From contig JBEKTD010000007.1 in assembly GCA_049516395.1 (NCBI GenBank), positions 47,853 through 111,852 of the forward strand: a stretch of DNA of 64,000 nt, read 5' to 3'. The notes beneath the pieces are model-generated. The model saw only the letters and a list, made by a program, of their open reading frames with translations, did no database searches and was not told the origin of the DNA. The stretch is from Sedimentisphaerales bacterium. GTDB taxonomy: Bacteria > Planctomycetota > Phycisphaerae > Sedimentisphaerales > Anaerobacaceae. A program made the translations under genes and the position numbers. Below, one piece after another: positions 1 through 64,000 of the stretch. Every line of letters starts with the position of its first letter. The first letter of the stretch is position 1.

Positions 1-736
1 GCAGGCCGACTATTTTTGTTTTCCTGCCGACCCTTTCGGCGGCCCATCTTGCGTCTCCGCCAACCGCGTAAAAGACCCGCACCTGCTTAAGACGCAGCAA
101 CCCTCGCATCGATGATATTACTCCTGCCACCTGCTGGCGTATCATATCCGATGCCTGGTCCGCTGACTTGGTGCTGGTGGAAAGGAGTTCCTGCAGGCGG
201 ATTGACCCTATCGCAAGATTACGCGACGCTGCAATTTGTCCTTCGCGAAGAACGTTGATTTCGGTGCTGCCCCCGCCCACTTCAACAATGACCGAGCTTT
301 TTTCCTCTAATTGTCTTTTTCCAACCTCGTGGCGAACCGCTGCAACTGTCAGACGACTTTCTTCCGAGGAGCTTATCACGTCAACATCAAATCCCGTAGC
401 CATCAGGATACGGTCCAGAAACGCGTCATAGTTGCCCGCCTCACGCACTGCGCTAGTCGCGACCACCTTCACGACATCGGTGTTATACAATTTCAGGACG
501 TTCGTGAAATCCCGAAGAATCAGAACCGCCACCCGCATCGTTGTCCTTTTGATTCTTCCGGCGCGAAACGTGTCCTGCCCGAGTCGCACCCCCCGCTGCA
601 AACGCTCCAATATCTCTATCCTGCCATCGGGCATCGCCTGGGCAATCGCCATCCGTATCGAGTTCGACCCGATATCAACCGCGCCAAATGTCCTGGCGCC
701 CGGGATTTGCTGACTTGTCTTTTTCACAGGGTTCAT
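1..736 (-). CDS. ppx: Ppx/GppA-family exopolyphosphatase, N-terminal ASKHA domains; the 3' end lies beyond the left window edge
   Basis: Absent from the ORF track because there is no stop inside the window. Hand translation from ATG 736 gives MNPVKKTSQQIPGARTFGAVDIGSNSIRMAIAQ...VIVEVGGGSTEINVL. DIGSNS and GGGSTE are the phosphate-binding motifs of Ppx/GppA. The frame stays open to the window edge. Confidence 0.8.
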   Translation of the reverse strand, partial: MNPVKKTSQQIPGARTFGAVDIGSNSIRMAIAQAMPDGRIEILERLQRGVRLGQDTFRAGRIKRTTMRVAVLILRDFTNVLKLYNTDVVKVVATSAVREAGNYDAFLDRILMATGFDVDVISSSEESRLTVAAVRHEVGKRQLEEKSSVIVEVGGGSTEINVLREGQIAASRNLAIGSIRLQELLSTSTKSADQASDMIRQQVAGVISSMRGLLRLKQVRVFYAVGGDARWAAERVGRKTKIVGL

Positions 737-793
737 CCTGACCCTCATAAATTAAAGCTTAAATCCGTTAAAACCACAAAGGCCTATAAATTA

Positions 794-1426
794 TCAATGC
801 TCCCCGCGTTCGAACACAAGCTTTCTGGCAAACACATTTTCAAAAAGCCCGCCTTTGTCCTTCGCCGCGGCAAATTCGGCGTCCAGCGTCTCCGCCGAAC
901 GACATATCATTTTAACCGCCTTTTTGTCCACACGGCAACTTATATCCTTAACCCTGCTTTGGTGCATCTGGTCAAGACCATCGGCGACCCTCAATATGCC
1001 CGCCAGTTTGCGGACAATATTCCGGTCTTTGGTGTTAAGGTCGCGGAAATAAGTATGCTGTTCCTTCGGCAGGGCCTTGCGGTGGTATCGTGCCAGAAGA
1101 GCGATGATGCTTTTGTCACGTAAATCAAACGGCAGGGCGGCGTTTTCCATAATAATTCTCAGGGCTGTTTTGTGATGTCCCTTCTGACCCTCAATCCAGC
1201 CGATGTCGTGAAGCAAAGCGCCGCAGCGAAGCATGAACTTTTCCTGGCCGCCTAAGCGATGCAGTTCAACGAGCTGGTCGAAAAGCTGCAACGCGAGTTT
1301 TTCAACCTGATGGGTATGTTCCCGCTCATAGTTGCATTTCCTTGCCAGGGCAAGCACCGCCTCCAGCGCGGGCAAATTGCCGTGCACGTCGCTGGCAACC
1401 GCAGCTTTTATTTCTTTTTTTCGCAT
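794..1426 (-). CDS. stand-alone HD-domain protein resembling the C-terminal HD domain of long Ppx/GppA enzymes
   Basis: 210 aa with LLHDIGW, KGHHK and LARYHRKALP motifs. It lies directly upstream of the ppx fragment on the same strand. Confidence 0.75.
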   Translation of the reverse strand: MRKKEIKAAVASDVHGNLPALEAVLALARKCNYEREHTHQVEKLALQLFDQLVELHRLGGQEKFMLRCGALLHDIGWIEGQKGHHKTALRIIMENAALPFDLRDKSIIALLARYHRKALPKEQHTYFRDLNTKDRNIVRKLAGILRVADGLDQMHQSRVKDISCRVDKKAVKMICRSAETLDAEFAAAKDKGGLFENVFARKLVFERGEH

Positions 1427-2463
1427 CGGCTGTCGTCCCGTGAAGCCGTTTTCCTGTTCGTCTCTGAAACATGCTGCGACCGTGAGGAGGGTGTTTGAAT
1501 CATCGCACGAAGATTATCCGGCAATCCCGCTTCGGTAATTTCCTTCCACAAAGCCCTGCTCCTCTCGAAGAACAATTCCCTGTCGGCGTGTCGATGTCCC
1601 ACAAGGTATTCAATTCCCGTTCTTAGCCGGCCAAAGGCCCTTTCGCTGCCAAAGTATTTGACCGTCCGCTTTTTCTCCTTGTCGGTGAACTTCGCGAGGT
1701 CTTCGAGCCACACGTCGCAATCGTGCACCCTGCCAAGAAGCGACTGCAACCTTTTCATAATCTCTATGTTGGCGCTTAGCCGTCTCTCGAAAGGCAGATT
1801 GCAAATTTCCAGTGTATAACGCAGCCGTTTGGCGGCGATTCTCATCTGGTGATGTCCCGACTTGTCGTCAGCGTTCTCAAGGCAGTTCTGGCAGGACAGC
1901 AATCCTTCGAGCCGTTCTTCGATATGCCGTCTCAATTCTTCAAAAACATACGGGCTGCGAATATCGATATTTTGCCGGGACAGCCGTCTTTCGGTGCGCT
2001 TCACTTCGGCACGCATATCCAATATGGTCCCGTCTTTTTTTATGCGGTCGAGCACCTTAACGATTTTTGGCTGGATACGATGACGTTTTTGTTTGACCCG
2101 CAGCATTACCCTTCGCAACCCGGGCCGCAATCCCTTGCCCGCGGGCGGAATCTTCGATATGAAATCCTTGAGAAACTCAACCTGTACGTCGGCGTCTCTG
2201 GCCGCGCCAAGCCGGCTGGTTAATTGCTTAATCTGCTTTTGCCATTTTTTCATCTGCGCATCGGGAAAGCATCCGTTAAACATCCTCAGTGCCGCCCGCA
2301 GCCGGCGAGAAGCGACTCTGGCCTGGTGAACATACTCGGTATCCCGCGCAAGTCGGGCGCCTCGCAGATGCCGGCTCAACTCACACACCTGTACCTTGAT
2401 ATACTGGCACGCCAGAAACTGATAACTCATATCAACCGTTGTTATTTCACTTGAACCAGCCAC
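1408..2463 (-). CDS. CHAD-domain protein (polyphosphate-granule associated family)
   Basis: 351 aa, helical and His/Arg-rich. It carries repeated CHAD-type motifs VHQARVASRRLRAALRMF and HHQMRIAAKRLRYTLE. Its end overlaps the HD gene start by 19 nt. Confidence 0.75.
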   Translation of the reverse strand: MAGSSEITTVDMSYQFLACQYIKVQVCELSRHLRGARLARDTEYVHQARVASRRLRAALRMFNGCFPDAQMKKWQKQIKQLTSRLGAARDADVQVEFLKDFISKIPPAGKGLRPGLRRVMLRVKQKRHRIQPKIVKVLDRIKKDGTILDMRAEVKRTERRLSRQNIDIRSPYVFEELRRHIEERLEGLLSCQNCLENADDKSGHHQMRIAAKRLRYTLEICNLPFERRLSANIEIMKRLQSLLGRVHDCDVWLEDLAKFTDKEKKRTVKYFGSERAFGRLRTGIEYLVGHRHADRELFFERSRALWKEITEAGLPDNLRAMIQTPSSRSQHVSETNRKTASRDDSRCEKKK

Positions 2464-2639
2464 AAAATTGACTCCAACTCAAGGGCAGCAGCCCGTCCGA
2501 ATTGCAAAATTAATATCTCGCTTGTTAATTGCGGGGAAATTACCTTAAGTGCCCTGTGCAACGGGCCTTTGCCGACACACGACGGTCCCGAAAGTATTAC
2601 CAGTCGCCCCATAAGATGTCTCCGCTTATCTTGTATGCC

Positions 2640-3277
2640 CTACGCTGCGTTAGCATACATTCTTGAGCGACTGGAATCAAGATTTATGCCGCGAACTTTC
2701 CCTGCTGCCGCTGCTCTCACCTCAACCTCGTATCCGAATACATCCTCGAACAAATCCGCCTTCCGCACGGCCTTGTGAAAATCTATCCCCTCGTCTCCGA
2801 CAATATAAATAATTACCCGCCCACCTCGCACGCCAAATCCGTAACCAGCTCTTTATGCCCCGCGTCCAAACCATCTACAAACCGAAGAATTGCCGCCAAT
2901 ACTTTTACACATTGCTTCTCATCGTCTTTCAATCCGCGATAATACTTGTGTGAATCACTGGGCAATGCCCCCCGATGGTACCTCGCGACAAGCCCAATCA
3001 TTTTGCGAACGCGCTTTCTGAACGGCAAATTCGCCTCATTGACTATGATATCCCGCGACGCTTTATTGTGATATTCGCCGCTGACACTCTTGCCCACATC
3101 ATGCAATAAAGAAGCTACTTTCAGCCAGATTCGCTCGCTGTTGCCCATCCGGTGCAATGGCTGGAGTTTATCAAATAATTTAAGCGATAACTTCGCCACC
3201 TGCCTGGCATGTCGATGCTCAAAATCATCCCCACCGCACAACCTAATCGCATCTTCAAGTATCGCCGCTGTTTTCAA
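2640..3277 (-). pseudogene. second HD-domain paralog split by a -1 frameshift (ORFs 2813..3277 and 2640..2831)
   Basis: The 154-aa ORF (LLHDVGK, VARYHRGALP) ends ...VTDLACEVGG*. The overlapping 63-aa ORF continues RVIIYIVGDEG..ADLFEDVFGYEVEV. Joined, they align with the C-terminus of the 210-aa paralog (VKDISCRVDKKAVKMIC...GGLFENVFARKLVFE). The shift sits in the G-rich run ggtgggcggg near 2815-2831. Confidence 0.6.
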
Positions 3278-3412
3278 TTCCTTGCCCTCATTGTTTTTAA
3301 TATCGCCTGTGCCTTTATCGGCTTTGCCCAGCTTAACATTAACTTAACAGTAAGACAGGCAGTAACTTAACTATATATCGGATTATATTGTCGCATTTGA
3401 TGATTAGAGAAC

Positions 3413-3455
3413 TGTTATTTAATTGTTAAAATAATGTTAGACGGATTGCGTGTTA
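3413..3455 (-). promoter_or_regulatory. candidate Pho box array upstream of the HD/CHAD/HD/ppx operon
   Basis: TGTTA pentamers start at 3413, 3424, 3435 (11-bp phasing) and 3451. The same motif, phasing and orientation occur upstream of pstS, the porin gene and phoB. Confidence 0.4.
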
Positions 3456-3493
3456 AACGTGGAACTCGGGAAACTGATGTCGATTAGACGCCG

Positions 3494-4303
3494 CTATTTT
3501 ATCTTCAGCTTGGAAATATCATAGCGTGGTTCCGGGAATTTCATCTTTAACTTCTCAAATTCATGAACCAGTATTTCCGAAATTGCCAGGTTTCTGAACC
3601 ACTTGTGATTGGCAGGTACAACGTACCACGGCGCGTAATCGGTGCTGCATCTGGTCAGCACATCCTCGTACGCCTCAGTATATTCGTCCCAGTATTTTCT
3701 CTCTTCGAAATCCGCCGGCTCCGCCTTCCAGTGCTTTGTCGGGTCATCAAGGCGTTCCTTGAAACGCTTCTTCTGCTCGCTCTTACTGATGTGCAGGAAA
3801 AACTTGATAACGTGAATGTCACTTTCAGCTAACAGCTTTTCGAAATTATTTATCTGCTCGAATCGCTTCGACCATATTGATTTAGGCACAAGGTTATGCA
3901 CACGGACAATCAGCACATCCTCATAGTGCGAACGGTTGAATATCCGCACCTCGCCCTTGCGAGGCACAAACCTGTGAACGCGCCACAGAAAATCGTGCGC
4001 CAACTCCTCGTCCGTCGGTCCCTTGAACGACGTAACCTTACAGCTTTGTGGGTTCATCGGCCCCATTACCGTCCGGATTGTCCCGTCTTTGCCGCCGGCG
4101 TCCATCGCCTGAAGCACTATCAGCATCGCACGCTTATTCTCCGCAAATAGCAGGTATTGTAGTTTCGCTATCTTGTCGCCAAGCTTATCCATTACCGGCA
4201 TCGCCAGTTCCTTGCTCTCGTATTTGCCCGTGCAATCCGGGTCCCAGTCGGACAGTTTTGCTTTATGTCCGGGTTTGACCATTAGTTTTTCTATCAGGTT
4301 CAT
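3494..4303 (-). CDS. ppk2: polyphosphate kinase 2 family (polyphosphate:nucleotide phosphotransferase)
   Basis: 269 aa with LQAMDAGGKDGTIRTVM (Walker-A-like), FLWRVHRFVPRKGEVRIFNRSHYEDVL and a YAPWYVVPANHKW tail, all typical of single-domain PPK2. Confidence 0.85.
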   Translation of the reverse strand: MNLIEKLMVKPGHKAKLSDWDPDCTGKYESKELAMPVMDKLGDKIAKLQYLLFAENKRAMLIVLQAMDAGGKDGTIRTVMGPMNPQSCKVTSFKGPTDEELAHDFLWRVHRFVPRKGEVRIFNRSHYEDVLIVRVHNLVPKSIWSKRFEQINNFEKLLAESDIHVIKFFLHISKSEQKKRFKERLDDPTKHWKAEPADFEERKYWDEYTEAYEDVLTRCSTDYAPWYVVPANHKWFRNLAISEILVHEFEKLKMKFPEPRYDISKLKIK

Positions 4304-4441
4304 AAATTAATCCTCTCATTGCTAAAGACATTATCGGCATAAAAATGGTTGCGATTACAGTCAAATACACAAGTAATAGTATGTTCTGTCTTCTAAATGG
4401 CCTTGGAATACTGAACAATTAATCCGAAAAACAACAGAATC

Positions 4442-4457
4442 TAACATTACACTAACG
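4442..4457 (+). promoter_or_regulatory. possible Pho-box half-sites upstream of the small zinc-finger gene
   Basis: TAACA at 4442 and TAACG at 4453, 11 bp apart. This is the reverse complement of the TGTTA motif, so its orientation relative to the plus-strand gene matches the other sites. Only two units are present. Confidence 0.25.
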
Positions 4458-4546
4458 CCTCATTTCTACACTCAATAATCGACAAGTAACAATAACTTAA
4501 TTGCCTGGTGTGATTATGCGGTTAATTTACGCAAGGAGGTTCAAAA

Positions 4547-4837
4547 ATGGGATTTAGAGCCATATCACAAAAACGACGTGCAGATTTTAGCCTTTCGGCT
4601 TCGGAGGAGAGAATCGTGCTGACAGGTTTCTTCAATGAACGAGATCTTGAAATCTTTTTTGAGCTTATACAACACCGGCGACAACTGCCTGTCTTTCACG
4701 GAGATTTCTGGCGATGCTATGACTGCAGCTTTGAGTCCAAAGATTTTAAAGAAATGGCGGTTCATATCATGAGATCTCATGAACGAAGACCAATAAACGT
4801 GGAAGACGAAATAGAGCAGGAACTCGCAGCAGTATAG
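4547..4837 (+). CDS. small protein with a single C2H2-type zinc-finger-like motif
   Basis: 96 aa. A strong SD (aaggagg) lies 7 nt before the ATG. The motif C-YD-C-SFESKDFKEMAV-H-IMRS-H has CX2CX12HX4H spacing. Confidence 0.6.
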   Translation: MGFRAISQKRRADFSLSASEERIVLTGFFNERDLEIFFELIQHRRQLPVFHGDFWRCYDCSFESKDFKEMAVHIMRSHERRPINVEDEIEQELAAV

Positions 4838-4849
4838 TGGATGTAATAA

Positions 4850-5515
4850 TTATTTGTAATCTTCTGTGCGATGGCGGGCGATTTGCCCCTCGACCATATA
4901 GATGACGTCCTCGGCGATATTGGTAGCGTGGTCGGCTATCCGCTCCAGGTGTCTTGACACAGACAACAGGTGAATCAGCGACTCCAGTTGTTCGGGATTA
5001 GTTCTGATGGCATCCTGAATTTTGATATACATCTGTCTGTTCATCGCGTCAACGGCATCATCGCTTGCGCAAACCTCGTGAGCCAGGCCGGAGCTGAGGC
5101 CTATAAGCGCATCCAAACTGTGCTTGAGCATATCCTGCACTTTATCAACCATTTCAATCAGACCCAGAGAAAAACCAACGGGAGGATGTTTAGACAGAAA
5201 CGCTGAACGCTCCGCGATATTCACCGCCAAATCGCCGATGCGTTCGAGGTCATTATTGATTTTCAGCACGGCAACGATAAAACGCAAATCAATTGCGACC
5301 GGCTGATGCAGGGCGAGAATCTTGAGGCAGTCCTCCTCTATCCCTACCTCCATACTGTCAATCCTGGGGTCGTTTTGAATTATCCTCTGGGCGAGGTCGT
5401 AATCGCGGTTCTCAATCGAAAGCGTCGCGTCACGCACGGCCGTCTCAACTCTGGCGCTTAGTGTCAGCAGTTTCTTTTTCAGGTTCTCAATTTCTCTCTG
5501 TAAATGAATCGGCAT
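4850..5515 (-). CDS. phoU: phosphate signalling complex protein PhoU
   Basis: 221 aa with duplicated PhoU helices (ERIGDLAVNIAE and ERIADHATNIAEDVIYMVEG). It sits at the end of the pst operon. Confidence 0.9.
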   Translation of the reverse strand: MPIHLQREIENLKKKLLTLSARVETAVRDATLSIENRDYDLAQRIIQNDPRIDSMEVGIEEDCLKILALHQPVAIDLRFIVAVLKINNDLERIGDLAVNIAERSAFLSKHPPVGFSLGLIEMVDKVQDMLKHSLDALIGLSSGLAHEVCASDDAVDAMNRQMYIKIQDAIRTNPEQLESLIHLLSVSRHLERIADHATNIAEDVIYMVEGQIARHRTEDYK

Positions 5516-5574
5516 TTTTAAATTCCTTTTTCTTTTATGGTCGAGATTGCTTCGCTTGCAATGACACCAAAATA

Positions 5575-6438
5575 TTATCCGAATCTGCCTGTTATGTAAT
5601 CTTCCGTATTCTTGTTGGATGGGTTCTCGAAAATCTTTGAGGTAACATCATATTCTATAAGCTCGCCGAGGCAGAAGAACGCGGTCATCTCACTGACGCG
5701 TGCCGCCTGCTGCATATTGTGAGTAACAATAACAATTGTGTAATTATCTTTTAGCTGATTGATAAGGTCTTCGATTTTACCCGTGGCGAGCGGGTCAAGA
5801 GCGGAACACGGCTCATCCATAAGCAACACCCGCGGCTTAGTCGCAAGCGCTCGTGCGATGCACAGCCGTTGCTGCTGGCCACCGGAAAGAGCCAAAGCGG
5901 ATTTCCTCAAATTGTCTTTTACTTCTTCCCACAGGGCAGATGCCTTCAAGCTTTGTTCGATAATTTCATCCAGGGCTGTTCTTTTTGTGATGCCCTGCAG
6001 ATGTGGGCCGTATGCTACGTTGTCGAATATGCTTTTGGGAAATGGATTTGGTTTTTGGAAGACCATCCCGACCTGCTGACGAAGATTTACGAGATTGACC
6101 CGCTTGTCGTAGATGTCCTGACCGTCCACGACCAGCTTACCTTCCGTCCGAATACCCGGTATGAGGTCGTTCATACGGTTTATGCTGCGAAGAAACGTGC
6201 TTTTGCCGCAGCCGCTGGGGCCGATTATCGCGGTAACGCTACACGGATTTATATTCATCGTAATGTTCTTCACGCCCATCGTTGTGCCATAGTAAAAACT
6301 GAAGTCCTTTGAGCTTATTATTGGACAGGCACATTGTGCGGTTTGGCCGTTTTGGGCTGTCTTGTCGCGCATATTCTCTTTCATAATAGGTTCAGACCTC
6401 TTTTTCCCCACTGATTGTAACAGTCGCATCGTTGCCAT
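5575..6438 (-). CDS. pstB: phosphate ABC transporter ATP-binding protein PstB
   Basis: GPSGCGKST (Walker A), [14 protein letters not shown] (signature), [12 protein letters not shown] (Walker B) and a PstB-type C-terminus [10 protein letters not shown]. The true start may be the internal MKENM (6384). Confidence 0.92.
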
Positions 6439-6441
6439 TGT

Positions 6442-8067
6442 TTAATGACCCGATAGTTTCCTAAATACCCTTGAACGAAGAACAATTGCCACAGTATTAA
6501 GGCAAAGGATCAGCAGCACCAGCGTTACGACCATCCCGAACTGGTTATGCGGCACCATAGCGGCCAGTTTGTCGCCGACGGCCATATCATAACTGCCGTA
6601 GGAAAGCGTGCGTGTCGGGTCAAATATGGATTTGGGTATCGGCCCAAGCGCAACCGCCCCTGTAAACAGTACGGGAGCTGTCTCGCCTGCAACCCTGCTC
6701 AAGCTCAGTATTACGCCTGTTAGAATCCCCGGCAGCGCCGCCGGCAGAGTCACTTTGACAAATGTGCAAAATCTGCTTGCCCCCAATGCCAGTGACGCCT
6801 CTTTGTAGGTCTGGGGCACGGCTCGAATCGCCTCTTCGCTTGCTCGTATCATAACAGGCAATGTCAATACGGCCAGCGTCATCGAAGCGGCCAGAATACA
6901 TCCCTTTGAAGGAGCTCCAAACATTGGCAGAAAAAACAATACGAAAAACGCGAGTCCAAAAAGCCCGAAAACAATACTGGGGACGCCCGCGAGGGTATTG
7001 ATGCTCATCCTGATAATTCTCATGGCAAGATTATCGGATGCGCATTCCACCAGATAGGCGGCGGAAATAACGCCGAAAGGCACGACAAAAAGCATAGCGA
7101 GTATTGTTAATAAAAGTGTTCCGAGGATTTCAGGGCCTACGCCGCCGAAGTAATGCCCGGGAGTGCTGTCATCTGTGAAATACTGCCAGTAAAAAGTCGG
7201 TTTTGGCCTGAGCATTTCGGGCAGATTCTGCTGAATGTAAGCGAAAAGGCCCTCAATCTCCGTGCCGGCAAACCTCTGTGAACGAGGCGTTAGACGCCTG
7301 ACCATCGGCTGTCCCGGTCCCTGCTTAATCCATTCCTCATACCATAACAACCGGCCAAGCAGCTTTTGTGCCAGGTCCCAGCGGGTGGCCCCGAAACGAT
7401 TCATCATCAAAGCATGCGTTGCCGTTCCAGGCGCGGGACCCAATAGTTCGGTTAAAATATCCTCCACCTGACGAATTTCCTGATAATACCTTTGCCGTTC
7501 GGCAAGATTAATTCCGTGTATGTCTTTGCTATATTGTTCGGCAAGCCCAATGAGACCCGCCGCAGAAGTATTCTTAAGCCGTGGGTCATCTTTGAAGTTG
7601 AGGACGTATGCTAAGGATTCGTTCACTTCAGCCGTGTTTGAGCTTGCGAAAGCCGATTCGAGCCGGTCACGAATCTGTCTTGTTACAGACCTCAGTTCAG
7701 CAACATCCTCCGCAGACATATTTGTTTGCTGGAGGTCATTTCCGAACTGACGGTAAATTTGTCTTGCCTTCTCTATGAGGTTCTCGGAATCGATACCGCC
7801 TTTGAATCTTTCGATTGTGCTGTAAATTTTCGCCCGAGCGACTCCCGCCTGTCTGCTCTCCGCCGCAATCTTGTCTTCATCGCCCCGGCCAAATAGCACT
7901 AATTGCATCTTTCTGAACTCGATTGTCCCCTTGAATACAACCGCCGAACCTCCACGCCAAAGCATAGGCCCCAGTACGCCCACAAGCACTAAGCACAGGC
8001 AAACCACCGAAGCTCCCGCAACAACGGTGAAGAACTTGTCTATCGCGATTCGGATACTCGGTCTCAT
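6442..8067 (-). CDS. pstA: phosphate ABC transporter permease PstA (long form with a large extracytoplasmic loop)
   Basis: 541 aa. The C-terminal permease core has the EAA-type motif EASLALGASRFCTFVKVTLPAALPGI. It lies between pstC and pstB. Confidence 0.88.
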   Translation of the reverse strand: MRPSIRIAIDKFFTVVAGASVVCLCLVLVGVLGPMLWRGGSAVVFKGTIEFRKMQLVLFGRGDEDKIAAESRQAGVARAKIYSTIERFKGGIDSENLIEKARQIYRQFGNDLQQTNMSAEDVAELRSVTRQIRDRLESAFASSNTAEVNESLAYVLNFKDDPRLKNTSAAGLIGLAEQYSKDIHGINLAERQRYYQEIRQVEDILTELLGPAPGTATHALMMNRFGATRWDLAQKLLGRLLWYEEWIKQGPGQPMVRRLTPRSQRFAGTEIEGLFAYIQQNLPEMLRPKPTFYWQYFTDDSTPGHYFGGVGPEILGTLLLTILAMLFVVPFGVISAAYLVECASDNLAMRIIRMSINTLAGVPSIVFGLFGLAFFVLFFLPMFGAPSKGCILAASMTLAVLTLPVMIRASEEAIRAVPQTYKEASLALGASRFCTFVKVTLPAALPGILTGVILSLSRVAGETAPVLFTGAVALGPIPKSIFDPTRTLSYGSYDMAVGDKLAAMVPHNQFGMVVTLVLLILCLNTVAIVLRSRVFRKLSGH

Positions 8068-9065
8068 CAGTGTTTCCCGCCTGCTCGTTTGGCTCGTATC
8101 AGAAAATATTCACTGACCATATTCAGGCACAAAGTTATAACCAGCAGCAGCAATCCCGCTGCGAAAAGCGCCCTGTAATGAGGGGAACTCTTTTCTGTCT
8201 CGCCCATATCGCCAGCGATTGTCGCTGTCAACGTCCGAACCGATTGTGACAAGTCCCACCACGGATGCGGTATCTGCGCTGCGTTTCCCGACGCCATCCA
8301 TACGACCATCGTCTCGCCGATTGCCCTCATCATTCCAAGCACTATACCGGCGATTATCCCGCTGTGTGCGGCTGGTATGACAACTTTGAAAATGGTCTCC
8401 ATCCGCGTCGCACCACATCCGTATGACGCCTCTCTCAATTCCCTTCCTACCGCTGAGATTGAATCTTCCGAAACACTTATTATCGTGGGTAAAGCCATCA
8501 CGCCTAAAATAAGCGACGCATTAAGGGCGTTGGTACCCGTGGAAAAGCCGAACTTCTGCTGCATCCACGGAGCCAGAACCATCACCGCGAAAAAGCCGTA
8601 AGCAACCGATGGTATCGCCGCGAGAATCTCAATAATCGGCTTTATGATGTTCCTGATTTTCATCGAGACGATGTCGCTCAGGAAAACCGCGGCCAAAATC
8701 CCTACCGGCACAGCAAATATAATCGAGACAATTGTTACATAGCCCGACCCAACCAGTAACGCCAGTGTCCCGAATTTTGGTGTGACCGCTTCAGGATACC
8801 AGGCAGTGCTTGTGAGAAACTCTTTTATGCTGAAATTGGCAAGAAACGGCAGCGCCTCCCTGATTACGAACAGGAAAATCAGGAACACCGCCAGAACAGA
8901 CGTGCATGTAACAAGAAAAAGGGCCGCCCGGCCGAGGTGAAGCGTAAGAAAACCCCTGATATCCTCGGTCGGTGTAAGCACCAGCGGCCGATGTGAATCG
9001 GCCGCCGGCGCTAACGTGTCCAGTAAAGTTCCCTGCTTTGCTTTAATCGCTAAACTCTCCAACAA
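8067..9065 (-). CDS. pstC: phosphate ABC transporter permease PstC
   Basis: 332 aa and polytopic, with the permease motif EASYGCGATRMETIFKVVIPAA. The start/stop junction with pstA is overlapping. Confidence 0.88.
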   Translation of the reverse strand: MLESLAIKAKQGTLLDTLAPAADSHRPLVLTPTEDIRGFLTLHLGRAALFLVTCTSVLAVFLIFLFVIREALPFLANFSIKEFLTSTAWYPEAVTPKFGTLALLVGSGYVTIVSIIFAVPVGILAAVFLSDIVSMKIRNIIKPIIEILAAIPSVAYGFFAVMVLAPWMQQKFGFSTGTNALNASLILGVMALPTIISVSEDSISAVGRELREASYGCGATRMETIFKVVIPAAHSGIIAGIVLGMMRAIGETMVVWMASGNAAQIPHPWWDLSQSVRTLTATIAGDMGETEKSSPHYRALFAAGLLLLVITLCLNMVSEYFLIRAKRAGGKH

Positions 9066-9072
9066 CAGGTAA

Positions 9073-9891
9073 TTAGTAATTCGTCACAGGAACAAACCCC
9101 TTCGCTAAAATAATTTCCTGGCCTTTTTCGGTCAGATAGAACGTGCAGAACTTAAAGACCGTTGACCCAAGTTTAGGATAGCCATTCGTGAACATGAACA
9201 AAGGTCTCGCGACAGGGTAAGTGCCGTTTGAAATCGTCTGCTTTGTCGGCGCAATTCCGTCTATTTTCAACGCCTTGACGTCGGCATCAACGAAACCAAT
9301 ACCGACATAGCTGATTGCCCCGGCGGTGGTTTTCACTCTCGCCTGTGCCTGCGGATTCGAGTTGACGTATTCGACGTTACTGGCCAGCTTTTCCTTTTCC
9401 ATAATCTTATCGTTGAACGTCTCGTATGTTCCCGACGACGTGTCTCTGCTGACAATCACTATTTCCGCATCAGGGCCGCCTATTTCTTTCCAGTTCTTGG
9501 TTTTGCCTGCGTAAATATCACGCACCTGGGCTGTAGTTAATGCGGTAACGGTGTTCGACGGATGCACGATGATACATACGCCGTCCATAGCAATCGCGTG
9601 TGCGACGGGCAATACGTTGTGGTCAACAGCCGCTTTAAACTCTTTATCCTTCATGAACCGGCTCATAGTCGCTATGTCGCATCGGCTGTCAATCAAGGCG
9701 GCAGCCCCGTCGCCGCTGCCGGTCTTTTTTACGGTAATCTCAAGGCCCGGGTTGGTCCTCATAAAATATTCCGCGAAAGCATCTGCAATCGGGCCTACGG
9801 TTGTCGAGCCGTCGATTTGCAATGTCTCCGCCCGCACCAAGCCTGTGGCTGCGAGTGCCAGCAAAGCCAAACTACACACCAATCTCTTCAT
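9073..9891 (-). CDS. pstS: periplasmic phosphate-binding protein, PstS family
   Basis: 272 aa with a signal peptide. IDGSTTVGPI and KTGSGDGAAALI are typical of PstS-type PBP domains. Confidence 0.88.
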   Translation of the reverse strand: MKRLVCSLALLALAATGLVRAETLQIDGSTTVGPIADAFAEYFMRTNPGLEITVKKTGSGDGAAALIDSRCDIATMSRFMKDKEFKAAVDHNVLPVAHAIAMDGVCIIVHPSNTVTALTTAQVRDIYAGKTKNWKEIGGPDAEIVIVSRDTSSGTYETFNDKIMEKEKLASNVEYVNSNPQAQARVKTTAGAISYVGIGFVDADVKALKIDGIAPTKQTISNGTYPVARPLFMFTNGYPKLGSTVFKFCTFYLTEKGQEIILAKGFVPVTNY

Positions 9892-9927
9892 TTCGTTGTC
9901 TCCTTTTCACTCAATCTAAGCGAACAT

Positions 9928-9965
9928 TGTTAAAACCGTGTTAGTAATCAGTTAATCTTTCGTTA
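9928..9965 (-). promoter_or_regulatory. candidate Pho box array upstream of pstS
   Basis: nGTTA units start at 9928 (TGTTA), 9939 (TGTTA), 9950 (AGTTA) and 9961 (CGTTA), with exact 11-bp phasing. They lie in the 87-bp porin-pstS spacer. Confidence 0.45.
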
Positions 9966-9978
9966 GAGCAAATCATCT

Positions 9979-11277
9979 TTAAAACTTGAACACCAGATCC
10001 GCCTGCAGTCGGCGATATTTATCGTTCGTGGTTATATTTTCATCGATGAAGTAGGTCAGGGCGGTCTGAAAATTCTTCGCTAACTGATAGGTGAAGTTAA
10101 ACCAGTGCCCCCTGGCATTTGTCCCGCCGCCATCAAAATCGGAATCGTTGAATTGGCCTACCACGGCATCGGACTGAACTTCGCGATAGTTATAGCCGAG
10201 TTGCCATGAGCCGGGGTCTTTGGCTTTGTTGAACGTCGCGCCGATAAGCCAGGCATTGTTATATGAACTGGGCGCATCCGTGTTATGAGCAACATCGCCA
10301 TACACTGCGACCGGATAATCCGCAATTTTAGTGCCGTATTCCACGAATCCCTCGACGATGTCGAAGCCGTATTTGTAATTTCCGGCGGCCGCCGTGTTGC
10401 CAAGGAAGTTGGAACTGCCTTTCCAGAGTTTGGTGAGGTCGTTCTGGTCTTTTAAGTTTCCGTATGAGTAAAAGCTCATGCCGCCCAGGACGTAACTTTT
10501 GTCCTCGAAGGTGTTTTTAAGATAACCTTGTATCTCCCAAAGCGATGCGGCAGCCGAAGGTGTTGTGTCGGGATTATCGGGATTTCCAACCCAGAATCCG
10601 CCTCCGTTGATATATGCCTTTAACGAATCGTTAATCGGCATTTCGTATTTGGCAGCCAGTCCTTCCGGATTCAAATCGTCGTCCCAGATTAACTGGTTGT
10701 CGCCGACACGGTAGAATGTCCTGGGCATTTTGCCGCCTATGAAGTCGAAGCTCGCTATGTCTTTTGGATGCCAGTCAAAGTATGCCTGGTCGAGCCAAAT
10801 CGGTTTTTTGCTGAAAGCATCCCCCTCGGTCTGGTTTGTAGAAGTAGGGTCGCCGTTTGACCCGCTGCCAAGCCGGAAACCGACGTCAACTTCATCATTT
10901 ATTTTGTCGTAAATTCCAATCCTAGCGCGAAGTCGGTTTCGTTCTATGCTGTCGCTTTCGCCCTTGCTCGACCATTTACCTTTGCTCTGTGAATCAATCC
11001 CTTCGTAGCGGTATCGCAAATCGCCGCTGATTTTCATGTTCTCTACCCATTTGATACTGTCCGGCAATGCTGTCTGCTTTTGCTCTACGGCCTTGTTGAC
11101 CTCCTCGGCGACAACCTTCTTCTGCTGCGCTTCCATCTGGTCTAACCTGGCCTGCATATCAGCTATCTGCTTTTTCATATCGCTGATTTCGTCGGCCCTG
11201 GCGCTGCAGGCGAAGACCAGGCCCAGCAGCAGACACCCACAAATCATCCTTAATTTATTCATTACTCGTACCTCCAC
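9979..11277 (-). CDS. outer-membrane porin-like beta-barrel with an N-terminal coiled coil (likely phosphate/anion porin)
   Basis: 432 aa with a signal peptide and a coiled coil (ISDMKKQIADMQARLDQMEAQQKK). Alternating beta-strand pattern, aromatic-rich, C-terminal ...ADLVFKF. It lies between phoR and pstS. Confidence 0.65.
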   Translation of the reverse strand: MEVRVMNKLRMICGCLLLGLVFACSARADEISDMKKQIADMQARLDQMEAQQKKVVAEEVNKAVEQKQTALPDSIKWVENMKISGDLRYRYEGIDSQSKGKWSSKGESDSIERNRLRARIGIYDKINDEVDVGFRLGSGSNGDPTSTNQTEGDAFSKKPIWLDQAYFDWHPKDIASFDFIGGKMPRTFYRVGDNQLIWDDDLNPEGLAAKYEMPINDSLKAYINGGGFWVGNPDNPDTTPSAAASLWEIQGYLKNTFEDKSYVLGGMSFYSYGNLKDQNDLTKLWKGSSNFLGNTAAAGNYKYGFDIVEGFVEYGTKIADYPVAVYGDVAHNTDAPSSYNNAWLIGATFNKAKDPGSWQLGYNYREVQSDAVVGQFNDSDFDGGGTNARGHWFNFTYQLAKNFQTALTYFIDENITTNDKYRRLQADLVFKF

Positions 11278-11369
11278 AAAACACTTTTCTATTACTTGAA
11301 CGCTGACCCGAGACCACCCCGGATAGCATCGTACCCGTTTAGGATATTATTTGAGCTCCGCTAAAGGCC

Positions 11370-11396
11370 TGTTAAATTGATGTTAGAATTGCGTTA
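11370..11396 (-). promoter_or_regulatory. candidate Pho box array upstream of the porin gene
   Basis: TGTTA at 11370, TGTTA at 11381 and CGTTA at 11392, with 11-bp phasing. Confidence 0.4.
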
Positions 11397-11432
11397 ATTA
11401 AGGGAGATTGTTGGAGTAAGTCGAGAAAATGT

Positions 11433-13253
11433 TTATCTGATAGGCAGGTGAATAGTGAAGGTGCTGCCCTGGCCGGGAGAGCTTTCGACCGTTACCGAGC
11501 CGCCATGCAAATTGGTGATGTGCTTGACTATCGCAAGACCAAGACCCGTTCCGCCGAGTTTCCTCGTGCGGGCCTTGTCAACAACATAAAACCGCTCGAA
11601 TATTCGTGAAAGATGGCTCTTTTCTATGCCGCAGCCGGAATCCTTCACCGCGATAATCACTTCCTTCTCGGCCTGCGGTGAGCTTGTCGAATCCGCTGCG
11701 CGTGCGCTTATCTGAATCGTGCTTTCAGCGGAACTGTATTTAATGGCGTTATCAACGAGATTCAAAACCGCCTGCTCAAGCAAAGTCGGATTTATCAATG
11801 CCTCCAAATCGTCGTCACAATTGATATCGACTTTGATTTTCTTGTCGCCCGCCTTCGGACCGGAAAGCTCAACTGCCGATTCCAGCACGGGTCTGATTTT
11901 CAAATGCTCCCTCGCAATCATTCTCGTCTGGCCGTCTTCTTCCAGACGGGACAAGCTAAGTAAATCCTCGATAATCGCCATCAGCCGGTCGGTATGACCA
12001 GCTATAATGTTGAGAAATCGCTGCGCCTGTTCGGGTTCGTTAATTGCCCCGTCCAAGAGTGTCTCAACAAAACCTTTGATGGAAGTAATCGGCGTCCTCA
12101 ACTCGTGAGAAACGTTGGCCACAAAGTCGCGCCTGATATTTTCCAGCCGCTGCATCCTCGTCATGTCGCTCAATACGATAACAGCCCCGCTTTTATTGCC
12201 CTGATGGTCGGTGAGGTATGTGCCCCTCGCCCGCAGCGAAACGGGCTGCTCTGCCGACAGAGTAATATCCTCTTCAGTTGGCGCAGAGGACATCAGGGTA
12301 TATCGCATAAATCGCTGGATATCCACGTTCCTGATTGCCTCTTCAATACTGTGCCCTGTAGCCGAGACGCTGTCTATCTCAAGAAGCTGCGTCGCCTTTT
12401 TATTGATGTTCACGACTCGTCCGTCCGAGTCCACAGCTATTACGCCTTCAGCCATACTGCTTAAAATCGCTTCAAGCTGGTTCTTCTGGTTTGTTATGGT
12501 TTCGATTGTCCGCTTTAGACGGTCAGCGGTTTCGTTAAGCGCCCCTGCAAGCTCGGCGAGTTCCTCAGAGTCCGGAACGGGAACCCTGTGGTCTAACTGT
12601 CCCGCGGCAAACCGCTTCGCGGCGTCTTTCATTTGTTCGATTGGCCGGGTTATTTTACGAGATACAACTAAAGTTACGCCGGCTGCACAAACCGCCGCCC
12701 CCACCATTCCCCAGATGATTTTTGTGTAAATATCATTTAGCGCCTTGTCAACAGCGATAACCGAAAGCGACCCGCGAACAACCGCCAGCGGTGAGCTTGT
12801 CGAATCCGTTATTGTTTGCTCCTGCTCTTTGAGAGACACAGCGATATACATCATATTTTTGCCAAGGGTGTCGCTGAATCGCACGCTTCTGCCGGTCCGC
12901 CCGTTCATCGCCTGCCTGAACTCAGGCCGGTCCGCGTGATTTTCCATATTGGCCGGCTGCTGGTCCGAATCGCCGACAACCCGGCCGTCAGGGAGTATCA
13001 TCGTCAGACGAATCCCGGCGGTTTGACCAAGCAATTTGCATAACTGGTCAACCTCGTCGAAATTTTTCTGGTTCACAGCAGGCAAAATCTGCCGGCCCGC
13101 AAGCTGAATCCTCGATTCGAGATTTTGTGCAATCTCATCATAATAAAACCAGCGGAACGAATAAGACGCATACCAGCTTAAAAGAACAAGCGCAAGGATA
13201 GTAATTATCAGGTAGGGAAGATAAAGCTGCCAAAGCAGACGCCTTTTCGCCAT
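11433..13253 (-). CDS. phoR: PhoR-like sensor histidine kinase (TM, HAMP, PAS, HisKA, HATPase)
   Basis: 606 aa with H-box FVANVSHELRTPITSIKGF, N-box LVDNAIKYS and G-boxes DSGCGI..GGTGLGLAIVKH. It is adjacent to phoB and the pst genes. Confidence 0.85.
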   Translation of the reverse strand: MAKRRLLWQLYLPYLIITILALVLLSWYASYSFRWFYYDEIAQNLESRIQLAGRQILPAVNQKNFDEVDQLCKLLGQTAGIRLTMILPDGRVVGDSDQQPANMENHADRPEFRQAMNGRTGRSVRFSDTLGKNMMYIAVSLKEQEQTITDSTSSPLAVVRGSLSVIAVDKALNDIYTKIIWGMVGAAVCAAGVTLVVSRKITRPIEQMKDAAKRFAAGQLDHRVPVPDSEELAELAGALNETADRLKRTIETITNQKNQLEAILSSMAEGVIAVDSDGRVVNINKKATQLLEIDSVSATGHSIEEAIRNVDIQRFMRYTLMSSAPTEEDITLSAEQPVSLRARGTYLTDHQGNKSGAVIVLSDMTRMQRLENIRRDFVANVSHELRTPITSIKGFVETLLDGAINEPEQAQRFLNIIAGHTDRLMAIIEDLLSLSRLEEDGQTRMIAREHLKIRPVLESAVELSGPKAGDKKIKVDINCDDDLEALINPTLLEQAVLNLVDNAIKYSSAESTIQISARAADSTSSPQAEKEVIIAVKDSGCGIEKSHLSRIFERFYVVDKARTRKLGGTGLGLAIVKHITNLHGGSVTVESSPGQGSTFTIHLPIR

Positions 13254-13256
13254 CCA

Positions 13257-13940
13257 TTAGTCCTTGAAACGATAGCCCACGCCTCTTACGGTCTCAATAT
13301 ATTTTCCGAACTGGCCGAGCTTGCGCCTTAAAGAAACAATCTGAACATCCACAGCCCGGTCGGTCACAACATAATTACTCCCGCGAATCGCGTCAACTAT
13401 ATTGTATCTGCTCAGCACTAATCCCGGCCTCTTCGCCAGCGTATAAAGAATCATAAACTCCGTAAAGGTCAGTTCAATCGGCTTGTTTTTGAGTTTCACC
13501 TCGTATCGGGCCGGGTCTATGGTCAAATCGTGAATCTTGACAGGCGTATTTTCCTGCTTTGCCGCTGTTGCCCTGTATAGAATCCGCCGAACCCTGGCGA
13601 TAAGGACCTTGGGGCTAAACGGCTTTGTAACATAATCATCCGCGCCTACCTCCAGGCCTGAAACAACATCTGACTCCTCACCTTTGGCGGTAAGCATTAT
13701 TATAGGGATAGAACTGGTTTTTGAATCGGCCTTAAGCTGCCTGCAAACCTCGATGCCGTCTATCCCCGGTAGCATACGGTCAAGCAGTATCGCGCTTGGC
13801 GGGTTGGCCTTCGCTTTTTTCAGTGCTTCTTCGCCGGTAATGGCTGTTTCAACCTTGAATCCTTCTTTGTTGAAGTTATACCGCACCAGTTCCAGCACAT
13901 CTTCTTCGTCATCTACAGCAAGTATGCTTCCTCTGACCAC
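13257..13940 (-). CDS. phoB: OmpR/PhoB-family response regulator
   Basis: 227 aa. The receiver domain has ILAVDDEED...LLDRMLPGIDG...MLTAKG, and the winged-helix output domain ends ...IETVRGVGYRFKD. Confidence 0.88.
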   Translation of the reverse strand: MVRGSILAVDDEEDVLELVRYNFNKEGFKVETAITGEEALKKAKANPPSAILLDRMLPGIDGIEVCRQLKADSKTSSIPIIMLTAKGEESDVVSGLEVGADDYVTKPFSPKVLIARVRRILYRATAAKQENTPVKIHDLTIDPARYEVKLKNKPIELTFTEFMILYTLAKRPGLVLSRYNIVDAIRGSNYVVTDRAVDVQIVSLRRKLGQFGKYIETVRGVGYRFKD

Positions 13941-13984
13941 TTGTAGTCCTTTCCCTATGTTTTTTGGATAGTATCCGCTGCTTA

Positions 13985-14022
13985 TGTTAGCAAATGATTA
14001 GTTTAATGTAAAAACTTTGTTA
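13985..14022 (-). promoter_or_regulatory. candidate Pho box array upstream of phoB (autoregulation)
   Basis: Units at 13985 (TGTTA), 13996 (GATTA), 14007 (TGTAA) and 14018 (TGTTA), with 11-bp phasing. Confidence 0.35.
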
Positions 14023-14176
14023 AACTAAAATGCCGGAAAGATATGAAATTAGGTTGTTTTACTGAAAAAGATAAAAGCGGCACGTATCACCAATAAGGTT
14101 TGACTGTAATCACTACTATTGTTCTTCGTTAGCAGCTATAGCATCGATTGAAGGATTTAGTCAAGCATTCTCAACG

Positions 14177-14266
14177 GTGTCAAAAAAGTGTCAGTCGCCA
14201 GTGGTTTGCCACTGTAAGTTCACTTGTAAACGATTAGTTAATCACTTGCAATCCTCATTTTGACAC
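14177..14266 (+). repeat. 90-bp MITE-like dispersed repeat, copy 1 (9-bp terminal inverted repeats GTGTCAAAA/TTTTGACAC)
   Basis: 86 of 90 positions are identical to 39993..40082 in the same orientation. It contains an internal hairpin CAGTGG-tttg-CCACTG. Weaker similarity continues about 18 bp to ...ccataagc. Confidence 0.8.
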
Positions 14267-14315
14267 TAAAAAGCAGCCATAAGCTCTTACGCAGGAAGGG
14301 GTTACGAGCAGGCGA

Positions 14316-14359
14316 CGGGCTTATGAATCCCATGCTCTAACCAACTGAGCTACACCGCC
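14316..14359 (-). pseudogene. tRNA 5' half (acceptor 5' strand, D-arm, anticodon arm with CAU anticodon); no T-arm or 3' acceptor strand
   Basis: The reverse complement reads GGCGGTG-TA-GCTC-AGTTGGTTA-GAGC-A-TGGGA-TTCATAA-GCCCG. The following sequence (TCGCCTGCTCGTAACCCC...) cannot form a T-arm, and no CACCGCC occurs before phoB. Confidence 0.55.
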
Positions 14360-14476
14360 TCAAAATCTGTAACCGCCTATGTAATAACAGTTTCCGGCTT
14401 TGTCTGTCAACTGTTTCATTCTCAAAAAGTTTCAAAAATGGCAAAATGTGTCAGTTTTGTGATTGTGCAACCCATG

Positions 14477-15640
14477 TTACCGTAAATACGCGTCTGCTCC
14501 GCCGCTTTTGACAACTTTGTACTCCGGCCCAACGGTAATCAGGATGGCCTCGACGCCGTCCAGCGACTCAACAAGCGCAAGGCCCTTTTCAGCCCCCATT
14601 ACATTTACAGCCGTTGAAAGTGCATCCGTATCCACAGCATTTGCGGCAAGGATGGTGTCGCTGCTTAACTTGTTTGCCCCTGTCGCAGTGTTCGTATCAA
14701 TGATGTGACTATATTTCTTTCCGCCTATGGTTACAAATCGCCTGTAGTCGCCGCTTGTTGAAACCGCCATATCATTCACTTTCAAGACCATCAACACCTG
14801 TTCTGCGCCAATGGCGCCATTCGAGTCCGACGGGTTTGCCGCAACTGGGTTTTGCAGACCAACCCGCCAGGTGTCTTTGTCTGCCGGTTTGCCGAAGCAG
14901 CGTATATCGCCGCTCGCACAGACCATACCGCCAATGGCCCCCTCCCGCCGCATCACCTCAACGGCCTTATCGACCGCGTAACCTTTTGCTATACCGCCCA
15001 AATCCAGACGCATCCCTTTAACTGCAAACCGCACTGTTCGCTCATTCGCATCCAGTATCAGTTTTTCAAATCCGACGCGAGCTTTGGCGGTGGCAAGGGT
15101 ATTTTCGTCAGGCACGGTATTCGCCTCGCCCGCTTTATGCCATAGGTCCACCAAAGGCCCGACGGTAACATCAAACGCACCATTGGAAAGCCGGCTGAAC
15201 CTGACGCTTTTTTGAAGTATTTCAAAAAGTTCGGGGCTGACCTTGACGGGGTTTGTAAATGCCTCGCGGTTGACCCTGCTTAGCTCGGAGTCATTCTTGT
15301 AATCACTCATCATCGCATCGATTCGTTTGAGTTGTTCAAATCCCGCCTCGATGCAGCGTTTGCCCTGCCATTGGTGTTCTGTCACCGCCACTACTCGCAC
15401 CAATGTCCCCATCACCTCGCGGTAGCCGCCGTCGATTTCAACCGGCTGGCGCATTTTTTCCGCCACATAAAAATAAACGCCGGCTAAAAGGGCCACGGCG
15501 ACAACAATTTTTATCGCAACTTGTCTGCTGCTGTTCTCCAACTCTATCTCCAGAAAAACAAAATTCGGGTAACTAAAAGGTTTATTGGGAGTCCGTCTTT
15601 TTATAGAAATCGGCTTCGTGTTCCGACAGTTTGTTTTCAC
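14477..15640 (-). CDS. apbE: FAD:protein FMN transferase ApbE
   Basis: Motifs GAFDVTVGPLVDLW, LDLGGIAKGYAVD and VSTSGDYRRF. The N-terminus has a TM anchor. A likelier start is TTG 15541, preceded by GGAG, which removes the 59-nt overlap with the upstream ORF. Confidence 0.88.
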   Translation of the reverse strand: MKTNCRNTKPISIKRRTPNKPFSYPNFVFLEIELENSSRQVAIKIVVAVALLAGVYFYVAEKMRQPVEIDGGYREVMGTLVRVVAVTEHQWQGKRCIEAGFEQLKRIDAMMSDYKNDSELSRVNREAFTNPVKVSPELFEILQKSVRFSRLSNGAFDVTVGPLVDLWHKAGEANTVPDENTLATAKARVGFEKLILDANERTVRFAVKGMRLDLGGIAKGYAVDKAVEVMRREGAIGGMVCASGDIRCFGKPADKDTWRVGLQNPVAANPSDSNGAIGAEQVLMVLKVNDMAVSTSGDYRRFVTIGGKKYSHIIDTNTATGANKLSSDTILAANAVDTDALSTAVNVMGAEKGLALVESLDGVEAILITVGPEYKVVKSGGADAYLR

Positions 15641-18600
15641 GAATCATGTTTTTAATTTTCTGTGTATCGACGTTTCTGGGTTGTCCCGCCGAAGGCGATG
15701 CCGCAACGGCGGTCGAGGGAACCGGCAATTCCCTGATGAAGCTTTCGACAGACACAGAAGTAATACCAATAGCAATTACAAGCACCGCCGGGAGAAAATA
15801 GCGAGAGGCAAAACCGGCAGATGATTCAGCTACAACGGATTTTTTCTCATATCGGCATTTGTCGCAATAGATACAATCGAGCTTGTCATTGAAGCTCAAC
15901 CCGTATTCACAGTTGGCGTATCGCTTCGCAGGCAAAAACCGACTGAATATTGCGATTTTATTAAACAGCGACAAAAATGCCCCGGCAGGACACAGATACC
16001 GGCACCAGAAACGCGAATAGAAAAAAGAGCCGATAACCGCCACGGCTGCGATGAGCAGCAGGGGCCCGTTAAAATGCCTGAAACTGAAGACCCTAATCAA
16101 CGGGTCGATGGCAAGAGTATTATGATTTCGAGACAGGAAAAACGCAGCCACGAGAACAAAAAGAACGACGAATTTGACGAATCTTCCTTTTTGCATCTGC
16201 TCCCTTGACAGAATCGGCCTGAACCGGGCCGGCAGAACATAACCGATAAATTCCTGCAAGGCGCCGAAGGGGCACAGATACCCGCAATAGATGTTGCCAA
16301 AAACAATAGCCAGCAACGGCGCTGCGATTGCAAGAATAAATGCTCCCGTCGATACTGAAAGAGGGATAGCCAATGACAACAAAGAAGCAATCTGTTCGGT
16401 AGAAAACTGGGCGTTGAGAAAAATACCGCCGAGGAGAACGTTAAAACCGAGGACAAACAATCGTGTCCGCAAGCCGCCCCGATATATGACAAGCAGAGTG
16501 ATGAGAAAAGCAAAGACAAGATATATGCCTTGTGAATCGAGCAGCCCGTGAGCGGTCGTAGTCGTTTTTTGCTGAGCGTTTTGGCCGAGGATTTGAGTAG
16601 CGAAGGCGCTGCCTGACTGGGCGAGAGATTCGAGGACTGCTTTTGAACTGACGGTCGCGCCTGTGACAGTATCGACATTTGCGAATGGCTGAGGACTGAA
16701 AAGGGTGTGGTCTTTTAGCGAAGGCAGCCAGTTAGTGAGCATATCGAGATAAGAGGGAGTTTCATTCGAACTAATTATGTGAAAATCAAGGAGATTGCCT
16801 GCGGCATCGGTGCGAATGGCGATATTTATTTTGCCGCCGAATCCCTGGACATTCGGGGCAAGGTCAGCGGAACTAAAAATGAAACCCGCGAGTTTGTCGT
16901 TGGCGTCGTAGGTTTTAAAATAGGTCGCTGTCCTGACTGTATTGGGCAGGGCGATAGTTGCGGCTTCAAGTCGGAGCGAGCCGACCAAGACCTGAGCTTC
17001 GCGTAGCGGAAGCGCAGGAGTAAATCTGGCGCCTGCAGTAACGAGCAGATTTGAGCAAAGGATTAGCGATACAGCAATGCCAAACAGTGCATAACCTGCT
17101 GAACGAAAAATTGGTGATACGAAGAATTTCCCCGGACGGTCTATCCTCAACAAAGTTGCGGGCAGGTTGGCAAGGGTGAGTAATATGAACATCAGTATTG
17201 TAATCTTTGCGCCAAGTATGGGAATAAGAACAAGGGCGGCTAACAGCCCCCCTGCCGCCGCACCAATATGGTCGGCATATTCGAGCCGTACAGATGCCTG
17301 TGTGGTATTCAAACCGTTCACGGCCAAAAGATTGCCAATTATCGGGAAGTAAGAACCGGCGCACAAGCCGCAGACAATAAATGCGACTGCGAAACTGATA
17401 TGAGACCAGCCCGAAGCAGGCCAAAAGGCAACGGCTGCCAGAACAGCACAATGGACCAACAGGACCGTCATAAGAAGCGACTCAGAATTCCGCAAATATT
17501 TCCTTTGTAGAAGGCGATTGGCGATTGTTGCGCCTGCGGCGAGGCCAGCCATATACATCGAAGATATTGCGCCTATATGAAGATAGAGGGAACCGAAACG
17601 GGTCTGGTAGAGATACATCAAAACGATTACGACACCGATACCGACAGCACCCGTGGAGAAAATCAGAAATGTGAAGTCAAAGGTTGCCGGCCTGGCGGCA
17701 GCGGGTAAAGTCAGAATAAATATCAATCGCAAAATAACGTAAATGATAACTGGAACTAAAAATACCGGAAGGCCGGCAAGCAAAAGATGCTTGAAAAACA
17801 AAGTTACAGGCGCATCGGATTCTTTGGCCGCGAGCAATAGGGCGTAGAGATTGGCCAGCGGTCTCGAATCGCGATTGAGAAGATGCTCGGCGGGCAGGTC
17901 AACGGCGTTATATGCGTCGAATGCCTTGGCGGCTCGGTCGGGCAGGTAGATACTCAAAAGACCATTAGGCGGATATGAATTAGCAGCGTTTGGAATGGAG
18001 GCGAAACGTTCCCGCAGTATGCCGGGGTCGCCTGTAAGGTTGTTAGAGTCGGAGACGATAAACCAGGAGTTGTCGCCGGGCACAAGGGCAATATGAGAGA
18101 AAATCTGTTCGAGCGTAAGCTTTGTAGAAGCGCCGATAGTGGCAAGCTCAGTACCCATAATGTTTTCGCCGGCTGGAATACGAACAGCAAGTACGCCTGA
18201 AGAGCCGAGAGCGGTTTTCAACTGCTCATAAAACTCGATTGTAAAGTAACGATTCAGGATTGAACTTGTTGCGTCGGGAAGATTGATGATTACAAGGTCG
18301 AATCGTTCTTTTTGCCGGCTCAACAAAGCACGCGGGTCATCCGTAAAACTCTCAAATCGCTTATCAGAGATGCTCATTTGTCGCGGCACAAATTCCAGGA
18401 CACGACGGATATACTCGCTGTCAGGATTAGCCCAGACAACACTGTCAATTTGCGGAAGCTGCAGAAACTCACGACAAAGGGCGAGTCCCGAACCAATTAC
18501 GAGAACACGAGATGCCTTCAGATTCTGCGATAGCGTAAGAGCAACAATTCTTCCGGCGGAAGTCGGGTCGGGGACGGCCTCGACAACACTGCCTTCACGG

Positions 18601-19445
18601 ACGGCGACCCACTGGTTCTGGTAAAGGCCATAGAGGTATTCGGCCTGTGCGGTCTGAAAGGAGCCGGTAAGAGAATCCGCCGGGAGAAGGCGGGACCACT
18701 TTACGGTGCGCAAATAATGGGCAAGCGGTTTATCGACGCCGAACGCCGCTGCAAAACCAAGAATAAGAACCAGCAGAAAAACCGGCGGAAGAGTTTTCTT
18801 GCGCGAATGATGCGACACCACAAAAAAAGACGGCAGGACAGCAAGTGAAAGAATAAAAGCGAGAAGAAGAAAAATTTTAACGGAACTTATACCAAATGTC
18901 AGCAGCACCGTTGTGCCAAGACCGCCGATGAAGCTGCCAAGCGATTCGAGCAGGTAAACCCGCGAGACAGCAGGCGTGGTTTCGAGGGCGACCCAGCGAC
19001 AGGTTAGAGGGAAAAGTAAGCCGGTGATGAAGCTGACGGGGGCATTAACCAATGCGCTCAAAAGCAAGGCGGCAGAGATGGGCAAAAGCGTATAAGGGGC
19101 AATGCCCGCAAGCTGACGTATATGAATAATTAACAGCACCTGAAGAACAAAGGCGGGAATATAGCTCAGGTAGAGCAGTTCAATATTTGCAAGCAGGAAG
19201 TCGGTGAGACGTTTGCTTGCGTTGACCAGCATTGTGCCGATGGCAATCCATAGAAACCAGCAGGCAAAAAATATACCGATAGTGATATCGTTGCTTTCGA
19301 AAGAAGTAATGAACTCTCTGAAGACAAGTGTTTGAGCGGAGATTGAGAACAGGCCATAGGCAAATATCACGAAACCGCGGGTCACGCCGGCTGAAAACGC
19401 GGAATTACAAGTGGCACTAATTTCGGCGCGGCAAGGGGACATCAT
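15582..19445 (-). CDS. 1287-aa polytopic fusion: MFS-like TM block + spermidine-synthase-like fold + second TM block + FMN_bind domain + NapH/NosR-like 4Fe-4S membrane domain
   Basis: aa 300-470 read VLVIGSGLAL...FDLVIINLPD (SpeE-like). aa 840-945 read GFGGKINIAIRTD...VDTVTGATVSSKAV (FMN_bind with a flavinylation motif). aa 1050-1200 carry CGYLCPFG, CRYLCPAG and CIYCDKC. Confidence 0.8.
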   Translation of the reverse strand: MMSPCRAEISATCNSAFSAGVTRGFVIFAYGLFSISAQTLVFREFITSFESNDITIGIFFACWFLWIAIGTMLVNASKRLTDFLLANIELLYLSYIPAFVLQVLLIIHIRQLAGIAPYTLLPISAALLLSALVNAPVSFITGLLFPLTCRWVALETTPAVSRVYLLESLGSFIGGLGTTVLLTFGISSVKIFLLLAFILSLAVLPSFFVVSHHSRKKTLPPVFLLVLILGFAAAFGVDKPLAHYLRTVKWSRLLPADSLTGSFQTAQAEYLYGLYQNQWVAVREGSVVEAVPDPTSAGRIVALTLSQNLKASRVLVIGSGLALCREFLQLPQIDSVVWANPDSEYIRRVLEFVPRQMSISDKRFESFTDDPRALLSRQKERFDLVIINLPDATSSILNRYFTIEFYEQLKTALGSSGVLAVRIPAGENIMGTELATIGASTKLTLEQIFSHIALVPGDNSWFIVSDSNNLTGDPGILRERFASIPNAANSYPPNGLLSIYLPDRAAKAFDAYNAVDLPAEHLLNRDSRPLANLYALLLAAKESDAPVTLFFKHLLLAGLPVFLVPVIIYVILRLIFILTLPAAARPATFDFTFLIFSTGAVGIGVVIVLMYLYQTRFGSLYLHIGAISSMYMAGLAAGATIANRLLQRKYLRNSESLLMTVLLVHCAVLAAVAFWPASGWSHISFAVAFIVCGLCAGSYFPIIGNLLAVNGLNTTQASVRLEYADHIGAAAGGLLAALVLIPILGAKITILMFILLTLANLPATLLRIDRPGKFFVSPIFRSAGYALFGIAVSLILCSNLLVTAGARFTPALPLREAQVLVGSLRLEAATIALPNTVRTATYFKTYDANDKLAGFIFSSADLAPNVQGFGGKINIAIRTDAAGNLLDFHIISSNETPSYLDMLTNWLPSLKDHTLFSPQPFANVDTVTGATVSSKAVLESLAQSGSAFATQILGQNAQQKTTTTAHGLLDSQGIYLVFAFLITLLVIYRGGLRTRLFVLGFNVLLGGIFLNAQFSTEQIASLLSLAIPLSVSTGAFILAIAAPLLAIVFGNIYCGYLCPFGALQEFIGYVLPARFRPILSREQMQKGRFVKFVVLFVLVAAFFLSRNHNTLAIDPLIRVFSFRHFNGPLLLIAAVAVIGSFFYSRFWCRYLCPAGAFLSLFNKIAIFSRFLPAKRYANCEYGLSFNDKLDCIYCDKCRYEKKSVVAESSAGFASRYFLPAVLVIAIGITSVSVESFIRELPVPSTAVAASPSAGQPRNVDTQKIKNMIRENKLSEHEADFYKKTDSQ

Positions 19446-21082
19446 TATTTTTCACCGAAAACTTCGGCCTGGAATACAAGGAAGCTCGCGTCTTTTTTCC
19501 AGCCGTCCGGAGACAGACCTGCCTTGATGGATAAGTGCATCAATGTCTCTTCGAGGGTCCACTTCTGTTCCGGAGCAACCTGAGGCAAAAATAAGGCCGA
19601 ATAACCTGCTTTACTCAGAACAATACCATCCGTGCCGAGCCGGATTTGATTGTATGAGTCGATAGGTTGCGGCACCGTAAGAGCAGATATTTCAATTTTG
19701 ATACTGCTGAGCTCGCCTTTCGTAACAGGCGTAAATCTCCAGTCATTGACCGCGGCGTTAATTGCGTTGGCGATTACGGATTTATACAGCGGCTGGCGAG
19801 GAAATACGTCGCCGATGCAGCCCCTTAAGTCCTTGTTTATTGTCAATGTCACAAACGCAGCTCTGGAAATCTTCATCGCTTCGCTTATCGGAACATTCAA
19901 TTCTTCAGGGGTAGGGACATTTCCTTTTCGCAGATAAAAATCGATTGTTCTGCGAGCAAGCAGTAAAAGGTTGTTATGGTCTTCCTGCGTCAGTGCAGTA
20001 TCTGTTTTTGCTGGCTCGACCTTAGCTTGTTTTTGCCAGTCGCCGTGAAAAGCAACAGATAGATAACTGACGGAATTGGTAAAATCGCCTGTTAGCTCGC
20101 CGGATCTGGCGTACTTGAGCAATTCCGGCCTGGTTCCGGACGGAAGCATTGAAAGGAGTATCGCAATCGGCACCCGGCCGCAGATAGTCGCGCCTGTTCT
20201 ATCGCAATATTGGCTAAAGCCGGTGCTGTCCAGTTTTGAAATGTAATCATAAGCGCCCATATCGAGCTTTTTAAGCCCATCGGGGATATTCTGGTCAAAT
20301 GGGACATAGTCATAATTGGGGCCATAGTGAACGAAATCGGAACTTGCCACAACGAGGGTATTGCTATCAACCAGCGATTTCAGGATTGAGGCCACCTTTT
20401 GCACCGTTTGCGGAGAGCACTGGCCTGCGACAATGGGGACAAGTTTGAAATCGCCGAGGCGGTATTGCAGCAGAGGCAGTTGCATTAAGACGCTGTGCTC
20501 GGTCCTGTATGCCTGTGGAATGTCCTTAAAGAGCGGGGATTGTAAGAGTTTATTTATAAATTCAGTATCAAGCGGTATTTCACCAAGAGGGGTCTTGTAA
20601 TGAGTTACATCTCCCGGAACGCTGAGGACATCCAGCATAGGGACCTGATGCGATGGCCCAATGACAATGACTCGCTTGTATTTTGCTTTCGCGGCCTTAA
20701 CTCCAAAAGCGGCTGTTTGGCCCGAGTAAGCATAGCCGGCGTGAGGACTTATAATGGCAATTGTATCATCGGCAGGTTGCACCTGGGCTTTTTGAAAGAA
20801 GCCCTCGATTTGTTTTGCCAGCACATTGGGGTCATTTGGATGCCAGCCCATCTGCCCCATCGGCGAAGTCAGAACGGACCTGGCAATTTGCGGTTGTTTC
20901 TGGGCTTCATTTTCGGCAGCTTTGGTAGATTGCGTGATTTCCAGAACATATGGCCCAAAAGGAATTTGTGGCAGATCTGTTAGATATGGTTCAAACAGAT
21001 AAGCAACGCCAAGGAGTAAAAGACCCAGAACAACACTCCATACGAAATTACGCACCTGGTTTGTATTGCCGCTATCAGACAT
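19445..21082 (-). CDS. Memo-like (AmmeMemoRadiSam protein B) fused to AMMECR1 (protein A), with an N-terminal signal anchor
   Basis: ISPHAGYAYSG and DFVHYGPNY match the Memo/dioxygenase-like part. AAFVTLTINKDLRGCIG matches AMMECR1. The track starts at GTG 21091, but ATG 21082 follows a GGAG and the upstream stop. A TM segment (FVWSVVLGLLLLGVAYLF) is present. Confidence 0.85.
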   Translation of the reverse strand: MSDSGNTNQVRNFVWSVVLGLLLLGVAYLFEPYLTDLPQIPFGPYVLEITQSTKAAENEAQKQPQIARSVLTSPMGQMGWHPNDPNVLAKQIEGFFQKAQVQPADDTIAIISPHAGYAYSGQTAAFGVKAAKAKYKRVIVIGPSHQVPMLDVLSVPGDVTHYKTPLGEIPLDTEFINKLLQSPLFKDIPQAYRTEHSVLMQLPLLQYRLGDFKLVPIVAGQCSPQTVQKVASILKSLVDSNTLVVASSDFVHYGPNYDYVPFDQNIPDGLKKLDMGAYDYISKLDSTGFSQYCDRTGATICGRVPIAILLSMLPSGTRPELLKYARSGELTGDFTNSVSYLSVAFHGDWQKQAKVEPAKTDTALTQEDHNNLLLLARRTIDFYLRKGNVPTPEELNVPISEAMKISRAAFVTLTINKDLRGCIGDVFPRQPLYKSVIANAINAAVNDWRFTPVTKGELSSIKIEISALTVPQPIDSYNQIRLGTDGIVLSKAGYSALFLPQVAPEQKWTLEETLMHLSIKAGLSPDGWKKDASFLVFQAEVFGEK

Positions 21083-21083
21083 A

Positions 21084-21266
21084 TTATCCACTCCATTTAG
21101 ATTGTGAATTAATGTTGGCGATGGTTTTCAACCGACCAGGGTATTTTGACAACGGCTTCGCCCACAGGAATCTCCGTGGCAAAACGGTTTTAGCCAACAC
21201 CCAGCCGGCAACTAAGACCGTTGACCCTGCCGCTAAAATATTTTGCAGAAAAGTTCGCCGTGTCAT
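21084..21266 (-). CDS. 60-aa protein consisting of a twin-arginine (Tat) signal peptide plus a ~35-aa basic tail
   Basis: MTRRTFLQNILAAGSTVLVAGWVLA-KTVLPRRFLWAKPLSKYPGRLKTIANINSQSKWSG. Its ATG overlaps the radical SAM stop (ATGA at 21266-21263). Its stop lies 1 nt before the Memo-AMMECR1 ATG. Confidence 0.55.
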   Translation of the reverse strand: MTRRTFLQNILAAGSTVLVAGWVLAKTVLPRRFLWAKPLSKYPGRLKTIANINSQSKWSG

Positions 21267-22255
21267 TTCCACACCCCGTATATTTTTTTGCCGCAATCCG
21301 GACAGCAGCCATCTTTCAGACTGTTTGTCATGACAACATATTCCTGCCGTTCGATTAACATTTTATGGCAGCCGGGGCAATATGTATTCTCGCCCTGGCG
21401 GCTGCGGATATTGCCTATGTAAACATAATACAGGCCTTCTTCAAGTGCAATCTGGCGGGCTACGTCAAGTGTGTCCAACGGTGTCGGCGGCAGATGCTGC
21501 ATCTTGTACTGCGGGAAAAAACGCGAGAAATGCAAAGGTATATCGCTGCCGAGATTTGTACTGACCCACCGAGCCAGGCGTCTGATATCATCTGGCTTGT
21601 CATTGAGCGTCGGAATAAGAAGATTTATCACCTCAACGTGCACACCCATAGCAACAGCATCTATAAGGCATTGCTGAACAGGCCCAACAGTTCCCGAACA
21701 AAACTTTCGGTAAAAATCATCACTCATACCTTTGAGGTCAACACGGGCAGCATCGGTAACTTCGAGCAGGCGCTTCCATGGTTTGGGATTACAATAAGCG
21801 GCCGTAACCAGCACATTACGCACACCGGCCTGCTTGGCCAGCCGGGAGGTATCATAAGCATATTCGTAATAAGCAATCGGGTCGGTATATGTATATGCGA
21901 TTGATGGCGACTTATATTGCCGGGCGTATGCGACGAGCTGTTCGGGCGGAACAAGCGAGGCGGTCGAATCTTCGGGATTGGCCTGTGAGATTTCCCAGTT
22001 TTGACAGTTTAGGCAATGCAGATTGCAGCCAATCGTTGCAAGCGAAAGAATTGGCGTGCCGGGTAGAAAATGGAATAACGGCTTTTTCTCCACCGGGTCT
22101 ATATTAATAGAACACGGATAGCCATAGACGACGGTGCGCAAGACGCCATCTATGTTGATTCTGACCCGGCAGTCGCCGCTCTGACCGGGTGCAATGATAC
22201 ATTCCCTCGGACACAACTCGCACTGGACCTTTTGACTCATAAAACGCCTTCCCAA
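21263..22255 (-). CDS. AmmeMemoRadiSam-system radical SAM enzyme
   Basis: 330 aa with the CNLHCLNC (CxxxCxxC) cluster motif, an N-terminal CELCPREC and C-terminal CPGC...CPDC cysteine pairs. It is adjacent to the Memo/AMMECR1 genes. Confidence 0.85.
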   Translation of the reverse strand: MGRRFMSQKVQCELCPRECIIAPGQSGDCRVRINIDGVLRTVVYGYPCSINIDPVEKKPLFHFLPGTPILSLATIGCNLHCLNCQNWEISQANPEDSTASLVPPEQLVAYARQYKSPSIAYTYTDPIAYYEYAYDTSRLAKQAGVRNVLVTAAYCNPKPWKRLLEVTDAARVDLKGMSDDFYRKFCSGTVGPVQQCLIDAVAMGVHVEVINLLIPTLNDKPDDIRRLARWVSTNLGSDIPLHFSRFFPQYKMQHLPPTPLDTLDVARQIALEEGLYYVYIGNIRSRQGENTYCPGCHKMLIERQEYVVMTNSLKDGCCPDCGKKIYGVWK

Positions 22256-22399
22256 ATACTACGCAGTAATTATAACAAAGTTGGGCAGGAGATTGGAGGA
22301 TTTTAGATACTGGATAAACGAAGCACAATGCTTATGTCGGGAGCGCCTTGGTAGGCAGATAAAGCAATAAAATTCGTGAACAATACTTTGGCGCTATTG

Positions 22400-22405
22400 T
22401 ATAAT
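22400..22405 (+). promoter_or_regulatory. possible extended -10 box (TGTATAAT) for the lipoprotein gene
   Basis: A perfect TATAAT preceded by TG lies about 100 bp upstream of ATG 22503 in the divergent spacer. No good -35 element is visible. Confidence 0.3.
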
Positions 22406-22502
22406 TTAGGGCAGGTTTTGATATTATCGTTGAATTGAAAGGCTTGGTTGCGTAGCCAAGCGTGTAATATAAGAAATACTAAATTTAGATGAGAAGAGAA
22501 CC

Positions 22503-23159
22503 ATGAAACGGTACGGTTATTTGTTGGTGGTAGCGGTCGTGGGAATATCGATAGTGGGTTGCACATCTCCGTCAGGTCGGACGGACTACACGGCTTCCGG
22601 AGCTTTGGCCGGCGGAGCAACAGGTGCAATCATCGGCAGCACGGCTCGGCAGCCGGGCGCCCCACTGGTCGGCGCAGCTGTGGGCGCAGTGGTCGGCGGC
22701 CTCATAGGGCACGGAATGGACCAGGAACAGGAGGCGCAGTTGAGGGCGCAAGCCCCGCAGACACTGCAACGGGTTGAACAGAGCCAGCCGTTGACGGTGA
22801 TGGACGTCAAAGCGATGGTGAAGGCCGGAATCAGCGACGATCTCATCATTAGCCAGATTCGCAACTCCCGCACGGTCTATCACCTCAACACAGCGGACAT
22901 TATTGATCTCAAAAACTCGGGTGTCAGTGAAAAGATTATTGACTTCATGATCAACACGCCGACCCAGGTTCAGTCCGCTCAAGTGGCTGGAGTGGTAGGG
23001 ACTGCGCCACCGCCACCGTTAGTCGAGCAGGTTGTTGTGGCTCCGGGTCCGGACTACGTCTGGGTGGGAGGCGCGTGGGTCTGGTTCGGGGACCGTTGGG
23101 TTTGGCACCACGGCTATTGGCACAGACCGCTGCACCCGTACGGGTACGGGCACCGATAG
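22503..23159 (+). CDS. lipoprotein with a glycine-zipper segment and a C-terminal Trp/Tyr-rich repeat
   Basis: 218 aa with lipobox IVGC. Glycine zipper GALAGGATGAIIGS...GAAVGAVVGGLIGHG. C-terminus YVWVGGAWVWFGDRWVWHHGYWHRP. Confidence 0.7.
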   Translation: MKRYGYLLVVAVVGISIVGCTSPSGRTDYTASGALAGGATGAIIGSTARQPGAPLVGAAVGAVVGGLIGHGMDQEQEAQLRAQAPQTLQRVEQSQPLTVMDVKAMVKAGISDDLIISQIRNSRTVYHLNTADIIDLKNSGVSEKIIDFMINTPTQVQSAQVAGVVGTAPPPPLVEQVVVAPGPDYVWVGGAWVWFGDRWVWHHGYWHRPLHPYGYGHR

Positions 23160-23230
23160 TGATAACTCGGCTCCGCAGGTTCTGGAAACCACACAACTTC
23201 GCTGACAAGGATACGATTCTCGGGGAGTGT

Positions 23231-23320
23231 CCCGTACTATAAAAAACTCATCCTATGCTAAGTTTTTGGGAAAGCTGACATTAAAGCAGTTTATTTTGCA
23301 GAAATCGACCGCTTTTCTGC
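23231..23320 (+). repeat. dispersed intergenic repeat family A, copy 1
   Basis: cccgtactataaaaaactcatcctatgctaagtttttgggaaagctgacattaaag... matches 23967..24066 closely by eye and matches 31462..31563 more weakly. Confidence 0.7.
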
Positions 23321-23384
23321 ACTATTCTGTCAGCCAGAAACCAGCAAGGGCAGATAAGCCCGTTAAAAGCTTTACAGCTCTCGT

Positions 23385-23813
23385 TTATACCAGCGTGTTA
23401 ACACTATCATCCGACGCAATGTTGCCAGATGTAGTGCCGGCATTGTCTGAAACAGTTTGTGAATTTGAATCTGCATCAGATTGCGCAGCTTGTTTGTGGT
23501 GATGATGATGGCGAGACGTCTTTAATGCCTGCATATCTTGCTCCAGCTTTGAAAACGCCTTTTTCGCCGCAGCCATATCACCACTGTCAAGGGCTTTGCC
23601 CAGAGCGTCAAAATCGCTCTGAATATTATCTTGCGGATTATTGTTTGAAGACGTGCCCTGTAGCAATGTGGAAAAGGCCTGCTGTGCAGCAGTAAGGTCC
23701 CCCGATTGCAAGGCGTTACCAAGGTTTTCAAAATTCGTCTGGAACTGTGTCATATTCGCCTGCCAATTGATTAGAGATGAGTCGCTGGCGCCAATGCCTG
23801 AAACCGTTGACAT
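23385..23813 (-). CDS. hypothetical protein with an internal duplicated motif and a His5 tract
   Basis: 142 aa. FENLGNALQSGDLTAAQQAFSTL is repeated as FDALGKALDSGDMAAAKKAFSKL. It also contains RHHHHHK. There is no signal peptide. Confidence 0.55.
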   Translation of the reverse strand: MSTVSGIGASDSSLINWQANMTQFQTNFENLGNALQSGDLTAAQQAFSTLLQGTSSNNNPQDNIQSDFDALGKALDSGDMAAAKKAFSKLEQDMQALKTSRHHHHHKQAAQSDADSNSQTVSDNAGTTSGNIASDDSVNTLV

Positions 23814-23966
23814 AATTCAACCCCCTATCAAAAAGTCCCTTTTACGTTTCGCATCTTTGGGAAACTTGTGACAAACAGTTTCCTTTGAAATAATCGGCTG
23901 TGGTGTGATAAAAGAATGAATAATAATGCAAAAAAGTGGTTTTCTGGGAACTGGATACAGACCCTC

Positions 23967-24066
23967 CCTGTACTATAAAAAAACTCATCCGATGCTAAGC
24001 TTTTGGGAAAGCTGACCTTAAAGTAGCTTATTTTGTTGAAATTGGTCGTCTTCCCTTTGGTTCCGC
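23967..24066 (+). repeat. dispersed intergenic repeat family A, copy 2
   Basis: Same orientation as copy 1. Copies 1 and 2 bracket the 142-aa gene. Confidence 0.7.
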
Positions 24067-24162
24067 AATATAATCCTCGCTTTTTGCGGGAGACCTTATG
24101 CGATGTTTCTTTTCGGGTTACGGTCCCATCAGTCGAATCATCGGGCCAATGAGAATTCTGTG

Positions 24163-24534
24163 TTACTCAATGAATGTGGGACGCACCCTTTCACCAACTT
24201 TTTTGTAGTGCAATAATGCGCTTTCTTTATCGGGGAAATCACTCACAGTAAACCAAAGCGTAATGGCGCCAATGGTAATGTTGTCGCCATCTACAAGGCG
24301 TGTTTCCTCCTTAATTTTGTTTCCATTGATGAACACGCCGTGTTTGCTGCTCATATCTAATGCGTAATACACATCCTTGTCTTTATCATACCTTATCTGC
24401 AAATGTTTTCGTGATATTCGGTCATCGAGTATCTGAATCATAAGGGCCTCATCCCGGCCAATCACATTTGTTCTGCGGCCAAGCGGGTAATAATCATCCT
24501 TCTGCGAACCATCCAAAACAATTAATGAGGCCAT
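24163..24534 (-). CDS. FHA-domain protein
   Basis: YPLGRRTNVIGRDEALMIQILDDRISRKHLQIRY...SKHGVFINGNKI. Start chosen at ATG 24534, which is preceded by AAGGAG with 8-nt spacing. The track ORF starts at 24567. Confidence 0.8.
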   Translation of the reverse strand: MASLIVLDGSQKDDYYPLGRRTNVIGRDEALMIQILDDRISRKHLQIRYDKDKDVYYALDMSSKHGVFINGNKIKEETRLVDGDNITIGAITLWFTVSDFPDKESALLHYKKVGERVRPTFIE

Positions 24535-24607
24535 TTTTGAAACTCCTTGAATATTTAACCACAGCAAACATCGCTCTTAATATCCTACCCTGTAACCCGT
24601 GCAGTCG

Positions 24608-27600
24608 TCAACTTTGTTGACAACTGGTTTCAAGCCAATGGTCGGCCATAACATCAAGGTCTTTCAAATTAACGGTACCATCCCGACTTCCCAGTGGTTC
24701 GAGGTCGGCTCCTTCACAGTAGTTATTCGAAGCAGAGCAATCTGTTTCCAACCAATGACTCGCAAGGACCGCCAAATCCTCCAGATTTACTGTCCCGTTT
24801 TTATTAAGGTCGGCGCCGCCGCATTTTGGGGGAAGAGCGCCGGTCCAGCATATCGACAAAGGCATTGCGAGGTCGCCTGCGCCCAAAATGCATACTGCAT
24901 TCACATCGCTTACTCCATAGGGCACATAGGGCACTTTCACAAGGCATGGGTCGTAGAAAGGTAAAGGTATAACATTGCTTTGGTAATTAGGGTAATTAGT
25001 ACTATAAGGATCCTGTGGCAGCAACGAATTAAAATTGAACCCAGTTACCCAGAGTGAGTTTGTGATTGGGTCTTCGGTGATACTCGTAACGTGCTGCATT
25101 CCAGACACCGTTATAGTCCGGACAGGCGCGAGGGTTGCGGTGGAAAGCCCATAAATCACCGTTGTGTCGTAATCAGCGTTGTTACTTAACGAAGATGCGA
25201 GATAAAGCATGTTCGTAGAACTTGAGACACACATACCCACAGGAGCCGGCAAAAACAGCGGGCTGTTTGGGTCACCTAAATCAAGACGACAAATAGTGGC
25301 ACCGTTGGGATCAAACTTCCACAGTATATCGCTCCCGTTCATGGCATTGGCATTAGTCACATAGACATTTCCAGCCGCGTCAAGTCCAATATCTCGGAGG
25401 TTGTTGCGATAATCAAGCTGGTTATCAGCAGTAGAAATAGGCTTCTCATCAAACAGCTTGACCACGTGGTAAGGAGGAGTCGAGTTGGAGTCCAACTGCA
25501 GCTTGGCTGCAGCGGCATAACAAGGGTCGTTTCCTGCAGGAACAACCACTACGGGCACAACGTACACATAGTTGTTTGCGTCGAAGGCAGCGTCCCAAAC
25601 AGGTCTTCCAAAGGCATTACTGCCTGTTCCCTGAATACCCACATAAACCCTGGCTCGTTGACCATAACGTGGTTCGCTGTTAACGTCGGTATGGCCCGGA
25701 GGTACGATTTGTGTACCGGTATCAAGCCGAGATATTCCACTCAGTGAATTAATCTGGTACAAGTCACTGCCCATACCTCGCACCACCGCGATATTACATC
25801 TCTCAGACGCGGGAATGAGACATCGAGCATAGTTATAACTGCTGTCGAATACATAAAGCCGGTCTTTCAATCTTGTCTGGGGGGCGGTAGTGCCCATCTT
25901 GCCGGATATCAACAAGTCGCTAAAATCTGAAAGATTGAGAAGATCGGCAGAATGAGAGAAATTAAGAAGTCCGTCTTTGCTCCCTAATTCGCTCGTCGCA
26001 GGACCGGGGCCGCCTAAAGGTACCCCCCCACAAAAACTCCCAGGTTCGCCGGTATTCAGTATCCAGTCCCAGGATAACATATCATATTTATCCGCATAGC
26101 CATCATTGCTGAAAACTCCTTCCGCACATGTTGGTAGGTCAACGCTTCCGGTCCCGGCCACAACTACTAAGAGGTCCAACACATCGACGGAATTAGACCA
26201 ATTCAAGTCAAGACAGTAGCCGTCCCAACCGCACCAAATTCCAGCATCCCACTTAGTAATAATAACACTGAGATCTTCCGATACTTCCGAACTCATAAGT
26301 CGCATTTCTTTATCGTAACTATATGCAAGAAGTCCGCTGCCGGATACAGGTTCGTTCATTTCGAGTTCAACCCACGTTCCTTTTGAAAGGTCAAGTCCGC
26401 CTGTCGAATGGAACATGTCGAAATTGCCGAATCGGTTGCTGTCCGCCGAGCCCGGCCGAGGCCACGGCGGATTTAAAACACGACCAACCTCAATATAGTG
26501 CTCGGCACGGCATGGGTCATTATGGTCAAGCATCTCAGGCACATCCGACAGGTAAACCACTATCTGGGCACAGGGGTCTGTAGTGCTGAACAGGTAATTG
26601 AACTGAATTCGTATTCTATCTTCAACAGCCGGCGCATACGCGCCCTTTGCTCGGGCGAAAGTCATCTGACCATTTACATCTTTCAGGTTATGCATCGCCA
26701 TAAATCCGTTGGGGTCAGGGGCCTGTCCAGTTACCAGTTCGACGTGTATCATGGTGTTATTGGGGTCCGCAGAATTGTTGTTGCTCACACGGCTTTGGAA
26801 CTCCGCAGCGCTGTCGAAATTTATCTTATCCAGTGAAAATCCCAGTAACGCCCCTTTCTTGATTGAATTCACGTCACCGTAAAGATTCGTATAATAAAGA
26901 TGCTCAAAACCAACGTTTAAAACGCTGCCGACGTTGCAAAAATCAAAAACAAGGTTTTTCACGTACAGGACCTCAGGGTTTCCATTGCCGTTGTTAAAAC
27001 GGTTCACAAGGGTTACTTTTGCGCCGGGTTTCACCTCCAATTGCTCCAGCGTCCAGGAATTTGTATCGAACGCAGGCATATTGTTGCCAAGCTGACAGGC
27101 CAATACATTTGGGTCATTAAAATCGCAGGGAGGCGATACAAAATTTCGACCTCGAAGTTCTAGGAAGCCATCGCTCTCTGTAATAGTAACATAGATGCGG
27201 TTGTTAGCAATAGTCCCCGTGAATGTGCAGGGGTCAACATCCATATAGCGGTCGCCGTCCGCATAAATATCGAGGTTTGTCGCCGTGGCGGAGCCCTCTA
27301 CCTGGAATTTGCCGAAATATCCCCCCGCCTGCCGGCTGATATTCACAGTCGCGTGTTTCAATTGTGCATTGTCTTTTACTTTGAGCAGGCCGTCACATTG
27401 GATTGTGCCTTTTATATTCGGGTCATTGGGGTCATTAAGGTCAACAATCGCGTTGGAATCAATTATCATTTCCCCGCCAAGACAAATATTCACACCTCCT
27501 ATCCCCTGAATTCGTGAACTTCCTCCAAAATATATAACGTTGTTGCTGCAGTACATACCAATATCACCGCCGTATGGTGCCGAATTGCCGCTGAACGTGC

Positions 27601-28471
27601 AATCAGTCAGTATTACGTTGCAGTCGTAAGAACACAACCCGCCGCCTTCGTAGGTTGCCGAGTTGCCGCTGAAGTTACAGCCGGTCAGCATCGGGCTGCT
27701 AAAGTCGTTTTCCATCCCCCCGCCGTAGACTGCCGAGTTGCCGCTGAATGTGCAGTTGGTCAGTGTCGGGCTGCTCCAGTCGTTTTCCATCCCACCACTA
27801 ATGCTTGCCGAGTTACCGATGAATGTGCAGTTGGTTACGGTCGGGTTGCTCCCGAGGTTTTCCATCCCACCACCAATGTTTGCCGAGTTACCGATGAATT
27901 TGCAGTTGGTTACGGTCGGGCTACCCTGAATGTTACACATCCCGCCGCCTTCAAAGTTGTACACTTCGCCATTGGCATTGCCGGCGGTAATTGTAAAACC
28001 GTCGAGAATGGCAGTGGAATCGGTGTCGGAGCCGGTAACTACATTATAGCTGTTGTCACTGTTATTACCCACAACGTTTATATCACCGCTGAGAATGGTC
28101 TGGTATATATTGGGGTTTCGGCTTGACCAGCCACCGCCGCTGGGGAACCCGCCATAGATTGCCACACCGCTTTTAAGCTGGAAAGTGGCAGTTCGACTAC
28201 CGGTGCCACTGGGATGGGCGGTATTCATATCGGGTTTATAAGTGCCCTGCGCCACCCAAATCTCATCAACGAAGGGGAAGGGGCCCGCATTCAGGGCATC
28301 CTGCAGATATTGATATGCATCACCCCAGCTTGTGCCGTCGTGAAAACCGAATATAGCGCTGGCGTCAACGTAGACTCTGCCCGCTGGTCCGGCTGTTGCG
28401 AGGTGAAGCGGATAAGTAATGATTATCATCGCAAACAGCCATTTGCCTGCCGAGTGTGTAATAGTTTTCAT
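24608..28471 (-). CDS. 1287-aa secreted right-handed beta-helix (pectate-lyase-fold/Pmp-like repeat) protein with a beta-propeller-like region and two C-terminal dockerin/EF-hand-like repeats
   Basis: Signal peptide present. Tandem NCTFIGNSA..GGGMEN units. C-terminus DLNKNGTVNLEDLAVLASHWLE and DGTVNLKDLDVMADHWLE. Confidence 0.75.
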   Translation of the reverse strand: MKTITHSAGKWLFAMIIITYPLHLATAGPAGRVYVDASAIFGFHDGTSWGDAYQYLQDALNAGPFPFVDEIWVAQGTYKPDMNTAHPSGTGSRTATFQLKSGVAIYGGFPSGGGWSSRNPNIYQTILSGDINVVGNNSDNSYNVVTGSDTDSTAILDGFTITAGNANGEVYNFEGGGMCNIQGSPTVTNCKFIGNSANIGGGMENLGSNPTVTNCTFIGNSASISGGMENDWSSPTLTNCTFSGNSAVYGGGMENDFSSPMLTGCNFSGNSATYEGGGLCSYDCNVILTDCTFSGNSAPYGGDIGMYCSNNVIYFGGSSRIQGIGGVNICLGGEMIIDSNAIVDLNDPNDPNIKGTIQCDGLLKVKDNAQLKHATVNISRQAGGYFGKFQVEGSATATNLDIYADGDRYMDVDPCTFTGTIANNRIYVTITESDGFLELRGRNFVSPPCDFNDPNVLACQLGNNMPAFDTNSWTLEQLEVKPGAKVTLVNRFNNGNGNPEVLYVKNLVFDFCNVGSVLNVGFEHLYYTNLYGDVNSIKKGALLGFSLDKINFDSAAEFQSRVSNNNSADPNNTMIHVELVTGQAPDPNGFMAMHNLKDVNGQMTFARAKGAYAPAVEDRIRIQFNYLFSTTDPCAQIVVYLSDVPEMLDHNDPCRAEHYIEVGRVLNPPWPRPGSADSNRFGNFDMFHSTGGLDLSKGTWVELEMNEPVSGSGLLAYSYDKEMRLMSSEVSEDLSVIITKWDAGIWCGWDGYCLDLNWSNSVDVLDLLVVVAGTGSVDLPTCAEGVFSNDGYADKYDMLSWDWILNTGEPGSFCGGVPLGGPGPATSELGSKDGLLNFSHSADLLNLSDFSDLLISGKMGTTAPQTRLKDRLYVFDSSYNYARCLIPASERCNIAVVRGMGSDLYQINSLSGISRLDTGTQIVPPGHTDVNSEPRYGQRARVYVGIQGTGSNAFGRPVWDAAFDANNYVYVVPVVVVPAGNDPCYAAAAKLQLDSNSTPPYHVVKLFDEKPISTADNQLDYRNNLRDIGLDAAGNVYVTNANAMNGSDILWKFDPNGATICRLDLGDPNSPLFLPAPVGMCVSSSTNMLYLASSLSNNADYDTTVIYGLSTATLAPVRTITVSGMQHVTSITEDPITNSLWVTGFNFNSLLPQDPYSTNYPNYQSNVIPLPFYDPCLVKVPYVPYGVSDVNAVCILGAGDLAMPLSICWTGALPPKCGGADLNKNGTVNLEDLAVLASHWLETDCSASNNYCEGADLEPLGSRDGTVNLKDLDVMADHWLETSCQQS

Positions 28472-28759
28472 CTTACTACCCTCCGTTGGGGCGAAACTCG
28501 ACCGCCAACTTTAATTTAGAAAAACCTTCAAAATCCTCCAGTAAAACGCCGCTTGCCTAAGGCAAAGAGCCCTCTTTTTCGCTGTAAGAAGCAGGTTGTC
28601 TCATCAAAAATTACGACAGAAGGAAAAGATACTGTAACATAGCATCTCCGAAAGGTCAACCGTTTTTTCGAGCAAAAATGTGTTTATAATCTGACATAAT
28701 TTCACGTAACTTACTTATTTAGCGTATCTTAGCAGCAGGAGAAATCAGCCGGCTTGAGT

Positions 28760-29620
28760 TTATGGTCCCTGGACCTGATATGCCAATTCGAACAAATCCT
28801 TGAATGGAACTATGCTGTAATCATCGGTTACATACCAGGCCTTGCGGACTTTTACAAAAGCGACGTGGCCGTCCAGAAAAGCCAGGTTATAACAATCGGG
28901 CTTTACGTGCCATTCGCCGTAAGGTTTGCATTGCTGCTCCCATATCGTTTCGACAGGAGGCGGCATCGGCCTCCATTGGGTTAGCCATCCCTGGTCCCCG
29001 ATAAGCGCCACGTAAGCGTGGCTTGCAGTCACCTGACTGATGCGAAGATCCGTGATACGGTAACTGATAGCCAGGTCGAGAGCACTGGTTGTAGGACTGA
29101 AGGCGCCATATTGTTTTGGGCCGATAAGAAAAAAATTCGTCTGGTAACTTGTCCCCATATAATTATATGCCTTTTCTCTTGGTATAAACATAATTCCACC
29201 AGTGTCGCCCGGGCAGCAGAAAACTTTGCCTGGTTTATCATCCTCCAGCGTCCCATCCAGACCCATAAATCTGTTAAGCGGACGCGGCGACCAGTTAACG
29301 TCTCCTATCCACCCCCCATAATCCCAATTGGCGTTTACTCCCTGATAAAATCGGCCGTCATATTGGTCGATATACATCCCCCACGCGTATGCGAGCTGTT
29401 TAAGATTGCCCTGACAGGCAATTCGTTTTCCGGCGGCTCGCGCCAAACGCAGTGCCGGCAGCAATATGGCCAACAGCACCGCGATAATCGCGATAACCAC
29501 AAGAAGCTCTATCAGAGTAAATCCTCCATTATAATTTCTGTGTTTATATTGCTCGCAGCGATTATGCGATATCCGCCTATTCATTTGGTTCACCCGCTGA
29601 AAATCGCTCGAGCTTTTCAC
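28760..29620 (-). CDS. DUF1559/H-X9-DG family protein with a prepilin-type N-terminal cleavage/methylation domain
   Basis: [25 protein letters not shown], and C-terminal [12 protein letters not shown]. The start may be the internal MNRRIS (29584). Confidence 0.8.
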
Positions 29621-31313
29621 CTGTTGTTGTCAGCTCGTATAACCTTGCCTGTACAATGTTGGCCAGCCACATTTCTATGGGCTTATTGTCTGCCTGTATC
29701 TTTTGCAGGGTCTTGAAGCTGTTTCTGTAAGCATTCAGGGCCTGCTCTTTATTCCCGTCTTTCAAATAATGCTCGCCTATGACAAAGTCCGCAAACCCGA
29801 CCTGTTCCTCGCCGATTCGCCGGCGAAATTCGACTTCTTTATCCTTTAACGGCTGTGGACTGACCAAAAACACCGCGGCTACAAACTCCCTCGAACCCTT
29901 GGCGAAAATGCGACTTCTTTTTTCTGCCTCCGCTATCCGTCCTTTGCGCAATAGTTCAAGGATGTTGGTAAAATGCAGCGGCGCTACTATGCCGAAAGTT
30001 GCACGTTGTTCCTTCTCAAGTTGAATAGCTCTCTCGGTCCATTGTTTTGAAATTGCTTCAGCGTCACGCTGCGCTGCCCTTGCGGTCAGATAAAGTTCTA
30101 AGCACACAAATGAAAATGACAAGATGATAACCAATAGCAGGCCGACGACTGCGGCCACGTAACGGTGCCTGGTGATGACCTTTCGTATCAGGTATAGGGT
30201 GCTGATTGACCTGACGCTGATTGGACGGCCGGCAAGCCAGTTTTCGATATCGGTTTGAAGACCCGCAACAGATTGGTATCGCCGGGTCCTGTCTTTATCA
30301 ATAGCAGTGAGAACAATCGCCTCAACATCAGTATCGAATTTTCGGATGATTTTGCTTGGTCTTACCGGTTCCGCCCCCTGGATATTCTTGAGAACTTCTA
30401 AAACTGGGCCTGTAACATCGTATGGGTCCTGCCCGGTCAATATATGATATAGCATCATACCAAGGGCATATACATCCGTACGAACATCAATTAGTTCGGG
30501 CTTTGCTGCCGCCTGCTCCGGGGACATATTCGAAAGAGACCCCGCCCATTGGCCGGTTATCGTCGGCATCGCGTCCTTACGGTCAAGCTCGCTCATTCCA
30601 ATCGCCTTTGCCAGTCCGAAATCCAGTATGTGCGGCTCGCCGCGCTCGTCTATCAGGACGTTTGCTGATTTCAAATCACGGTGGATGATTCCCTGCTGAT
30701 GGGCGTACGTCACCGCTTCGCAGATTTTTTTGAAAAGGATTATGCGTTCGCGGAAAGACAGATTCTGTGCCTCGACATAACGGTACAGTGGCTGCCCCTT
30801 GATATACTCCATTACGAAGAAATACTGGCCGTGGATAATGCCGCTGTCGCGAATTTTGACTATGTTGGGATGGTCGAGACCTGCAATCAACTCGGCTTCT
30901 CGCTCAAAGTAGTACCGCGCCCTGGTTGAAGCCACTAAGGTCGGCAGCAGAATCTTCATCGCTACGTGTGTTTTTGTCGGCTTATGAATGGCCTTATAGA
31001 CAATTGCCTGGCCTCCCTGCGGAAGCTCCTGAATTATGTCGTAGTTCTCAAAAGCCGGGCTTGTGTCCTTACCTGAGACCCATGCGCCAACCAAAGAATC
31101 CTTGCCCCCTGACATTGACCTTGTAGGAGATTCATCCGCAATTACAGGGTTATTCCCTTGTGTAGAACGCACACTCTGACGGCATATCTCGCATTCTGAG
31201 AGATGAGTTTGAATCTCGGACCTCTCAGCCGCCGTGCATTCTCCTGCAACATACCGACACAACTCTTCTGGACTAAAGCACCTCGACAACTTTAATCCTC
31301 CTCTAATTCCCAT
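29577..31313 (-). CDS. Ser/Thr protein kinase with an N-terminal ZAS-type (HxxxCxxC) zinc motif, a TM helix and a C-terminal helical-repeat domain
   Basis: THLSECEIC near the N-terminus. Kinase motifs [22 protein letters not shown] and SPEQ. TM segment [23 protein letters not shown]. Confidence 0.85.
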
Positions 31314-31461
31314 ACCAGTCGTTCAGCCATAAACACACAACAGGCCTCGCCTCTGGTATTAACTGGTAGAATGCTTCCTTTTGGTCAACATCGTAAATCA
31401 CCGATTCCCCAAAAGCAACCTTTTTCGGTGTATTTCTGGGGATTGGAAATGAACATCATAT

Positions 31462-31563
31462 CCCGTACCGTAAAAGATTCATCTGATGCTAAGTTTATTA
31501 AACACTTGGCCTTGTAAACCATTGATTTTATTGAAATTGGTCGGCCTCCCTTCGGTTCTGCGC
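31462..31563 (+). repeat. dispersed intergenic repeat family A, copy 3 (more diverged)
   Basis: cccgtaccgtaaaagattcatctgatgctaag...attttattgaaattggtcggcctcccttcggttctgcgc. It lies in the kinase/ECF divergent spacer. Confidence 0.55.
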
Positions 31564-31639
31564 TATGATTCTCCCCAGTTCTCTCTATAATCTCGTCATT
31601 GATAAGAAAGGGTGTATTTGGTAATATGATTGTTTATAT

Positions 31640-32242
31640 TTGGCTTTTTTGTCTTTTGGGAGTAAGTTACAGGTGGGTGAAAAAAGCACGACAGAACAAG
31701 GTTATGATATATCGGGCGACGTTCAACGTGCCGCGGTAATCTTTCTTGAGCACGGCGATTTTATCCTTGCTGTTATTCGCCACAAAATTAAGGATGAAAG
31801 CCGGGCCGAGGATTTGTTCCATGATTTCTTCCTTTCGCTTGCATCGAGACCTGTCCCGGCAGAAGTGCAAGACATCAAAGGTTATATCTACAGGGCGATA
31901 ATCAATGATATAACAGACCACATCCGACACCTCGGAAGATACCAGGCAATGACAAAAAGATGTGCTGATTATAGCAAATTAATCGTCAACAATCGGCCGC
32001 CCGAAAACGCCTTAATGGAGAAAGAGCAGGCAGATAGAATGGTAGAATTAATCAGAAAACGGGTAACTAAGAACGAATTTAAAGCTATTGCATCAAGATA
32101 CCGTGATGATTTATCCATAAAGGAAGCGGCTGACAGGATGAATATTGATGACCGCTCTGTAGTCCGATATATTTCCACCGGGCTTAGGAAGGTTAAGAAA
32201 TATCTGGCAATTAAGCAAGAGGCCGAGAATGATAGCGCCTAA
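31640..32242 (+). CDS. ECF (sigma-70 family) RNA polymerase sigma factor
   Basis: Region-2-like FFLSLASRP...GYIYRAIINDITDHIR. Region 4 reads DLSIKEAADRMNIDDRSVVRYISTGLRKVKKYL. The start is uncertain (TTG at 31640 in the track; an internal GTG is possible). Confidence 0.75.
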   Translation: MAFLSFGSKLQVGEKSTTEQGYDISGDVQRAAVIFLEHGDFILAVIRHKIKDESRAEDLFHDFFLSLASRPVPAEVQDIKGYIYRAIINDITDHIRHLGRYQAMTKRCADYSKLIVNNRPPENALMEKEQADRMVELIRKRVTKNEFKAIASRYRDDLSIKEAADRMNIDDRSVVRYISTGLRKVKKYLAIKQEAENDSA

Positions 32243-33911
32243 TTATAACAAATTTTGTGCGGAAGCCGAGCGGCACTACTTTGACTTTTTACGTGATGAG
32301 GCCGAACGGCCTGTTCCCAGCGAAGTCATCGACCACATCATGGGATGTCTTTACTGTCGTGAGCAAATGAGCCGGCTTGAAGCAATGCTGGCTGAATGCA
32401 AAGAGCATCCACAAGCGCACCTTGCACAACATCAGATGGCGACTACCGCCATACTCAAGCTGCACTTTTCGTTTGTGGGTAAACACGTTAATTGTGCTGA
32501 TGCAAGGCCTTTTTTGCCGAATCTTTTGGCTCCGACGACGCAAATCAGGATGCCTACGCCTATAACGGCCCATATCGATAACTGCGACCAATGCAAAGAA
32601 GATTCCAAAAAGCTGCAAAATCTGGGCCTCAGTCACAAACAGCTTATGACCCTCAGCGAATTGTTTGCAGATGAACTCGATGCCGACGAAACGGATTGCA
32701 CCGCGGCTCGTGAGGCAATTCCCACTGTTGTTGCAATGGCCTTTGGCCGAACAGATGCAAAAACTTTAAGGCATTTATCTTTATGCCCGAAATGTCGTCA
32801 GGAACTGTACAAATTCCGTCAGACAATCCTGGAGCAAACAAAAATACTGCATAGCGAGAATGAAACACAAAAAAGTATCTTCCCGTGTTCATCCGTAGGA
32901 GCAAATGACGTCTTTGATTATTGCATCCCATACGGCATAGACCCGGCAAGCGACGAATATGCCAAATTCCGCAAATCTTTAACCACACACATTGTTTGCT
33001 GTGCCGACTGCCTTGACAAAATCCAGCAATTGCACAAGACGATTTATGATATTGCCGACAGGCCGGAATCCGGCGTTGCGACGGTCTTCCACATAGACAC
33101 GACTGCCAAGGTTGAGACAGAAAGCATATACGCCGGTTTCCCTGTAAGGGTGGAAACGGCCATTTTGGATAGCCGGGAGCAAACACGCTCTGAGAAGGTT
33201 GAAACAGCCGTAAAACTCAAATCTGCATCAAAGAACCTCAGACCCCTATTGAAAATGGCGCTTCCGGTCGCAGCGGTGCTAATGGTAGCAGTAGGCCTGT
33301 TTATTAACGTCCATACCGCGAAAGGTCTTGCCATTGAGCAGATTTACAGGGCTATAGATATGGTTAAGAACATCCATATTTCCAGCTTTGTTGCCGATAA
33401 GCAGAAAGCTGTACAGGAGGTATGGATAGCCAGAAGCTCCGGCTTATATGTTATTAAAACAGAAAATGAGTGCACGTTACGTAACATTTCTGACCGCATA
33501 CAGAAGTCCAAAGATTTGGGCACCGGCACAATTAAACAAACCTCATTGGGCAGTGATGTTCTGGCCGGTATCGCAACAAAGATTCACAGTTCATTAGATA
33601 TAATGCCTTTTCGCACGCCCACCGACATCCCCGCAGACGCAAGGTGGTCTGAGATAACGGATTCCGAACTTGCCGTTAAAACCGGCAATACGAAAGTATA
33701 TGAACTGAGTTGGGCCGAGAATGCTTATGATGGCTCAATGACGCAAAAGAGTTGGCGGATATTTATGGAAACCTCTACTAATCTGCCGCGGAAAATTCAA
33801 TGGTTTAAGCAGTCGGCATCTGACCCTCAGCCGGTCCTGGAATCGATTATGATTATCGAATACCCCGGCGACAAAGAAATAATCGCAAAAGCAGAAGCTA
33901 TGTCATTCTAA
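32229..33911 (+). CDS. membrane anti-sigma-like protein with four tandem HxxxCxxC (ZAS/zf-HC2-like) motifs and an extracytoplasmic domain
   Basis: Motifs DHIMGCLYC, AHIDNCDQC, RHLSLCPKC and THIVCCADC fall in the first ~260 aa. The TM segment is LLKMALPVAAVLMVAVGLFI. The gene overlaps the sigma gene end by 14 nt. Confidence 0.7.
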   Translation: MIAPNYNKFCAEAERHYFDFLRDEAERPVPSEVIDHIMGCLYCREQMSRLEAMLAECKEHPQAHLAQHQMATTAILKLHFSFVGKHVNCADARPFLPNLLAPTTQIRMPTPITAHIDNCDQCKEDSKKLQNLGLSHKQLMTLSELFADELDADETDCTAAREAIPTVVAMAFGRTDAKTLRHLSLCPKCRQELYKFRQTILEQTKILHSENETQKSIFPCSSVGANDVFDYCIPYGIDPASDEYAKFRKSLTTHIVCCADCLDKIQQLHKTIYDIADRPESGVATVFHIDTTAKVETESIYAGFPVRVETAILDSREQTRSEKVETAVKLKSASKNLRPLLKMALPVAAVLMVAVGLFINVHTAKGLAIEQIYRAIDMVKNIHISSFVADKQKAVQEVWIARSSGLYVIKTENECTLRNISDRIQKSKDLGTGTIKQTSLGSDVLAGIATKIHSSLDIMPFRTPTDIPADARWSEITDSELAVKTGNTKVYELSWAENAYDGSMTQKSWRIFMETSTNLPRKIQWFKQSASDPQPVLESIMIIEYPGDKEIIAKAEAMSF

Positions 33912-33918
33912 TCCGCAG

Positions 33919-34797
33919 CTATTGGGAACATGGCGCCCATAGTGGGAATTTATTTTCGTAATCGCTGTCGCCCTTTTTTTTAACGAGCAACTCTTCCGCT
34001 TTGGTGCGGGCTATGTGATCATCAACAAATCCAACGTTGACCGTCATTTGGGGATGTCTCCCGTAGAAAGCATCTATCTCCTGTCCCGGCAAAAGCTTTC
34101 TTTGGCGATTTATCGACAAGCCCGGAATGTAGGCAGTATCTTCCATGTTTGTGTTGCCAAGTGCTACCGACGGGAAATCAGCCGCGTGCTGCCAGCTTAT
34201 GATTGCATAACCACTATCGACTATGAGCAATGTCTGAGCCGGCCGTAAAATGTCTGAACACCACCTTGGTTTGCCGACAAAATTCTGGTCCGTGCTTCCC
34301 GTGGACATTCTGCAAATGGACAGATTAACGCCATAGTTACCACAAAGAATATCATTTTTGAGCTTTGGATCTTGTATCTGTTTGGACGGACATTGAAGCA
34401 AGGTCTTCCCGCTCATATTTTTCTTATAAATGTCCTTAAGGTAATTAAACCACCACCATCCAGTTCTATCCCCCCCAGGTTGGTTATTGCCGGCGTAACC
34501 ACCGGCTGGAGTTGGACTAGGTGGAGGTGGGTTGTCAAACCCGTAAGGGAATTGGCCGCTGTCGGCGACGTACATGGACAAGGCCGTATTTAACTGCCTG
34601 ATATTAGACATACAGACGGCTGCTTTTGCCTGAAGCCGGGATCTCTGAAGAGAAGGGACCAAAAGTGCAAAGAGAACAGCCATAATTCCTATTACTAAAA
34701 TCAATTCTATCAGTGTTAGCCCAAATCGCCGCATAGCCAACACTGTATGATTTTTATGGGAGAAAGTCAATCGCATCAGAGCAACAATATACGACAA
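33919..34797 (-). CDS. DUF1559-like prepilin-type N-terminal methylation domain protein
   Basis: GLTLIELILVIGIMAVLFALLVPSL, and C-terminal NVGFVDDHIA (a variant H-X9-DG region). Confidence 0.75.
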   Translation of the reverse strand: MSYIVALMRLTFSHKNHTVLAMRRFGLTLIELILVIGIMAVLFALLVPSLQRSRLQAKAAVCMSNIRQLNTALSMYVADSGQFPYGFDNPPPPSPTPAGGYAGNNQPGGDRTGWWWFNYLKDIYKKNMSGKTLLQCPSKQIQDPKLKNDILCGNYGVNLSICRMSTGSTDQNFVGKPRWCSDILRPAQTLLIVDSGYAIISWQHAADFPSVALGNTNMEDTAYIPGLSINRQRKLLPGQEIDAFYGRHPQMTVNVGFVDDHIARTKAEELLVKKKGDSDYENKFPLWAPCSQ

Positions 34798-34844
34798 CCT
34801 TCAGCTGCTGCCCCTATTGAGGCAATATCAGGATAAAGCCGCTG

Positions 34845-36647
34845 TTAATTACACGCCATCATATAATAACATGTCCACACGCCAGTCACAGTGCAATAAT
34901 CAGGGTATTCAGGGTCGTTAATGCAGGGACTTGACATATATCTGAGCCATTTTGTGCTGGAGCAACTACCGCTCTCGGCAGCTTCGCATCCATAGCGTAG
35001 GTAATATTCATAGTACTTCCCTCCACATAAACCGCTCACATAGCTGCAAAAGATGACATTGTAGTTCTGTATGATATTTGTGCAGGAGTAACCAGAACCG
35101 CCGATTATATCTGCCAGCTGGTCGCTGCTGATTTCATTAAAATCACCCTGAATCGGCTGTTTCGAGACAAGCAAAGCCGTCCCGTTTGGCCAGTCCATAT
35201 CGAAAAAGCTAATTTCCGTGCGGTCATAGAATTTGGCCGACGAAAGGTCTGTTATCCAGACATATCGGTCATCGATGCGGTCCACGACAACGAAATGGCT
35301 CCTGCCAGGGAAATATAAAATTGCCTTGCAGCCGTTTAGATTTTTGAGCGTATTGATGTTTGTATTAACCGTCTGACAATATAGTCCAAATCCCTGCAGG
35401 AAGTATTTCATATCGGACATACTTGTAGTGCCTCCGGTCTGATTAACGAGGGAGGCAAGGTCTCTATCTGAAATTGTAACGCCTAATTCCGATGCGACGT
35501 ATCCTATCGCAATTGTTGCGCAATTTCGCGCATTCGCTCCATCTGATTTGACTATCTCCAAACGTTTCGCCAAGAGCCGGCTTGTATCAGCGGCGTTTGA
35601 TTGCCGGTACGTTGTCGGCTTAGCGCTCCCATCAGAATGATATTCAACCAGCGCATCCGACTCATAAGGGACATCAAACGCGTTTGTTTGCGGAACGTTA
35701 TCGTCTATGTCGGTTAGATTCCACAAGTCGCGGGCCTTCACTCGACCTGAGCCGGCCTCAAATCGCTCAATCGTGATGGTTTTGGGAACCCAGCCCCCTG
35801 CGATAAATGCATAATCCGAATACTGTTCTGAAACTGTCGAACCATCCGGTTTTTCTATTAAACAATTTATTAACGCATAGTTTTTGGCGGAGTCCAGTGT
35901 AAAGTGACTTTCGCTGCCGCTGGTTTCTTTGAGCGTCAAAACTATTTGTGTCTCACCGTTGGCGGTCGATTCAACGCCCGATGATTCAACGGCACAAAGA
36001 TTGCTGTATGTGTAGCGGCCGTATCCCCACGGCACCACTCCCGCGGTTAAAGGCCCGTTTACAGAGTGCGGGCTGTTTCCTCCTGCATCGACAATTGCAT
36101 TGTTGCCGGGCAGGAAATACGTGGTGTACTTATCGCCGTCCCAGACAAATATACGTTTTTGATTTCCGCCGAGGTCGAATTGCTGAGTCATGAAATTGCC
36201 GGCTAAGTCCCTGCCCGGTTTTACCGAATCAGACCTTGAATCGACGTCAATCTCCCAGTAAAACCGCTTACTGTCAAATTTTACCTGCTCCGTGGAATGC
36301 ATTGTGTATTCGTTGGATAACTCGTGGCGAATGTTAAAGGGTATCGCGTCAAGCTTCATTTTTTGCATCTCTTCGGTAAGCTCCCGTTTGTTCGAGTCAT
36401 TGCGATACCGCTGAATCTCCGCGGCGATTCGCCGGTTAATCTCATTTACGTCGGTAATGGCTGATGCGCCATATTCCTGATGTGATGCCTCAATTGTGCC
36501 CGCAGCAATCCAGGTCTTGCGGGGTTGAGCGGTTAATTGTTCAAAGATTTGCAGAAGCTCCGCACGCTCTAAGGTTCTGTCTGCAACTGCGATTCCGCTG
36601 CCAAGCAGCACTATGACGATAATTCCTGAAAATATTCGTGTGTTCAT
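34845..36647 (-). CDS. secreted protein: LolA-like N-terminal region + C39-like cysteine peptidase domain + double-glycine motif + 83-aa Cys/Tyr-rich tail
   Basis: Signal anchor present. ARNCATIAIGYVA (Cys) and GRSHFVVVDRIDDRYVWITD (His) are typical of the C39-like fold. The tail follows FNEISSDQLADIIGG and contains 9 Cys. Confidence 0.7.
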   Translation of the reverse strand: MNTRIFSGIIVIVLLGSGIAVADRTLERAELLQIFEQLTAQPRKTWIAAGTIEASHQEYGASAITDVNEINRRIAAEIQRYRNDSNKRELTEEMQKMKLDAIPFNIRHELSNEYTMHSTEQVKFDSKRFYWEIDVDSRSDSVKPGRDLAGNFMTQQFDLGGNQKRIFVWDGDKYTTYFLPGNNAIVDAGGNSPHSVNGPLTAGVVPWGYGRYTYSNLCAVESSGVESTANGETQIVLTLKETSGSESHFTLDSAKNYALINCLIEKPDGSTVSEQYSDYAFIAGGWVPKTITIERFEAGSGRVKARDLWNLTDIDDNVPQTNAFDVPYESDALVEYHSDGSAKPTTYRQSNAADTSRLLAKRLEIVKSDGANARNCATIAIGYVASELGVTISDRDLASLVNQTGGTTSMSDMKYFLQGFGLYCQTVNTNINTLKNLNGCKAILYFPGRSHFVVVDRIDDRYVWITDLSSAKFYDRTEISFFDMDWPNGTALLVSKQPIQGDFNEISSDQLADIIGGSGYSCTNIIQNYNVIFCSYVSGLCGGKYYEYYLRYGCEAAESGSCSSTKWLRYMSSPCINDPEYPDYCTVTGVWTCYYMMACN

Positions 36648-36851
36648 AACACATCTCCTCTCGTATCTACTGCGTTATCACAAAAACCACCTTAACCAAT
36701 CAGCGGGCGTTTACAACAACGCCCATAGATTAAAGGCGTTGTGAAAATGAAAATGTTGACGATTTTCTGCCCTCCTGTGACATAATTTGACCAATTGAGG
36801 GAAAATTATTATAGCTTGATGGTCCTGCGAGGGTTAAATCGAGGTTACCGA

Positions 36852-37532
36852 TTATCTGGTCTTTTCCAGCCAATACTCGGCAAATTGCATTAAGTCGCTG
36901 ATGCCTACATACCCATCGGCATCAAGGTCGGTTCCTGAGCAATTCTCAGGTTCAGAACAATGCCAATTCGAGCCAAGCACCGCAAAGTCCTCAAAGTTGA
37001 CTATTCCATCATTATTAAAATCGCGTGTTATGACATGAGTGAAAGACATTTGGTATAATGGGTTATACCAATCCACGTCCCAGTTGTAAAAGATAACAGA
37101 ACAGGTACCCAGGCCAATGGCATTGTAATCAACGATAAACCAGTCACCAGCCGAGGGATTGTTGCCACCCAAAAATCCGAAACCATTGGCATCGTGTACC
37201 TGCCCATCCACTTCCTCAGTTTCTTGAACAATATATACTGTGGCCGTATCACCGGCGGCCGGTAATTGCGAACCTCCGGACAAAATACCGTAATTCTGGT
37301 TCGCATCCCAGAGAGACAGCTCGCCGCCGTCCCAGATATCGCTCGTATCAGAACTAATAATGATAGTAAGATGCGTTCCAACCATAATTGGGCGGTAAAC
37401 GAATGGAATACAGGGGTCGGCAAGCCCAAGCGGTGTATTACCATCCGCCAGGCAAACCCTTGTGAATACTTCGGCGTGTGCTGCTGGCGCTGTTGCAACC
37501 AGAAGCACTACGAAGGAAATCAATCTTTTCAT
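36852..37532 (-). CDS. secreted protein with two C-terminal dockerin/EF-hand-like repeats
   Basis: Signal peptide ...APAAHA-EV. Repeats DFNNDGIVNFEDFAVLGSNW and DLDADGYVGISDLMQFAEYWLE. Confidence 0.7.
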   Translation of the reverse strand: MKRLISFVVLLVATAPAAHAEVFTRVCLADGNTPLGLADPCIPFVYRPIMVGTHLTIIISSDTSDIWDGGELSLWDANQNYGILSGGSQLPAAGDTATVYIVQETEEVDGQVHDANGFGFLGGNNPSAGDWFIVDYNAIGLGTCSVIFYNWDVDWYNPLYQMSFTHVITRDFNNDGIVNFEDFAVLGSNWHCSEPENCSGTDLDADGYVGISDLMQFAEYWLEKTR

Positions 37533-37698
37533 AACTCACACTTCCTTTCATGAGTTTTTAGAACCTTAACCCAGCCTCAATAGATATGACCTTTCCCCTG
37601 CGGAGGTGAAAGGTCCGTTTGCCCCCTTGTTGCCGTCTATCCATCTAAGCGCCGAAATTTTAGCACGTTTTGTTTGCTAAAATCAAGCAAAATGCAAT

Positions 37699-38784
37699 AT
37701 GGCCTCAAAAGACAATCAACCTTTGGCTGTTTCCAAACGCCTTAATAGAAAAGGTGATACCGATGGGCAAGCATCTAATTGGGCATATAAACCGAGCATC
37801 AAAACAAAAGAGCGTATGAAAAATAGTAGAACCGGCAGAATAATGCAGTTATTGACAGCGTTGCAATCTCGGAAGGGCTATGCGATTTCGGAATTAACTG
37901 AGATACTGGGAAAAAGTCGTCGCACGGTATACAGAGACCTGAAAGAGCTGCAAGGGGCAGGTTTGCCTTGTCGTTTTGACACAAGGCGCCACTGTTATGC
38001 TTTAGACCTTCAATCACCTCTTCCAACACTTGCTCTGTCCAAAGATGAAGCATTCAGCTTGCTGTTACTGCTTCGCGAGGCGAGTCACAATATTGGGCTT
38101 CCTTTTAATTATCCTGCCCGGCTGTTATCCCTTAAAATTGAGAATTGTCTAAGACGAGAAGTAAGACAATTTTGCGACGCATCGTTTCGATTTATCTCAA
38201 TTAACCCTGCTCCTAAAATCAGGATGGACTTGTTGGATAAAACATTTATGCAGGTTCTGGATGCCATACAGACACAGCGTACCTTAAACATTAATTACTG
38301 TCTGCCTGCCGAACAAAACATCATCACAACGGACCTCAATCCTTATTACTTGGTTTATTCGGAATACGCATGGCATACCATCGGAGAATCGAGCTTTCAC
38401 AAAACAGTGCAAACATTCAGGTTAAATCAAATCAAACAGCTAAACCCTTTAGACAGATATTTTGTGGAAGATGAGAAATTCGACCTTCGCGAGTATTTTG
38501 GGTATGCCTGGTCATTATTGCGAGAAGGCCAAATCTACGAGGTCGAATTGAGATTCTGCCCGCGAATCGCTGCGGAAGTGGCCGAGGTCCAGTGGCACCA
38601 AACGCAGACCGCTTCTTTTGAGGATGATGGCTCGGTGGTGCTGAAATTCCGTGTGGATGGGCTTAATGAGATAACATGGTGGATTTTGGGCTATGGCGAC
38701 CAGGTGGAAGTTCTTGCGCCTAAGGCATTAAGGCAAAGGATTGCTCAAATAGCATCGAGAATAGTAGATTCACAACAACACTGA
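37699..38784 (+). CDS. HTH + WYL + WCX-type transcriptional regulator (YafY/PafBC-like)
   Basis: HTH RIMQLLTALQSRKGYAISELTEILGKSRRTVYRDLKEL. WYL-like YYLVYSEYAWHTIG...FRLNQIKQL. C-terminus WWILGYGDQVEVLAPKALRQRI. The true start may be ATG 37816. Confidence 0.8.
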   Translation: MASKDNQPLAVSKRLNRKGDTDGQASNWAYKPSIKTKERMKNSRTGRIMQLLTALQSRKGYAISELTEILGKSRRTVYRDLKELQGAGLPCRFDTRRHCYALDLQSPLPTLALSKDEAFSLLLLLREASHNIGLPFNYPARLLSLKIENCLRREVRQFCDASFRFISINPAPKIRMDLLDKTFMQVLDAIQTQRTLNINYCLPAEQNIITTDLNPYYLVYSEYAWHTIGESSFHKTVQTFRLNQIKQLNPLDRYFVEDEKFDLREYFGYAWSLLREGQIYEVELRFCPRIAAEVAEVQWHQTQTASFEDDGSVVLKFRVDGLNEITWWILGYGDQVEVLAPKALRQRIAQIASRIVDSQQH

Positions 38785-38869
38785 CGCAGTTATCTTGTAA
38801 AAATAACAAAGTATTTTTTGTAAAAAACCGTCAACATTTGGAGGCCTGAGACGCCGTAGATTATAGTGC

Positions 38870-39034
38870 CTCGCCGGGGATTGCTTGCTAAAGGCCAGCC
38901 GGGGTCTTGAACGATGCTATCCTTTCCCGCACCCCCGGATGGAGAAAAGAGTGTTCCTGGCAGAAGCTTCCACACCAGCATATCTGTTGGAAATGGGGCA
39001 AAGGGAACAAAAACCCCTTTGCCCTATGTTTTAT
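38870..39034 (+). ncRNA. candidate structured small RNA ending in a strong intrinsic terminator (family unknown)
   Basis: A possible promoter TTGGAG-18-TATAGT lies at 38838..38867. Several short complementary GC-rich segments (CCGGGG/CCCCGG, TTCCA/TGGAA) are present, then a 10-bp terminator stem. No convincing SD-led ORF is visible. Confidence 0.3.
38996..39034 (+). terminator. rho-independent terminator
   Basis: GGGCAAAGGG-aacaaaaac-CCCTTTGCCC (10-bp perfect stem) followed by tatgttttat. Confidence 0.65.
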
Positions 39035-39070
39035 AAAAATAAAGCAATGTTAATCTGGGTAAAAAGAAAG

Positions 39071-39089
39071 AGTGACAGATTCTGTCACT
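39071..39089. promoter_or_regulatory. perfect 19-bp palindrome, candidate operator
   Basis: AGTGACAGA-T-TCTGTCACT, about 150 bp upstream of the two small ORFs. The motif cgtcaacattt occurs at both 38829 and 39121. Confidence 0.4.
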
Positions 39090-39241
39090 TAGCAGGAATT
39101 TGTCCTGAAAAATAATTTTTCGTCAACATTTTATGCAGTCAGTCGCTTTTAATTTTAGAGATAGATCGTGTTGATAGTGGTTTGATGCGATAAACGACTG
39201 GTAAGTGGTTCGTTCAGAAAAAACTATAGACGAATACAGCA

Positions 39242-39655
39242 GTGGGTAACCAGAAATACATCATTGAACAGATGGAAACCTATATCCGCCAGGGAGGTGG
39301 CGAATATGGGGATTGGTTCATAGGGTTGGCTGATAACCCCATTGTCCCCATCACAGAGGTTTACCGTCTTCGTAAGGTGCAAAACCACAGGTTTACATAC
39401 GTCGAAACAATGTCAGTAGAAGTTGCCAAAGCGGTTGCTGATTATTTTATCAATGCATGCGGGATGGACGGCAATATAAGCGAAACAGAAAAAGACGGCG
39501 TCTGTCGGGCGCTATACCTTTATAAAAAAGCCGAGCATCTCATCGCCTGCGAAACCGGCACATCAAACCGATTAATTTGCTGGGTGCGCAATAAGCTGTT
39601 TCGGGTTTGCGCCCCCGACAATAACAAAATAATCAGGAGATTGTATGCACCGTGA
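39242..39655 (+). CDS. hypothetical small protein (137 aa)
   Basis: GTG start in the track, with an alternative ATG at 39272 (METYIRQGGGEYGDWFIGLADNP...). The layout loosely resembles small beta-beta-alpha (GIY-YIG-like) proteins. The end overlaps the next ORF by 11 nt. Confidence 0.5.
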   Translation: MGNQKYIIEQMETYIRQGGGEYGDWFIGLADNPIVPITEVYRLRKVQNHRFTYVETMSVEVAKAVADYFINACGMDGNISETEKDGVCRALYLYKKAEHLIACETGTSNRLICWVRNKLFRVCAPDNNKIIRRLYAP

Positions 39656-39947
39656 CCATAAAATTTTTATTCAGGCGATCAAAAACAGGAAAAAGATTCT
39701 CATTAAACACCGCAGTGAAAATGGCTGTGACGCAAACACGAAGGTTTGCTGCCCCCTTTTTTATGTCCCGGCCAGCGACAAGGGTGGTTGTGACCACTAT
39801 TACTTCTGGGAGGATGAAAAAGGCCTAAAAAGTAATGTCGTGAGCGTTAAAACAGAAAACATAGTCCATATCGGGCAGACACAGGAACCATTCGATCCGG
39901 TTGGCTTGACTCTTGTTGGCGACGAAGATATATCGCTTGAACATTAA
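39645..39947 (+). CDS. hypothetical 100-aa protein with a WYL-like (SH3 beta-barrel) sequence pattern
   Basis: KKILIKHRSENG..TKVCCPLFYV....DHYYFWEDEKG....VSVKTENIVHIGQTQEPFDP follows the spacing of WYL domains. It is translationally coupled to the upstream ORF. Confidence 0.5.
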   Translation: MHRDHKIFIQAIKNRKKILIKHRSENGCDANTKVCCPLFYVPASDKGGCDHYYFWEDEKGLKSNVVSVKTENIVHIGQTQEPFDPVGLTLVGDEDISLEH

Positions 39948-39992
39948 CAATCCCACTAATCAACTAAAACATCGCTTTGATAGTAACTTTTG

Positions 39993-40082
39993 GTGTCAAA
40001 AAAGTGTCCGTCGCCAGTGGTTTGCCACTGTAAGTTCGCTTGTAAACGATTAGTTAATCACTTTTAATCCTCATTTTGACAC
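39993..40082 (+). repeat. 90-bp MITE-like dispersed repeat, copy 2
   Basis: 86 of 90 positions are identical to 14177..14266, with the same TIRs and internal hairpin. Confidence 0.8.
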
Positions 40083-40194
40083 AAAAAAAACAACCATAAG
40101 CATATGATTAACAATCGCGGAATATTTTGCTTTGACGCTGGCGATAACTCCCGCTATCCTTTTCGTAAAGGAAAATATGATAAGGAGCTTGAAA

Positions 40195-41190
40195 GTGAAA
40201 TATAAACCGGCTGACAAACGATACGAAAAAATGAAATACAATCGCTGCGGGCAAAGCGGCTTATTACTGCCCGCGGTGTCACTGGGCCTGTGGCATAATT
40301 TCGGCGACGTCGATGACTTCGAGACCGGCCGGGCAATCGTCCGCCGAGCATTCGACCTCGGCATAACCCACTTCGACCTCGCCAACAACTATGGCCCCCC
40401 GCCCGGCTCAGCAGAGAAAAATTTCGGCAAAATACTCAAACAGGATTTGAAGACATACCGCGACGAGCTGATTATCTCAACAAAGGCCGGTTACCTGATG
40501 TGGCCCGGCCCTTATGGCGAATGGGGCACAAGAAAATACCTCCTCGCCAGTTTGGACCAGTCGCTCAAACGCCTCGGCCTCGATTACGTTGACATCTTCT
40601 ATTCGCACAGGTTCGACCCCAATACGCCTCTCGACGAAACATTGTCCGCACTCGATACAGCCGTCAAACAGGGTAAGGCCATTTACGCCGGCATATCGAA
40701 TTACAAACCCCAGCAAACCGAACAGGCAGCAAAAATCCTGCGCCAGTTCGGCACCCCCTGCCTGATTCACCAGCCGAGATATTCGATGTTCGACCGCTGG
40801 GTCGAAGACGGCCTGCTCGATGTCCTCGAAAAAGAGGGCATCGGCTGTATATGCTTCTCGCCTCTGGCACAGGGACTATTGACGGATAAATATCTAAAGG
40901 GCATCCCCAAAGACAGCCGGGCGGCAAAACCTCATGGCTTCCTCAAACGCGAACAGATTACAGAAGCCGTCGAGAAAAAAGTCGCTGCCCTGAACGAGCT
41001 GGCAAAACAACGGGGACAATCGCTCGCCCAGATGGCCCTTGCCTGGGTTTTGCGGGACAAAAGGATTACAACGGTCCTCACTGGCGCAAGTAAGGTCAAG
41101 CAGCTCGAACAAAATGTTGCCGCCCTCGATAATCTCTCATTCGACGATGAAGAGCTAAACCATATCGAAACTATCCTGAAAAGCTCGTAA
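40195..41190 (+). CDS. aldo/keto reductase, YghZ / Kv-beta-like subfamily
   Basis: MKYNRCGQSGLLLPAVSLGLWHNFG...AFDLGITHFDLANNYGPPPGSAEKNFG closely follows the E. coli YghZ N-terminus. GTG 40195 is preceded by AGGAG. The track ORF starts further upstream, at 40132. Confidence 0.85.
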   Translation: MKYKPADKRYEKMKYNRCGQSGLLLPAVSLGLWHNFGDVDDFETGRAIVRRAFDLGITHFDLANNYGPPPGSAEKNFGKILKQDLKTYRDELIISTKAGYLMWPGPYGEWGTRKYLLASLDQSLKRLGLDYVDIFYSHRFDPNTPLDETLSALDTAVKQGKAIYAGISNYKPQQTEQAAKILRQFGTPCLIHQPRYSMFDRWVEDGLLDVLEKEGIGCICFSPLAQGLLTDKYLKGIPKDSRAAKPHGFLKREQITEAVEKKVAALNELAKQRGQSLAQMALAWVLRDKRITTVLTGASKVKQLEQNVAALDNLSFDDEELNHIETILKSS

Positions 41191-41612
41191 CTTCTTGTTT
41201 TCGCTATAGTTATCGACCGCCTTTGCGTGCGGCGCATTTGCTATCTAAAATTTATTTAAAATATCTCTGGATTTTTCTTGCATAATTGGTCGCCTGTGTT
41301 CTAAAATGGTATTCAGCAGGCAGGTAAAATAATTTATATATATAATCGTTTTAGGTCGTCATCATAATTTCAACGGCATTTCTTATCATCCTGCCTTTGT
41401 GACAAATCGGTTTCCTTTTTTGCAGCTTGTCAGTTGCGCGTTCATTTTTTGTTTAGAAGGAGCAAAAAAATGGTGCGCAGAAAGTCCGCAATCTGGGGTA
41501 TTTCAATCAATACCGTCGATTCCGCGCGCAAAATCCGGCCTAATCCGACCCGGGCGTGTTGCCCCGGCCGTCTTTATCATTAATTCATCAATCTTTTTGA
41601 AAGGGTACAAAA

Positions 41613-43772
41613 ATGAACACGAATAATCACCAACTTCGCACGGTGCTGTTCGCTATGACCATGCTGGCGATTGAATTAGTAGCAACACCTCAAGCGCGAG
41701 CGACAGACTATACAAGTATTATTGGTGACTTGGCAAATCCTCGCGCGGCGATTGATTTTGGAAATCCCTCTTATGGTTACGCTCAGGAATTTACGATAAC
41801 GAGCAGCACATGGGATATCTTTCAAGCGCAGATTAATCTTGGGGACTTGGATCCCATGCCCGGACCACCCTTGTTACAGGTTCGTAATGCCTTGGGCGCT
41901 GGCCTTGGGCCGGGCACGACCATTTTGGGATCTTTCACCATGAATCCCAATGACATCCCAACCGGTTTCAATTTCGCTAATATTGTCGCAACAGCAGATA
42001 CAAGCTTCACTTTGGGCCCAGGCACTTACTGGTTCTGTCTTGGAAATGACCAGCCTATCGGCTGCTTTTGTTGGGTTCCCTTTGCCAACGACGATTCGCT
42101 GGTTCAAGGCGGTCTTGCCGGAACTGTCAACACGACTGCCGTTGCTCAGAGCAGTGATGGCGGTCAGACCTTTGGTACGCCTTCGCTGGGAGGATATGCT
42201 TTGCTCTTCGAATTGGATGCTCAACCGGTTCCCAAGCCGGCCAAATATAGTGGTGGAACGGGTGGGCCGACCAACCCATATAAGATTGGTACGGTTTCCG
42301 ACTGGAATGACCTGATGAATACCTCATCGGACTGGGATAAGCATTTTATCCTGATAGCTGATATAAATTTGCAGGGTATTGCACTAAAGCCGGTCGGCAA
42401 CTTTGATATACCCTTTATCGGCGTCTTTGGAGGTAACAGCCATATCATTCGCAACGCTTATATAAATAGCCCGGCTGACGATGATATCGGCCTGTTCGGT
42501 TATATTGACACTGGCAGCCAAATCCGCAACCTCGGTGTAGAGGATGTCAATATGACCGGAAGATATGATGTCGGCGGCTTAGTAGGATTTAATGGGGGCG
42601 ACATCGCCACCTGTTACGCCACTGGCGCGGTCGTCAGCAAAGGCTGGTTTGTCGGTGGCCTGCTGGGATTAAATTATGGCAGCGTCAACGCCTGTTATGC
42701 CGCTGTTGTGGTTACCGGAGAAAGCGTTGTCGGCGGTTTGGCGGGAGGTAATGATGAAGGCAGCATCAGTGCCTGTTATGCCACGGGTACGGTCAGTGGA
42801 AGAAACTTTGTCGGCGGCCTGATGGGATACAATGGCGGCAGTGTTTCCGGTAGTTTCTGGGATACACAGACTTCTGGTCAGACGACAAGCTCCGGCGGAA
42901 CGGGCATGACAACGGCGGAAATGAAAACGCTTTCAACATTTACCTCAGCAGGATGGAATTTTGTCGAAATCTGGGGTATAGGCGAAAATCAGACTTATCC
43001 GTATCTAAGAACTGAGCCGGCCGGGGACTTGAATCACGATAAAAAAGTTGACTTTGAGGATTTCGCAATACTCGCCTCGCACTGGCTGGAAAATTGGGCT
43101 GGCCCAAGCAACTCAAGCATCGGCTTGGTCGCCTATTATCCGTTTAATGGAAATGCCAATGACGCCAGCGGCAAGGGAAACAACGGAACTGTGGTCGGTG
43201 CAGCTTTTGAAACCTACGGAGCTGGTAATACCCTGGCCTTGCACTTCAATGGAAACACATCATCGTACGTCGTAGTTCCGCGTTCCGCTTCGTTGGAGCC
43301 GGTAGATGCGATCTCGATCTCAATGTGGGTCAAAGGCGTACAGGGGCAAGCTTGCGGGTATGGTTGGGGAACGATCCTTCGGAAGGCAGACGATTGTCAA
43401 CCGGGATACTTCATTAAGGGCTGTAACGGCGGCTCAAGCTTTTGGCTCTGCGGTGCAAATCCATGTAGCGGGGCAGATTACTGGACCGCCGGTTTTCCGC
43501 TGTTCACAGGGACGAGTTGGCAACATATTGTTGCGACGTATTCTCGCACCGATGGATTGATGAAAAGCTATGAAAACGGCGTGCTCGTCAACCAAACGCC
43601 CCTGGCAAGTCAGCTTTTGCACTCCGGAAACCTGTACATCGGAGGGGCTGCCGTGCGCGGAGACGATGGCGGTTTTAATGGGTTGATAAATGAAGTTCGG
43701 ATTTACAATCGTGCCCTCTCTGCCTCAGAGGTTCAGCAGCTCTACCTTTCAGGTTCTGGTTCTCACCCGTAA
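41613..43772 (+). CDS. secreted GLUG-repeat protein with an internal dockerin-like repeat and a C-terminal LamG (Laminin_G_3-like) domain
   Basis: Signal peptide present. Repeats VGGLVGFNGG..CYATG / VGGLLGLNYG / VGGLAGGNDEG. Then DLNHDKKVDFEDFAILASHWLE, and LamG-like LHFNGN...LYIGG...GLINEVRIYNRALSASEVQQLY. Confidence 0.75.
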   Translation: MNTNNHQLRTVLFAMTMLAIELVATPQARATDYTSIIGDLANPRAAIDFGNPSYGYAQEFTITSSTWDIFQAQINLGDLDPMPGPPLLQVRNALGAGLGPGTTILGSFTMNPNDIPTGFNFANIVATADTSFTLGPGTYWFCLGNDQPIGCFCWVPFANDDSLVQGGLAGTVNTTAVAQSSDGGQTFGTPSLGGYALLFELDAQPVPKPAKYSGGTGGPTNPYKIGTVSDWNDLMNTSSDWDKHFILIADINLQGIALKPVGNFDIPFIGVFGGNSHIIRNAYINSPADDDIGLFGYIDTGSQIRNLGVEDVNMTGRYDVGGLVGFNGGDIATCYATGAVVSKGWFVGGLLGLNYGSVNACYAAVVVTGESVVGGLAGGNDEGSISACYATGTVSGRNFVGGLMGYNGGSVSGSFWDTQTSGQTTSSGGTGMTTAEMKTLSTFTSAGWNFVEIWGIGENQTYPYLRTEPAGDLNHDKKVDFEDFAILASHWLENWAGPSNSSIGLVAYYPFNGNANDASGKGNNGTVVGAAFETYGAGNTLALHFNGNTSSYVVVPRSASLEPVDAISISMWVKGVQGQACGYGWGTILRKADDCQPGYFIKGCNGGSSFWLCGANPCSGADYWTAGFPLFTGTSWQHIVATYSRTDGLMKSYENGVLVNQTPLASQLLHSGNLYIGGAAVRGDDGGFNGLINEVRIYNRALSASEVQQLYLSGSGSHP

Positions 43773-43825
43773 GGTGTGCGCAGTGCATACCGTCAATATC
43801 AACCACTTTTTGAAAGGGTAAGAAA

Positions 43826-45244
43826 ATGAACACGAATAATAACCAACTTCGCACGGTGTTGTTCGCCGTGACCGTTCTGGTCTTTCTGACCAGCGTCCTC
43901 GCACACGCCGATAACACGCCGCTCATCATTACACCGGGGACCGGCGATTTGTTCTACGGAACTGATCCTTCTGTTACCTTAGGAAACTTGTTCCAAGTTG
44001 GAGCCGAACCGATAACCATTACTTCGCTCGGATTTTTCGACGCCGGGACACCCGGCTTGAACCAAAGCCATTCTGTCGGATTGTGGACAACATCCGGCAC
44101 ACTCCTTGCCAGAGTAGATTTCTCGCCGGGGCTGAACGGCTTCGAGAAAAACGGATTTATTTATCAAAACCTGCCCAACCAGGTGGTTCTGCAGCCCGGC
44201 GTGTCCTACGTCCTGGGTGCGTATTACCCGACTGGCTCAACGGATGGCTTGTATGTCAACGACACCATCCAGTATGAGACATGGGCATCTTCTGTCACTT
44301 TCAACGGATTAGGGCGCTACACACCAATCGGGGCCGGTTTTATCTTCCCCAATCTTACAGTAAGCGGCCTTTCCTATGTCGGACCCAACGCATTATACGC
44401 CGTCCCCGAACCGGCCAAATATAGCGGTGGAACGGGTGAACCGACCGACCCCTACCAAATCGCTTCCGCTGCTGACCTGCTTGCACTGGCCGCTAATACC
44501 GCGGATTACGGCGAATGCTTTATCCTTACGGCAGATATTAATATGGGAGGGCAGGTCTTTACGACGGCAATCATTGCCGCTGATTATGAACCTGCCTTTA
44601 CAGGAACGTTTGACGGCAACGGACACAAAATCACACACTCTACCATCACTGGCGGAAATAATTCCTGCCTCGGTTTATTTGGCTACATCGGCTCCGGCGG
44701 CTCGGTTAAAAATCTCGGTATCGAGAACTGTTCTGTTAGTGGTTTTAATTATATCGGCGGTCTGGTGGGAGTAAACGAAGGCAGTATCAGCGATTGCTAT
44801 TCGACGGGTTCGGTTAGCGGTGTTTACGGTTCTTATGGCGGTGTTTCCGGTTCTTATTCTGTCGGCGGTCTGGTGGGAAGTAATGATCAAGGCAGTATCA
44901 GCAATTGCTATTCGACGGGTTCGACGAGTGCGGTCAACATCTTGTGGGGTACTATAGGCGGTCTGGTGGGATGGAATAACGGCAGTGTTTCCGGTAGTTT
45001 CTGGGATACACAGACTTCCGAGCAGATGACCAGCGACGGAGGGACGGGCAAGACAACGGCGGAAATGAAAATGCTTTCAACATTTACCTCGGCAGGATGG
45101 GATTTTGTCGAAATCTGGGGTATAGGCGAAAATCAGACATATCCGTATCTAAGAACTGAGCCGGCTGGGGACTTGAATCACGATAAAAAAGTTGACTTTG
45201 AGGATTTCGCAATACTCGCCTCGCACTGGCTGGAGGGAATTTGA
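43826..45244 (+). CDS. secreted DUF4082-like + GLUG-repeat protein ending in a dockerin-like repeat (paralog of the upstream gene)
   Basis: ITITSLGFFDAGTPGLNQSHSVGLWTTSGTLLARVDF (DUF4082-like). GLUG units are present. The C-terminal 78 aa are nearly identical to the corresponding stretch (about aa 415-493, ending at the dockerin-like repeat) of the upstream gene. Confidence 0.75.
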   Translation: MNTNNNQLRTVLFAVTVLVFLTSVLAHADNTPLIITPGTGDLFYGTDPSVTLGNLFQVGAEPITITSLGFFDAGTPGLNQSHSVGLWTTSGTLLARVDFSPGLNGFEKNGFIYQNLPNQVVLQPGVSYVLGAYYPTGSTDGLYVNDTIQYETWASSVTFNGLGRYTPIGAGFIFPNLTVSGLSYVGPNALYAVPEPAKYSGGTGEPTDPYQIASAADLLALAANTADYGECFILTADINMGGQVFTTAIIAADYEPAFTGTFDGNGHKITHSTITGGNNSCLGLFGYIGSGGSVKNLGIENCSVSGFNYIGGLVGVNEGSISDCYSTGSVSGVYGSYGGVSGSYSVGGLVGSNDQGSISNCYSTGSTSAVNILWGTIGGLVGWNNGSVSGSFWDTQTSEQMTSDGGTGKTTAEMKMLSTFTSAGWDFVEIWGIGENQTYPYLRTEPAGDLNHDKKVDFEDFAILASHWLEGI

Positions 45245-45582
45245 TTTGTATTGGCAGTCGATTTGAACCATGATTGCGCTGTGGATTGGCTTAATATTTA
45301 GACTGCTAATCTGGGAATCCCATACCGGGGAAAATAAAACCGTTCTTCGATAAGAATTCCGCAGAGGATGGTTACCCATATTAACAACCGCCCCCTGCTG
45401 CCTTATGCCCCATATTTCCTATTTACCCTATCCTTTAAACTGCATTGATTTGAAACAATAATCTTGCTTCGTCGAGCGTTTTTATCCCTGTGATTTGTTA
45501 GTGCTGCTTTACAAATATGCAAGGAAGTGGTTTAATAACCTTTCAGCCGATGGAGGACTTAATATGTTTTTGAGAAAGGTGT

Positions 45583-47466
45583 ATGCCCGAAAGCAACGTT
45601 AATAGTAATGGCAATGATAAGGTGCCGATAGCAACCAGCAAGTCATTTCTGACTGCCGGGCCGACGCTACACTACAGCCATACTAATGTGCTCGGCTTCT
45701 GGCTGCTGACGATAACCGTCTTTGCCGTGACCTGCTTGTTCTGGTCAAAAATACTAACCGGCTCACCCTGGGCATTCAACCCCGACTCGGCGACGACGCC
45801 TTCGTCCTGGCAATTAGGCCGATTCCTCCTGACAGGCGTAAGCATCTTTGAATACCCCTGGCAAACACTCGTCCTCGCCCTGCTGATGGCGATAATGACA
45901 ATCGCGCCTATCCTCACGGCCCAGCTTCTCAGTTTCAGTTACAGTTTACCTTTGATTCTGGCCGTGTTTTTCCTCGCGGATTTACCCGCCTTCGCGGTCA
46001 GCTTGCTGATAAGCTGCCTAGCGGTTGCCTGTCGGCCCTTGCGGTTTCGTTCACGCATAACCTCGCTCGCATTGTGTATGCTCCCTCAGCTTATATACTG
46101 GGGCATTTTCGGCGGAGCCAGAAACGTCGAGCCGATTAAGTGGGGCTTTTCCTTCACACCATGGATTGGCGCCTGGCTTATTGGCCTTGGCGTAGCGGGT
46201 GCGGTGCTCGGCATCGGGCATTTCAGCCGGTACAGGCCGGGGCTTATCTGGTCAGCCATCACGATTCTGCTTGTTCTCGCGGTAATAACCTTCAGGTTAT
46301 GGATAGGGTTCGATGAGCTGGATTACCAGCTTTACATCGCCCGCAATAATCCGGAGCAGGTGGCAGAATTTCACGACCACAGTATTACCAAGGCAATCGA
46401 CCGCGCCATAAAAAATCCCGCCGTCGCGAAATACCTGGGCGGCTTTTTCTACCCGACTGAGCCGATAGCTTTACGCAAAGAATTAAAGGACGAAATCCAG
46501 GCACAGCTCGTTCACGACCGATGGCCGACGTGGTTTGTCGTCCCGCCGGAATTAAGATACCAGGAAAAAAGAGAATGGCTGCTTGAGCAATACGACTTGT
46601 TTATCAACCGCCGACCCAAAAGCAAGCGGATGCCAATCGCCCTGTATTACAAAGCCCTGTTGACCGAATACAGCCCCGATTATCGTCTGCTGGACGAGAA
46701 AGAAACACTTCATTTCTACAGCGATTACCCATTCGACCGTTCACGTGCCGTGTGGTTCCAGTTATACACCGGCTTTGCCAATAGCCCTGAATCGCTCGAA
46801 GCACGCTGGCGAATCGCAATGCAATGGGCGGGCCAGGCAAGGTTCGACGAGGCGCAAGCCATTATTGCCGAGGCCTCCAACTTGCTCGAAACACGTCTGA
46901 AACTTCTTGCCGGCGACCAGCCCGCCGAAGATTCGATATTCAGCATGTTCCGCCCGCCCCTCGATTCGGCGATGACCGTATCAAAACTAATGGAATTACA
47001 AAGAAAACTCAGCCAGTTGCGCACCCTTATCGGCCCGGATAACTACACCGCCAAACCGGATTCTGTAAAACGGCTGGCAAGATTTGTTACGCTAAACCAA
47101 AACAGTCCGGATTATGCAGGTCAGCTCGACGAACTGCTCTCCGAAATGGGCAAAAATGACCCCCTGCGTGACAACGTCCTGCTCGCACAGATTAAACTCA
47201 TACCCGATGAACAGCTCCTCGCCGAAAAACTCGCCGAAATGCACACGCAGCATTACCGCACCGACGGCGGTATGCAGGCGCTCTATGAGCTTTCCCTGCT
47301 CAGAATCCACTTCTGGCAGCAGCAAGACCCCGCAAACGCCGAACAAAAAAAGAAATATCTCGCGGACGCCAGGGCGACACTGACGGAATTTCTGCGTATG
47401 TACCCCAATAGTTTTCCCGCTGAGCAGGTGAAGAAAAATCTCGCCAGTTTACCCGCGGGCGATTGA
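45583..47466 (+). CDS. hypothetical polytopic membrane protein with a C-terminal helical (TPR-like) domain
   Basis: 627 aa. About 8 hydrophobic segments fall in the first 250 aa, followed by a helical soluble region. No family recognised. Confidence 0.6.
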   Translation: MPESNVNSNGNDKVPIATSKSFLTAGPTLHYSHTNVLGFWLLTITVFAVTCLFWSKILTGSPWAFNPDSATTPSSWQLGRFLLTGVSIFEYPWQTLVLALLMAIMTIAPILTAQLLSFSYSLPLILAVFFLADLPAFAVSLLISCLAVACRPLRFRSRITSLALCMLPQLIYWGIFGGARNVEPIKWGFSFTPWIGAWLIGLGVAGAVLGIGHFSRYRPGLIWSAITILLVLAVITFRLWIGFDELDYQLYIARNNPEQVAEFHDHSITKAIDRAIKNPAVAKYLGGFFYPTEPIALRKELKDEIQAQLVHDRWPTWFVVPPELRYQEKREWLLEQYDLFINRRPKSKRMPIALYYKALLTEYSPDYRLLDEKETLHFYSDYPFDRSRAVWFQLYTGFANSPESLEARWRIAMQWAGQARFDEAQAIIAEASNLLETRLKLLAGDQPAEDSIFSMFRPPLDSAMTVSKLMELQRKLSQLRTLIGPDNYTAKPDSVKRLARFVTLNQNSPDYAGQLDELLSEMGKNDPLRDNVLLAQIKLIPDEQLLAEKLAEMHTQHYRTDGGMQALYELSLLRIHFWQQQDPANAEQKKKYLADARATLTEFLRMYPNSFPAEQVKKNLASLPAGD

Positions 47467-47567
47467 TACCCCCCTGCTGCTAACCCCGAATTATCCGCAC
47501 ATAACAGGTGTTGACAATCACGTGCGTTTGCTTATGCTTTTGTCTTGTTTAGTGGAGATTTGACATT

Positions 47568-48305
47568 ATGCCTAATGTTGCGGCGATAATTTGTGCAGCA
47601 GGACCCGGTCGAAGATTCGGCGGTAAACGACATAAACAATTCGTCGATATCGGCGGTCGGGCCGCGTTCCTGCGCAGCGTCGAACTGTTCTCGAACCGCG
47701 AAGACGTCAAACAAATCCTTCTGGCTATCCCGCAGGAAGACCAGGAAATTGTGGAAATCCGCTATGGCGCCAATCTCTCGCTTTTCAACGTCAAGGTCCT
47801 CATAGGCGGCGCAACTCGTTTCGAAACCGTCAACAAGGCGCTCCAGTTATTAAAAGACGATATCGAGCTTGTCGCGATTCACGACGCCGCTCGATGCTGC
47901 GTAACAGCCAAATGGATTGAAGATTGCATAAAAACCGCCGCCAAAACCGGCGCCGCGATTCTCGCCTGCCCCGTTACCGCTACCCTCAAGGAAATCAAAG
48001 ATGGCTGTATAATAAAAAACGTTGACCGAAAAGGGCTTTACGAAGCGCAGACGCCCCAGGTCTTCGAGGTAAAGCTGTTGAAACAATCCCGCGAAAAAAT
48101 TGACAAGACAGACGCCGAGAAAATCACTGACGATTCGCAGTTGGTCGAAGCCCTTGGCCATAAGGTCTCGATTGTCGAGACCGATTCCTCGAACATCAAG
48201 ATTACATATCCTGCCGATGTCGCGATTGCTGAGGCCATTCTCAAGACCCGACCCGACCCGAAAAAAGAGGGCTACATCGGCCCATTCTATGAAGCCCAAT
48301 GGTAA
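47568..48305 (+). CDS. ispD: 2-C-methyl-D-erythritol 4-phosphate cytidylyltransferase
   Basis: AIICAAGPGRRFGGKRHKQF..., VAIHDAARCCV and the YEAQTPQVF motif. Confidence 0.88.
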   Translation: MPNVAAIICAAGPGRRFGGKRHKQFVDIGGRAAFLRSVELFSNREDVKQILLAIPQEDQEIVEIRYGANLSLFNVKVLIGGATRFETVNKALQLLKDDIELVAIHDAARCCVTAKWIEDCIKTAAKTGAAILACPVTATLKEIKDGCIIKNVDRKGLYEAQTPQVFEVKLLKQSREKIDKTDAEKITDDSQLVEALGHKVSIVETDSSNIKITYPADVAIAEAILKTRPDPKKEGYIGPFYEAQW

Positions 48306-48386
48306 TGTAACCGCTTTCCTACTCGTAACTTATATAAATCAGCAGTAACAAACCTCAAGAAAATTTCAAAAATCTTCTTTTTTTCA

Positions 48387-48415
48387 TTGACAAATACACG
48401 TTTATCGTGTAATTA
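48387..48415 (+). promoter_or_regulatory. sigma70-like promoter TTGACA-17-TAATTA with an embedded inverted repeat ACACG-tttat-CGTGT
   Basis: A consensus -35 and an AT-rich -10 lie about 45 bp upstream of ATG 48460. The palindrome sits inside the spacer, so it may be an operator. Confidence 0.45.
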
Positions 48416-48459
48416 TCAATGATGATAGATTAAACAAATATAATAGAAAGGAGAAATTT

Positions 48460-48981
48460 ATGAACGAATTCATAGAAAAAAACTCACGGCTTTTACGAAT
48501 GTATTGTCTGGTTGTCCGGACTATCGGGTGGTTTTTGCTTGCGGGCGGGGCGATGTGGCTGACCTATGGCTTTTCAGGTGTCTATATAATTCACAATAAA
48601 ACACAGCATCAGGAAGCTATGAAGGCCATGACTTTAGGGTGTTTTACGCTCGCCTGCGATTTCATTATCCCAGGGCTATTGGCATTTGCCATTTCACAAC
48701 TGCTTATTTATATTACCAGGCCCGAAGGCAAAGCCGGGCTGATGATGAGGATTGCCGACAAGCTGTGCTATTGCTACGCAGCATTTATATTCATCCAAAC
48801 CTTCAGAACCAGCTTATTGGTCATAAATAAGGCATCCGAAACATTACAGCTCTATAATTTATTTTTCAGTCAAGCGCTACTTTCGATTCCCATAATTGCT
48901 AAAATTTTAGTCCTAATCGGAGCGGGCGTGATAATCCGTCGGCTGCTGCCGGTAATTGATGAGTCAAAAACGCTGGTCTAA
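48460..48981 (+). CDS. DUF2975-like small membrane protein
   Basis: 173 aa with 4-5 TM segments. It sits immediately upstream of a YozG-type HTH gene, which is the usual pairing for this family. Confidence 0.6.
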   Translation: MNEFIEKNSRLLRMYCLVVRTIGWFLLAGGAMWLTYGFSGVYIIHNKTQHQEAMKAMTLGCFTLACDFIIPGLLAFAISQLLIYITRPEGKAGLMMRIADKLCYCYAAFIFIQTFRTSLLVINKASETLQLYNLFFSQALLSIPIIAKILVLIGAGVIIRRLLPVIDESKTLV

Positions 48982-48993
48982 GGAGGACAAAAG

Positions 48994-49215
48994 ATGATTA
49001 ATATTCGGCTCGATTACGTTCTTCTGGATAAGCGGATGAAACTAACGGAGCTTGCCGACGCGACCGGCATCGCCCTGAATAACCTCTCGGTCATGAAGAC
49101 CAACAAGGCGCGTGCGATTCGTTTTTCCACGCTCAACTCAATCTGCAAGGCCCTGAATTGCTCGCCTGGCGATTTGCTCGAATACCTCCCTGACCCGCCG
49201 AAACAACAAATTTAG
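48994..49215 (+). CDS. small HTH (XRE/Cro-type, YozG-like) transcriptional regulator
   Basis: 73 aa: MKLTELADATGIALNNLSVMKTNKARAIRFSTLNSICKALNCSPGDLLEY. An SD (aaggagg) precedes the ATG. Confidence 0.8.
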   Translation: MINIRLDYVLLDKRMKLTELADATGIALNNLSVMKTNKARAIRFSTLNSICKALNCSPGDLLEYLPDPPKQQI

Positions 49216-49252
49216 ACGCGGATTGCGCAGATTACGCTGTTTTTTCTATACG

Positions 49253-49972
49253 CTATACGCTGTACGCTGAACGCTGATTCCGAGTCACGAGCAACAAGTC
49301 ACGAGCGACGGTTATTAACCTCGCAAACAACGCCCTCGATTCCTCGCTTTCCGGCGGAAAGTTCAACCTCGCAAACTCGCCATAATATTTTTTAGCCGCT
49401 TCGTCATAAGCCCGTGCCGCTGCAATCTCGCTGTCGAACCTGCCTATCAATATTCGTTTCCCGTCATTCGTAATCCGACATTGCCAGTTGCTGTCCCTCT
49501 TGTAAAAATCTACGCCGATAAATCGCGACGAGGTGCTTTTCTTCTTTCGCCTGTTTTGTGTATTTTCCGCCCGCGTCGCAAAACGCAGATTGTTCTTTCG
49601 ATTATCCAGGGAATTGCAATTTTTGTGGTCAATTAATCTTTCATCGTTAGCATTCATTATCTCCCTGTGCATAGAAACCATTATTGTCTTATACGGTTCG
49701 ACAAATTTGTATCGGACGACGTATAAATTTTCTCCGCTGTTACCATTTCCATACACAATCCATTTGAAATGCTTGAGCCGATAATAATCGGCCTGCTCTA
49801 AAATAGTCCATTTGCCTTCGCCTAAGTAAATCCGCCGATATGTGTAGCCGAACTTGCACCACCGATAAACCATCACCGGCCACACAAAAATAAAATCTAA
49901 CCAGTTCATAATCTCAATCATCTTCATAATCCTCTCGCTTGCCCTCGACTCAAGCTCCGTTAGGAACCGCAA
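49253..49972 (-). CDS. HNH endonuclease fused to an AP2 DNA-binding domain (homing-endonuclease-like)
   Basis: IDHKNCNSLDNRKNNLRFATRAENTQN (HNH) followed by SSRFIGVDFYKRDSNWQCRI...GRFDSEIAAARAYDEAAKKYYGEFARLNF (AP2). The C-terminal codons run into a low-complexity repeat. Confidence 0.75.
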   Translation of the reverse strand: MRFLTELESRASERIMKMIEIMNWLDFIFVWPVMVYRWCKFGYTYRRIYLGEGKWTILEQADYYRLKHFKWIVYGNGNSGENLYVVRYKFVEPYKTIMVSMHREIMNANDERLIDHKNCNSLDNRKNNLRFATRAENTQNRRKKKSTSSRFIGVDFYKRDSNWQCRITNDGKRILIGRFDSEIAAARAYDEAAKKYYGEFARLNFPPESEESRALFARLITVARDLLLVTRNQRSAYSV

Positions 49973-50296
49973 TCAGGGGTCCATTATTAAGTCCAAAAGT
50001 TCCAAATCCAAAATTCAAACCAATACAAAATCACAAATCGAAAATCGGAAATCTGCCTGGAACTTCTGTTCCTGATGCCTTGCCCTCCCGGGGCTACTAC
50101 GGAGGAACTACGTCCCTCTATATATAGGGTGAAATTTGGTGGGTTTTAAGGACTTACGAAATAATTTTTTTCTGCCCGAAATTGGTAAGTCCTTGCAGGA
50201 CAAGGAATAAAAAAAATTTCAAAAATTACCAGATTTTTTTAGACCATCACAAGTGAGCGTTTGATTGAATTGCCTAAATTAACATCCCCCCGCCTT

Positions 50297-50314
50297 CGGC
50301 GGATAAATCTTGCC
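50297..50314 (+). repeat. 18-bp direct repeat, left copy (cggcggataaatcttgcc)
   Basis: A perfect match recurs at 51547..51564. The two copies bracket the 371-aa gene. The repeat is part of a ccgccttcggcgg hairpin-type dispersed element. Confidence 0.7.
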
Positions 50315-50368
50315 CTTTGTAAAAAATAGGTGACTGCACCTAGTTCTCCCATTTTTAAAATACCGAAA

Positions 50369-51484
50369 TCAAGATGGTATTATAATTCGGTTATTCACTC
50401 CTAATTTGTGTATCGTACCTGCGTACTGTTTTCGTTTGCTTGGCTCTATATATACATAATTGTGTCCAAAGATGGTCGGTTGAATACTTATAATAAAGGG
50501 TTTCTTGCAGAGCAAGACCTCGTAGTATGGAGGATTTATATTCGGACCAACGAAGAATTGGACTTTTACTTTTATGCAGTTATTACTTAGTTCTGCCAAA
50601 AAAATGTGTCCATAAAACGGAGGTTTACATCCGATTCTAAGATCATCAACGAAATATCCCTTTTTCTGGATTACGAACGTTTCAGTGTCGCCTTCTCCAT
50701 AACGTATGAATCGGCGCAGCGATTCAAATATATCTTCTGATCCGTTTAGATAACAATTATCTAAACCCATCCCTAAATAGTAATGAAATGCTATTTTTGT
50801 TATTGCTTGGAAATATCGCTTATCGAAAACTAAATTTCCTTTTGCCAATACCGGAAGAATTGGATTGTCTGATGTATGGCAAACTTCTTGTTCCCCGGAA
50901 AAAGGAATACCGGCTTGGTGAAATGCGCCAGCAACTTGTTCATATTGTTTTGGGGTTAAGCCAAAAAATTGTATCTGTCTTGGAATTGTATCGCCGATAA
51001 CATTCAATACCTCCGCAGATGTAAACGATTCAGGATTAATCCTAATGCACTTCTTATTCCCGTCTGCATAGACAAAATGAATTTGAGGCAGAGGAAGTGC
51101 TGGAGGCAGTTCACCGTCACCAACACCACCTGGTTCCAGCAAAACTCCATCGGTGCCAAGGTAATTTATTTTCATATCAATAGGACCTTGCCCTGCAAAA
51201 CGTCTGCGGAATGGCGACCTGTTTTCATCCTCCGCCAAACCAAGTTGTGTTCGTAGTAATGCAGCAAGACCATTATGAGTAAACTGATCTTCAGATTTTC
51301 CTATTTCGGTATCACACTCAGCGCATATGGTATTCAACAGCGTTGGCTGGTTTTCAAATGCACCGAGACTTCGGGGTAATATGTGAGCTTTGCAGAACTT
51401 TTTGTTTGCCCCACCACAATATATGCAAGATTTCATCTTAGTCATTATGTGTATTATTTTACGATTCTCTGACCCCAAAGGCAA
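50369..51484 (-). CDS. hypothetical protein with an N-terminal HNH/zinc-ribbon-like motif and a large unknown C-terminal domain
   Basis: CIYCGG..KFCKAHILPRSLG...CAECDTEIGK at the N-terminus. The remaining ~300 aa match no family I recognise. The gene is visibly more AT-rich than its surroundings. The start is probably ATG 51445 or 51436. Confidence 0.6.
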   Translation of the reverse strand: MPLGSENRKIIHIMTKMKSCIYCGGANKKFCKAHILPRSLGAFENQPTLLNTICAECDTEIGKSEDQFTHNGLAALLRTQLGLAEDENRSPFRRRFAGQGPIDMKINYLGTDGVLLEPGGVGDGELPPALPLPQIHFVYADGNKKCIRINPESFTSAEVLNVIGDTIPRQIQFFGLTPKQYEQVAGAFHQAGIPFSGEQEVCHTSDNPILPVLAKGNLVFDKRYFQAITKIAFHYYLGMGLDNCYLNGSEDIFESLRRFIRYGEGDTETFVIQKKGYFVDDLRIGCKPPFYGHIFLAELSNNCIKVKVQFFVGPNINPPYYEVLLCKKPFIISIQPTIFGHNYVYIEPSKRKQYAGTIHKLGVNNRIIIPS

Positions 51485-51546
51485 ATTATCTTGTATGCCC
51501 CAAAATTTAGCAGAGGAATTTTGACAGACAAATCCGCCAAAACAGA

Positions 51547-51564
51547 CGGCGGATAAATCTTGCC
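51547..51564 (+). repeat. 18-bp direct repeat, right copy
   Basis: Identical to 50297..50314. Confidence 0.7.
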
Positions 51565-51756
51565 TCTTTTTCTTGACTTTTCCAGCAAAAGGATATAATG
51601 AGAATCGCCTTTGCAGAATGGCACAAAAGGCACGAAGAAGTATGGAGAAGGGTATGAGAGAGAAAACGCATCTATATGAAGCAATCCACCTACATAAAAA
51701 TATGTGCGCACACAGTGCGATAAAACTTTTGTAATTTTTTTGAAGAGGAGAGAAAA

Positions 51757-52797
51757 ATGAAAAAGCATTTTATTATTACGATGGCCAGTGTTTTAATGTT
51801 AGTCGGCTCTGGGCAGGTGATGGCAGGAACACAATATAAAATTACCGACCTTGGGTCTTTAGGAGGAGGTGAGTCTCAGGCTCGGGGCATCAATAGCAGC
51901 GGTCAGGTTGTAGGGGAGAGTTATACGGCAAATTATGCCCAGCACGCCTTTTTGTATACTGGCACTACAATGAAGGACCTTGGGACTTTAGCGGGAAATT
52001 ACTCCTGGGCTTCCAGCATTAATAATAGCGGTCAAGTTGTAGGGGAGAGTAGTGGAAATTATGCCGACCACGCCTTTTTGTATAATGGTGTTTCAATGCA
52101 AGACCTTGGCAGTCTTAGCAATTTCTCTCAGGCTCGGGGCATCAATAGCAGCGGTCAGGTTGCAGGGGCAACTGGTGTTCCTGGATATGACAACACCCAC
52201 GCCTTTTTGTATACTGATACTACAATGAAGGACCTTGGGACTTTAGGGGGCAGTTGGTCTTGTGCTTACGGTATCAATGACAGCGGTCAGGTTGTAGGGG
52301 GGAGTTATACTACCGGAGATTCTGCAGAGCACGCCTTTTTGTATGATGGCACTACAATGAAGGACCTTGGGACTTTAGGGGGAACACAATCAGACGCTTT
52401 AGGCATCAATAACTATGGTCAGGTTGTAGGATACAGTGAGAACCATGCCTTTTTGTATGATGGCACTACAATGAAGGACCTTGGAACTTTAGGAGGAGGT
52501 GGGTCTTATGCTTATGGCATCAATGACAGTGGTCAGGTTGTAGGACAGAGTTGGACTGGAAATAATGCCATGCACGCCTTTTTGTATGACGGCACTACAA
52601 TGAAAGACTTAAATGCCCTGCTACCCACAGGCAGCGGCTGGGAATTAAGTGAAGCTTGCGGTATTAATGATTTAGGTCAAATTGCGGGAACTGGTAGTAT
52701 TAATGGTGCAAATCATGCTTTCCTGCTGACCCCAATCCCCGAACCCGCCACGTTATTTCTTCTCACCCTCGGCGGCCTGATTTTGCGAAAACGATAA
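51757..52797 (+). CDS. HAF-repeat extracellular protein with a PEP-CTERM sorting signal
   Basis: About 7 units of HAFLY(D/T)GTTMKDLGTLGG...A.GIN..GQVVG. C-terminus PIPEPATLFLLTLGGLILRKR. Confidence 0.8.
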   Translation: MKKHFIITMASVLMLVGSGQVMAGTQYKITDLGSLGGGESQARGINSSGQVVGESYTANYAQHAFLYTGTTMKDLGTLAGNYSWASSINNSGQVVGESSGNYADHAFLYNGVSMQDLGSLSNFSQARGINSSGQVAGATGVPGYDNTHAFLYTDTTMKDLGTLGGSWSCAYGINDSGQVVGGSYTTGDSAEHAFLYDGTTMKDLGTLGGTQSDALGINNYGQVVGYSENHAFLYDGTTMKDLGTLGGGGSYAYGINDSGQVVGQSWTGNNAMHAFLYDGTTMKDLNALLPTGSGWELSEACGINDLGQIAGTGSINGANHAFLLTPIPEPATLFLLTLGGLILRKR

Positions 52798-52821
52798 CCA
52801 CAGATTGCACAGATTACACTG
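52798..52821 (+). repeat. low-complexity 'cacagattacac' dispersed repeat copy
   Basis: ccacagattgcacagattacactg lies immediately after the stop codon. The same family occurs at 58388 and at 59034-59250. Confidence 0.6.
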
Positions 52822-53068
52822 AAGTAAAAGATTTGGCTGCGAGTTTTGATTACGTCAGGACTCGCAGCTTTTTATTTGTGTACTTTTGTGCCTTCTTGTG
52901 GCTATCCCCCCGCCTTCGGAGGCATCCAAATAACGATATACTAAATACTATCGACCAACGACTAATCAACTTTTTTCTTTCATTGTTTTTTCTGCGTGTT
53001 ATTGACAGCGTGCAGCGTAGAGCGGACAGAGGACAGTGTGGTCTTTCGTCTTGAATCCGCGGCGGCGG

Positions 53069-53923
53069 TCAGGGATTGAAAGGCGCATGTAACATGCCCC
53101 AGACACACAAGACAACCAGCGCGCCGAGCACCATAGCGACGATGAGGGCAAGGCGGCGCTTCCTCGGGGTAGTCGTGCTGTCGTTCAGCGTGTGGAGCGC
53201 CCAAGAGAGGAGTATCGACATCGACAATATTAGGACAAAGTAGCCGGGAGCATCCATATCGCCCCCGAGATTTCCGCTTTTGCGCCAACTAAGCACCACA
53301 CTGATTACCGTGGGAACGCCGACCATCAGCATAACAATGAGGCCGCCCAGCCCTTCGCGCCACCAGGCCACAACAATGCCGACGAAGACGATCACTCCAC
53401 CGGCGATCATGACCAGGTCGCCGGGGTCAGTTGAAATGCGAGGCCTATCTGACAATCCAACCAGAATGAATATCCCGACAAAGAGCCCCAACGCGATGCT
53501 GCAAAGCCGCCAAGTCCAGCGAACTATGCCAGCGAAGATTTTAAGTGCTGTCCCAAGACGTCCGCTGTAGGCCACCTGAACCTTGTCTATCTTTTCAACG
53601 GCATCCATCGCTCTTTCTCCCCGGCCAAGGAATGCTGCATACAGTAACAGTCCTACGGAAAGGGCTTCGAGGCAGGGATTAATAATTCTCATCAGCGGGA
53701 AAAAGGCCGCGCAGTGGATTTTGTTTCCGAAACTCATGACCACCGGCATAAATATCAAGGTAAGCAGACTCACGGCGCAGGCAATCATGACAATCCTCGA
53801 AAGCCGCGGGTGCTCGCGCCGTCGCCTGATAGCAATGACCAACCCTACGGCCCAAACAACGAATACCGGCAGTGAAGCGAACCACTGCGTGAAAAGGTTT
53901 GTGACTATATATGTGTTCGGCAT
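53069..53923 (-). CDS. hypothetical polytopic membrane protein
   Basis: 284 aa with about 8 hydrophobic helices. No recognised motifs. Confidence 0.55.
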   Translation of the reverse strand: MPNTYIVTNLFTQWFASLPVFVVWAVGLVIAIRRRREHPRLSRIVMIACAVSLLTLIFMPVVMSFGNKIHCAAFFPLMRIINPCLEALSVGLLLYAAFLGRGERAMDAVEKIDKVQVAYSGRLGTALKIFAGIVRWTWRLCSIALGLFVGIFILVGLSDRPRISTDPGDLVMIAGGVIVFVGIVVAWWREGLGGLIVMLMVGVPTVISVVLSWRKSGNLGGDMDAPGYFVLILSMSILLSWALHTLNDSTTTPRKRRLALIVAMVLGALVVLCVWGMLHAPFNP

Positions 53924-54116
53924 ATAAGTCCTTTCCTTATTGGGGCGGCAGCCACATCAACCACGCTTATGCTACACAGCCAAGCCATCCAATTCAACGA
54001 TAATATCAAATCTTCATCTTAAGCCATGCGATGAATAACCAACTTTTTTCCTTTTGCAGTGCTGTTCGATGTGTTAAAATCTTTAACTTTAAGGGTGATG
54101 CTTTCAAGGATGAAAT

Positions 54117-55595
54117 ATGCTAAAGAGCAATGTAAGGACACATCAGCCGGCGACAAAACCCCGGCGAGGATGGGAAGTGGTTACGAACGGATTTAACGGA
54201 CTTGCGGGCAAACGGTTTCATTTCATAGGCGTCGGCGGTATCGGTATGTCCGGCCTGGCGATGCTCCTCTTGAAGCACAAGGCAATCGTTACCGGCTCAG
54301 ACCAGAACCCCGGCGAAACAATCGACCACCTCTGCGAATTCGGCGCGGATATTAAAATAGGCCATAAAGAGCACAACCTCAACCCACAGGCGGACGCGGT
54401 TATAATCTCAGCCGCGATAAAAGAGGAAAACCCCGAATTGAAGCTCGCCCGCCGCGAAGGCATCCGCGTCTATAAATACGCCGAGATGCTGGGCAAGGTG
54501 TTCGGGTTTTATCAGGGTATCGCCATATCGGGCACTCATGGCAAAAGCACCACCAGCGGCTGGCTCGCCTACCTCTTAAAACTGGCGGGCTTAGAGCCGA
54601 ATTTCGTCGTCGGGGCAGTCGTTACCCAGCTTGCCGGCTCATCGGGCATAGGCAGCGGGCACCATTTCGTCGCCGAGGCGTGCGAATACGACCGCAGCTT
54701 CCTGAATCTCAAGCCGCAAATCACCGTCATTCTGAATATCGAGGCCGACCACCTCGACTACTACAAAGACGAAGCCGAAATCACCGAGGCGTTCCGCGAT
54801 TTCGCGCTTGGCACAAAAAATTCGGGCGTAATAGTCATAAACGGCGAAGATAAAAACACCGCCAAAATCATCTCCGACCCGCGACTCCTCGAAAACAACC
54901 GGAAAATCGAAACTTTTGGTTTCGGCAAGGAAAATAATTTTTACGCTGACAATATCGTCGAAAAAGACGGGCTTTACTCATTCGACGTTTATCACAACTC
55001 CGAATTGCTCGGCTCAACCCATATAAACGTGCCGGGCAGACATAACGTCGCCAACGCCCTTGCGGTAATCGCCGCTGCCGCAAACGCAGGTATCCCGATA
55101 AAGGACATATTGCGGCTCTTGCCCGGTTTCACAGGCGTTGACCGCCGGCTGATGCTAAAAGCAAAAATCAACGGCGTAACCATTCTCGACGATTACGCTC
55201 ATCACCCTACCGAGATTCGGGCGTCGCTAAAGGCGATTAAGGAGCATTACCAGCCGAAGCGACTGTGGTGCGTTTTTCAGCCGCATCAGTACAGCCGGAC
55301 GCGATTTTTGCTTGCCGACTTCGCCGAAAGCTTCAAACTTGCCGATATTACCATCATGCCGGAGATATATTTCGTCCGCGACTCGCAGCAATCAAAAAAA
55401 GAGGTGAACGCCCAGGTCCTCGTCGATAAAATCCGGACAAAAGGAAGCGAAGCTTTGTTTATTGACGGCTTCGACAAGATTTGCGAATATTTAACCAAAC
55501 ATGTGTCCGCGGGCGACGTGGTCGTTACCATGGGCGCCGGCGACGTTTGGAAGGTTAGCGATGAATATATTCAGTGGTTACGAAAAAATAGTTGA
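54117..55595 (+). CDS. murC: UDP-N-acetylmuramate--L-alanine ligase
   Basis: FHFIGVGGIGMSGLAMLL, GTHGKSTT and DDYAHHPTEI motifs. Confidence 0.9.
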   Translation: MLKSNVRTHQPATKPRRGWEVVTNGFNGLAGKRFHFIGVGGIGMSGLAMLLLKHKAIVTGSDQNPGETIDHLCEFGADIKIGHKEHNLNPQADAVIISAAIKEENPELKLARREGIRVYKYAEMLGKVFGFYQGIAISGTHGKSTTSGWLAYLLKLAGLEPNFVVGAVVTQLAGSSGIGSGHHFVAEACEYDRSFLNLKPQITVILNIEADHLDYYKDEAEITEAFRDFALGTKNSGVIVINGEDKNTAKIISDPRLLENNRKIETFGFGKENNFYADNIVEKDGLYSFDVYHNSELLGSTHINVPGRHNVANALAVIAAAANAGIPIKDILRLLPGFTGVDRRLMLKAKINGVTILDDYAHHPTEIRASLKAIKEHYQPKRLWCVFQPHQYSRTRFLLADFAESFKLADITIMPEIYFVRDSQQSKKEVNAQVLVDKIRTKGSEALFIDGFDKICEYLTKHVSAGDVVVTMGAGDVWKVSDEYIQWLRKNS

Positions 55596-56442
55596 AACGA
55601 AACATCCGCTGGCGAAAGAGACGTGGTACGGGCTGGGCGGGCCGGCTGATTATTTTATACGGCCGGAGGATACCGAGCAGCTTGCCCAGGTTGTCAGGCG
55701 ATGCAATGAAAATAAGGTGCCGATTTACGTTCTGGGATATGGGTCGAACCTGTTAGTCAGCGACCAGGGCGTGCGCGGGGCGGTGATTCAGCTCAAAGGC
55801 GAGAAATTCTCGCAGATTAGCTTCGTCAAAGAACAGGTTGTCGCAGGCGCGGGCGTAGAGCTTAGCCGGCTTATCCTGACCTGCGCCAAAAAAGGACTTT
55901 CGGGCCTCGAACCGCTGACGGGCATCCCCGGCTCGATAGGCGGAGCGGTGCGGATGAATTCGGGCGGAAACTTCGGCGACATCGGAACCGTCGTCGAAAG
56001 CGTTACCCTGATGGACAAAGACGGCAAAATTTCCGAAAAGAAAAAACCGGATTTGCAATTCGATTACCGCCAGACAAATATCACGGCGAAATTCATCCTC
56101 GAAGCCAGGATAAATATGACCGCGGGCGACCCGGAACAGATTACAAAAACGATTAAGGAAAACTGGGTCTATAAGAAAAATAACCAGCCACTCAACACCG
56201 TTAACTCGGGATGCGTATTCAAAAACCCGAGGGGGCTGTCGGCGGGGGCCATGATTGACCGCACGGGACTAAAGGGGCTGCAAATCGGCGGGGCAATCGT
56301 CAGCGAAAAGCACGCCAACTTTTTCATAGCGCAAAAGGGCTGCACAAGCCAGGATGTTCTGAGGCTGATTGACGTCGTAAAAGAAAAAGTATTAAAGCAG
56401 TTCAACGTCGAGCTGGAGCTTGAGATCGAAATCTGGAAATAA
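55561..56442 (+). CDS. murB: UDP-N-acetylenolpyruvoylglucosamine reductase
   Basis: From the internal ATG 55561: MNIFSGYEKI...LAKETWYGLGGPADYF, GYGSNLLVSD, PGSIGGAVRMNSG. The track ORF begins 60 nt upstream, inside murC. Confidence 0.85.
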   Translation: MNIFSGYEKIVETKHPLAKETWYGLGGPADYFIRPEDTEQLAQVVRRCNENKVPIYVLGYGSNLLVSDQGVRGAVIQLKGEKFSQISFVKEQVVAGAGVELSRLILTCAKKGLSGLEPLTGIPGSIGGAVRMNSGGNFGDIGTVVESVTLMDKDGKISEKKKPDLQFDYRQTNITAKFILEARINMTAGDPEQITKTIKENWVYKKNNQPLNTVNSGCVFKNPRGLSAGAMIDRTGLKGLQIGGAIVSEKHANFFIAQKGCTSQDVLRLIDVVKEKVLKQFNVELELEIEIWK

Positions 56443-56447
56443 AAAAA

Positions 56448-57467
56448 ATGCGGTCTCATCCATCTCCAAATCAAGAGTCATCATCATCGCCTGACCAGCT
56501 TAACCCGCCAGACGGATGGCAGATAAAAGCAGCAGTCCTTATGGGCGGACCAAGCCGGGAACGCGAGGTAAGTTTGCAAAGCGGCAAATGCGTGGCCGAA
56601 GCACTGAAAAAAGCGGGCGTAAACGTAAAACCATCGGATATAAAACCTGACGCGCTGGGCATACTCGACGACGAAACAATCGACGTGTTTTTCATCGCAC
56701 TTCACGGCACATTCGGCGAAGACGGCCAGTTACAGAAAATACTCGAATCAAAAGACCTCATTTATACGGGCAGCTCCTCGGAATCCAGCCGGCTGGCGTT
56801 CGATAAGTGGAAAAGCAAAAAACGATTCATCGCCGCGGGAGTAACGATGCCTGATTCGATTTTGTTCGAGCCGGGCAAAAAAAATGCTCGTCTTGAGGAA
56901 CAGATTCGGCAACTTGGGTCAAAATACGTCATAAAACCGCTTCGGGAAGGCAGCACAATAGGAATATCAATCGCGAATGACCCGAAGGAAGCGGTCGAGG
57001 CAGCAAAAAAATGCGCAGCGGAGTTCGGCGAGTGCATGATTGAGAAATTCATAAAGGGCAGAGAGATTACCGTGAGCATCCTCGGAAAGCAGGCACTGCC
57101 AATACTTGAGATACGCCCGCCCGCCGGATTCTACGATTATCACGCCAAATACATCGGCGACAAGACAGAATACCTCTTCGACTCAATAAATGACCCCGCT
57201 CTGGTCGATAAAATACAAAAATCGGCGATTACCTGCTTTAATTCGCTTGGATGCAGGGGCGCCGCGAGAGTTGACTTTATAATCGGCGACGACGGCGAAC
57301 CTTATGCGCTCGAAATCAACACCATTCCGGGAATGACGAGCCACTCGCTTTTGCCGAAAGCCGCCGCTAAAATAGGGCTTTCAATGAGCCGGCTTTGTCT
57401 TAAAATAGTGGAGTTGGCATTGGCTGATTCGGCGATAGCCCATAAAATAACAGGCCGGAGGCAATAA
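56448..57467 (+). CDS. ddl: D-alanine--D-alanine ligase
   Basis: VLMGGPSREREVSLQSG, FIALHGTFGEDGQLQ, and ARVDFII..DGEPYALEINTIPGMTSHSLLPK. Confidence 0.9.
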   Translation: MRSHPSPNQESSSSPDQLNPPDGWQIKAAVLMGGPSREREVSLQSGKCVAEALKKAGVNVKPSDIKPDALGILDDETIDVFFIALHGTFGEDGQLQKILESKDLIYTGSSSESSRLAFDKWKSKKRFIAAGVTMPDSILFEPGKKNARLEEQIRQLGSKYVIKPLREGSTIGISIANDPKEAVEAAKKCAAEFGECMIEKFIKGREITVSILGKQALPILEIRPPAGFYDYHAKYIGDKTEYLFDSINDPALVDKIQKSAITCFNSLGCRGAARVDFIIGDDGEPYALEINTIPGMTSHSLLPKAAAKIGLSMSRLCLKIVELALADSAIAHKITGRRQ

Positions 57468-57469
57468 AA

Positions 57470-58387
57470 TTGGCTGCGAAAAAAAGCAAGTTGAATATAT
57501 TCGGGTTTGGCTCAGAAGGCGATAAGCCATCCCGCAAGTCAAACGTCATAGGATTCGTCAAGGTGTCATTGTTTGTGTGCGCCTTTGTTATGGTATTGGC
57601 GGGCTTCACGTTCTTAGACGGATACGTAAAAAAGCAAACCGCCGGCTCGTCGGGCAATCGAACAATTGAGCTGGTAGGCGAAGTTCCAAACTGGGTCAGC
57701 GAAGAGATTAAAAACAGGATTTACGCCGCCGCCACCGCTGAAGCGAACAACAGCGCCAACGACGACGAAAAAATCGCCGCCTCGGCGCAGCAAAATATCG
57801 CACATCTGGTCCCGTGGCTTGCCGAGGCGAGGGTCCGGACCACCCACAAAAGCATACTCATCAGCGGACGCTGGCGAAAACCAATGCTATTAGTAACCGC
57901 CGACAACAAAAATAAATTCTTCATCGACGCCAATATGGTCATCCTCGATTATTCGCCGATTGGCAATCTGCCCGTAATAAATATAACGGGTATGGAGCTT
58001 AGCAAAATCCCCCCTACCCCGGGGCAGGTATGGCAGGGAGATGACCTGGCTGCGGCTGTGGAGGTGCTCAATCGGCTCGCGCGTATGGATGCCGCTGTAA
58101 CACCAGATAAGCCGCTGCTTCACCATATCGACAGAATCGACGTCGCCAATTTCGATGGCCGGAAAAACAGACGCGAACCACACATCTCCCTTTACACGAA
58201 AGACGGCACGCAAATCATCTGGGGAGCGGAACTCGGAACGTGGCAAAGGCATCTCGAAAGCCCCGACGACGACAAACTCGCCAAACTTTATACCTACTAC
58301 CAGCAATACGGAACGCTGTCGGGCGTAAAATACATCAACCTGCGCGACCCTCAGCAGAAAATTTATCTGCCCGTTGACAAGTATTAA
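57470..58387 (+). CDS. ftsQ: FtsQ-like cell-division protein (single TM + POTRA/FtsQ-type domain)
   Basis: 305 aa with a TTG start and one TM helix (VSLFVCAFVMVLAGFTF). It sits directly after ddl, as in dcw clusters. The sequence itself is weakly diagnostic. Confidence 0.5.
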   Translation: MAAKKSKLNIFGFGSEGDKPSRKSNVIGFVKVSLFVCAFVMVLAGFTFLDGYVKKQTAGSSGNRTIELVGEVPNWVSEEIKNRIYAAATAEANNSANDDEKIAASAQQNIAHLVPWLAEARVRTTHKSILISGRWRKPMLLVTADNKNKFFIDANMVILDYSPIGNLPVINITGMELSKIPPTPGQVWQGDDLAAAVEVLNRLARMDAAVTPDKPLLHHIDRIDVANFDGRKNRREPHISLYTKDGTQIIWGAELGTWQRHLESPDDDKLAKLYTYYQQYGTLSGVKYINLRDPQQKIYLPVDKY

Positions 58388-58474
58388 CCACAGATTACAC
58401 AGATAGACACTGATTTTTAATTGCCACGAAAAAGCACAAAGGGATTTGATACTTGATACTCGATACTCGATTTT
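58388..58474 (+). repeat. low-complexity 'cacagattacac / gatactcgatac' dispersed repeat copy
   Basis: ccacagattacacagatagacactgatttttaattgccacgaaaaagcacaaagggatttgatacttgatactcgatactcg. Confidence 0.6.
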
Positions 58475-58495
58475 GGACTGCAAAAGGAGGCGTTT

Positions 58496-59020
58496 GTGAA
58501 AAAGATTGTTCATCTGCCGGTTCTTTTAATTTTGCTGGCGGCAGGCGGATGTCAGCCGGCACAATCGGCCAGACCAAATCAGGATAACGCGCTTATGCCC
58601 TGCCCGGCTGTGCACACAACCGAAGGTAATTTCACCAGAGTCGTTATCGTTCGGCTAAAATACGGCACAGACGTCCTGGAGGGGCTTAATGATTCAATCC
58701 AAAAAGAGAAAATCAAAAACGCAGTCATTCTTAACGGCATCGGCTCGCTGACGCGGTATCACACTCACGTGGTCAGCAATACCACTTTTCCGACCACCCA
58801 CGCCTATGTTAAAAAAGACGGGCCGGTTGACCTGCTGAACGTGAGCGGCTACGTCATCGACAGCCGAGTGCACGCGCACATAACCGTCTCCGACGACAAA
58901 GAGGCCATCGGAGGCCATCTCGAAGACGACACAAGGGTCTTTACATTCGTGATCATTACGCTGGGCGTGCTCGACGACCAGTGCAACCTCCAAAGATTCG
59001 ACGATAACAAATGGCGATGA
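58496..59020 (+). CDS. PPC/DUF296-domain lipoprotein
   Basis: Lipobox LAAGGC. FTRVVIVRLKYGTDVLEGL...VILNGIGSL...VSGYV.....HAHITVSD..AIGGHL matches the DUF296 pattern. Confidence 0.7.
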   Translation: MKKIVHLPVLLILLAAGGCQPAQSARPNQDNALMPCPAVHTTEGNFTRVVIVRLKYGTDVLEGLNDSIQKEKIKNAVILNGIGSLTRYHTHVVSNTTFPTTHAYVKKDGPVDLLNVSGYVIDSRVHAHITVSDDKEAIGGHLEDDTRVFTFVIITLGVLDDQCNLQRFDDNKWR

Positions 59021-59033
59021 GAAATATTGATTC

Positions 59034-59250
59034 GCCACAGAGGCCTCGTATTTTTTAGCCACAGAGAGCACAGAGGGCACAGAGAATTCATTTTTTTGAC
59101 GCGGATTTCCGAAACGGGCTCTTCGCTTCGCGTCACAGATTACACTGTTTTTTTTACCACGAAGGCACAAAGACACGAAGAATTTTAGACACTGATTTAC
59201 ACAGATTAACACTGTTTTTTAATATTGCCGCAAAAAAGCGCAAAAGGCAA
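59034..59250 (+). repeat. cluster of low-complexity 'cacaga / cacgaag' repeat units
   Basis: gccacagaggcc...agccacagagagcacagagggcacagagaattc...gtcacagattacactg...accacgaaggcacaaagacacgaag...acacagattaacactg. Confidence 0.6.
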
Positions 59251-59254
59251 CTTT

Positions 59255-60148
59255 TCAAGCTCTGAATTTTCTGATTATCACCGCACCAAGGCCGAGAAGC
59301 AATAACGTGGCGGGTTCGGGAATCTGCGTTGCAATACACACCGGATAGCGCAAACCCGAAGCGAAGAGAGACCTGTTTCCACTCGAATCGAATTTCTCAA
59401 TCGTCCCGAAGTACAACAACGAATTGGTTACATATAGATTACCACTACTGTCAAAGGCAAGACCAGCAGGATCGTTCAAGCCCGATGCGAAAATGGTTCC
59501 ATTTCCGCTCGTATCAAATTTTTCAATCGTTCTAATGTGTTGATTGGCCACGTAGAGATAGCCGCTGCTGTCAAACGCAAGACCCACAGGGTCGTCCAAG
59601 CCCGATGCGAAGATGGCTCCATTTCCGCTCGTATCAAATTTTTCAATTGTCCCGGTTTTTGAATTGGCCGCGTAGAGATAGCCGCTGCTGTCAAAGGCAA
59701 GACCAGCAGGATATTCTAAGCCCGATGCGAAGATGGTTCCATTTCCGCTCGTATCGAATTTCTCAATCGTCCCAATGTTTTGATGGGCCACATAGAGATA
59801 GCCACTGCTATCGAAGACAATACCTACAGGATCATTCAAGCCCGATGCGAAGATGGTTCCGTTTCCGCTCGTATCGAATTTCTCAATAGTCCCATTGTTA
59901 AAATTGGTTGTGTAGAGATTGCCGCTGCTGTCGAAAGCAAGACCTATAGGGCCGTGCAATCCAGATGCGAAGGTGGTCCTCGTTCCGCTCGAATCGAATT
60001 TGTAAATATTACCGAGCCCATCGTTAAAGGGATATTCATAGTTATAGCTGGAAACATAAATGTTATCGGCGAGCGAGAGGACGCTCGTCACCAAGACCAG
60101 CACGGTTACGGCCAATATCACTGCATTGATTTTTAGGTGTGTTTTCAT
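59255..60148 (-). CDS. NHL-repeat beta-propeller protein with a PEP-CTERM sorting signal
   Basis: Signal peptide present. Six units of GTIEKFD(T/S)SGNGTIFASGL.DP.G(L/I)AFDSSG(Y/N)LYV. C-terminus IPEPATLLLLGLGAVIIRKFRA. Confidence 0.8.
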   Translation of the reverse strand: MKTHLKINAVILAVTVLVLVTSVLSLADNIYVSSYNYEYPFNDGLGNIYKFDSSGTRTTFASGLHGPIGLAFDSSGNLYTTNFNNGTIEKFDTSGNGTIFASGLNDPVGIVFDSSGYLYVAHQNIGTIEKFDTSGNGTIFASGLEYPAGLAFDSSGYLYAANSKTGTIEKFDTSGNGAIFASGLDDPVGLAFDSSGYLYVANQHIRTIEKFDTSGNGTIFASGLNDPAGLAFDSSGNLYVTNSLLYFGTIEKFDSSGNRSLFASGLRYPVCIATQIPEPATLLLLGLGAVIIRKFRA

Positions 60149-60391
60149 TTGTCTCTCCTTCTTTCAAATTGTGCTTGTGAATAGTGTGTTTAGGAACTCC
60201 CGGCCAATTCGACCGGCTGTAAATTAAGTCCACCTCAAGTAGGAATTGTTACACTTTTTTTTAGAATTTCCACGTCTTAAGTGGATTTCCACCCGCCCAT
60301 GGCGAGGTCTCGCCTTCGGCGGAGGCAAATAGCCCATTTTCATGAGAAAACGAGGTCAGCCCGACCTGAACAGAGTCAAAGGGGAGTCGTT

Positions 60392-60444
60392 TTTTTACTC
60401 TGCGTGCTCGGCGGTGAGAAAATCTTTCAATGCCACGGGTAATT
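60392..60444 (+). repeat. dispersed repeat family B, copy 1 (tttttactctgcg...gagaaaatcttt.aa.gccacgggtaa)
   Basis: Matches 62810..62872 in the same orientation. The two copies bracket the GT35-like gene. Confidence 0.65.
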
Positions 60445-60855
60445 GAGGCAAGATTTTGCGCTCAAAAAAACGACGCTTTTTTTATGTTTTTTCAATTTTT
60501 TAAGAAAAAATTTTAACGGCGAAATTTGTTGTTATCGGGTTTAAGCAGGGCAAATCACCAGCTATGGGGGGAAAGAAAAAAGCTATGACGGTAGAGTTTA
60601 GAACAAGTAGAGAAGCCGGGGTAAGTTTTCATTTTACCTATATTAAACACCCATATATTGCGTAGAGCAGAGACATACAGATGAGCTGCAGATTAAGGCC
60701 GCAACCTGTCGATAAGCCACATTAGATTGAAAAATATCGGCACGGAAAATGAGCCAAATATCATATCGGAGGAACGCCAGGGATGGCTAATAAGAAAAAG
60801 TTCAGAGTTGTGCTCTGTTCATAACAGAGGGCAAGCACCTGAAGGAAATTGATAT

Positions 60856-62724
60856 ATGAAAAATGTGATGAACAACTCGAAGATCAGATGGATTGATGAG
60901 CACGCACCTGAGTTGAAAGGCAAGATTCTGGCCACCCTTTCCATTGAAGGTTTTATACCTGAGCTGAAAGGAGATGCCCGCGAAGCAAACACCAGAGGCG
61001 GTTTAGGAATATATTTCGGCGATAAGCTTGAAGGTCTTAGTGCAATAGGGATGGACAGAGCTTTGGGATGTATGCCCATTTACAGCAAGCGACTGGTCCA
61101 GTTAATCAGAGGCGGGAGGCAGCATATCGAATATAGAAATGTATCTTATGAGGGCCAGTCAATTAAGCATGTCAGGGACAGGAGTGGAAAGCCCCTGCAA
61201 TTCGATGTGTGGGGCTGGGATGACAATAACACAGCCCAGGAGCATCAATACCATGTAGATGTATATGGAATAAGCCGGGGAGGGACGCCCCTTTATGTTT
61301 TCTATTGCCCGGAGGTATTTGACATTCTTTACCCGGACCACCACACGCATCCAGGTCACGGCAGAGCGCATCGCTTTCTGCAGGAGACAGCTTTTGCTGA
61401 ATGCGTCTATGAACTGTTCAAACGGATGAGGATTGTGCCTGATATCCTGCACCTCAACGAAGGCCACGTTGCCGATGCCGCCGCAATGATAAGGGGCGAC
61501 AATCTCTTTAACAGGACAGCCGTGGTCTATACAAACCATACGGTCGTGCCGGCGGGGCTGGAGACATTCTGTATCGGCGAACTTGTCGGCGGCGATGTCG
61601 CAAGAGCACGTTACGTGATGAGGTTCCCCGGCCAGAGCTGGCAGAGGTTATGGAGAAAATTTGTGGTAGTGAACGATGATGGACAGCTCTTCATAGATTT
61701 CCCCAGGGGCGCGCTTGAAATATGTGATATTGCAAATGGGGTAAGCGAGGAACATGCTGACGCCACGAAGGCCATGTTTCAGTGTTATGACAGAACGATA
61801 GAGGGCATACTCAACGGCTCCGGTGACACATGGGTAATGGACGAACTGCTGGAAATGGAACTTAATGGCATCGAACCCAGCAAAGGAATCTTTCGGCGAA
61901 TAGGCCAGGAAGGTAAAGTGTTGTCTTTGGCTGAAGTTAAGAAGAAAACGGCCGACATGACCAACAAAAGCAACCAAATTATAAGCAAAGGCGGCGTAGC
62001 ACTGGACCTTAAATTGCCAACGATATGGATGGTAAGAAGAATGGTAGAATACAAGAGCCAGTTACCCATCCTGAAGGATATTATCCATATTATATGCGCG
62101 GACAGGCCTGATGAAGTTGACACCATCTGGGGCAGGATGAATGGCCTGGGCATGCAGGTCGTTGTAGGCGGGATCGCACCGGAAGGGTCTAAGGAAGAGG
62201 AATGGATAGAGCAATTCGTTGCCTGGATGCAAAGGCCTGAGCTGAAGGGGAGATTTGTTTATGTGCCGAATTCAGATACAACCTTGCTGAGGATGCAGGC
62301 CATTGGCGCCGACATATGTATCAACTGTCCCCTGCCGGAGAAAGAGGCCTGCGGTACTTCGGACCAGCGTTCCGCAAGAAACGGCGGGATAAACATCGCC
62401 ACACGAAGCGGCGGCCCACCCGAATACATTAGAGAAGGCAAAAACGGAATGCTGGTCGGCCCATACGATAATAACGAGGATTTTTACAGGAGAGCACCAA
62501 AGGACATTCTGAATAAGCTCAAGCAACTGTCTGACATATACTACAATGAAGACAGCTTGTGGCTGTACATGAAGCTGAAATCGTATCTGGCAAGTTCAAA
62601 TGTGACTGCTACTGCAATGGAACAAAGGTATGCCGACATGTATGTGCAATCACTCCATGCAAGGGAAAATATCATTAACAGCAGGCGCTCGATACGCCAT
62701 AAAGTGCCGGAACCTGTTCTATAA
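60856..62724 (+). CDS. divergent alpha-glucan phosphorylase (GT35)-like protein lacking the PLP-binding lysine
   Basis: GGLGIYFGDKLEG, NHTVVPAGLETF, NGVSEEH, and DICINCPLPEKEACGTSDQRSARNGG. The canonical motif is EA(S/C)GTSGMKAALNG, and its Lys position is Arg505 here (cgt at 62368-62370). Confidence 0.7.
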   Translation: MKNVMNNSKIRWIDEHAPELKGKILATLSIEGFIPELKGDAREANTRGGLGIYFGDKLEGLSAIGMDRALGCMPIYSKRLVQLIRGGRQHIEYRNVSYEGQSIKHVRDRSGKPLQFDVWGWDDNNTAQEHQYHVDVYGISRGGTPLYVFYCPEVFDILYPDHHTHPGHGRAHRFLQETAFAECVYELFKRMRIVPDILHLNEGHVADAAAMIRGDNLFNRTAVVYTNHTVVPAGLETFCIGELVGGDVARARYVMRFPGQSWQRLWRKFVVVNDDGQLFIDFPRGALEICDIANGVSEEHADATKAMFQCYDRTIEGILNGSGDTWVMDELLEMELNGIEPSKGIFRRIGQEGKVLSLAEVKKKTADMTNKSNQIISKGGVALDLKLPTIWMVRRMVEYKSQLPILKDIIHIICADRPDEVDTIWGRMNGLGMQVVVGGIAPEGSKEEEWIEQFVAWMQRPELKGRFVYVPNSDTTLLRMQAIGADICINCPLPEKEACGTSDQRSARNGGINIATRSGGPPEYIREGKNGMLVGPYDNNEDFYRRAPKDILNKLKQLSDIYYNEDSLWLYMKLKSYLASSNVTATAMEQRYADMYVQSLHARENIINSRRSIRHKVPEPVL

Positions 62725-62809
62725 CAAAACTCATCCTACGGCAAGTGATTCCGCGTGGGCTTCCCCGATAACGACATTCGAGGACAGGCAAGCCCTCCCT
62801 ACAACTTTA

Positions 62810-62872
62810 TTTTTACTCTGCGGTCTCTACGTCCTCTGCGGCGAGAAAATCTTTTAACGCCACGGGTAAATT
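62810..62872 (+). repeat. dispersed repeat family B, copy 2
   Basis: tttttactctgcggtctctacgtcctctgcggcgagaaaatcttttaacgccacgggtaaatt. Confidence 0.65.
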
Positions 62873-62896
62873 CAACACAAGAGCATAAGATGCGGT

Positions 62897-64000
62897 TTAT
62901 GAGCGTGTTTTGTCGGTATCATCCTTTTTGTGTATCGCTCCCCGCAGGCCCTCCATTTTCAAAAAACCCAGCCGCCAGACAATAAGAAACGATACGAGGA
63001 AAATCGCCGCGCACACAATGACGGAGTATCTCGTTCGAATCATGCTTACTAAAATACCTGCGAATGTATAAAGCCCGGCGAGCGCATAACATATACCGAC
63101 TGTTCGATTCAAGGGTATGCCGCGGTCAATCATCTGGTCATAAATATGGCCGCGGTCCGAGACAAACAAGGGCCTTTTATTGATAAACCGTCTCAATAAG
63201 GCGGTTCCTGTGTCCAATATCGGCAGTCCGAACACGACTATTGACGCCATCCACCAGCGGGGGACTATGCGGGCAAACATCATCATAATCGCCGCGACGA
63301 CAAACCCAAGCAACATAGAGCCGGCATCGCCCATAAATATCTTGGCGGGATGTCGATTGAAAGGCAGAAACCCACAAACTCCGCCTAAAAGTGCAAGGCA
63401 AACGATAACCCTGGTTATATCGCCATGCACGCTGCTGAAGACGTATGTGGAACGACGGAGTACAAGAATCAGCAACCCAATGGTCATTATAACAGTTACC
63501 CCCCCGCACAGACCATCAAGCCCGTCCAACAGATTCAGCGAGTTGGTGGCCCCAAGAACGAAGAAAATAACAATCGGAATAGCAATCACTATTTCGGTGG
63601 TATTCGACATCGTTTGCCAGCCAAGAGGTTTAACAATCTCACTTAGGTCCGGCCAGATTCCTGCCAGTATAATGAACACTGCGGCAAAAATCTGGCCGAG
63701 CATCTTCTTACCGGGACTGATATCGAGAATGTCATCGACAACGCCGATAAAACAGGCTATAATGGCCCCCATAATTACACCGAAAAGCCGCTGCATTATT
63801 ACTGGCAGACCGGTTCGGTCGCGGATAATATAAACACCGCACAATATACCGACGAAAAGACCGATTAGCACCCCGACGCCGCCAAGGTAAGCGACCGGCC
63901 TTTTATGTGTTTTGACGAGGTTGTCGGGCTTGTCAACTATGTCGAACCGAATCGCAACAGCTTTGCAGCACCATGTGGCAAACAACGCACAAACAAAAGA
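62897..64000 (-). CDS. glycosyltransferase family 4 polyprenyl-phosphate sugar-1-phosphate transferase (MraY/WecA family); the 5' end probably lies beyond the right window edge
   Basis: NSLNLLDGLDGLCGG and FMGDAGSMLLGF motifs. The reading frame stays open from 63985 to 64000, and a typical first TM helix is missing. Confidence 0.8.
   Translation of the reverse strand, partial: SFVCALFATWCCKAVAIRFDIVDKPDNLVKTHKRPVAYLGGVGVLIGLFVGILCGVYIIRDRTGLPVIMQRLFGVIMGAIIACFIGVVDDILDISPGKKMLGQIFAAVFIILAGIWPDLSEIVKPLGWQTMSNTTEIVIAIPIVIFFVLGATNSLNLLDGLDGLCGGVTVIMTIGLLILVLRRSTYVFSSVHGDITRVIVCLALLGGVCGFLPFNRHPAKIFMGDAGSMLLGFVVAAIMMMFARIVPRWWMASIVVFGLPILDTGTALLRRFINKRPLFVSDRGHIYDQMIDRGIPLNRTVGICYALAGLYTFAGILVSMIRTRYSVIVCAAIFLVSFLIVWRLGFLKMEGLRGAIHKKDDTDKTRS

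Follow-up and report, generated by a model that had tools for sequence, protein, structure and literature searches.

Conserved linkage of the AmmeMemoRadiSam trio to a predicted flavin- and Fe-S-binding membrane protein suggests an outward-facing variant of the system

The AmmeMemoRadiSam trio (radical SAM, Memo and AMMECR1 proteins) has no known function, and its occurrence in a Sedimentisphaerales bacterium beside a gene for a large membrane protein with predicted flavin and Fe-S sites raises the question of whether the two belong together, and on which side of the membrane the trio would act. In the window (the whole 64,000-nt stretch of DNA analysed), five genes follow one another on the minus strand from 22240 to 14477; ATGA, TAA-t-ATG and TAATG connect the first four, and the fifth comes after a 40-nt gap (Table 1). 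A consensus scan of the gene junctions found no terminator-like sites, which is weak evidence only. The preliminary description had read the same open reading frames and start/stop junctions, which held when the sequence was re-read, and had taken them for a five-gene operon; the linkage of the genes is confirmed, but the conserved unit consists of four of them, ApbE not being part of the core.

Table 1. Features of the locus, in positions of the window; residue numbers are those of the encoded protein.
Feature	Position	Strand	Remarks
Radical SAM gene	21263..22240	minus	ATG 22240 to TGA 21263; 325 aa; contains CNLHCLNC
60-aa twin-arginine (Tat-type) small membrane peptide	21084..21266	minus	MTRRTFL; hydrophobic stretch of 18-20 residues; ATG overlaps radical SAM stop as ATGA (21266-21263)
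Memo-AMMECR1 fusion	19445..21082	minus	545 aa; N-terminal signal anchor; predicted extracytoplasmic; start 1 base past the peptide's TAA; GGAG ahead
Signal-anchor segment of Memo-AMMECR1, residues 13-30	20993..21046	minus	FVWSVVLGLLLLGVAYLF
Memo domain, residues 80-343	20054..20845	minus	PF01875, E=1.2e-53
AMMECR1 domain, residues 375-542	19457..19960	minus	PF01871, E=5.8e-49
1287-aa integral membrane fusion protein	15582..19445	minus	~21 TM helices; ATG and preceding TAA share A19445 (TAATG)
TM1-TM7, residues 20-236	18738..19388	minus	MFS-like N-lobe plus one extra outward-leading helix
Spermidine-synthase-like domain, residues 237-559	17769..18737	minus	predicted periplasmic; PF01564/Spermine_synth, 31.8 bits vs 22.9
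TM8-TM15, residues 560-807	17025..17768	minus	return helix, MFS-like C-lobe, FMN-domain anchor helix; AF2 helices
Periplasmic FMN_bind domain (predicted), residues 808-970	16536..17024	minus	PF04205, 36.9 bits vs 22; weak RnfG-type matches
Thr931 codon in DTVTGATVSS	16653..16655	minus	predicted covalent FMN attachment site for ApbE
NapH/NosR-like membrane Fe-S module, residues 971-1212	15810..16535	minus	5 TM helices
CxxxCP motifs	16269-16286 and 15987-16004	minus	predicted cytoplasmic side
Cx11CxxCxxC cluster	15855-15911	minus	predicted cytoplasmic side
Last TM helix and predicted periplasmic C-terminal tail	15585..15809	minus	…QPRNVDTQKIKNMIRENKLSEHEADFYKKTDSQ
ApbE	14477..15541	minus	probable in-frame TTG start 15541, GGAG ahead, 40 nt past the 1287-aa stop

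The domain assignments of the gene products are confirmed: profile HMMs place the AmmeMemoRadiSam families and Pfam Memo, AMMECR1, Spermine_synth, FMN_bind, Fer4_5 and ApbE above their curated cut-offs. The radical SAM protein (TIGR04337, 366 bits versus a cut-off of 220; also Pfam Radical_SAM) has, in addition to CNLHCLNC, a motif rich in Cys at the N terminus and a Cys4 ribbon at the C terminus. It covers model positions 10-333 of 349, i.e. an ordinary architecture with no added peptide-recognition domain, and its nearest solved relative is the PFL activase, a weak match. No export signal was found in this protein, and it is therefore predicted to be cytoplasmic. The Memo-AMMECR1 fusion matches TIGR04336 (213.6 bits, cut-off 26) and TIGR04335 (160.4 bits, cut-off 99); its Memo domain can be aligned to the human MEMO1 structures 3bcz and 7kq8 and its AMMECR1 domain to 1zq7 and 1vaj, and the His, His, Asp, His and Cys residues of MEMO1 as well as RGCIG and DxRF of AMMECR1 are all retained.

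The large protein had been described as a polytopic fusion with an FMN_bind domain (DTVTGATVSS) and two CxxxCP motifs, a reading that held and can be refined to an MFS-like core, a spermidine-synthase (SpeE)-like domain looped out into the periplasm, a periplasmic FMN domain and a NosR-like module with cytoplasmic Fe-S clusters, all within a predicted topology. The MFS-like character of the first seven helices rests on AF2 helices and the positive-inside pattern, the spliced TM core matching MFS_1 only weakly (E=0.073); in three homologues (P0055, P0068, P0103), MFS_1 exceeds its gathering score and the match falls on the MFS C-lobe (profile positions 156-346). Foldseek matches the SpeE-like domain to 1uir, 3anx and 3o4f across about 270 columns. 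The HMM alignment to SpeE puts Asn388 in place of the first catalytic Asp, and the invariant GENIMGTE loop is present. In the Fe-S module, Fer4_5 is found twice (62.8 bits versus 22), and NosR and NapH are matched partially.

A single alternating topology model, with FMN_bind outside and CxxxCP inside, suits all short loops (mean K+R totals of 12.6 ‘in’ versus 0.2 ‘out’), and the same model applied to 13 proteins from all phyla gave K+R of 13-22 ‘in’ versus 0-4 ‘out’. This agrees with the orientation established for NosR and NapH. Phycisphaerae, L048 and L070 share the C-terminal tail; in locus L085 it comes directly after a stand-alone secreted FMN_bind protein, and is therefore independently placed outside. 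The AF2 model of the large protein is only moderate (pLDDT 67.7, pTM 0.57), and signal peptides and topology were called from hydropathy, the positive-inside rule and manual reading, without dedicated predictors. Residues T928, G929, A930 and T931 show no variation in 59 homologues, in which both CxxxCP motifs are also invariant. By phylum, the flavinylation motif is retained in most and reads SRAT in Nitrospirota, while the Fe-S Cys motifs are kept in all, the exceptions being single substitutions in one CxxxCP (L032 and L064).

The linkage itself was examined in species-representative genomes, nearly all of them metagenome-assembled, at 57 loci encoding 28 close and 29 distant homologues of the 1287-aa protein. 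The trio adjoins 25 of the 28 close homologues, the remaining three being truncated at a contig end, and lies within 8 kb of 18 of the 29 distant ones (23-33% identity), hence 43/57 overall. These loci belong to Planctomycetota, Bdellovibrionota, Desulfobacterota-type lineages, sulfur-oxidising Gammaproteobacteria and Nitrospirota (six or more phyla overall). The trio may be upstream of the large-protein gene, downstream of it or divergent from it, in fused and split forms, with flanking genes otherwise unrelated between loci, and no other conserved candidate redox enzyme was found in these neighbourhoods. An export signal (signal peptide, lipobox or signal anchor) is present in all 43 linked Memo(-AMMECR1) proteins, with lipoboxes in at least eight.

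The adjacency of the trio and the large protein is thus far beyond chance, and its conserved core comprises the radical SAM enzyme, the twin-arginine (RR) peptide, Memo-AMMECR1 and the large membrane protein. The locus is also found in parts: the two halves of the large protein are adjacent separate genes in Nitrospirota; only the FMN_bind and NapH-like half adjoins the trio in four loci (L057, L059, L060, L061); L085 encodes the N-terminal half and the separate secreted FMN_bind protein without the NapH part; and in L055, an FMN_bind and NapH-like gene is directly followed by a secreted Memo-only gene, with no radical SAM gene. Secreted Memo-AMMECR1 fusions stand alone, without a membrane partner, in L084 and L086, and the trio is absent from five distant loci with full flanks (L035, L056, L063, L064, L072). 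That the trio is wired to a membrane electron conduit, possibly facing the periplasm, as proposed in the preliminary description, is supported and extended by this comparison; its suggestion of a ‘maturation or repair’ process remains conjecture. Its statement that the linkage is undescribed could be followed only in part: we found no prior description in the literature searched, which did not include Burroughs et al. 2019 (J Biol Chem 294:10211), a survey of Memo gene contexts.

The 60-aa RR peptide, first listed merely as a Tat-signal peptide, turned out to be a conserved component and not an incidental ORF. It sits between the radical SAM and Memo genes in every phylum examined, and the 4-nt ATGA overlap of its start with the radical SAM stop is kept in most loci. 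In the window its basic tail includes FLWAKP and KYPG, the C-terminus is SKWSG, and it matches TAT_signal models only (TIGR01409, 14.9 bits, just under the cut-off of 16.7). Across loci, the peptides share the Tat consensus [ST]RRxF[LI] and a C-terminal block, ...[HS]x[WLYF][SAI]G* or AMFW[KR]; comparison of the tails across all phyla revealed no Cys and not one invariant residue. Phycisphaerae tails contain 8-12 K/R per 35-41 residues. Gammaproteobacterial peptides have a strongly basic N-region and a neutral or acidic tail, and are therefore predicted to be oriented N-in, tail-out. No RR peptide was found beside L083, the one clearly signal-less fusion sampled.

ApbE (FAD:protein FMN transferase; PF02424, 284.7 bits versus 25.6) has an N-terminal signal anchor and an alternative start, GTG 15640, which would overlap the 1287-aa ORF. 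It adjoins the locus only in L004 and L028, about 90%-identical relatives of the window, with a weak ApbE-like match near L046. Outside these near relatives, flavinylation would depend on a non-adjacent ApbE gene, whose presence there is not established. ApbE is known to flavinylate FMN_bind domains outside the cytosol; NapH-like proteins that carry an FMN domain at the N terminus constitute a widespread module for electron transfer, mostly with unidentified partners (PMC8238504).

We therefore favour, with a probability of roughly 0.6 and in the absence of any experiment or transcript data, the interpretation that the module is an outward-facing AmmeMemoRadiSam variant fed electrons via a flavinylated conduit. 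ApbE would link FMN covalently to Thr931 outside the cytoplasm, and the Fe-S and FMN chain would move electrons across the membrane between a cytoplasmic or quinol pool and the periplasm, in an undetermined direction; transfer of this kind is attributed to NosR for N2O reductase and to PceC for reductive dehalogenases. At its periplasmic end, the chain would have as its partner the exported Memo-AMMECR1, which keeps all predicted catalytic residues. Radical SAM chemistry would take place in the cytoplasm, ahead of export. Its target would be either a component still to be exported, in precursor form (the RR peptide or the preprotein of Memo-AMMECR1), or a small molecule, which would then exit via the MFS-like core. 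This outward-facing build suggests that the trio works outside the cytoplasm and not, as proposed before, on RNA; an RNA or nucleotide substrate seems unlikely, because the Memo and AMMECR1 domains are predicted to lie outside the cytoplasm. Points against our interpretation, besides the distant loci without the trio, the solitary Memo-AMMECR1 fusions and the restricted adjacency of ApbE, are that a cytoplasmic radical SAM enzyme with periplasmic partners requires an export step, which is inferred and not shown, and that it is not obvious how a SAM-fold domain in the periplasm would be supplied with its cofactor.

A possible version of this scheme, which refines the main reading without excluding it, makes the RR peptide the substrate. 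The radical SAM enzyme would modify it in the cytoplasm, the modification or its strongly basic character would direct it to Tat for export, and Memo, AMMECR1 and the SpeE-like domain would complete it in the periplasm using FMN-derived electrons. The outcome would be a modified peptide tethered to the membrane, or a cofactor derived from the peptide. In its favour are the gene order, radical SAM then peptide in all phyla and mostly with the ATGA overlap, the retained Tat consensus and common C-terminal block, the basic Phycisphaerae tails, which would be hard for Sec to export, and the failure to find the peptide beside the signal-less fusion. The active-site cleft of human MEMO1 reportedly binds a Tyr-containing peptide (Qiu et al. 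2008). As precedents, the QHNDH gamma subunit, PQQ and mycofactocin are modified by radical SAM enzymes in the cytoplasm and then completed in the periplasm. Against it stand the ordinary TIGR04337 architecture of the enzyme, the lack of Cys and of invariant tail residues in the peptide, and the score of the window peptide under the Tat-signal cut-off; moreover, no such peptide is known from the AmmeMemoRadiSam systems of archaea or from other cytoplasmic ones.

It is unlikely that the radical SAM enzyme is instead a maturase of the unfolded Memo-AMMECR1 precursor, acting before Sec or lipoprotein export, e.g. at the RGCIG Cys, the RR peptide then being a small subunit with no more than a structural role in the membrane complex. 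Such a role would account for cytoplasmic and exported variants with one function, and would suit a PFL-activase-like, i.e. protein-acting, enzyme and the conserved AMMECR1 Cys, earlier proposed as a radical acceptor (PMC2034487). It would parallel the anaerobic sulfatase-maturating enzymes (anSME), an established precedent, which treat periplasmic sulfatases before export. Yet direct evidence is absent, the substrates of glycyl-radical activases are folded, and the peptide's Tat consensus and start coupling to the radical SAM stop are left unexplained.

Still less probable is a reverse wiring, in which the Fe-S and FMN chain reduces the cytoplasmic radical SAM cluster rather than serving Memo-AMMECR1, and a tail-in RR peptide tethers the radical SAM enzyme to the large protein. 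Radical SAM enzymes do depend on reductants of low potential, the CxxxCP and Cys4 clusters are predicted to face the cytoplasm, and the positive-inside rule alone favours the cytoplasm for the very basic Phycisphaerae tail; but the charges of the gammaproteobacterial peptides and the retained Tat consensus argue against it, the periplasmic FMN domain would be left without a role, and secreted Memo or trio proteins accompany the FMN module even in L055 and L085, which lack the radical SAM gene and the NapH part, respectively. Finally, a chance or syntenic juxtaposition, with the large protein and ApbE forming a generic NosR-like respiratory module for another enzyme and the trio functionally unrelated, could draw on the five distant homologues without a nearby trio and on the many different enzymes partnered by NapH-like modules (PMC8238504), but is contradicted, and all but ruled out, by the comparative data: the adjacency at most loci in six or more phyla, in three gene orders with overlapping start/stop codons amid otherwise unrelated flanks, the absence of another conserved candidate redox enzyme from these neighbourhoods, and the co-variation of partner features (export signals in 43/43 and the RR peptide).

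On the minus strand between 22240 and 14477, the window carries five ORFs that encode a radical SAM enzyme, a small twin-arginine peptide (hereafter the RR peptide), a Memo protein fused to AMMECR1, a 1287-aa integral membrane protein (the large protein) and ApbE. The preliminary description had proposed such a five-gene set joined by overlapping or abutting start and stop signals, and this held when ORFs and junctions were read again, a TTG being the more probable of the two candidate starts of ApbE (see the table). No terminator-like site was found in the gene junctions by a consensus scan, which is weak evidence, and no Rfam family matched across the window, so that no riboswitch or leader is recognized upstream of the operon. 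The domain assignments made at that stage (AmmeMemoRadiSam, FMN_bind, ApbE, spermine-synthase and Fer4-type) held as well, all calls exceeding the curated cut-offs in profile searches, both for TIGR04337, TIGR04336 and TIGR04335 and for the Pfam families Radical_SAM, Memo, AMMECR1, Spermine_synth, FMN_bind, Fer4_5 (twice) and ApbE. The radical SAM enzyme reaches 366 bits against TIGR04337 (cut-off 220), covering model positions 10-333 of 349, and no extra domain of the RRE/PqqD or SPASM type was detected on it by profile searches, so that the recognition-domain criterion for a RiPP or peptide-derived cofactor pathway is not fulfilled. The two parts of the fused polypeptide score 213.6 bits against TIGR04336 (Memo, cut-off 26) and 160.4 bits against TIGR04335 (AMMECR1, cut-off 99), and all MEMO1 residues (His, His, Asp, His, Cys) as well as the AMMECR1 motifs RGCIG and DxRF are intact.

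Coordinates of the operon, of its surroundings in the window and of features in homologous loci
Feature	Location	Coordinates	Strand	Remarks
Radical SAM gene	window	ATG 22240 to TGA 21263	-	ORF reading
RR-peptide ORF, 60 codons	window	TAA stop 21086-21084	-	ATG overlaps radical SAM stop as ATGA, 21266-21263
Memo-AMMECR1 gene start	window	ATG 21082	-	preceded by GGAG; one base past RR-peptide stop
1287-codon ORF (large protein), start	window	ATG sharing A19445	-	shared with Memo-AMMECR1 TAA (TAATG)
1287-codon ORF (large protein), stop	window	15582-15584	-	
C-terminal tail of large protein	window	15585-15809	-	
ApbE start, more probable	window	TTG 15541	-	GGAG upstream; 40 nt past 1287-codon stop
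ApbE start, alternative	window	GTG 15640	-	overlaps 1287-codon ORF
tRNA-like fragment	window	14310-14359	-	~120 nt downstream of ApbE stop
Phosphate-limitation block	window	8067-13940	-	downstream of operon
Lipoprotein gene, 218 aa	window	22503-23159	+	divergent from operon
Second 1287-codon ORF	window	24608-28471	-	unrelated to large protein
Stand-alone secreted FMN_bind protein	L085	8971-9627		
FMN_bind/NapH-like gene and Memo-only gene	L055	7908-10143		
Large protein, 61-codon ORF, Memo-AMMECR1	L054	11784-13669		
In-frame upstream hydrophobic signal	L088	~7850-8001		fusion P0163
In-frame upstream lipobox signal	L089	~7300-7376		fusion P0145

The large protein has a 100%-identical counterpart in a metagenome-assembled genome of Sedimentisphaerales (Phycisphaerae, Planctomycetota) and more than 120 full-length homologues at an identity of at least 52%, which, where the source is named, come from Sedimentisphaerales, Phycisphaerae or Planctomycetota. 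Next to three homologues of 54-65% identity the order radical SAM, 59-60-aa ORF, Memo-AMMECR1, large protein is retained within wholly different flanks, and none of the three has an adjacent ApbE gene. Scanning one genome per GTDB species with an alignment of 17 homologues yielded 79 loci, which were then searched with the window proteins, counting the AmmeMemoRadiSam trio in the 8-kb flanks. The trio was present in 25 of the 28 loci with an identity of at least 45% (the remaining three being truncated by a contig end on the relevant side) and in 18 of 29 loci with an identity of 23-33%, and its families are encoded side by side in the window and at 43 loci. The distant loci belong to Bacteriovoracaceae, Desulfomonilaceae and other Thermodesulfobacteriota, a Myxococcota-type bin, non-Phycisphaerae Planctomycetota, Nitrospirota, and sulfur-oxidizing Gammaproteobacteria (Ectothiorhodospiraceae, Chromatiaceae, Sedimenticola, Thiohalocapsa, and an Escarpia tubeworm symbiont). 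Gene order varies: the trio lies upstream of the large protein on the same strand in Phycisphaerae and at five distant loci (L031, L032, L036, L048, L070), downstream of it in the Gammaproteobacteria and at L066, and is divergent from it at L033, L034, L049 and L062. It is absent from the complete 8-kb flanks of five distant loci (L035, L056, L063, L064, L072). With about one such trio per genome, our estimate is that chance alone would place it within 8 kb of a given gene in well below 1% of genomes; the association is therefore real. The adjacency thus recurs across phyla, and the linkage of the trio to a membrane electron conduit, already suggested in the preliminary description, is more general than could be seen from the window; an adjacent ApbE gene is confined to close relatives.

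Clustering of the ORFs from 26 diverse loci recovered only the large protein, Memo-AMMECR1 and the radical SAM enzyme as common families, without any further conserved partner. Other recurrent ORF families were rejected as partners, being either lineage-specific neighbours (among them a SPFH/zinc-ribbon protein, a kinase, a rhodanese, an ABC transporter and a chemoreceptor) or antisense artefacts of GC-rich DNA.

The large protein also occurs in split or reduced forms. It is encoded in Nitrospirota by two adjacent genes, one of ~700 aa (membrane core and SpeE-like domain) and one of ~405 aa (FMN_bind and NapH-like part), and at four loci (L057, L059, L060, L061) the trio is adjoined by the FMN_bind and NapH-like half only. 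At locus L085 the genes behind the trio encode a 777-aa protein homologous to the first half and a separate 218-aa secreted FMN_bind protein that lacks the NapH part. The pair at L055, from an unclassified bacterium, is reduced even further to a 423-aa FMN_bind and NapH-like gene directly followed by a signal-bearing Memo-only gene, and neither an AMMECR1 nor a radical SAM gene was found near it. The constant theme of these variants is an FMN-binding, predictedly extracytoplasmic domain beside a Memo-family protein that is predicted to be exported. In the complete genome of Thiohalocapsa sp. PB-PSB1 (L054), a 61-codon ORF and Memo-AMMECR1 come after the large protein, and a search of the surrounding 8 kb detected no radical SAM gene, which shows that this gene can be separated from the module.

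The export of Memo-AMMECR1 is a prediction, yet a consistent one. In the window protein, a short polar N-terminal region leads into 18 hydrophobic residues without an obvious cleavage site, resembling a signal anchor. When upstream in-frame sequence was taken into account, a signal-like segment was present in 43 of 43 linked homologues (41 above the hydropathy threshold, two by eye), including clear lipoboxes on eight linked Memo proteins (L031, L036, L048, L057, L059, L061, L066, L070) and AxA-type signal peptides in the Gammaproteobacteria. A search of 1.84 billion 50%-identity representatives returned 1990 relatives at E<=1e-30; of the 150 best fusions, the N-terminus is signal-like in 92 (25 of these having a lipobox), lacks such a signal as called in 39 and is unclear in 19. 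Some of the seemingly signal-less cases are start-codon miscalls: at L088 and L089, two loci encoding such fusions (P0163 and P0145), a hydrophobic signal and a lipobox signal (LSGGC), respectively, lie upstream in frame, and the called starts are likely too late. The exported forms are therefore under-counted in protein databases, and we infer from both observations that exported Memo-AMMECR1 proteins form a large group. These two loci, taken up as cytoplasmic controls, were rejected as such for the same reason, and so was the third one sampled, L083, whose neighbouring radical SAM gene is not TIGR04337-like since the window enzyme gave no tblastn match to it; this left no clean canonical trio locus for comparison. 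Two other sampled members (L084, L086) carry Memo-AMMECR1 alone, without a radical SAM or membrane partner.

By reading the gap between radical SAM and Memo genes in six frames at 23 loci, followed by a pattern search over all loci, we found an ORF of 39-80 codons for an RR peptide at essentially every trio-bearing locus. At most loci of several phyla a 4-nt overlap joins its start to the radical SAM stop. The peptide combines a [ST]RRxF[LI] motif near the N-terminus with a hydrophobic stretch of ~18 residues and lacks any conserved Cys. Its tail ends in a block, [KV]P[LF]xxx[DE]hxxx[HS]x[WLYF][SAI]G-COOH, that is common to Planctomycetota, Bdellovibrionota, delta-type lineages and Gammaproteobacteria; Nitrospirota and Desulfomonilaceae have a short version ending in ...KKAMFW[KR].. 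instead. No curated family covers the peptide except Tat-signal models. The window sequence MTRRTFLQ fits the Tat consensus [ST]RRxFL[K], and its score against TIGR01409 (14.9 bits) stays below the cut-off of 16.7, which is passed by the peptide of locus L038 (17.6 bits). With the motif kept in 34 peptides, we predict a Tat-type signal, its dependence on the Tat pathway being inferred. Tails are very basic in Phycisphaerae, and gammaproteobacterial peptides have a strongly basic N-region and a neutral or acidic tail; from the latter charge pattern we predict an orientation with the N-terminus inside and the tail outside.

The architecture of the large protein was examined with an AF2 model of residues 1-1200 (59-sequence alignment; pLDDT 67.7, pTM 0.57), which shows seven helices, a globular domain (264-500), eight helices, FMN_bind, and five helices bracketing both CxxxCP motifs. 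The membrane core looks like an MFS transporter, because three homologues (P0055, P0068, P0103) pass the threshold of Pfam MFS_1 (39.8, 35.5 and 33.6 bits) on helices 9-14, the equivalent of the MFS C-lobe, and because TM1-7 of the window protein spliced to TM9-14 give a weak full-length match (12.4 bits versus 33.4, E=0.073). In this picture, an MFS-like core has a helix-domain-helix hairpin inserted in its central loop and a NosR-like module appended. The inserted domain is assigned to PF01564 (31.8 bits versus 22.9) and matches spermidine synthases in Foldseek with target TM-scores of 0.57-0.66 over ~270 columns; at least 50 matches of the fold search with the AF2 model fell on this domain, none of them identifying the membrane core. 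It is a SpeE fold that does not pass the catalytic-residue test: the first catalytic Asp of the DSxDP motif is Asn388 in the window and Asn, Thr or Leu in other phyla, and the scores against the speE equivalog models all fall far short of the cut-offs. Outside Phycisphaerae there is better preservation of the glycine-rich loop and of the acidic and DGR motifs; within Phycisphaerae a GENIMGTE loop is invariant.

The cofactor motifs of the C-terminal third are conserved. FMN_bind (PF04205, 36.9 bits versus 22) contains DTVTGATVSS with an invariant T931, the flavinylation motif being kept in most phyla and reading SRAT in Nitrospirota. Fer4_5 matches twice (62.8 bits versus 22) in a PF12801-type membrane Fe-S part, whose CxxxCP motifs are conserved across phyla with single substitutions in L032 and L064. 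No solved structure was found for the NapH-like part, nor for the AmmeMemoRadiSam radical SAM enzyme. We derived a topology from the AF2 helix boundaries and the Lys and Arg counts of short loops. One alternating model fits 17 homologues (mean 12.6 such residues inside versus 0.2 outside), and the same model fits 13 proteins from all phyla (13-22 inside versus 0-4 outside). It predicts the N-terminus, both CxxxCP motifs and the C1179/C1191/C1194/C1197 cluster inside, and the SpeE-like domain, FMN_bind and the C-terminal tail outside. This is consistent with the established topology of NosR and NapH, as well as with L085, where the same tail directly follows a secreted FMN_bind domain. The outside location of FMN_bind remains a prediction only; the domain is preceded by an anchor helix, and its L085 homologue carries a cleavable-looking signal.

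The tail itself (consensus QPRDVDLQRIRTMIxQxKLSDxEAEFYKKxE) recurs at the end of the L085 FMN_bind protein, and its motif EA[DE]FYKK resembles EADFYRP in the RR peptides of Gammaproteobacteria, whose large proteins lack the tail. The resemblance is unexplained; a shared docking motif is conceivable. In the peptide alignment EADFYRP instead falls in the common C-terminal block.

The ApbE assignment is strong (PF02424, 284.7 bits), and flavinylation of Thr931 by this enzyme is inferred, as is flavin attachment itself. An adjacent gene occurs only in L004 and L028, loci ~90% identical to the window, with a weak ApbE-like match upstream in L046; ApbE is absent within 8 kb from most related loci, the remainder of these genomes not being covered.

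Among known systems, the C-terminal third is most readily compared with NosR, encoded with NosX/ApbE, and with PceC of rdh operons. NosR and NosX are accessory proteins of nitrous oxide reductase, and PceC belongs to reductive dehalogenase operons. They likewise have an N-terminal anchor helix, an FMN_bind domain with an ApbE-type Thr motif (periplasmic in these systems, predicted to be so in the large protein), and a polytopic part that combines two CxxxCP motifs with additional Cys clusters on the cytoplasmic side; ApbE is encoded alongside NosR as it is in the window, and electrons are presumed to be delivered across the membrane to a periplasmic metalloenzyme. By analogy, this third may work as in NosR and PceC, and fits the operational 'NapH-like' class. 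An identification of the large protein as NosR was nevertheless rejected, as it scores 51.8 bits against the NosR equivalog NF046105 (cut-off 1000), matches only positions 487-622 of 680, and has no nos or rdh genes in the neighbourhoods examined. Unlike in NosR and PceC, the FMN/Fe-S part is fused behind a 15-helix MFS-like and SpeE-like region and its partner is Memo-AMMECR1; a single Cx11CxxCxxC cluster stands where NosR has a C-terminal ferredoxin domain. Méheust and colleagues described 2465 'NapH-like' flavinylation-associated gene clusters with mostly unknown partners (Meheust et al., 2021; PMC8238504); Memo, AMMECR1, radical SAM and spermidine synthase are unmentioned in the text and examined supplements of that study. 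The module differs from these clusters in having a partner that can be named and in usually lacking ApbE. Membrane-bound polyamine aminopropyltransferases (PRK03612 type) also join an N-terminal polytopic region to a full SpeE fold including the N-terminal beta-hairpin domain. The large protein scores only 51.7 bits against that model (cut-off 472), has the first DSxDP Asp replaced in all phyla, and carries the domain between TM7 and TM8, predicted to be periplasmic.

By HMM the trio is a bona fide AmmeMemoRadiSam set, with the three families co-located and their catalytic motifs kept. A Memo-AMMECR1 fusion has been noted before, in a study that proposed a cytoplasmic system acting on RNA bases (Balaji and Aravind, 2007; PMC2034487); nucleotide bases or isoprenoids were reportedly also proposed as substrates by Burroughs et al. 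in 2019. The module departs from this picture in the export signals on Memo-AMMECR1, and in a Tat-type peptide and a membrane redox protein as constant partners. That the linkage had not been described, as supposed initially, is only partly upheld: the open-access literature searched mentioned 'AmmeMemoRadiSam' only incidentally in annotations and included Aravind-group work on AMMECR1 with radical SAM (among it PMC2034487). It contained nothing that connects either AMMECR1 or Memo with flavinylation, with NosR-like proteins or with the periplasm, and a prior mention is not excluded.

We regard the module (radical SAM, RR peptide, Memo-AMMECR1 and large protein, plus ApbE in the window lineage) as a new combination of two known system types. 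Comparative support is strong both for the module and for its outward orientation, and we cautiously favour, with a probability of about 0.6, its explanation as an extracytoplasmic AmmeMemoRadiSam system supplied through a flavinylated conduit, the chemistry being unresolved. In this view, the radical SAM step would precede export, ApbE would attach FMN to Thr931 outside the cytoplasm, the Fe-S and FMN chain would provide transmembrane electron transfer of the kind suggested for NosR, PceC and other NapH-like systems (PMC8238504), and exported Memo-AMMECR1 would be the client of that chain. The logic would parallel that of anSME with sulfatases and of QhpD/QhpG acting on the QHNDH gamma subunit, in which a cytoplasmic radical SAM step on a precursor is followed by export and, for QHNDH, by a flavoprotein-dependent periplasmic step. 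This is an analogy only, as the module enzyme, unlike anSME and QhpD, has no SPASM domain and no sequence relationship to them beyond the radical SAM core, and its substrate is unidentified.

Within this reading the radical SAM target is undecided between the RR peptide, the Memo-AMMECR1 precursor (anSME-type maturation) and a small molecule exported through the MFS-like core. Reverse wiring, in which the conduit would reduce the radical SAM cluster, appears less likely because of L055 and L085 and because of the gammaproteobacterial peptides. We consider it unlikely, as a joint reading, that Memo and AMMECR1 act on an extracytoplasmic, non-nucleic-acid substrate within a trans-membrane assembly line, where the cytoplasmic radical SAM enzyme would modify either a membrane-tethered peptide exported by Tat or a metabolite that leaves through the MFS-like core, and a periplasmic SAM-fold domain, Memo and AMMECR1 would finish the product with electrons from covalently bound FMN; if true, it would define a new class of envelope cofactor or modification derived from a peptide or metabolite, and would include the first spermidine-synthase-fold domain in the periplasm.

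AMMECR1 and Memo are ancient, widespread proteins with ties to human disease, through the AMME contiguous-gene syndrome and through the part of MEMO1 in cell migration and cancer. To our knowledge no reaction has been assigned to either, their functions having remained obscure for two decades. Standing proposals place them in the cytoplasm with RNA or nucleotide targets. The favoured reading describes a large bacterial subclass in which both domains are predicted to be exported, with a flavin/Fe-S conduit, a Tat-type peptide and a cytoplasmic radical SAM enzyme as constant partners. It would restrict the possible reactions to those that depend on redox chemistry and use a substrate accessible outside the cytoplasm, name testable partners for tractable experiments, and assign a partner enzyme to a sizeable group of 'NapH-like' flavinylated systems of unknown function; it also suggests that a SAM-fold domain might be placed in the periplasm.

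Several features surround the operon in the window. The downstream block comprises PstC-like, PstS-like and porin-like ORFs and a PhoR-like histidine kinase with a PhoB-like response regulator, assigned by eye from translations to phosphate limitation, and is not conserved beside the module at other loci. The divergent lipoprotein gene shares a 260-nt promoter region with the operon and encodes a glycine-zipper region and a Trp/Tyr/His-rich C-terminus (WVGGAWVWFGDRWVWHHGYWHRPLHPYGYGH); it was not seen adjoining the module in the related loci L001-L003. The tRNA-like fragment has intact acceptor and D arms and lacks the T arm (Rfam tRNA 20.8 bits versus a gathering score of 29; ARAGORN reports no tRNA anywhere in the window), and may be a recombination scar at the end of the lineage-specific ApbE gene. 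The second ORF of exactly 1287 codons encodes a secreted protein with many GGGMEN/NSA-type (pectate-lyase-like) repeats and two dockerin-like C-terminal repeats, its equal length being a coincidence.
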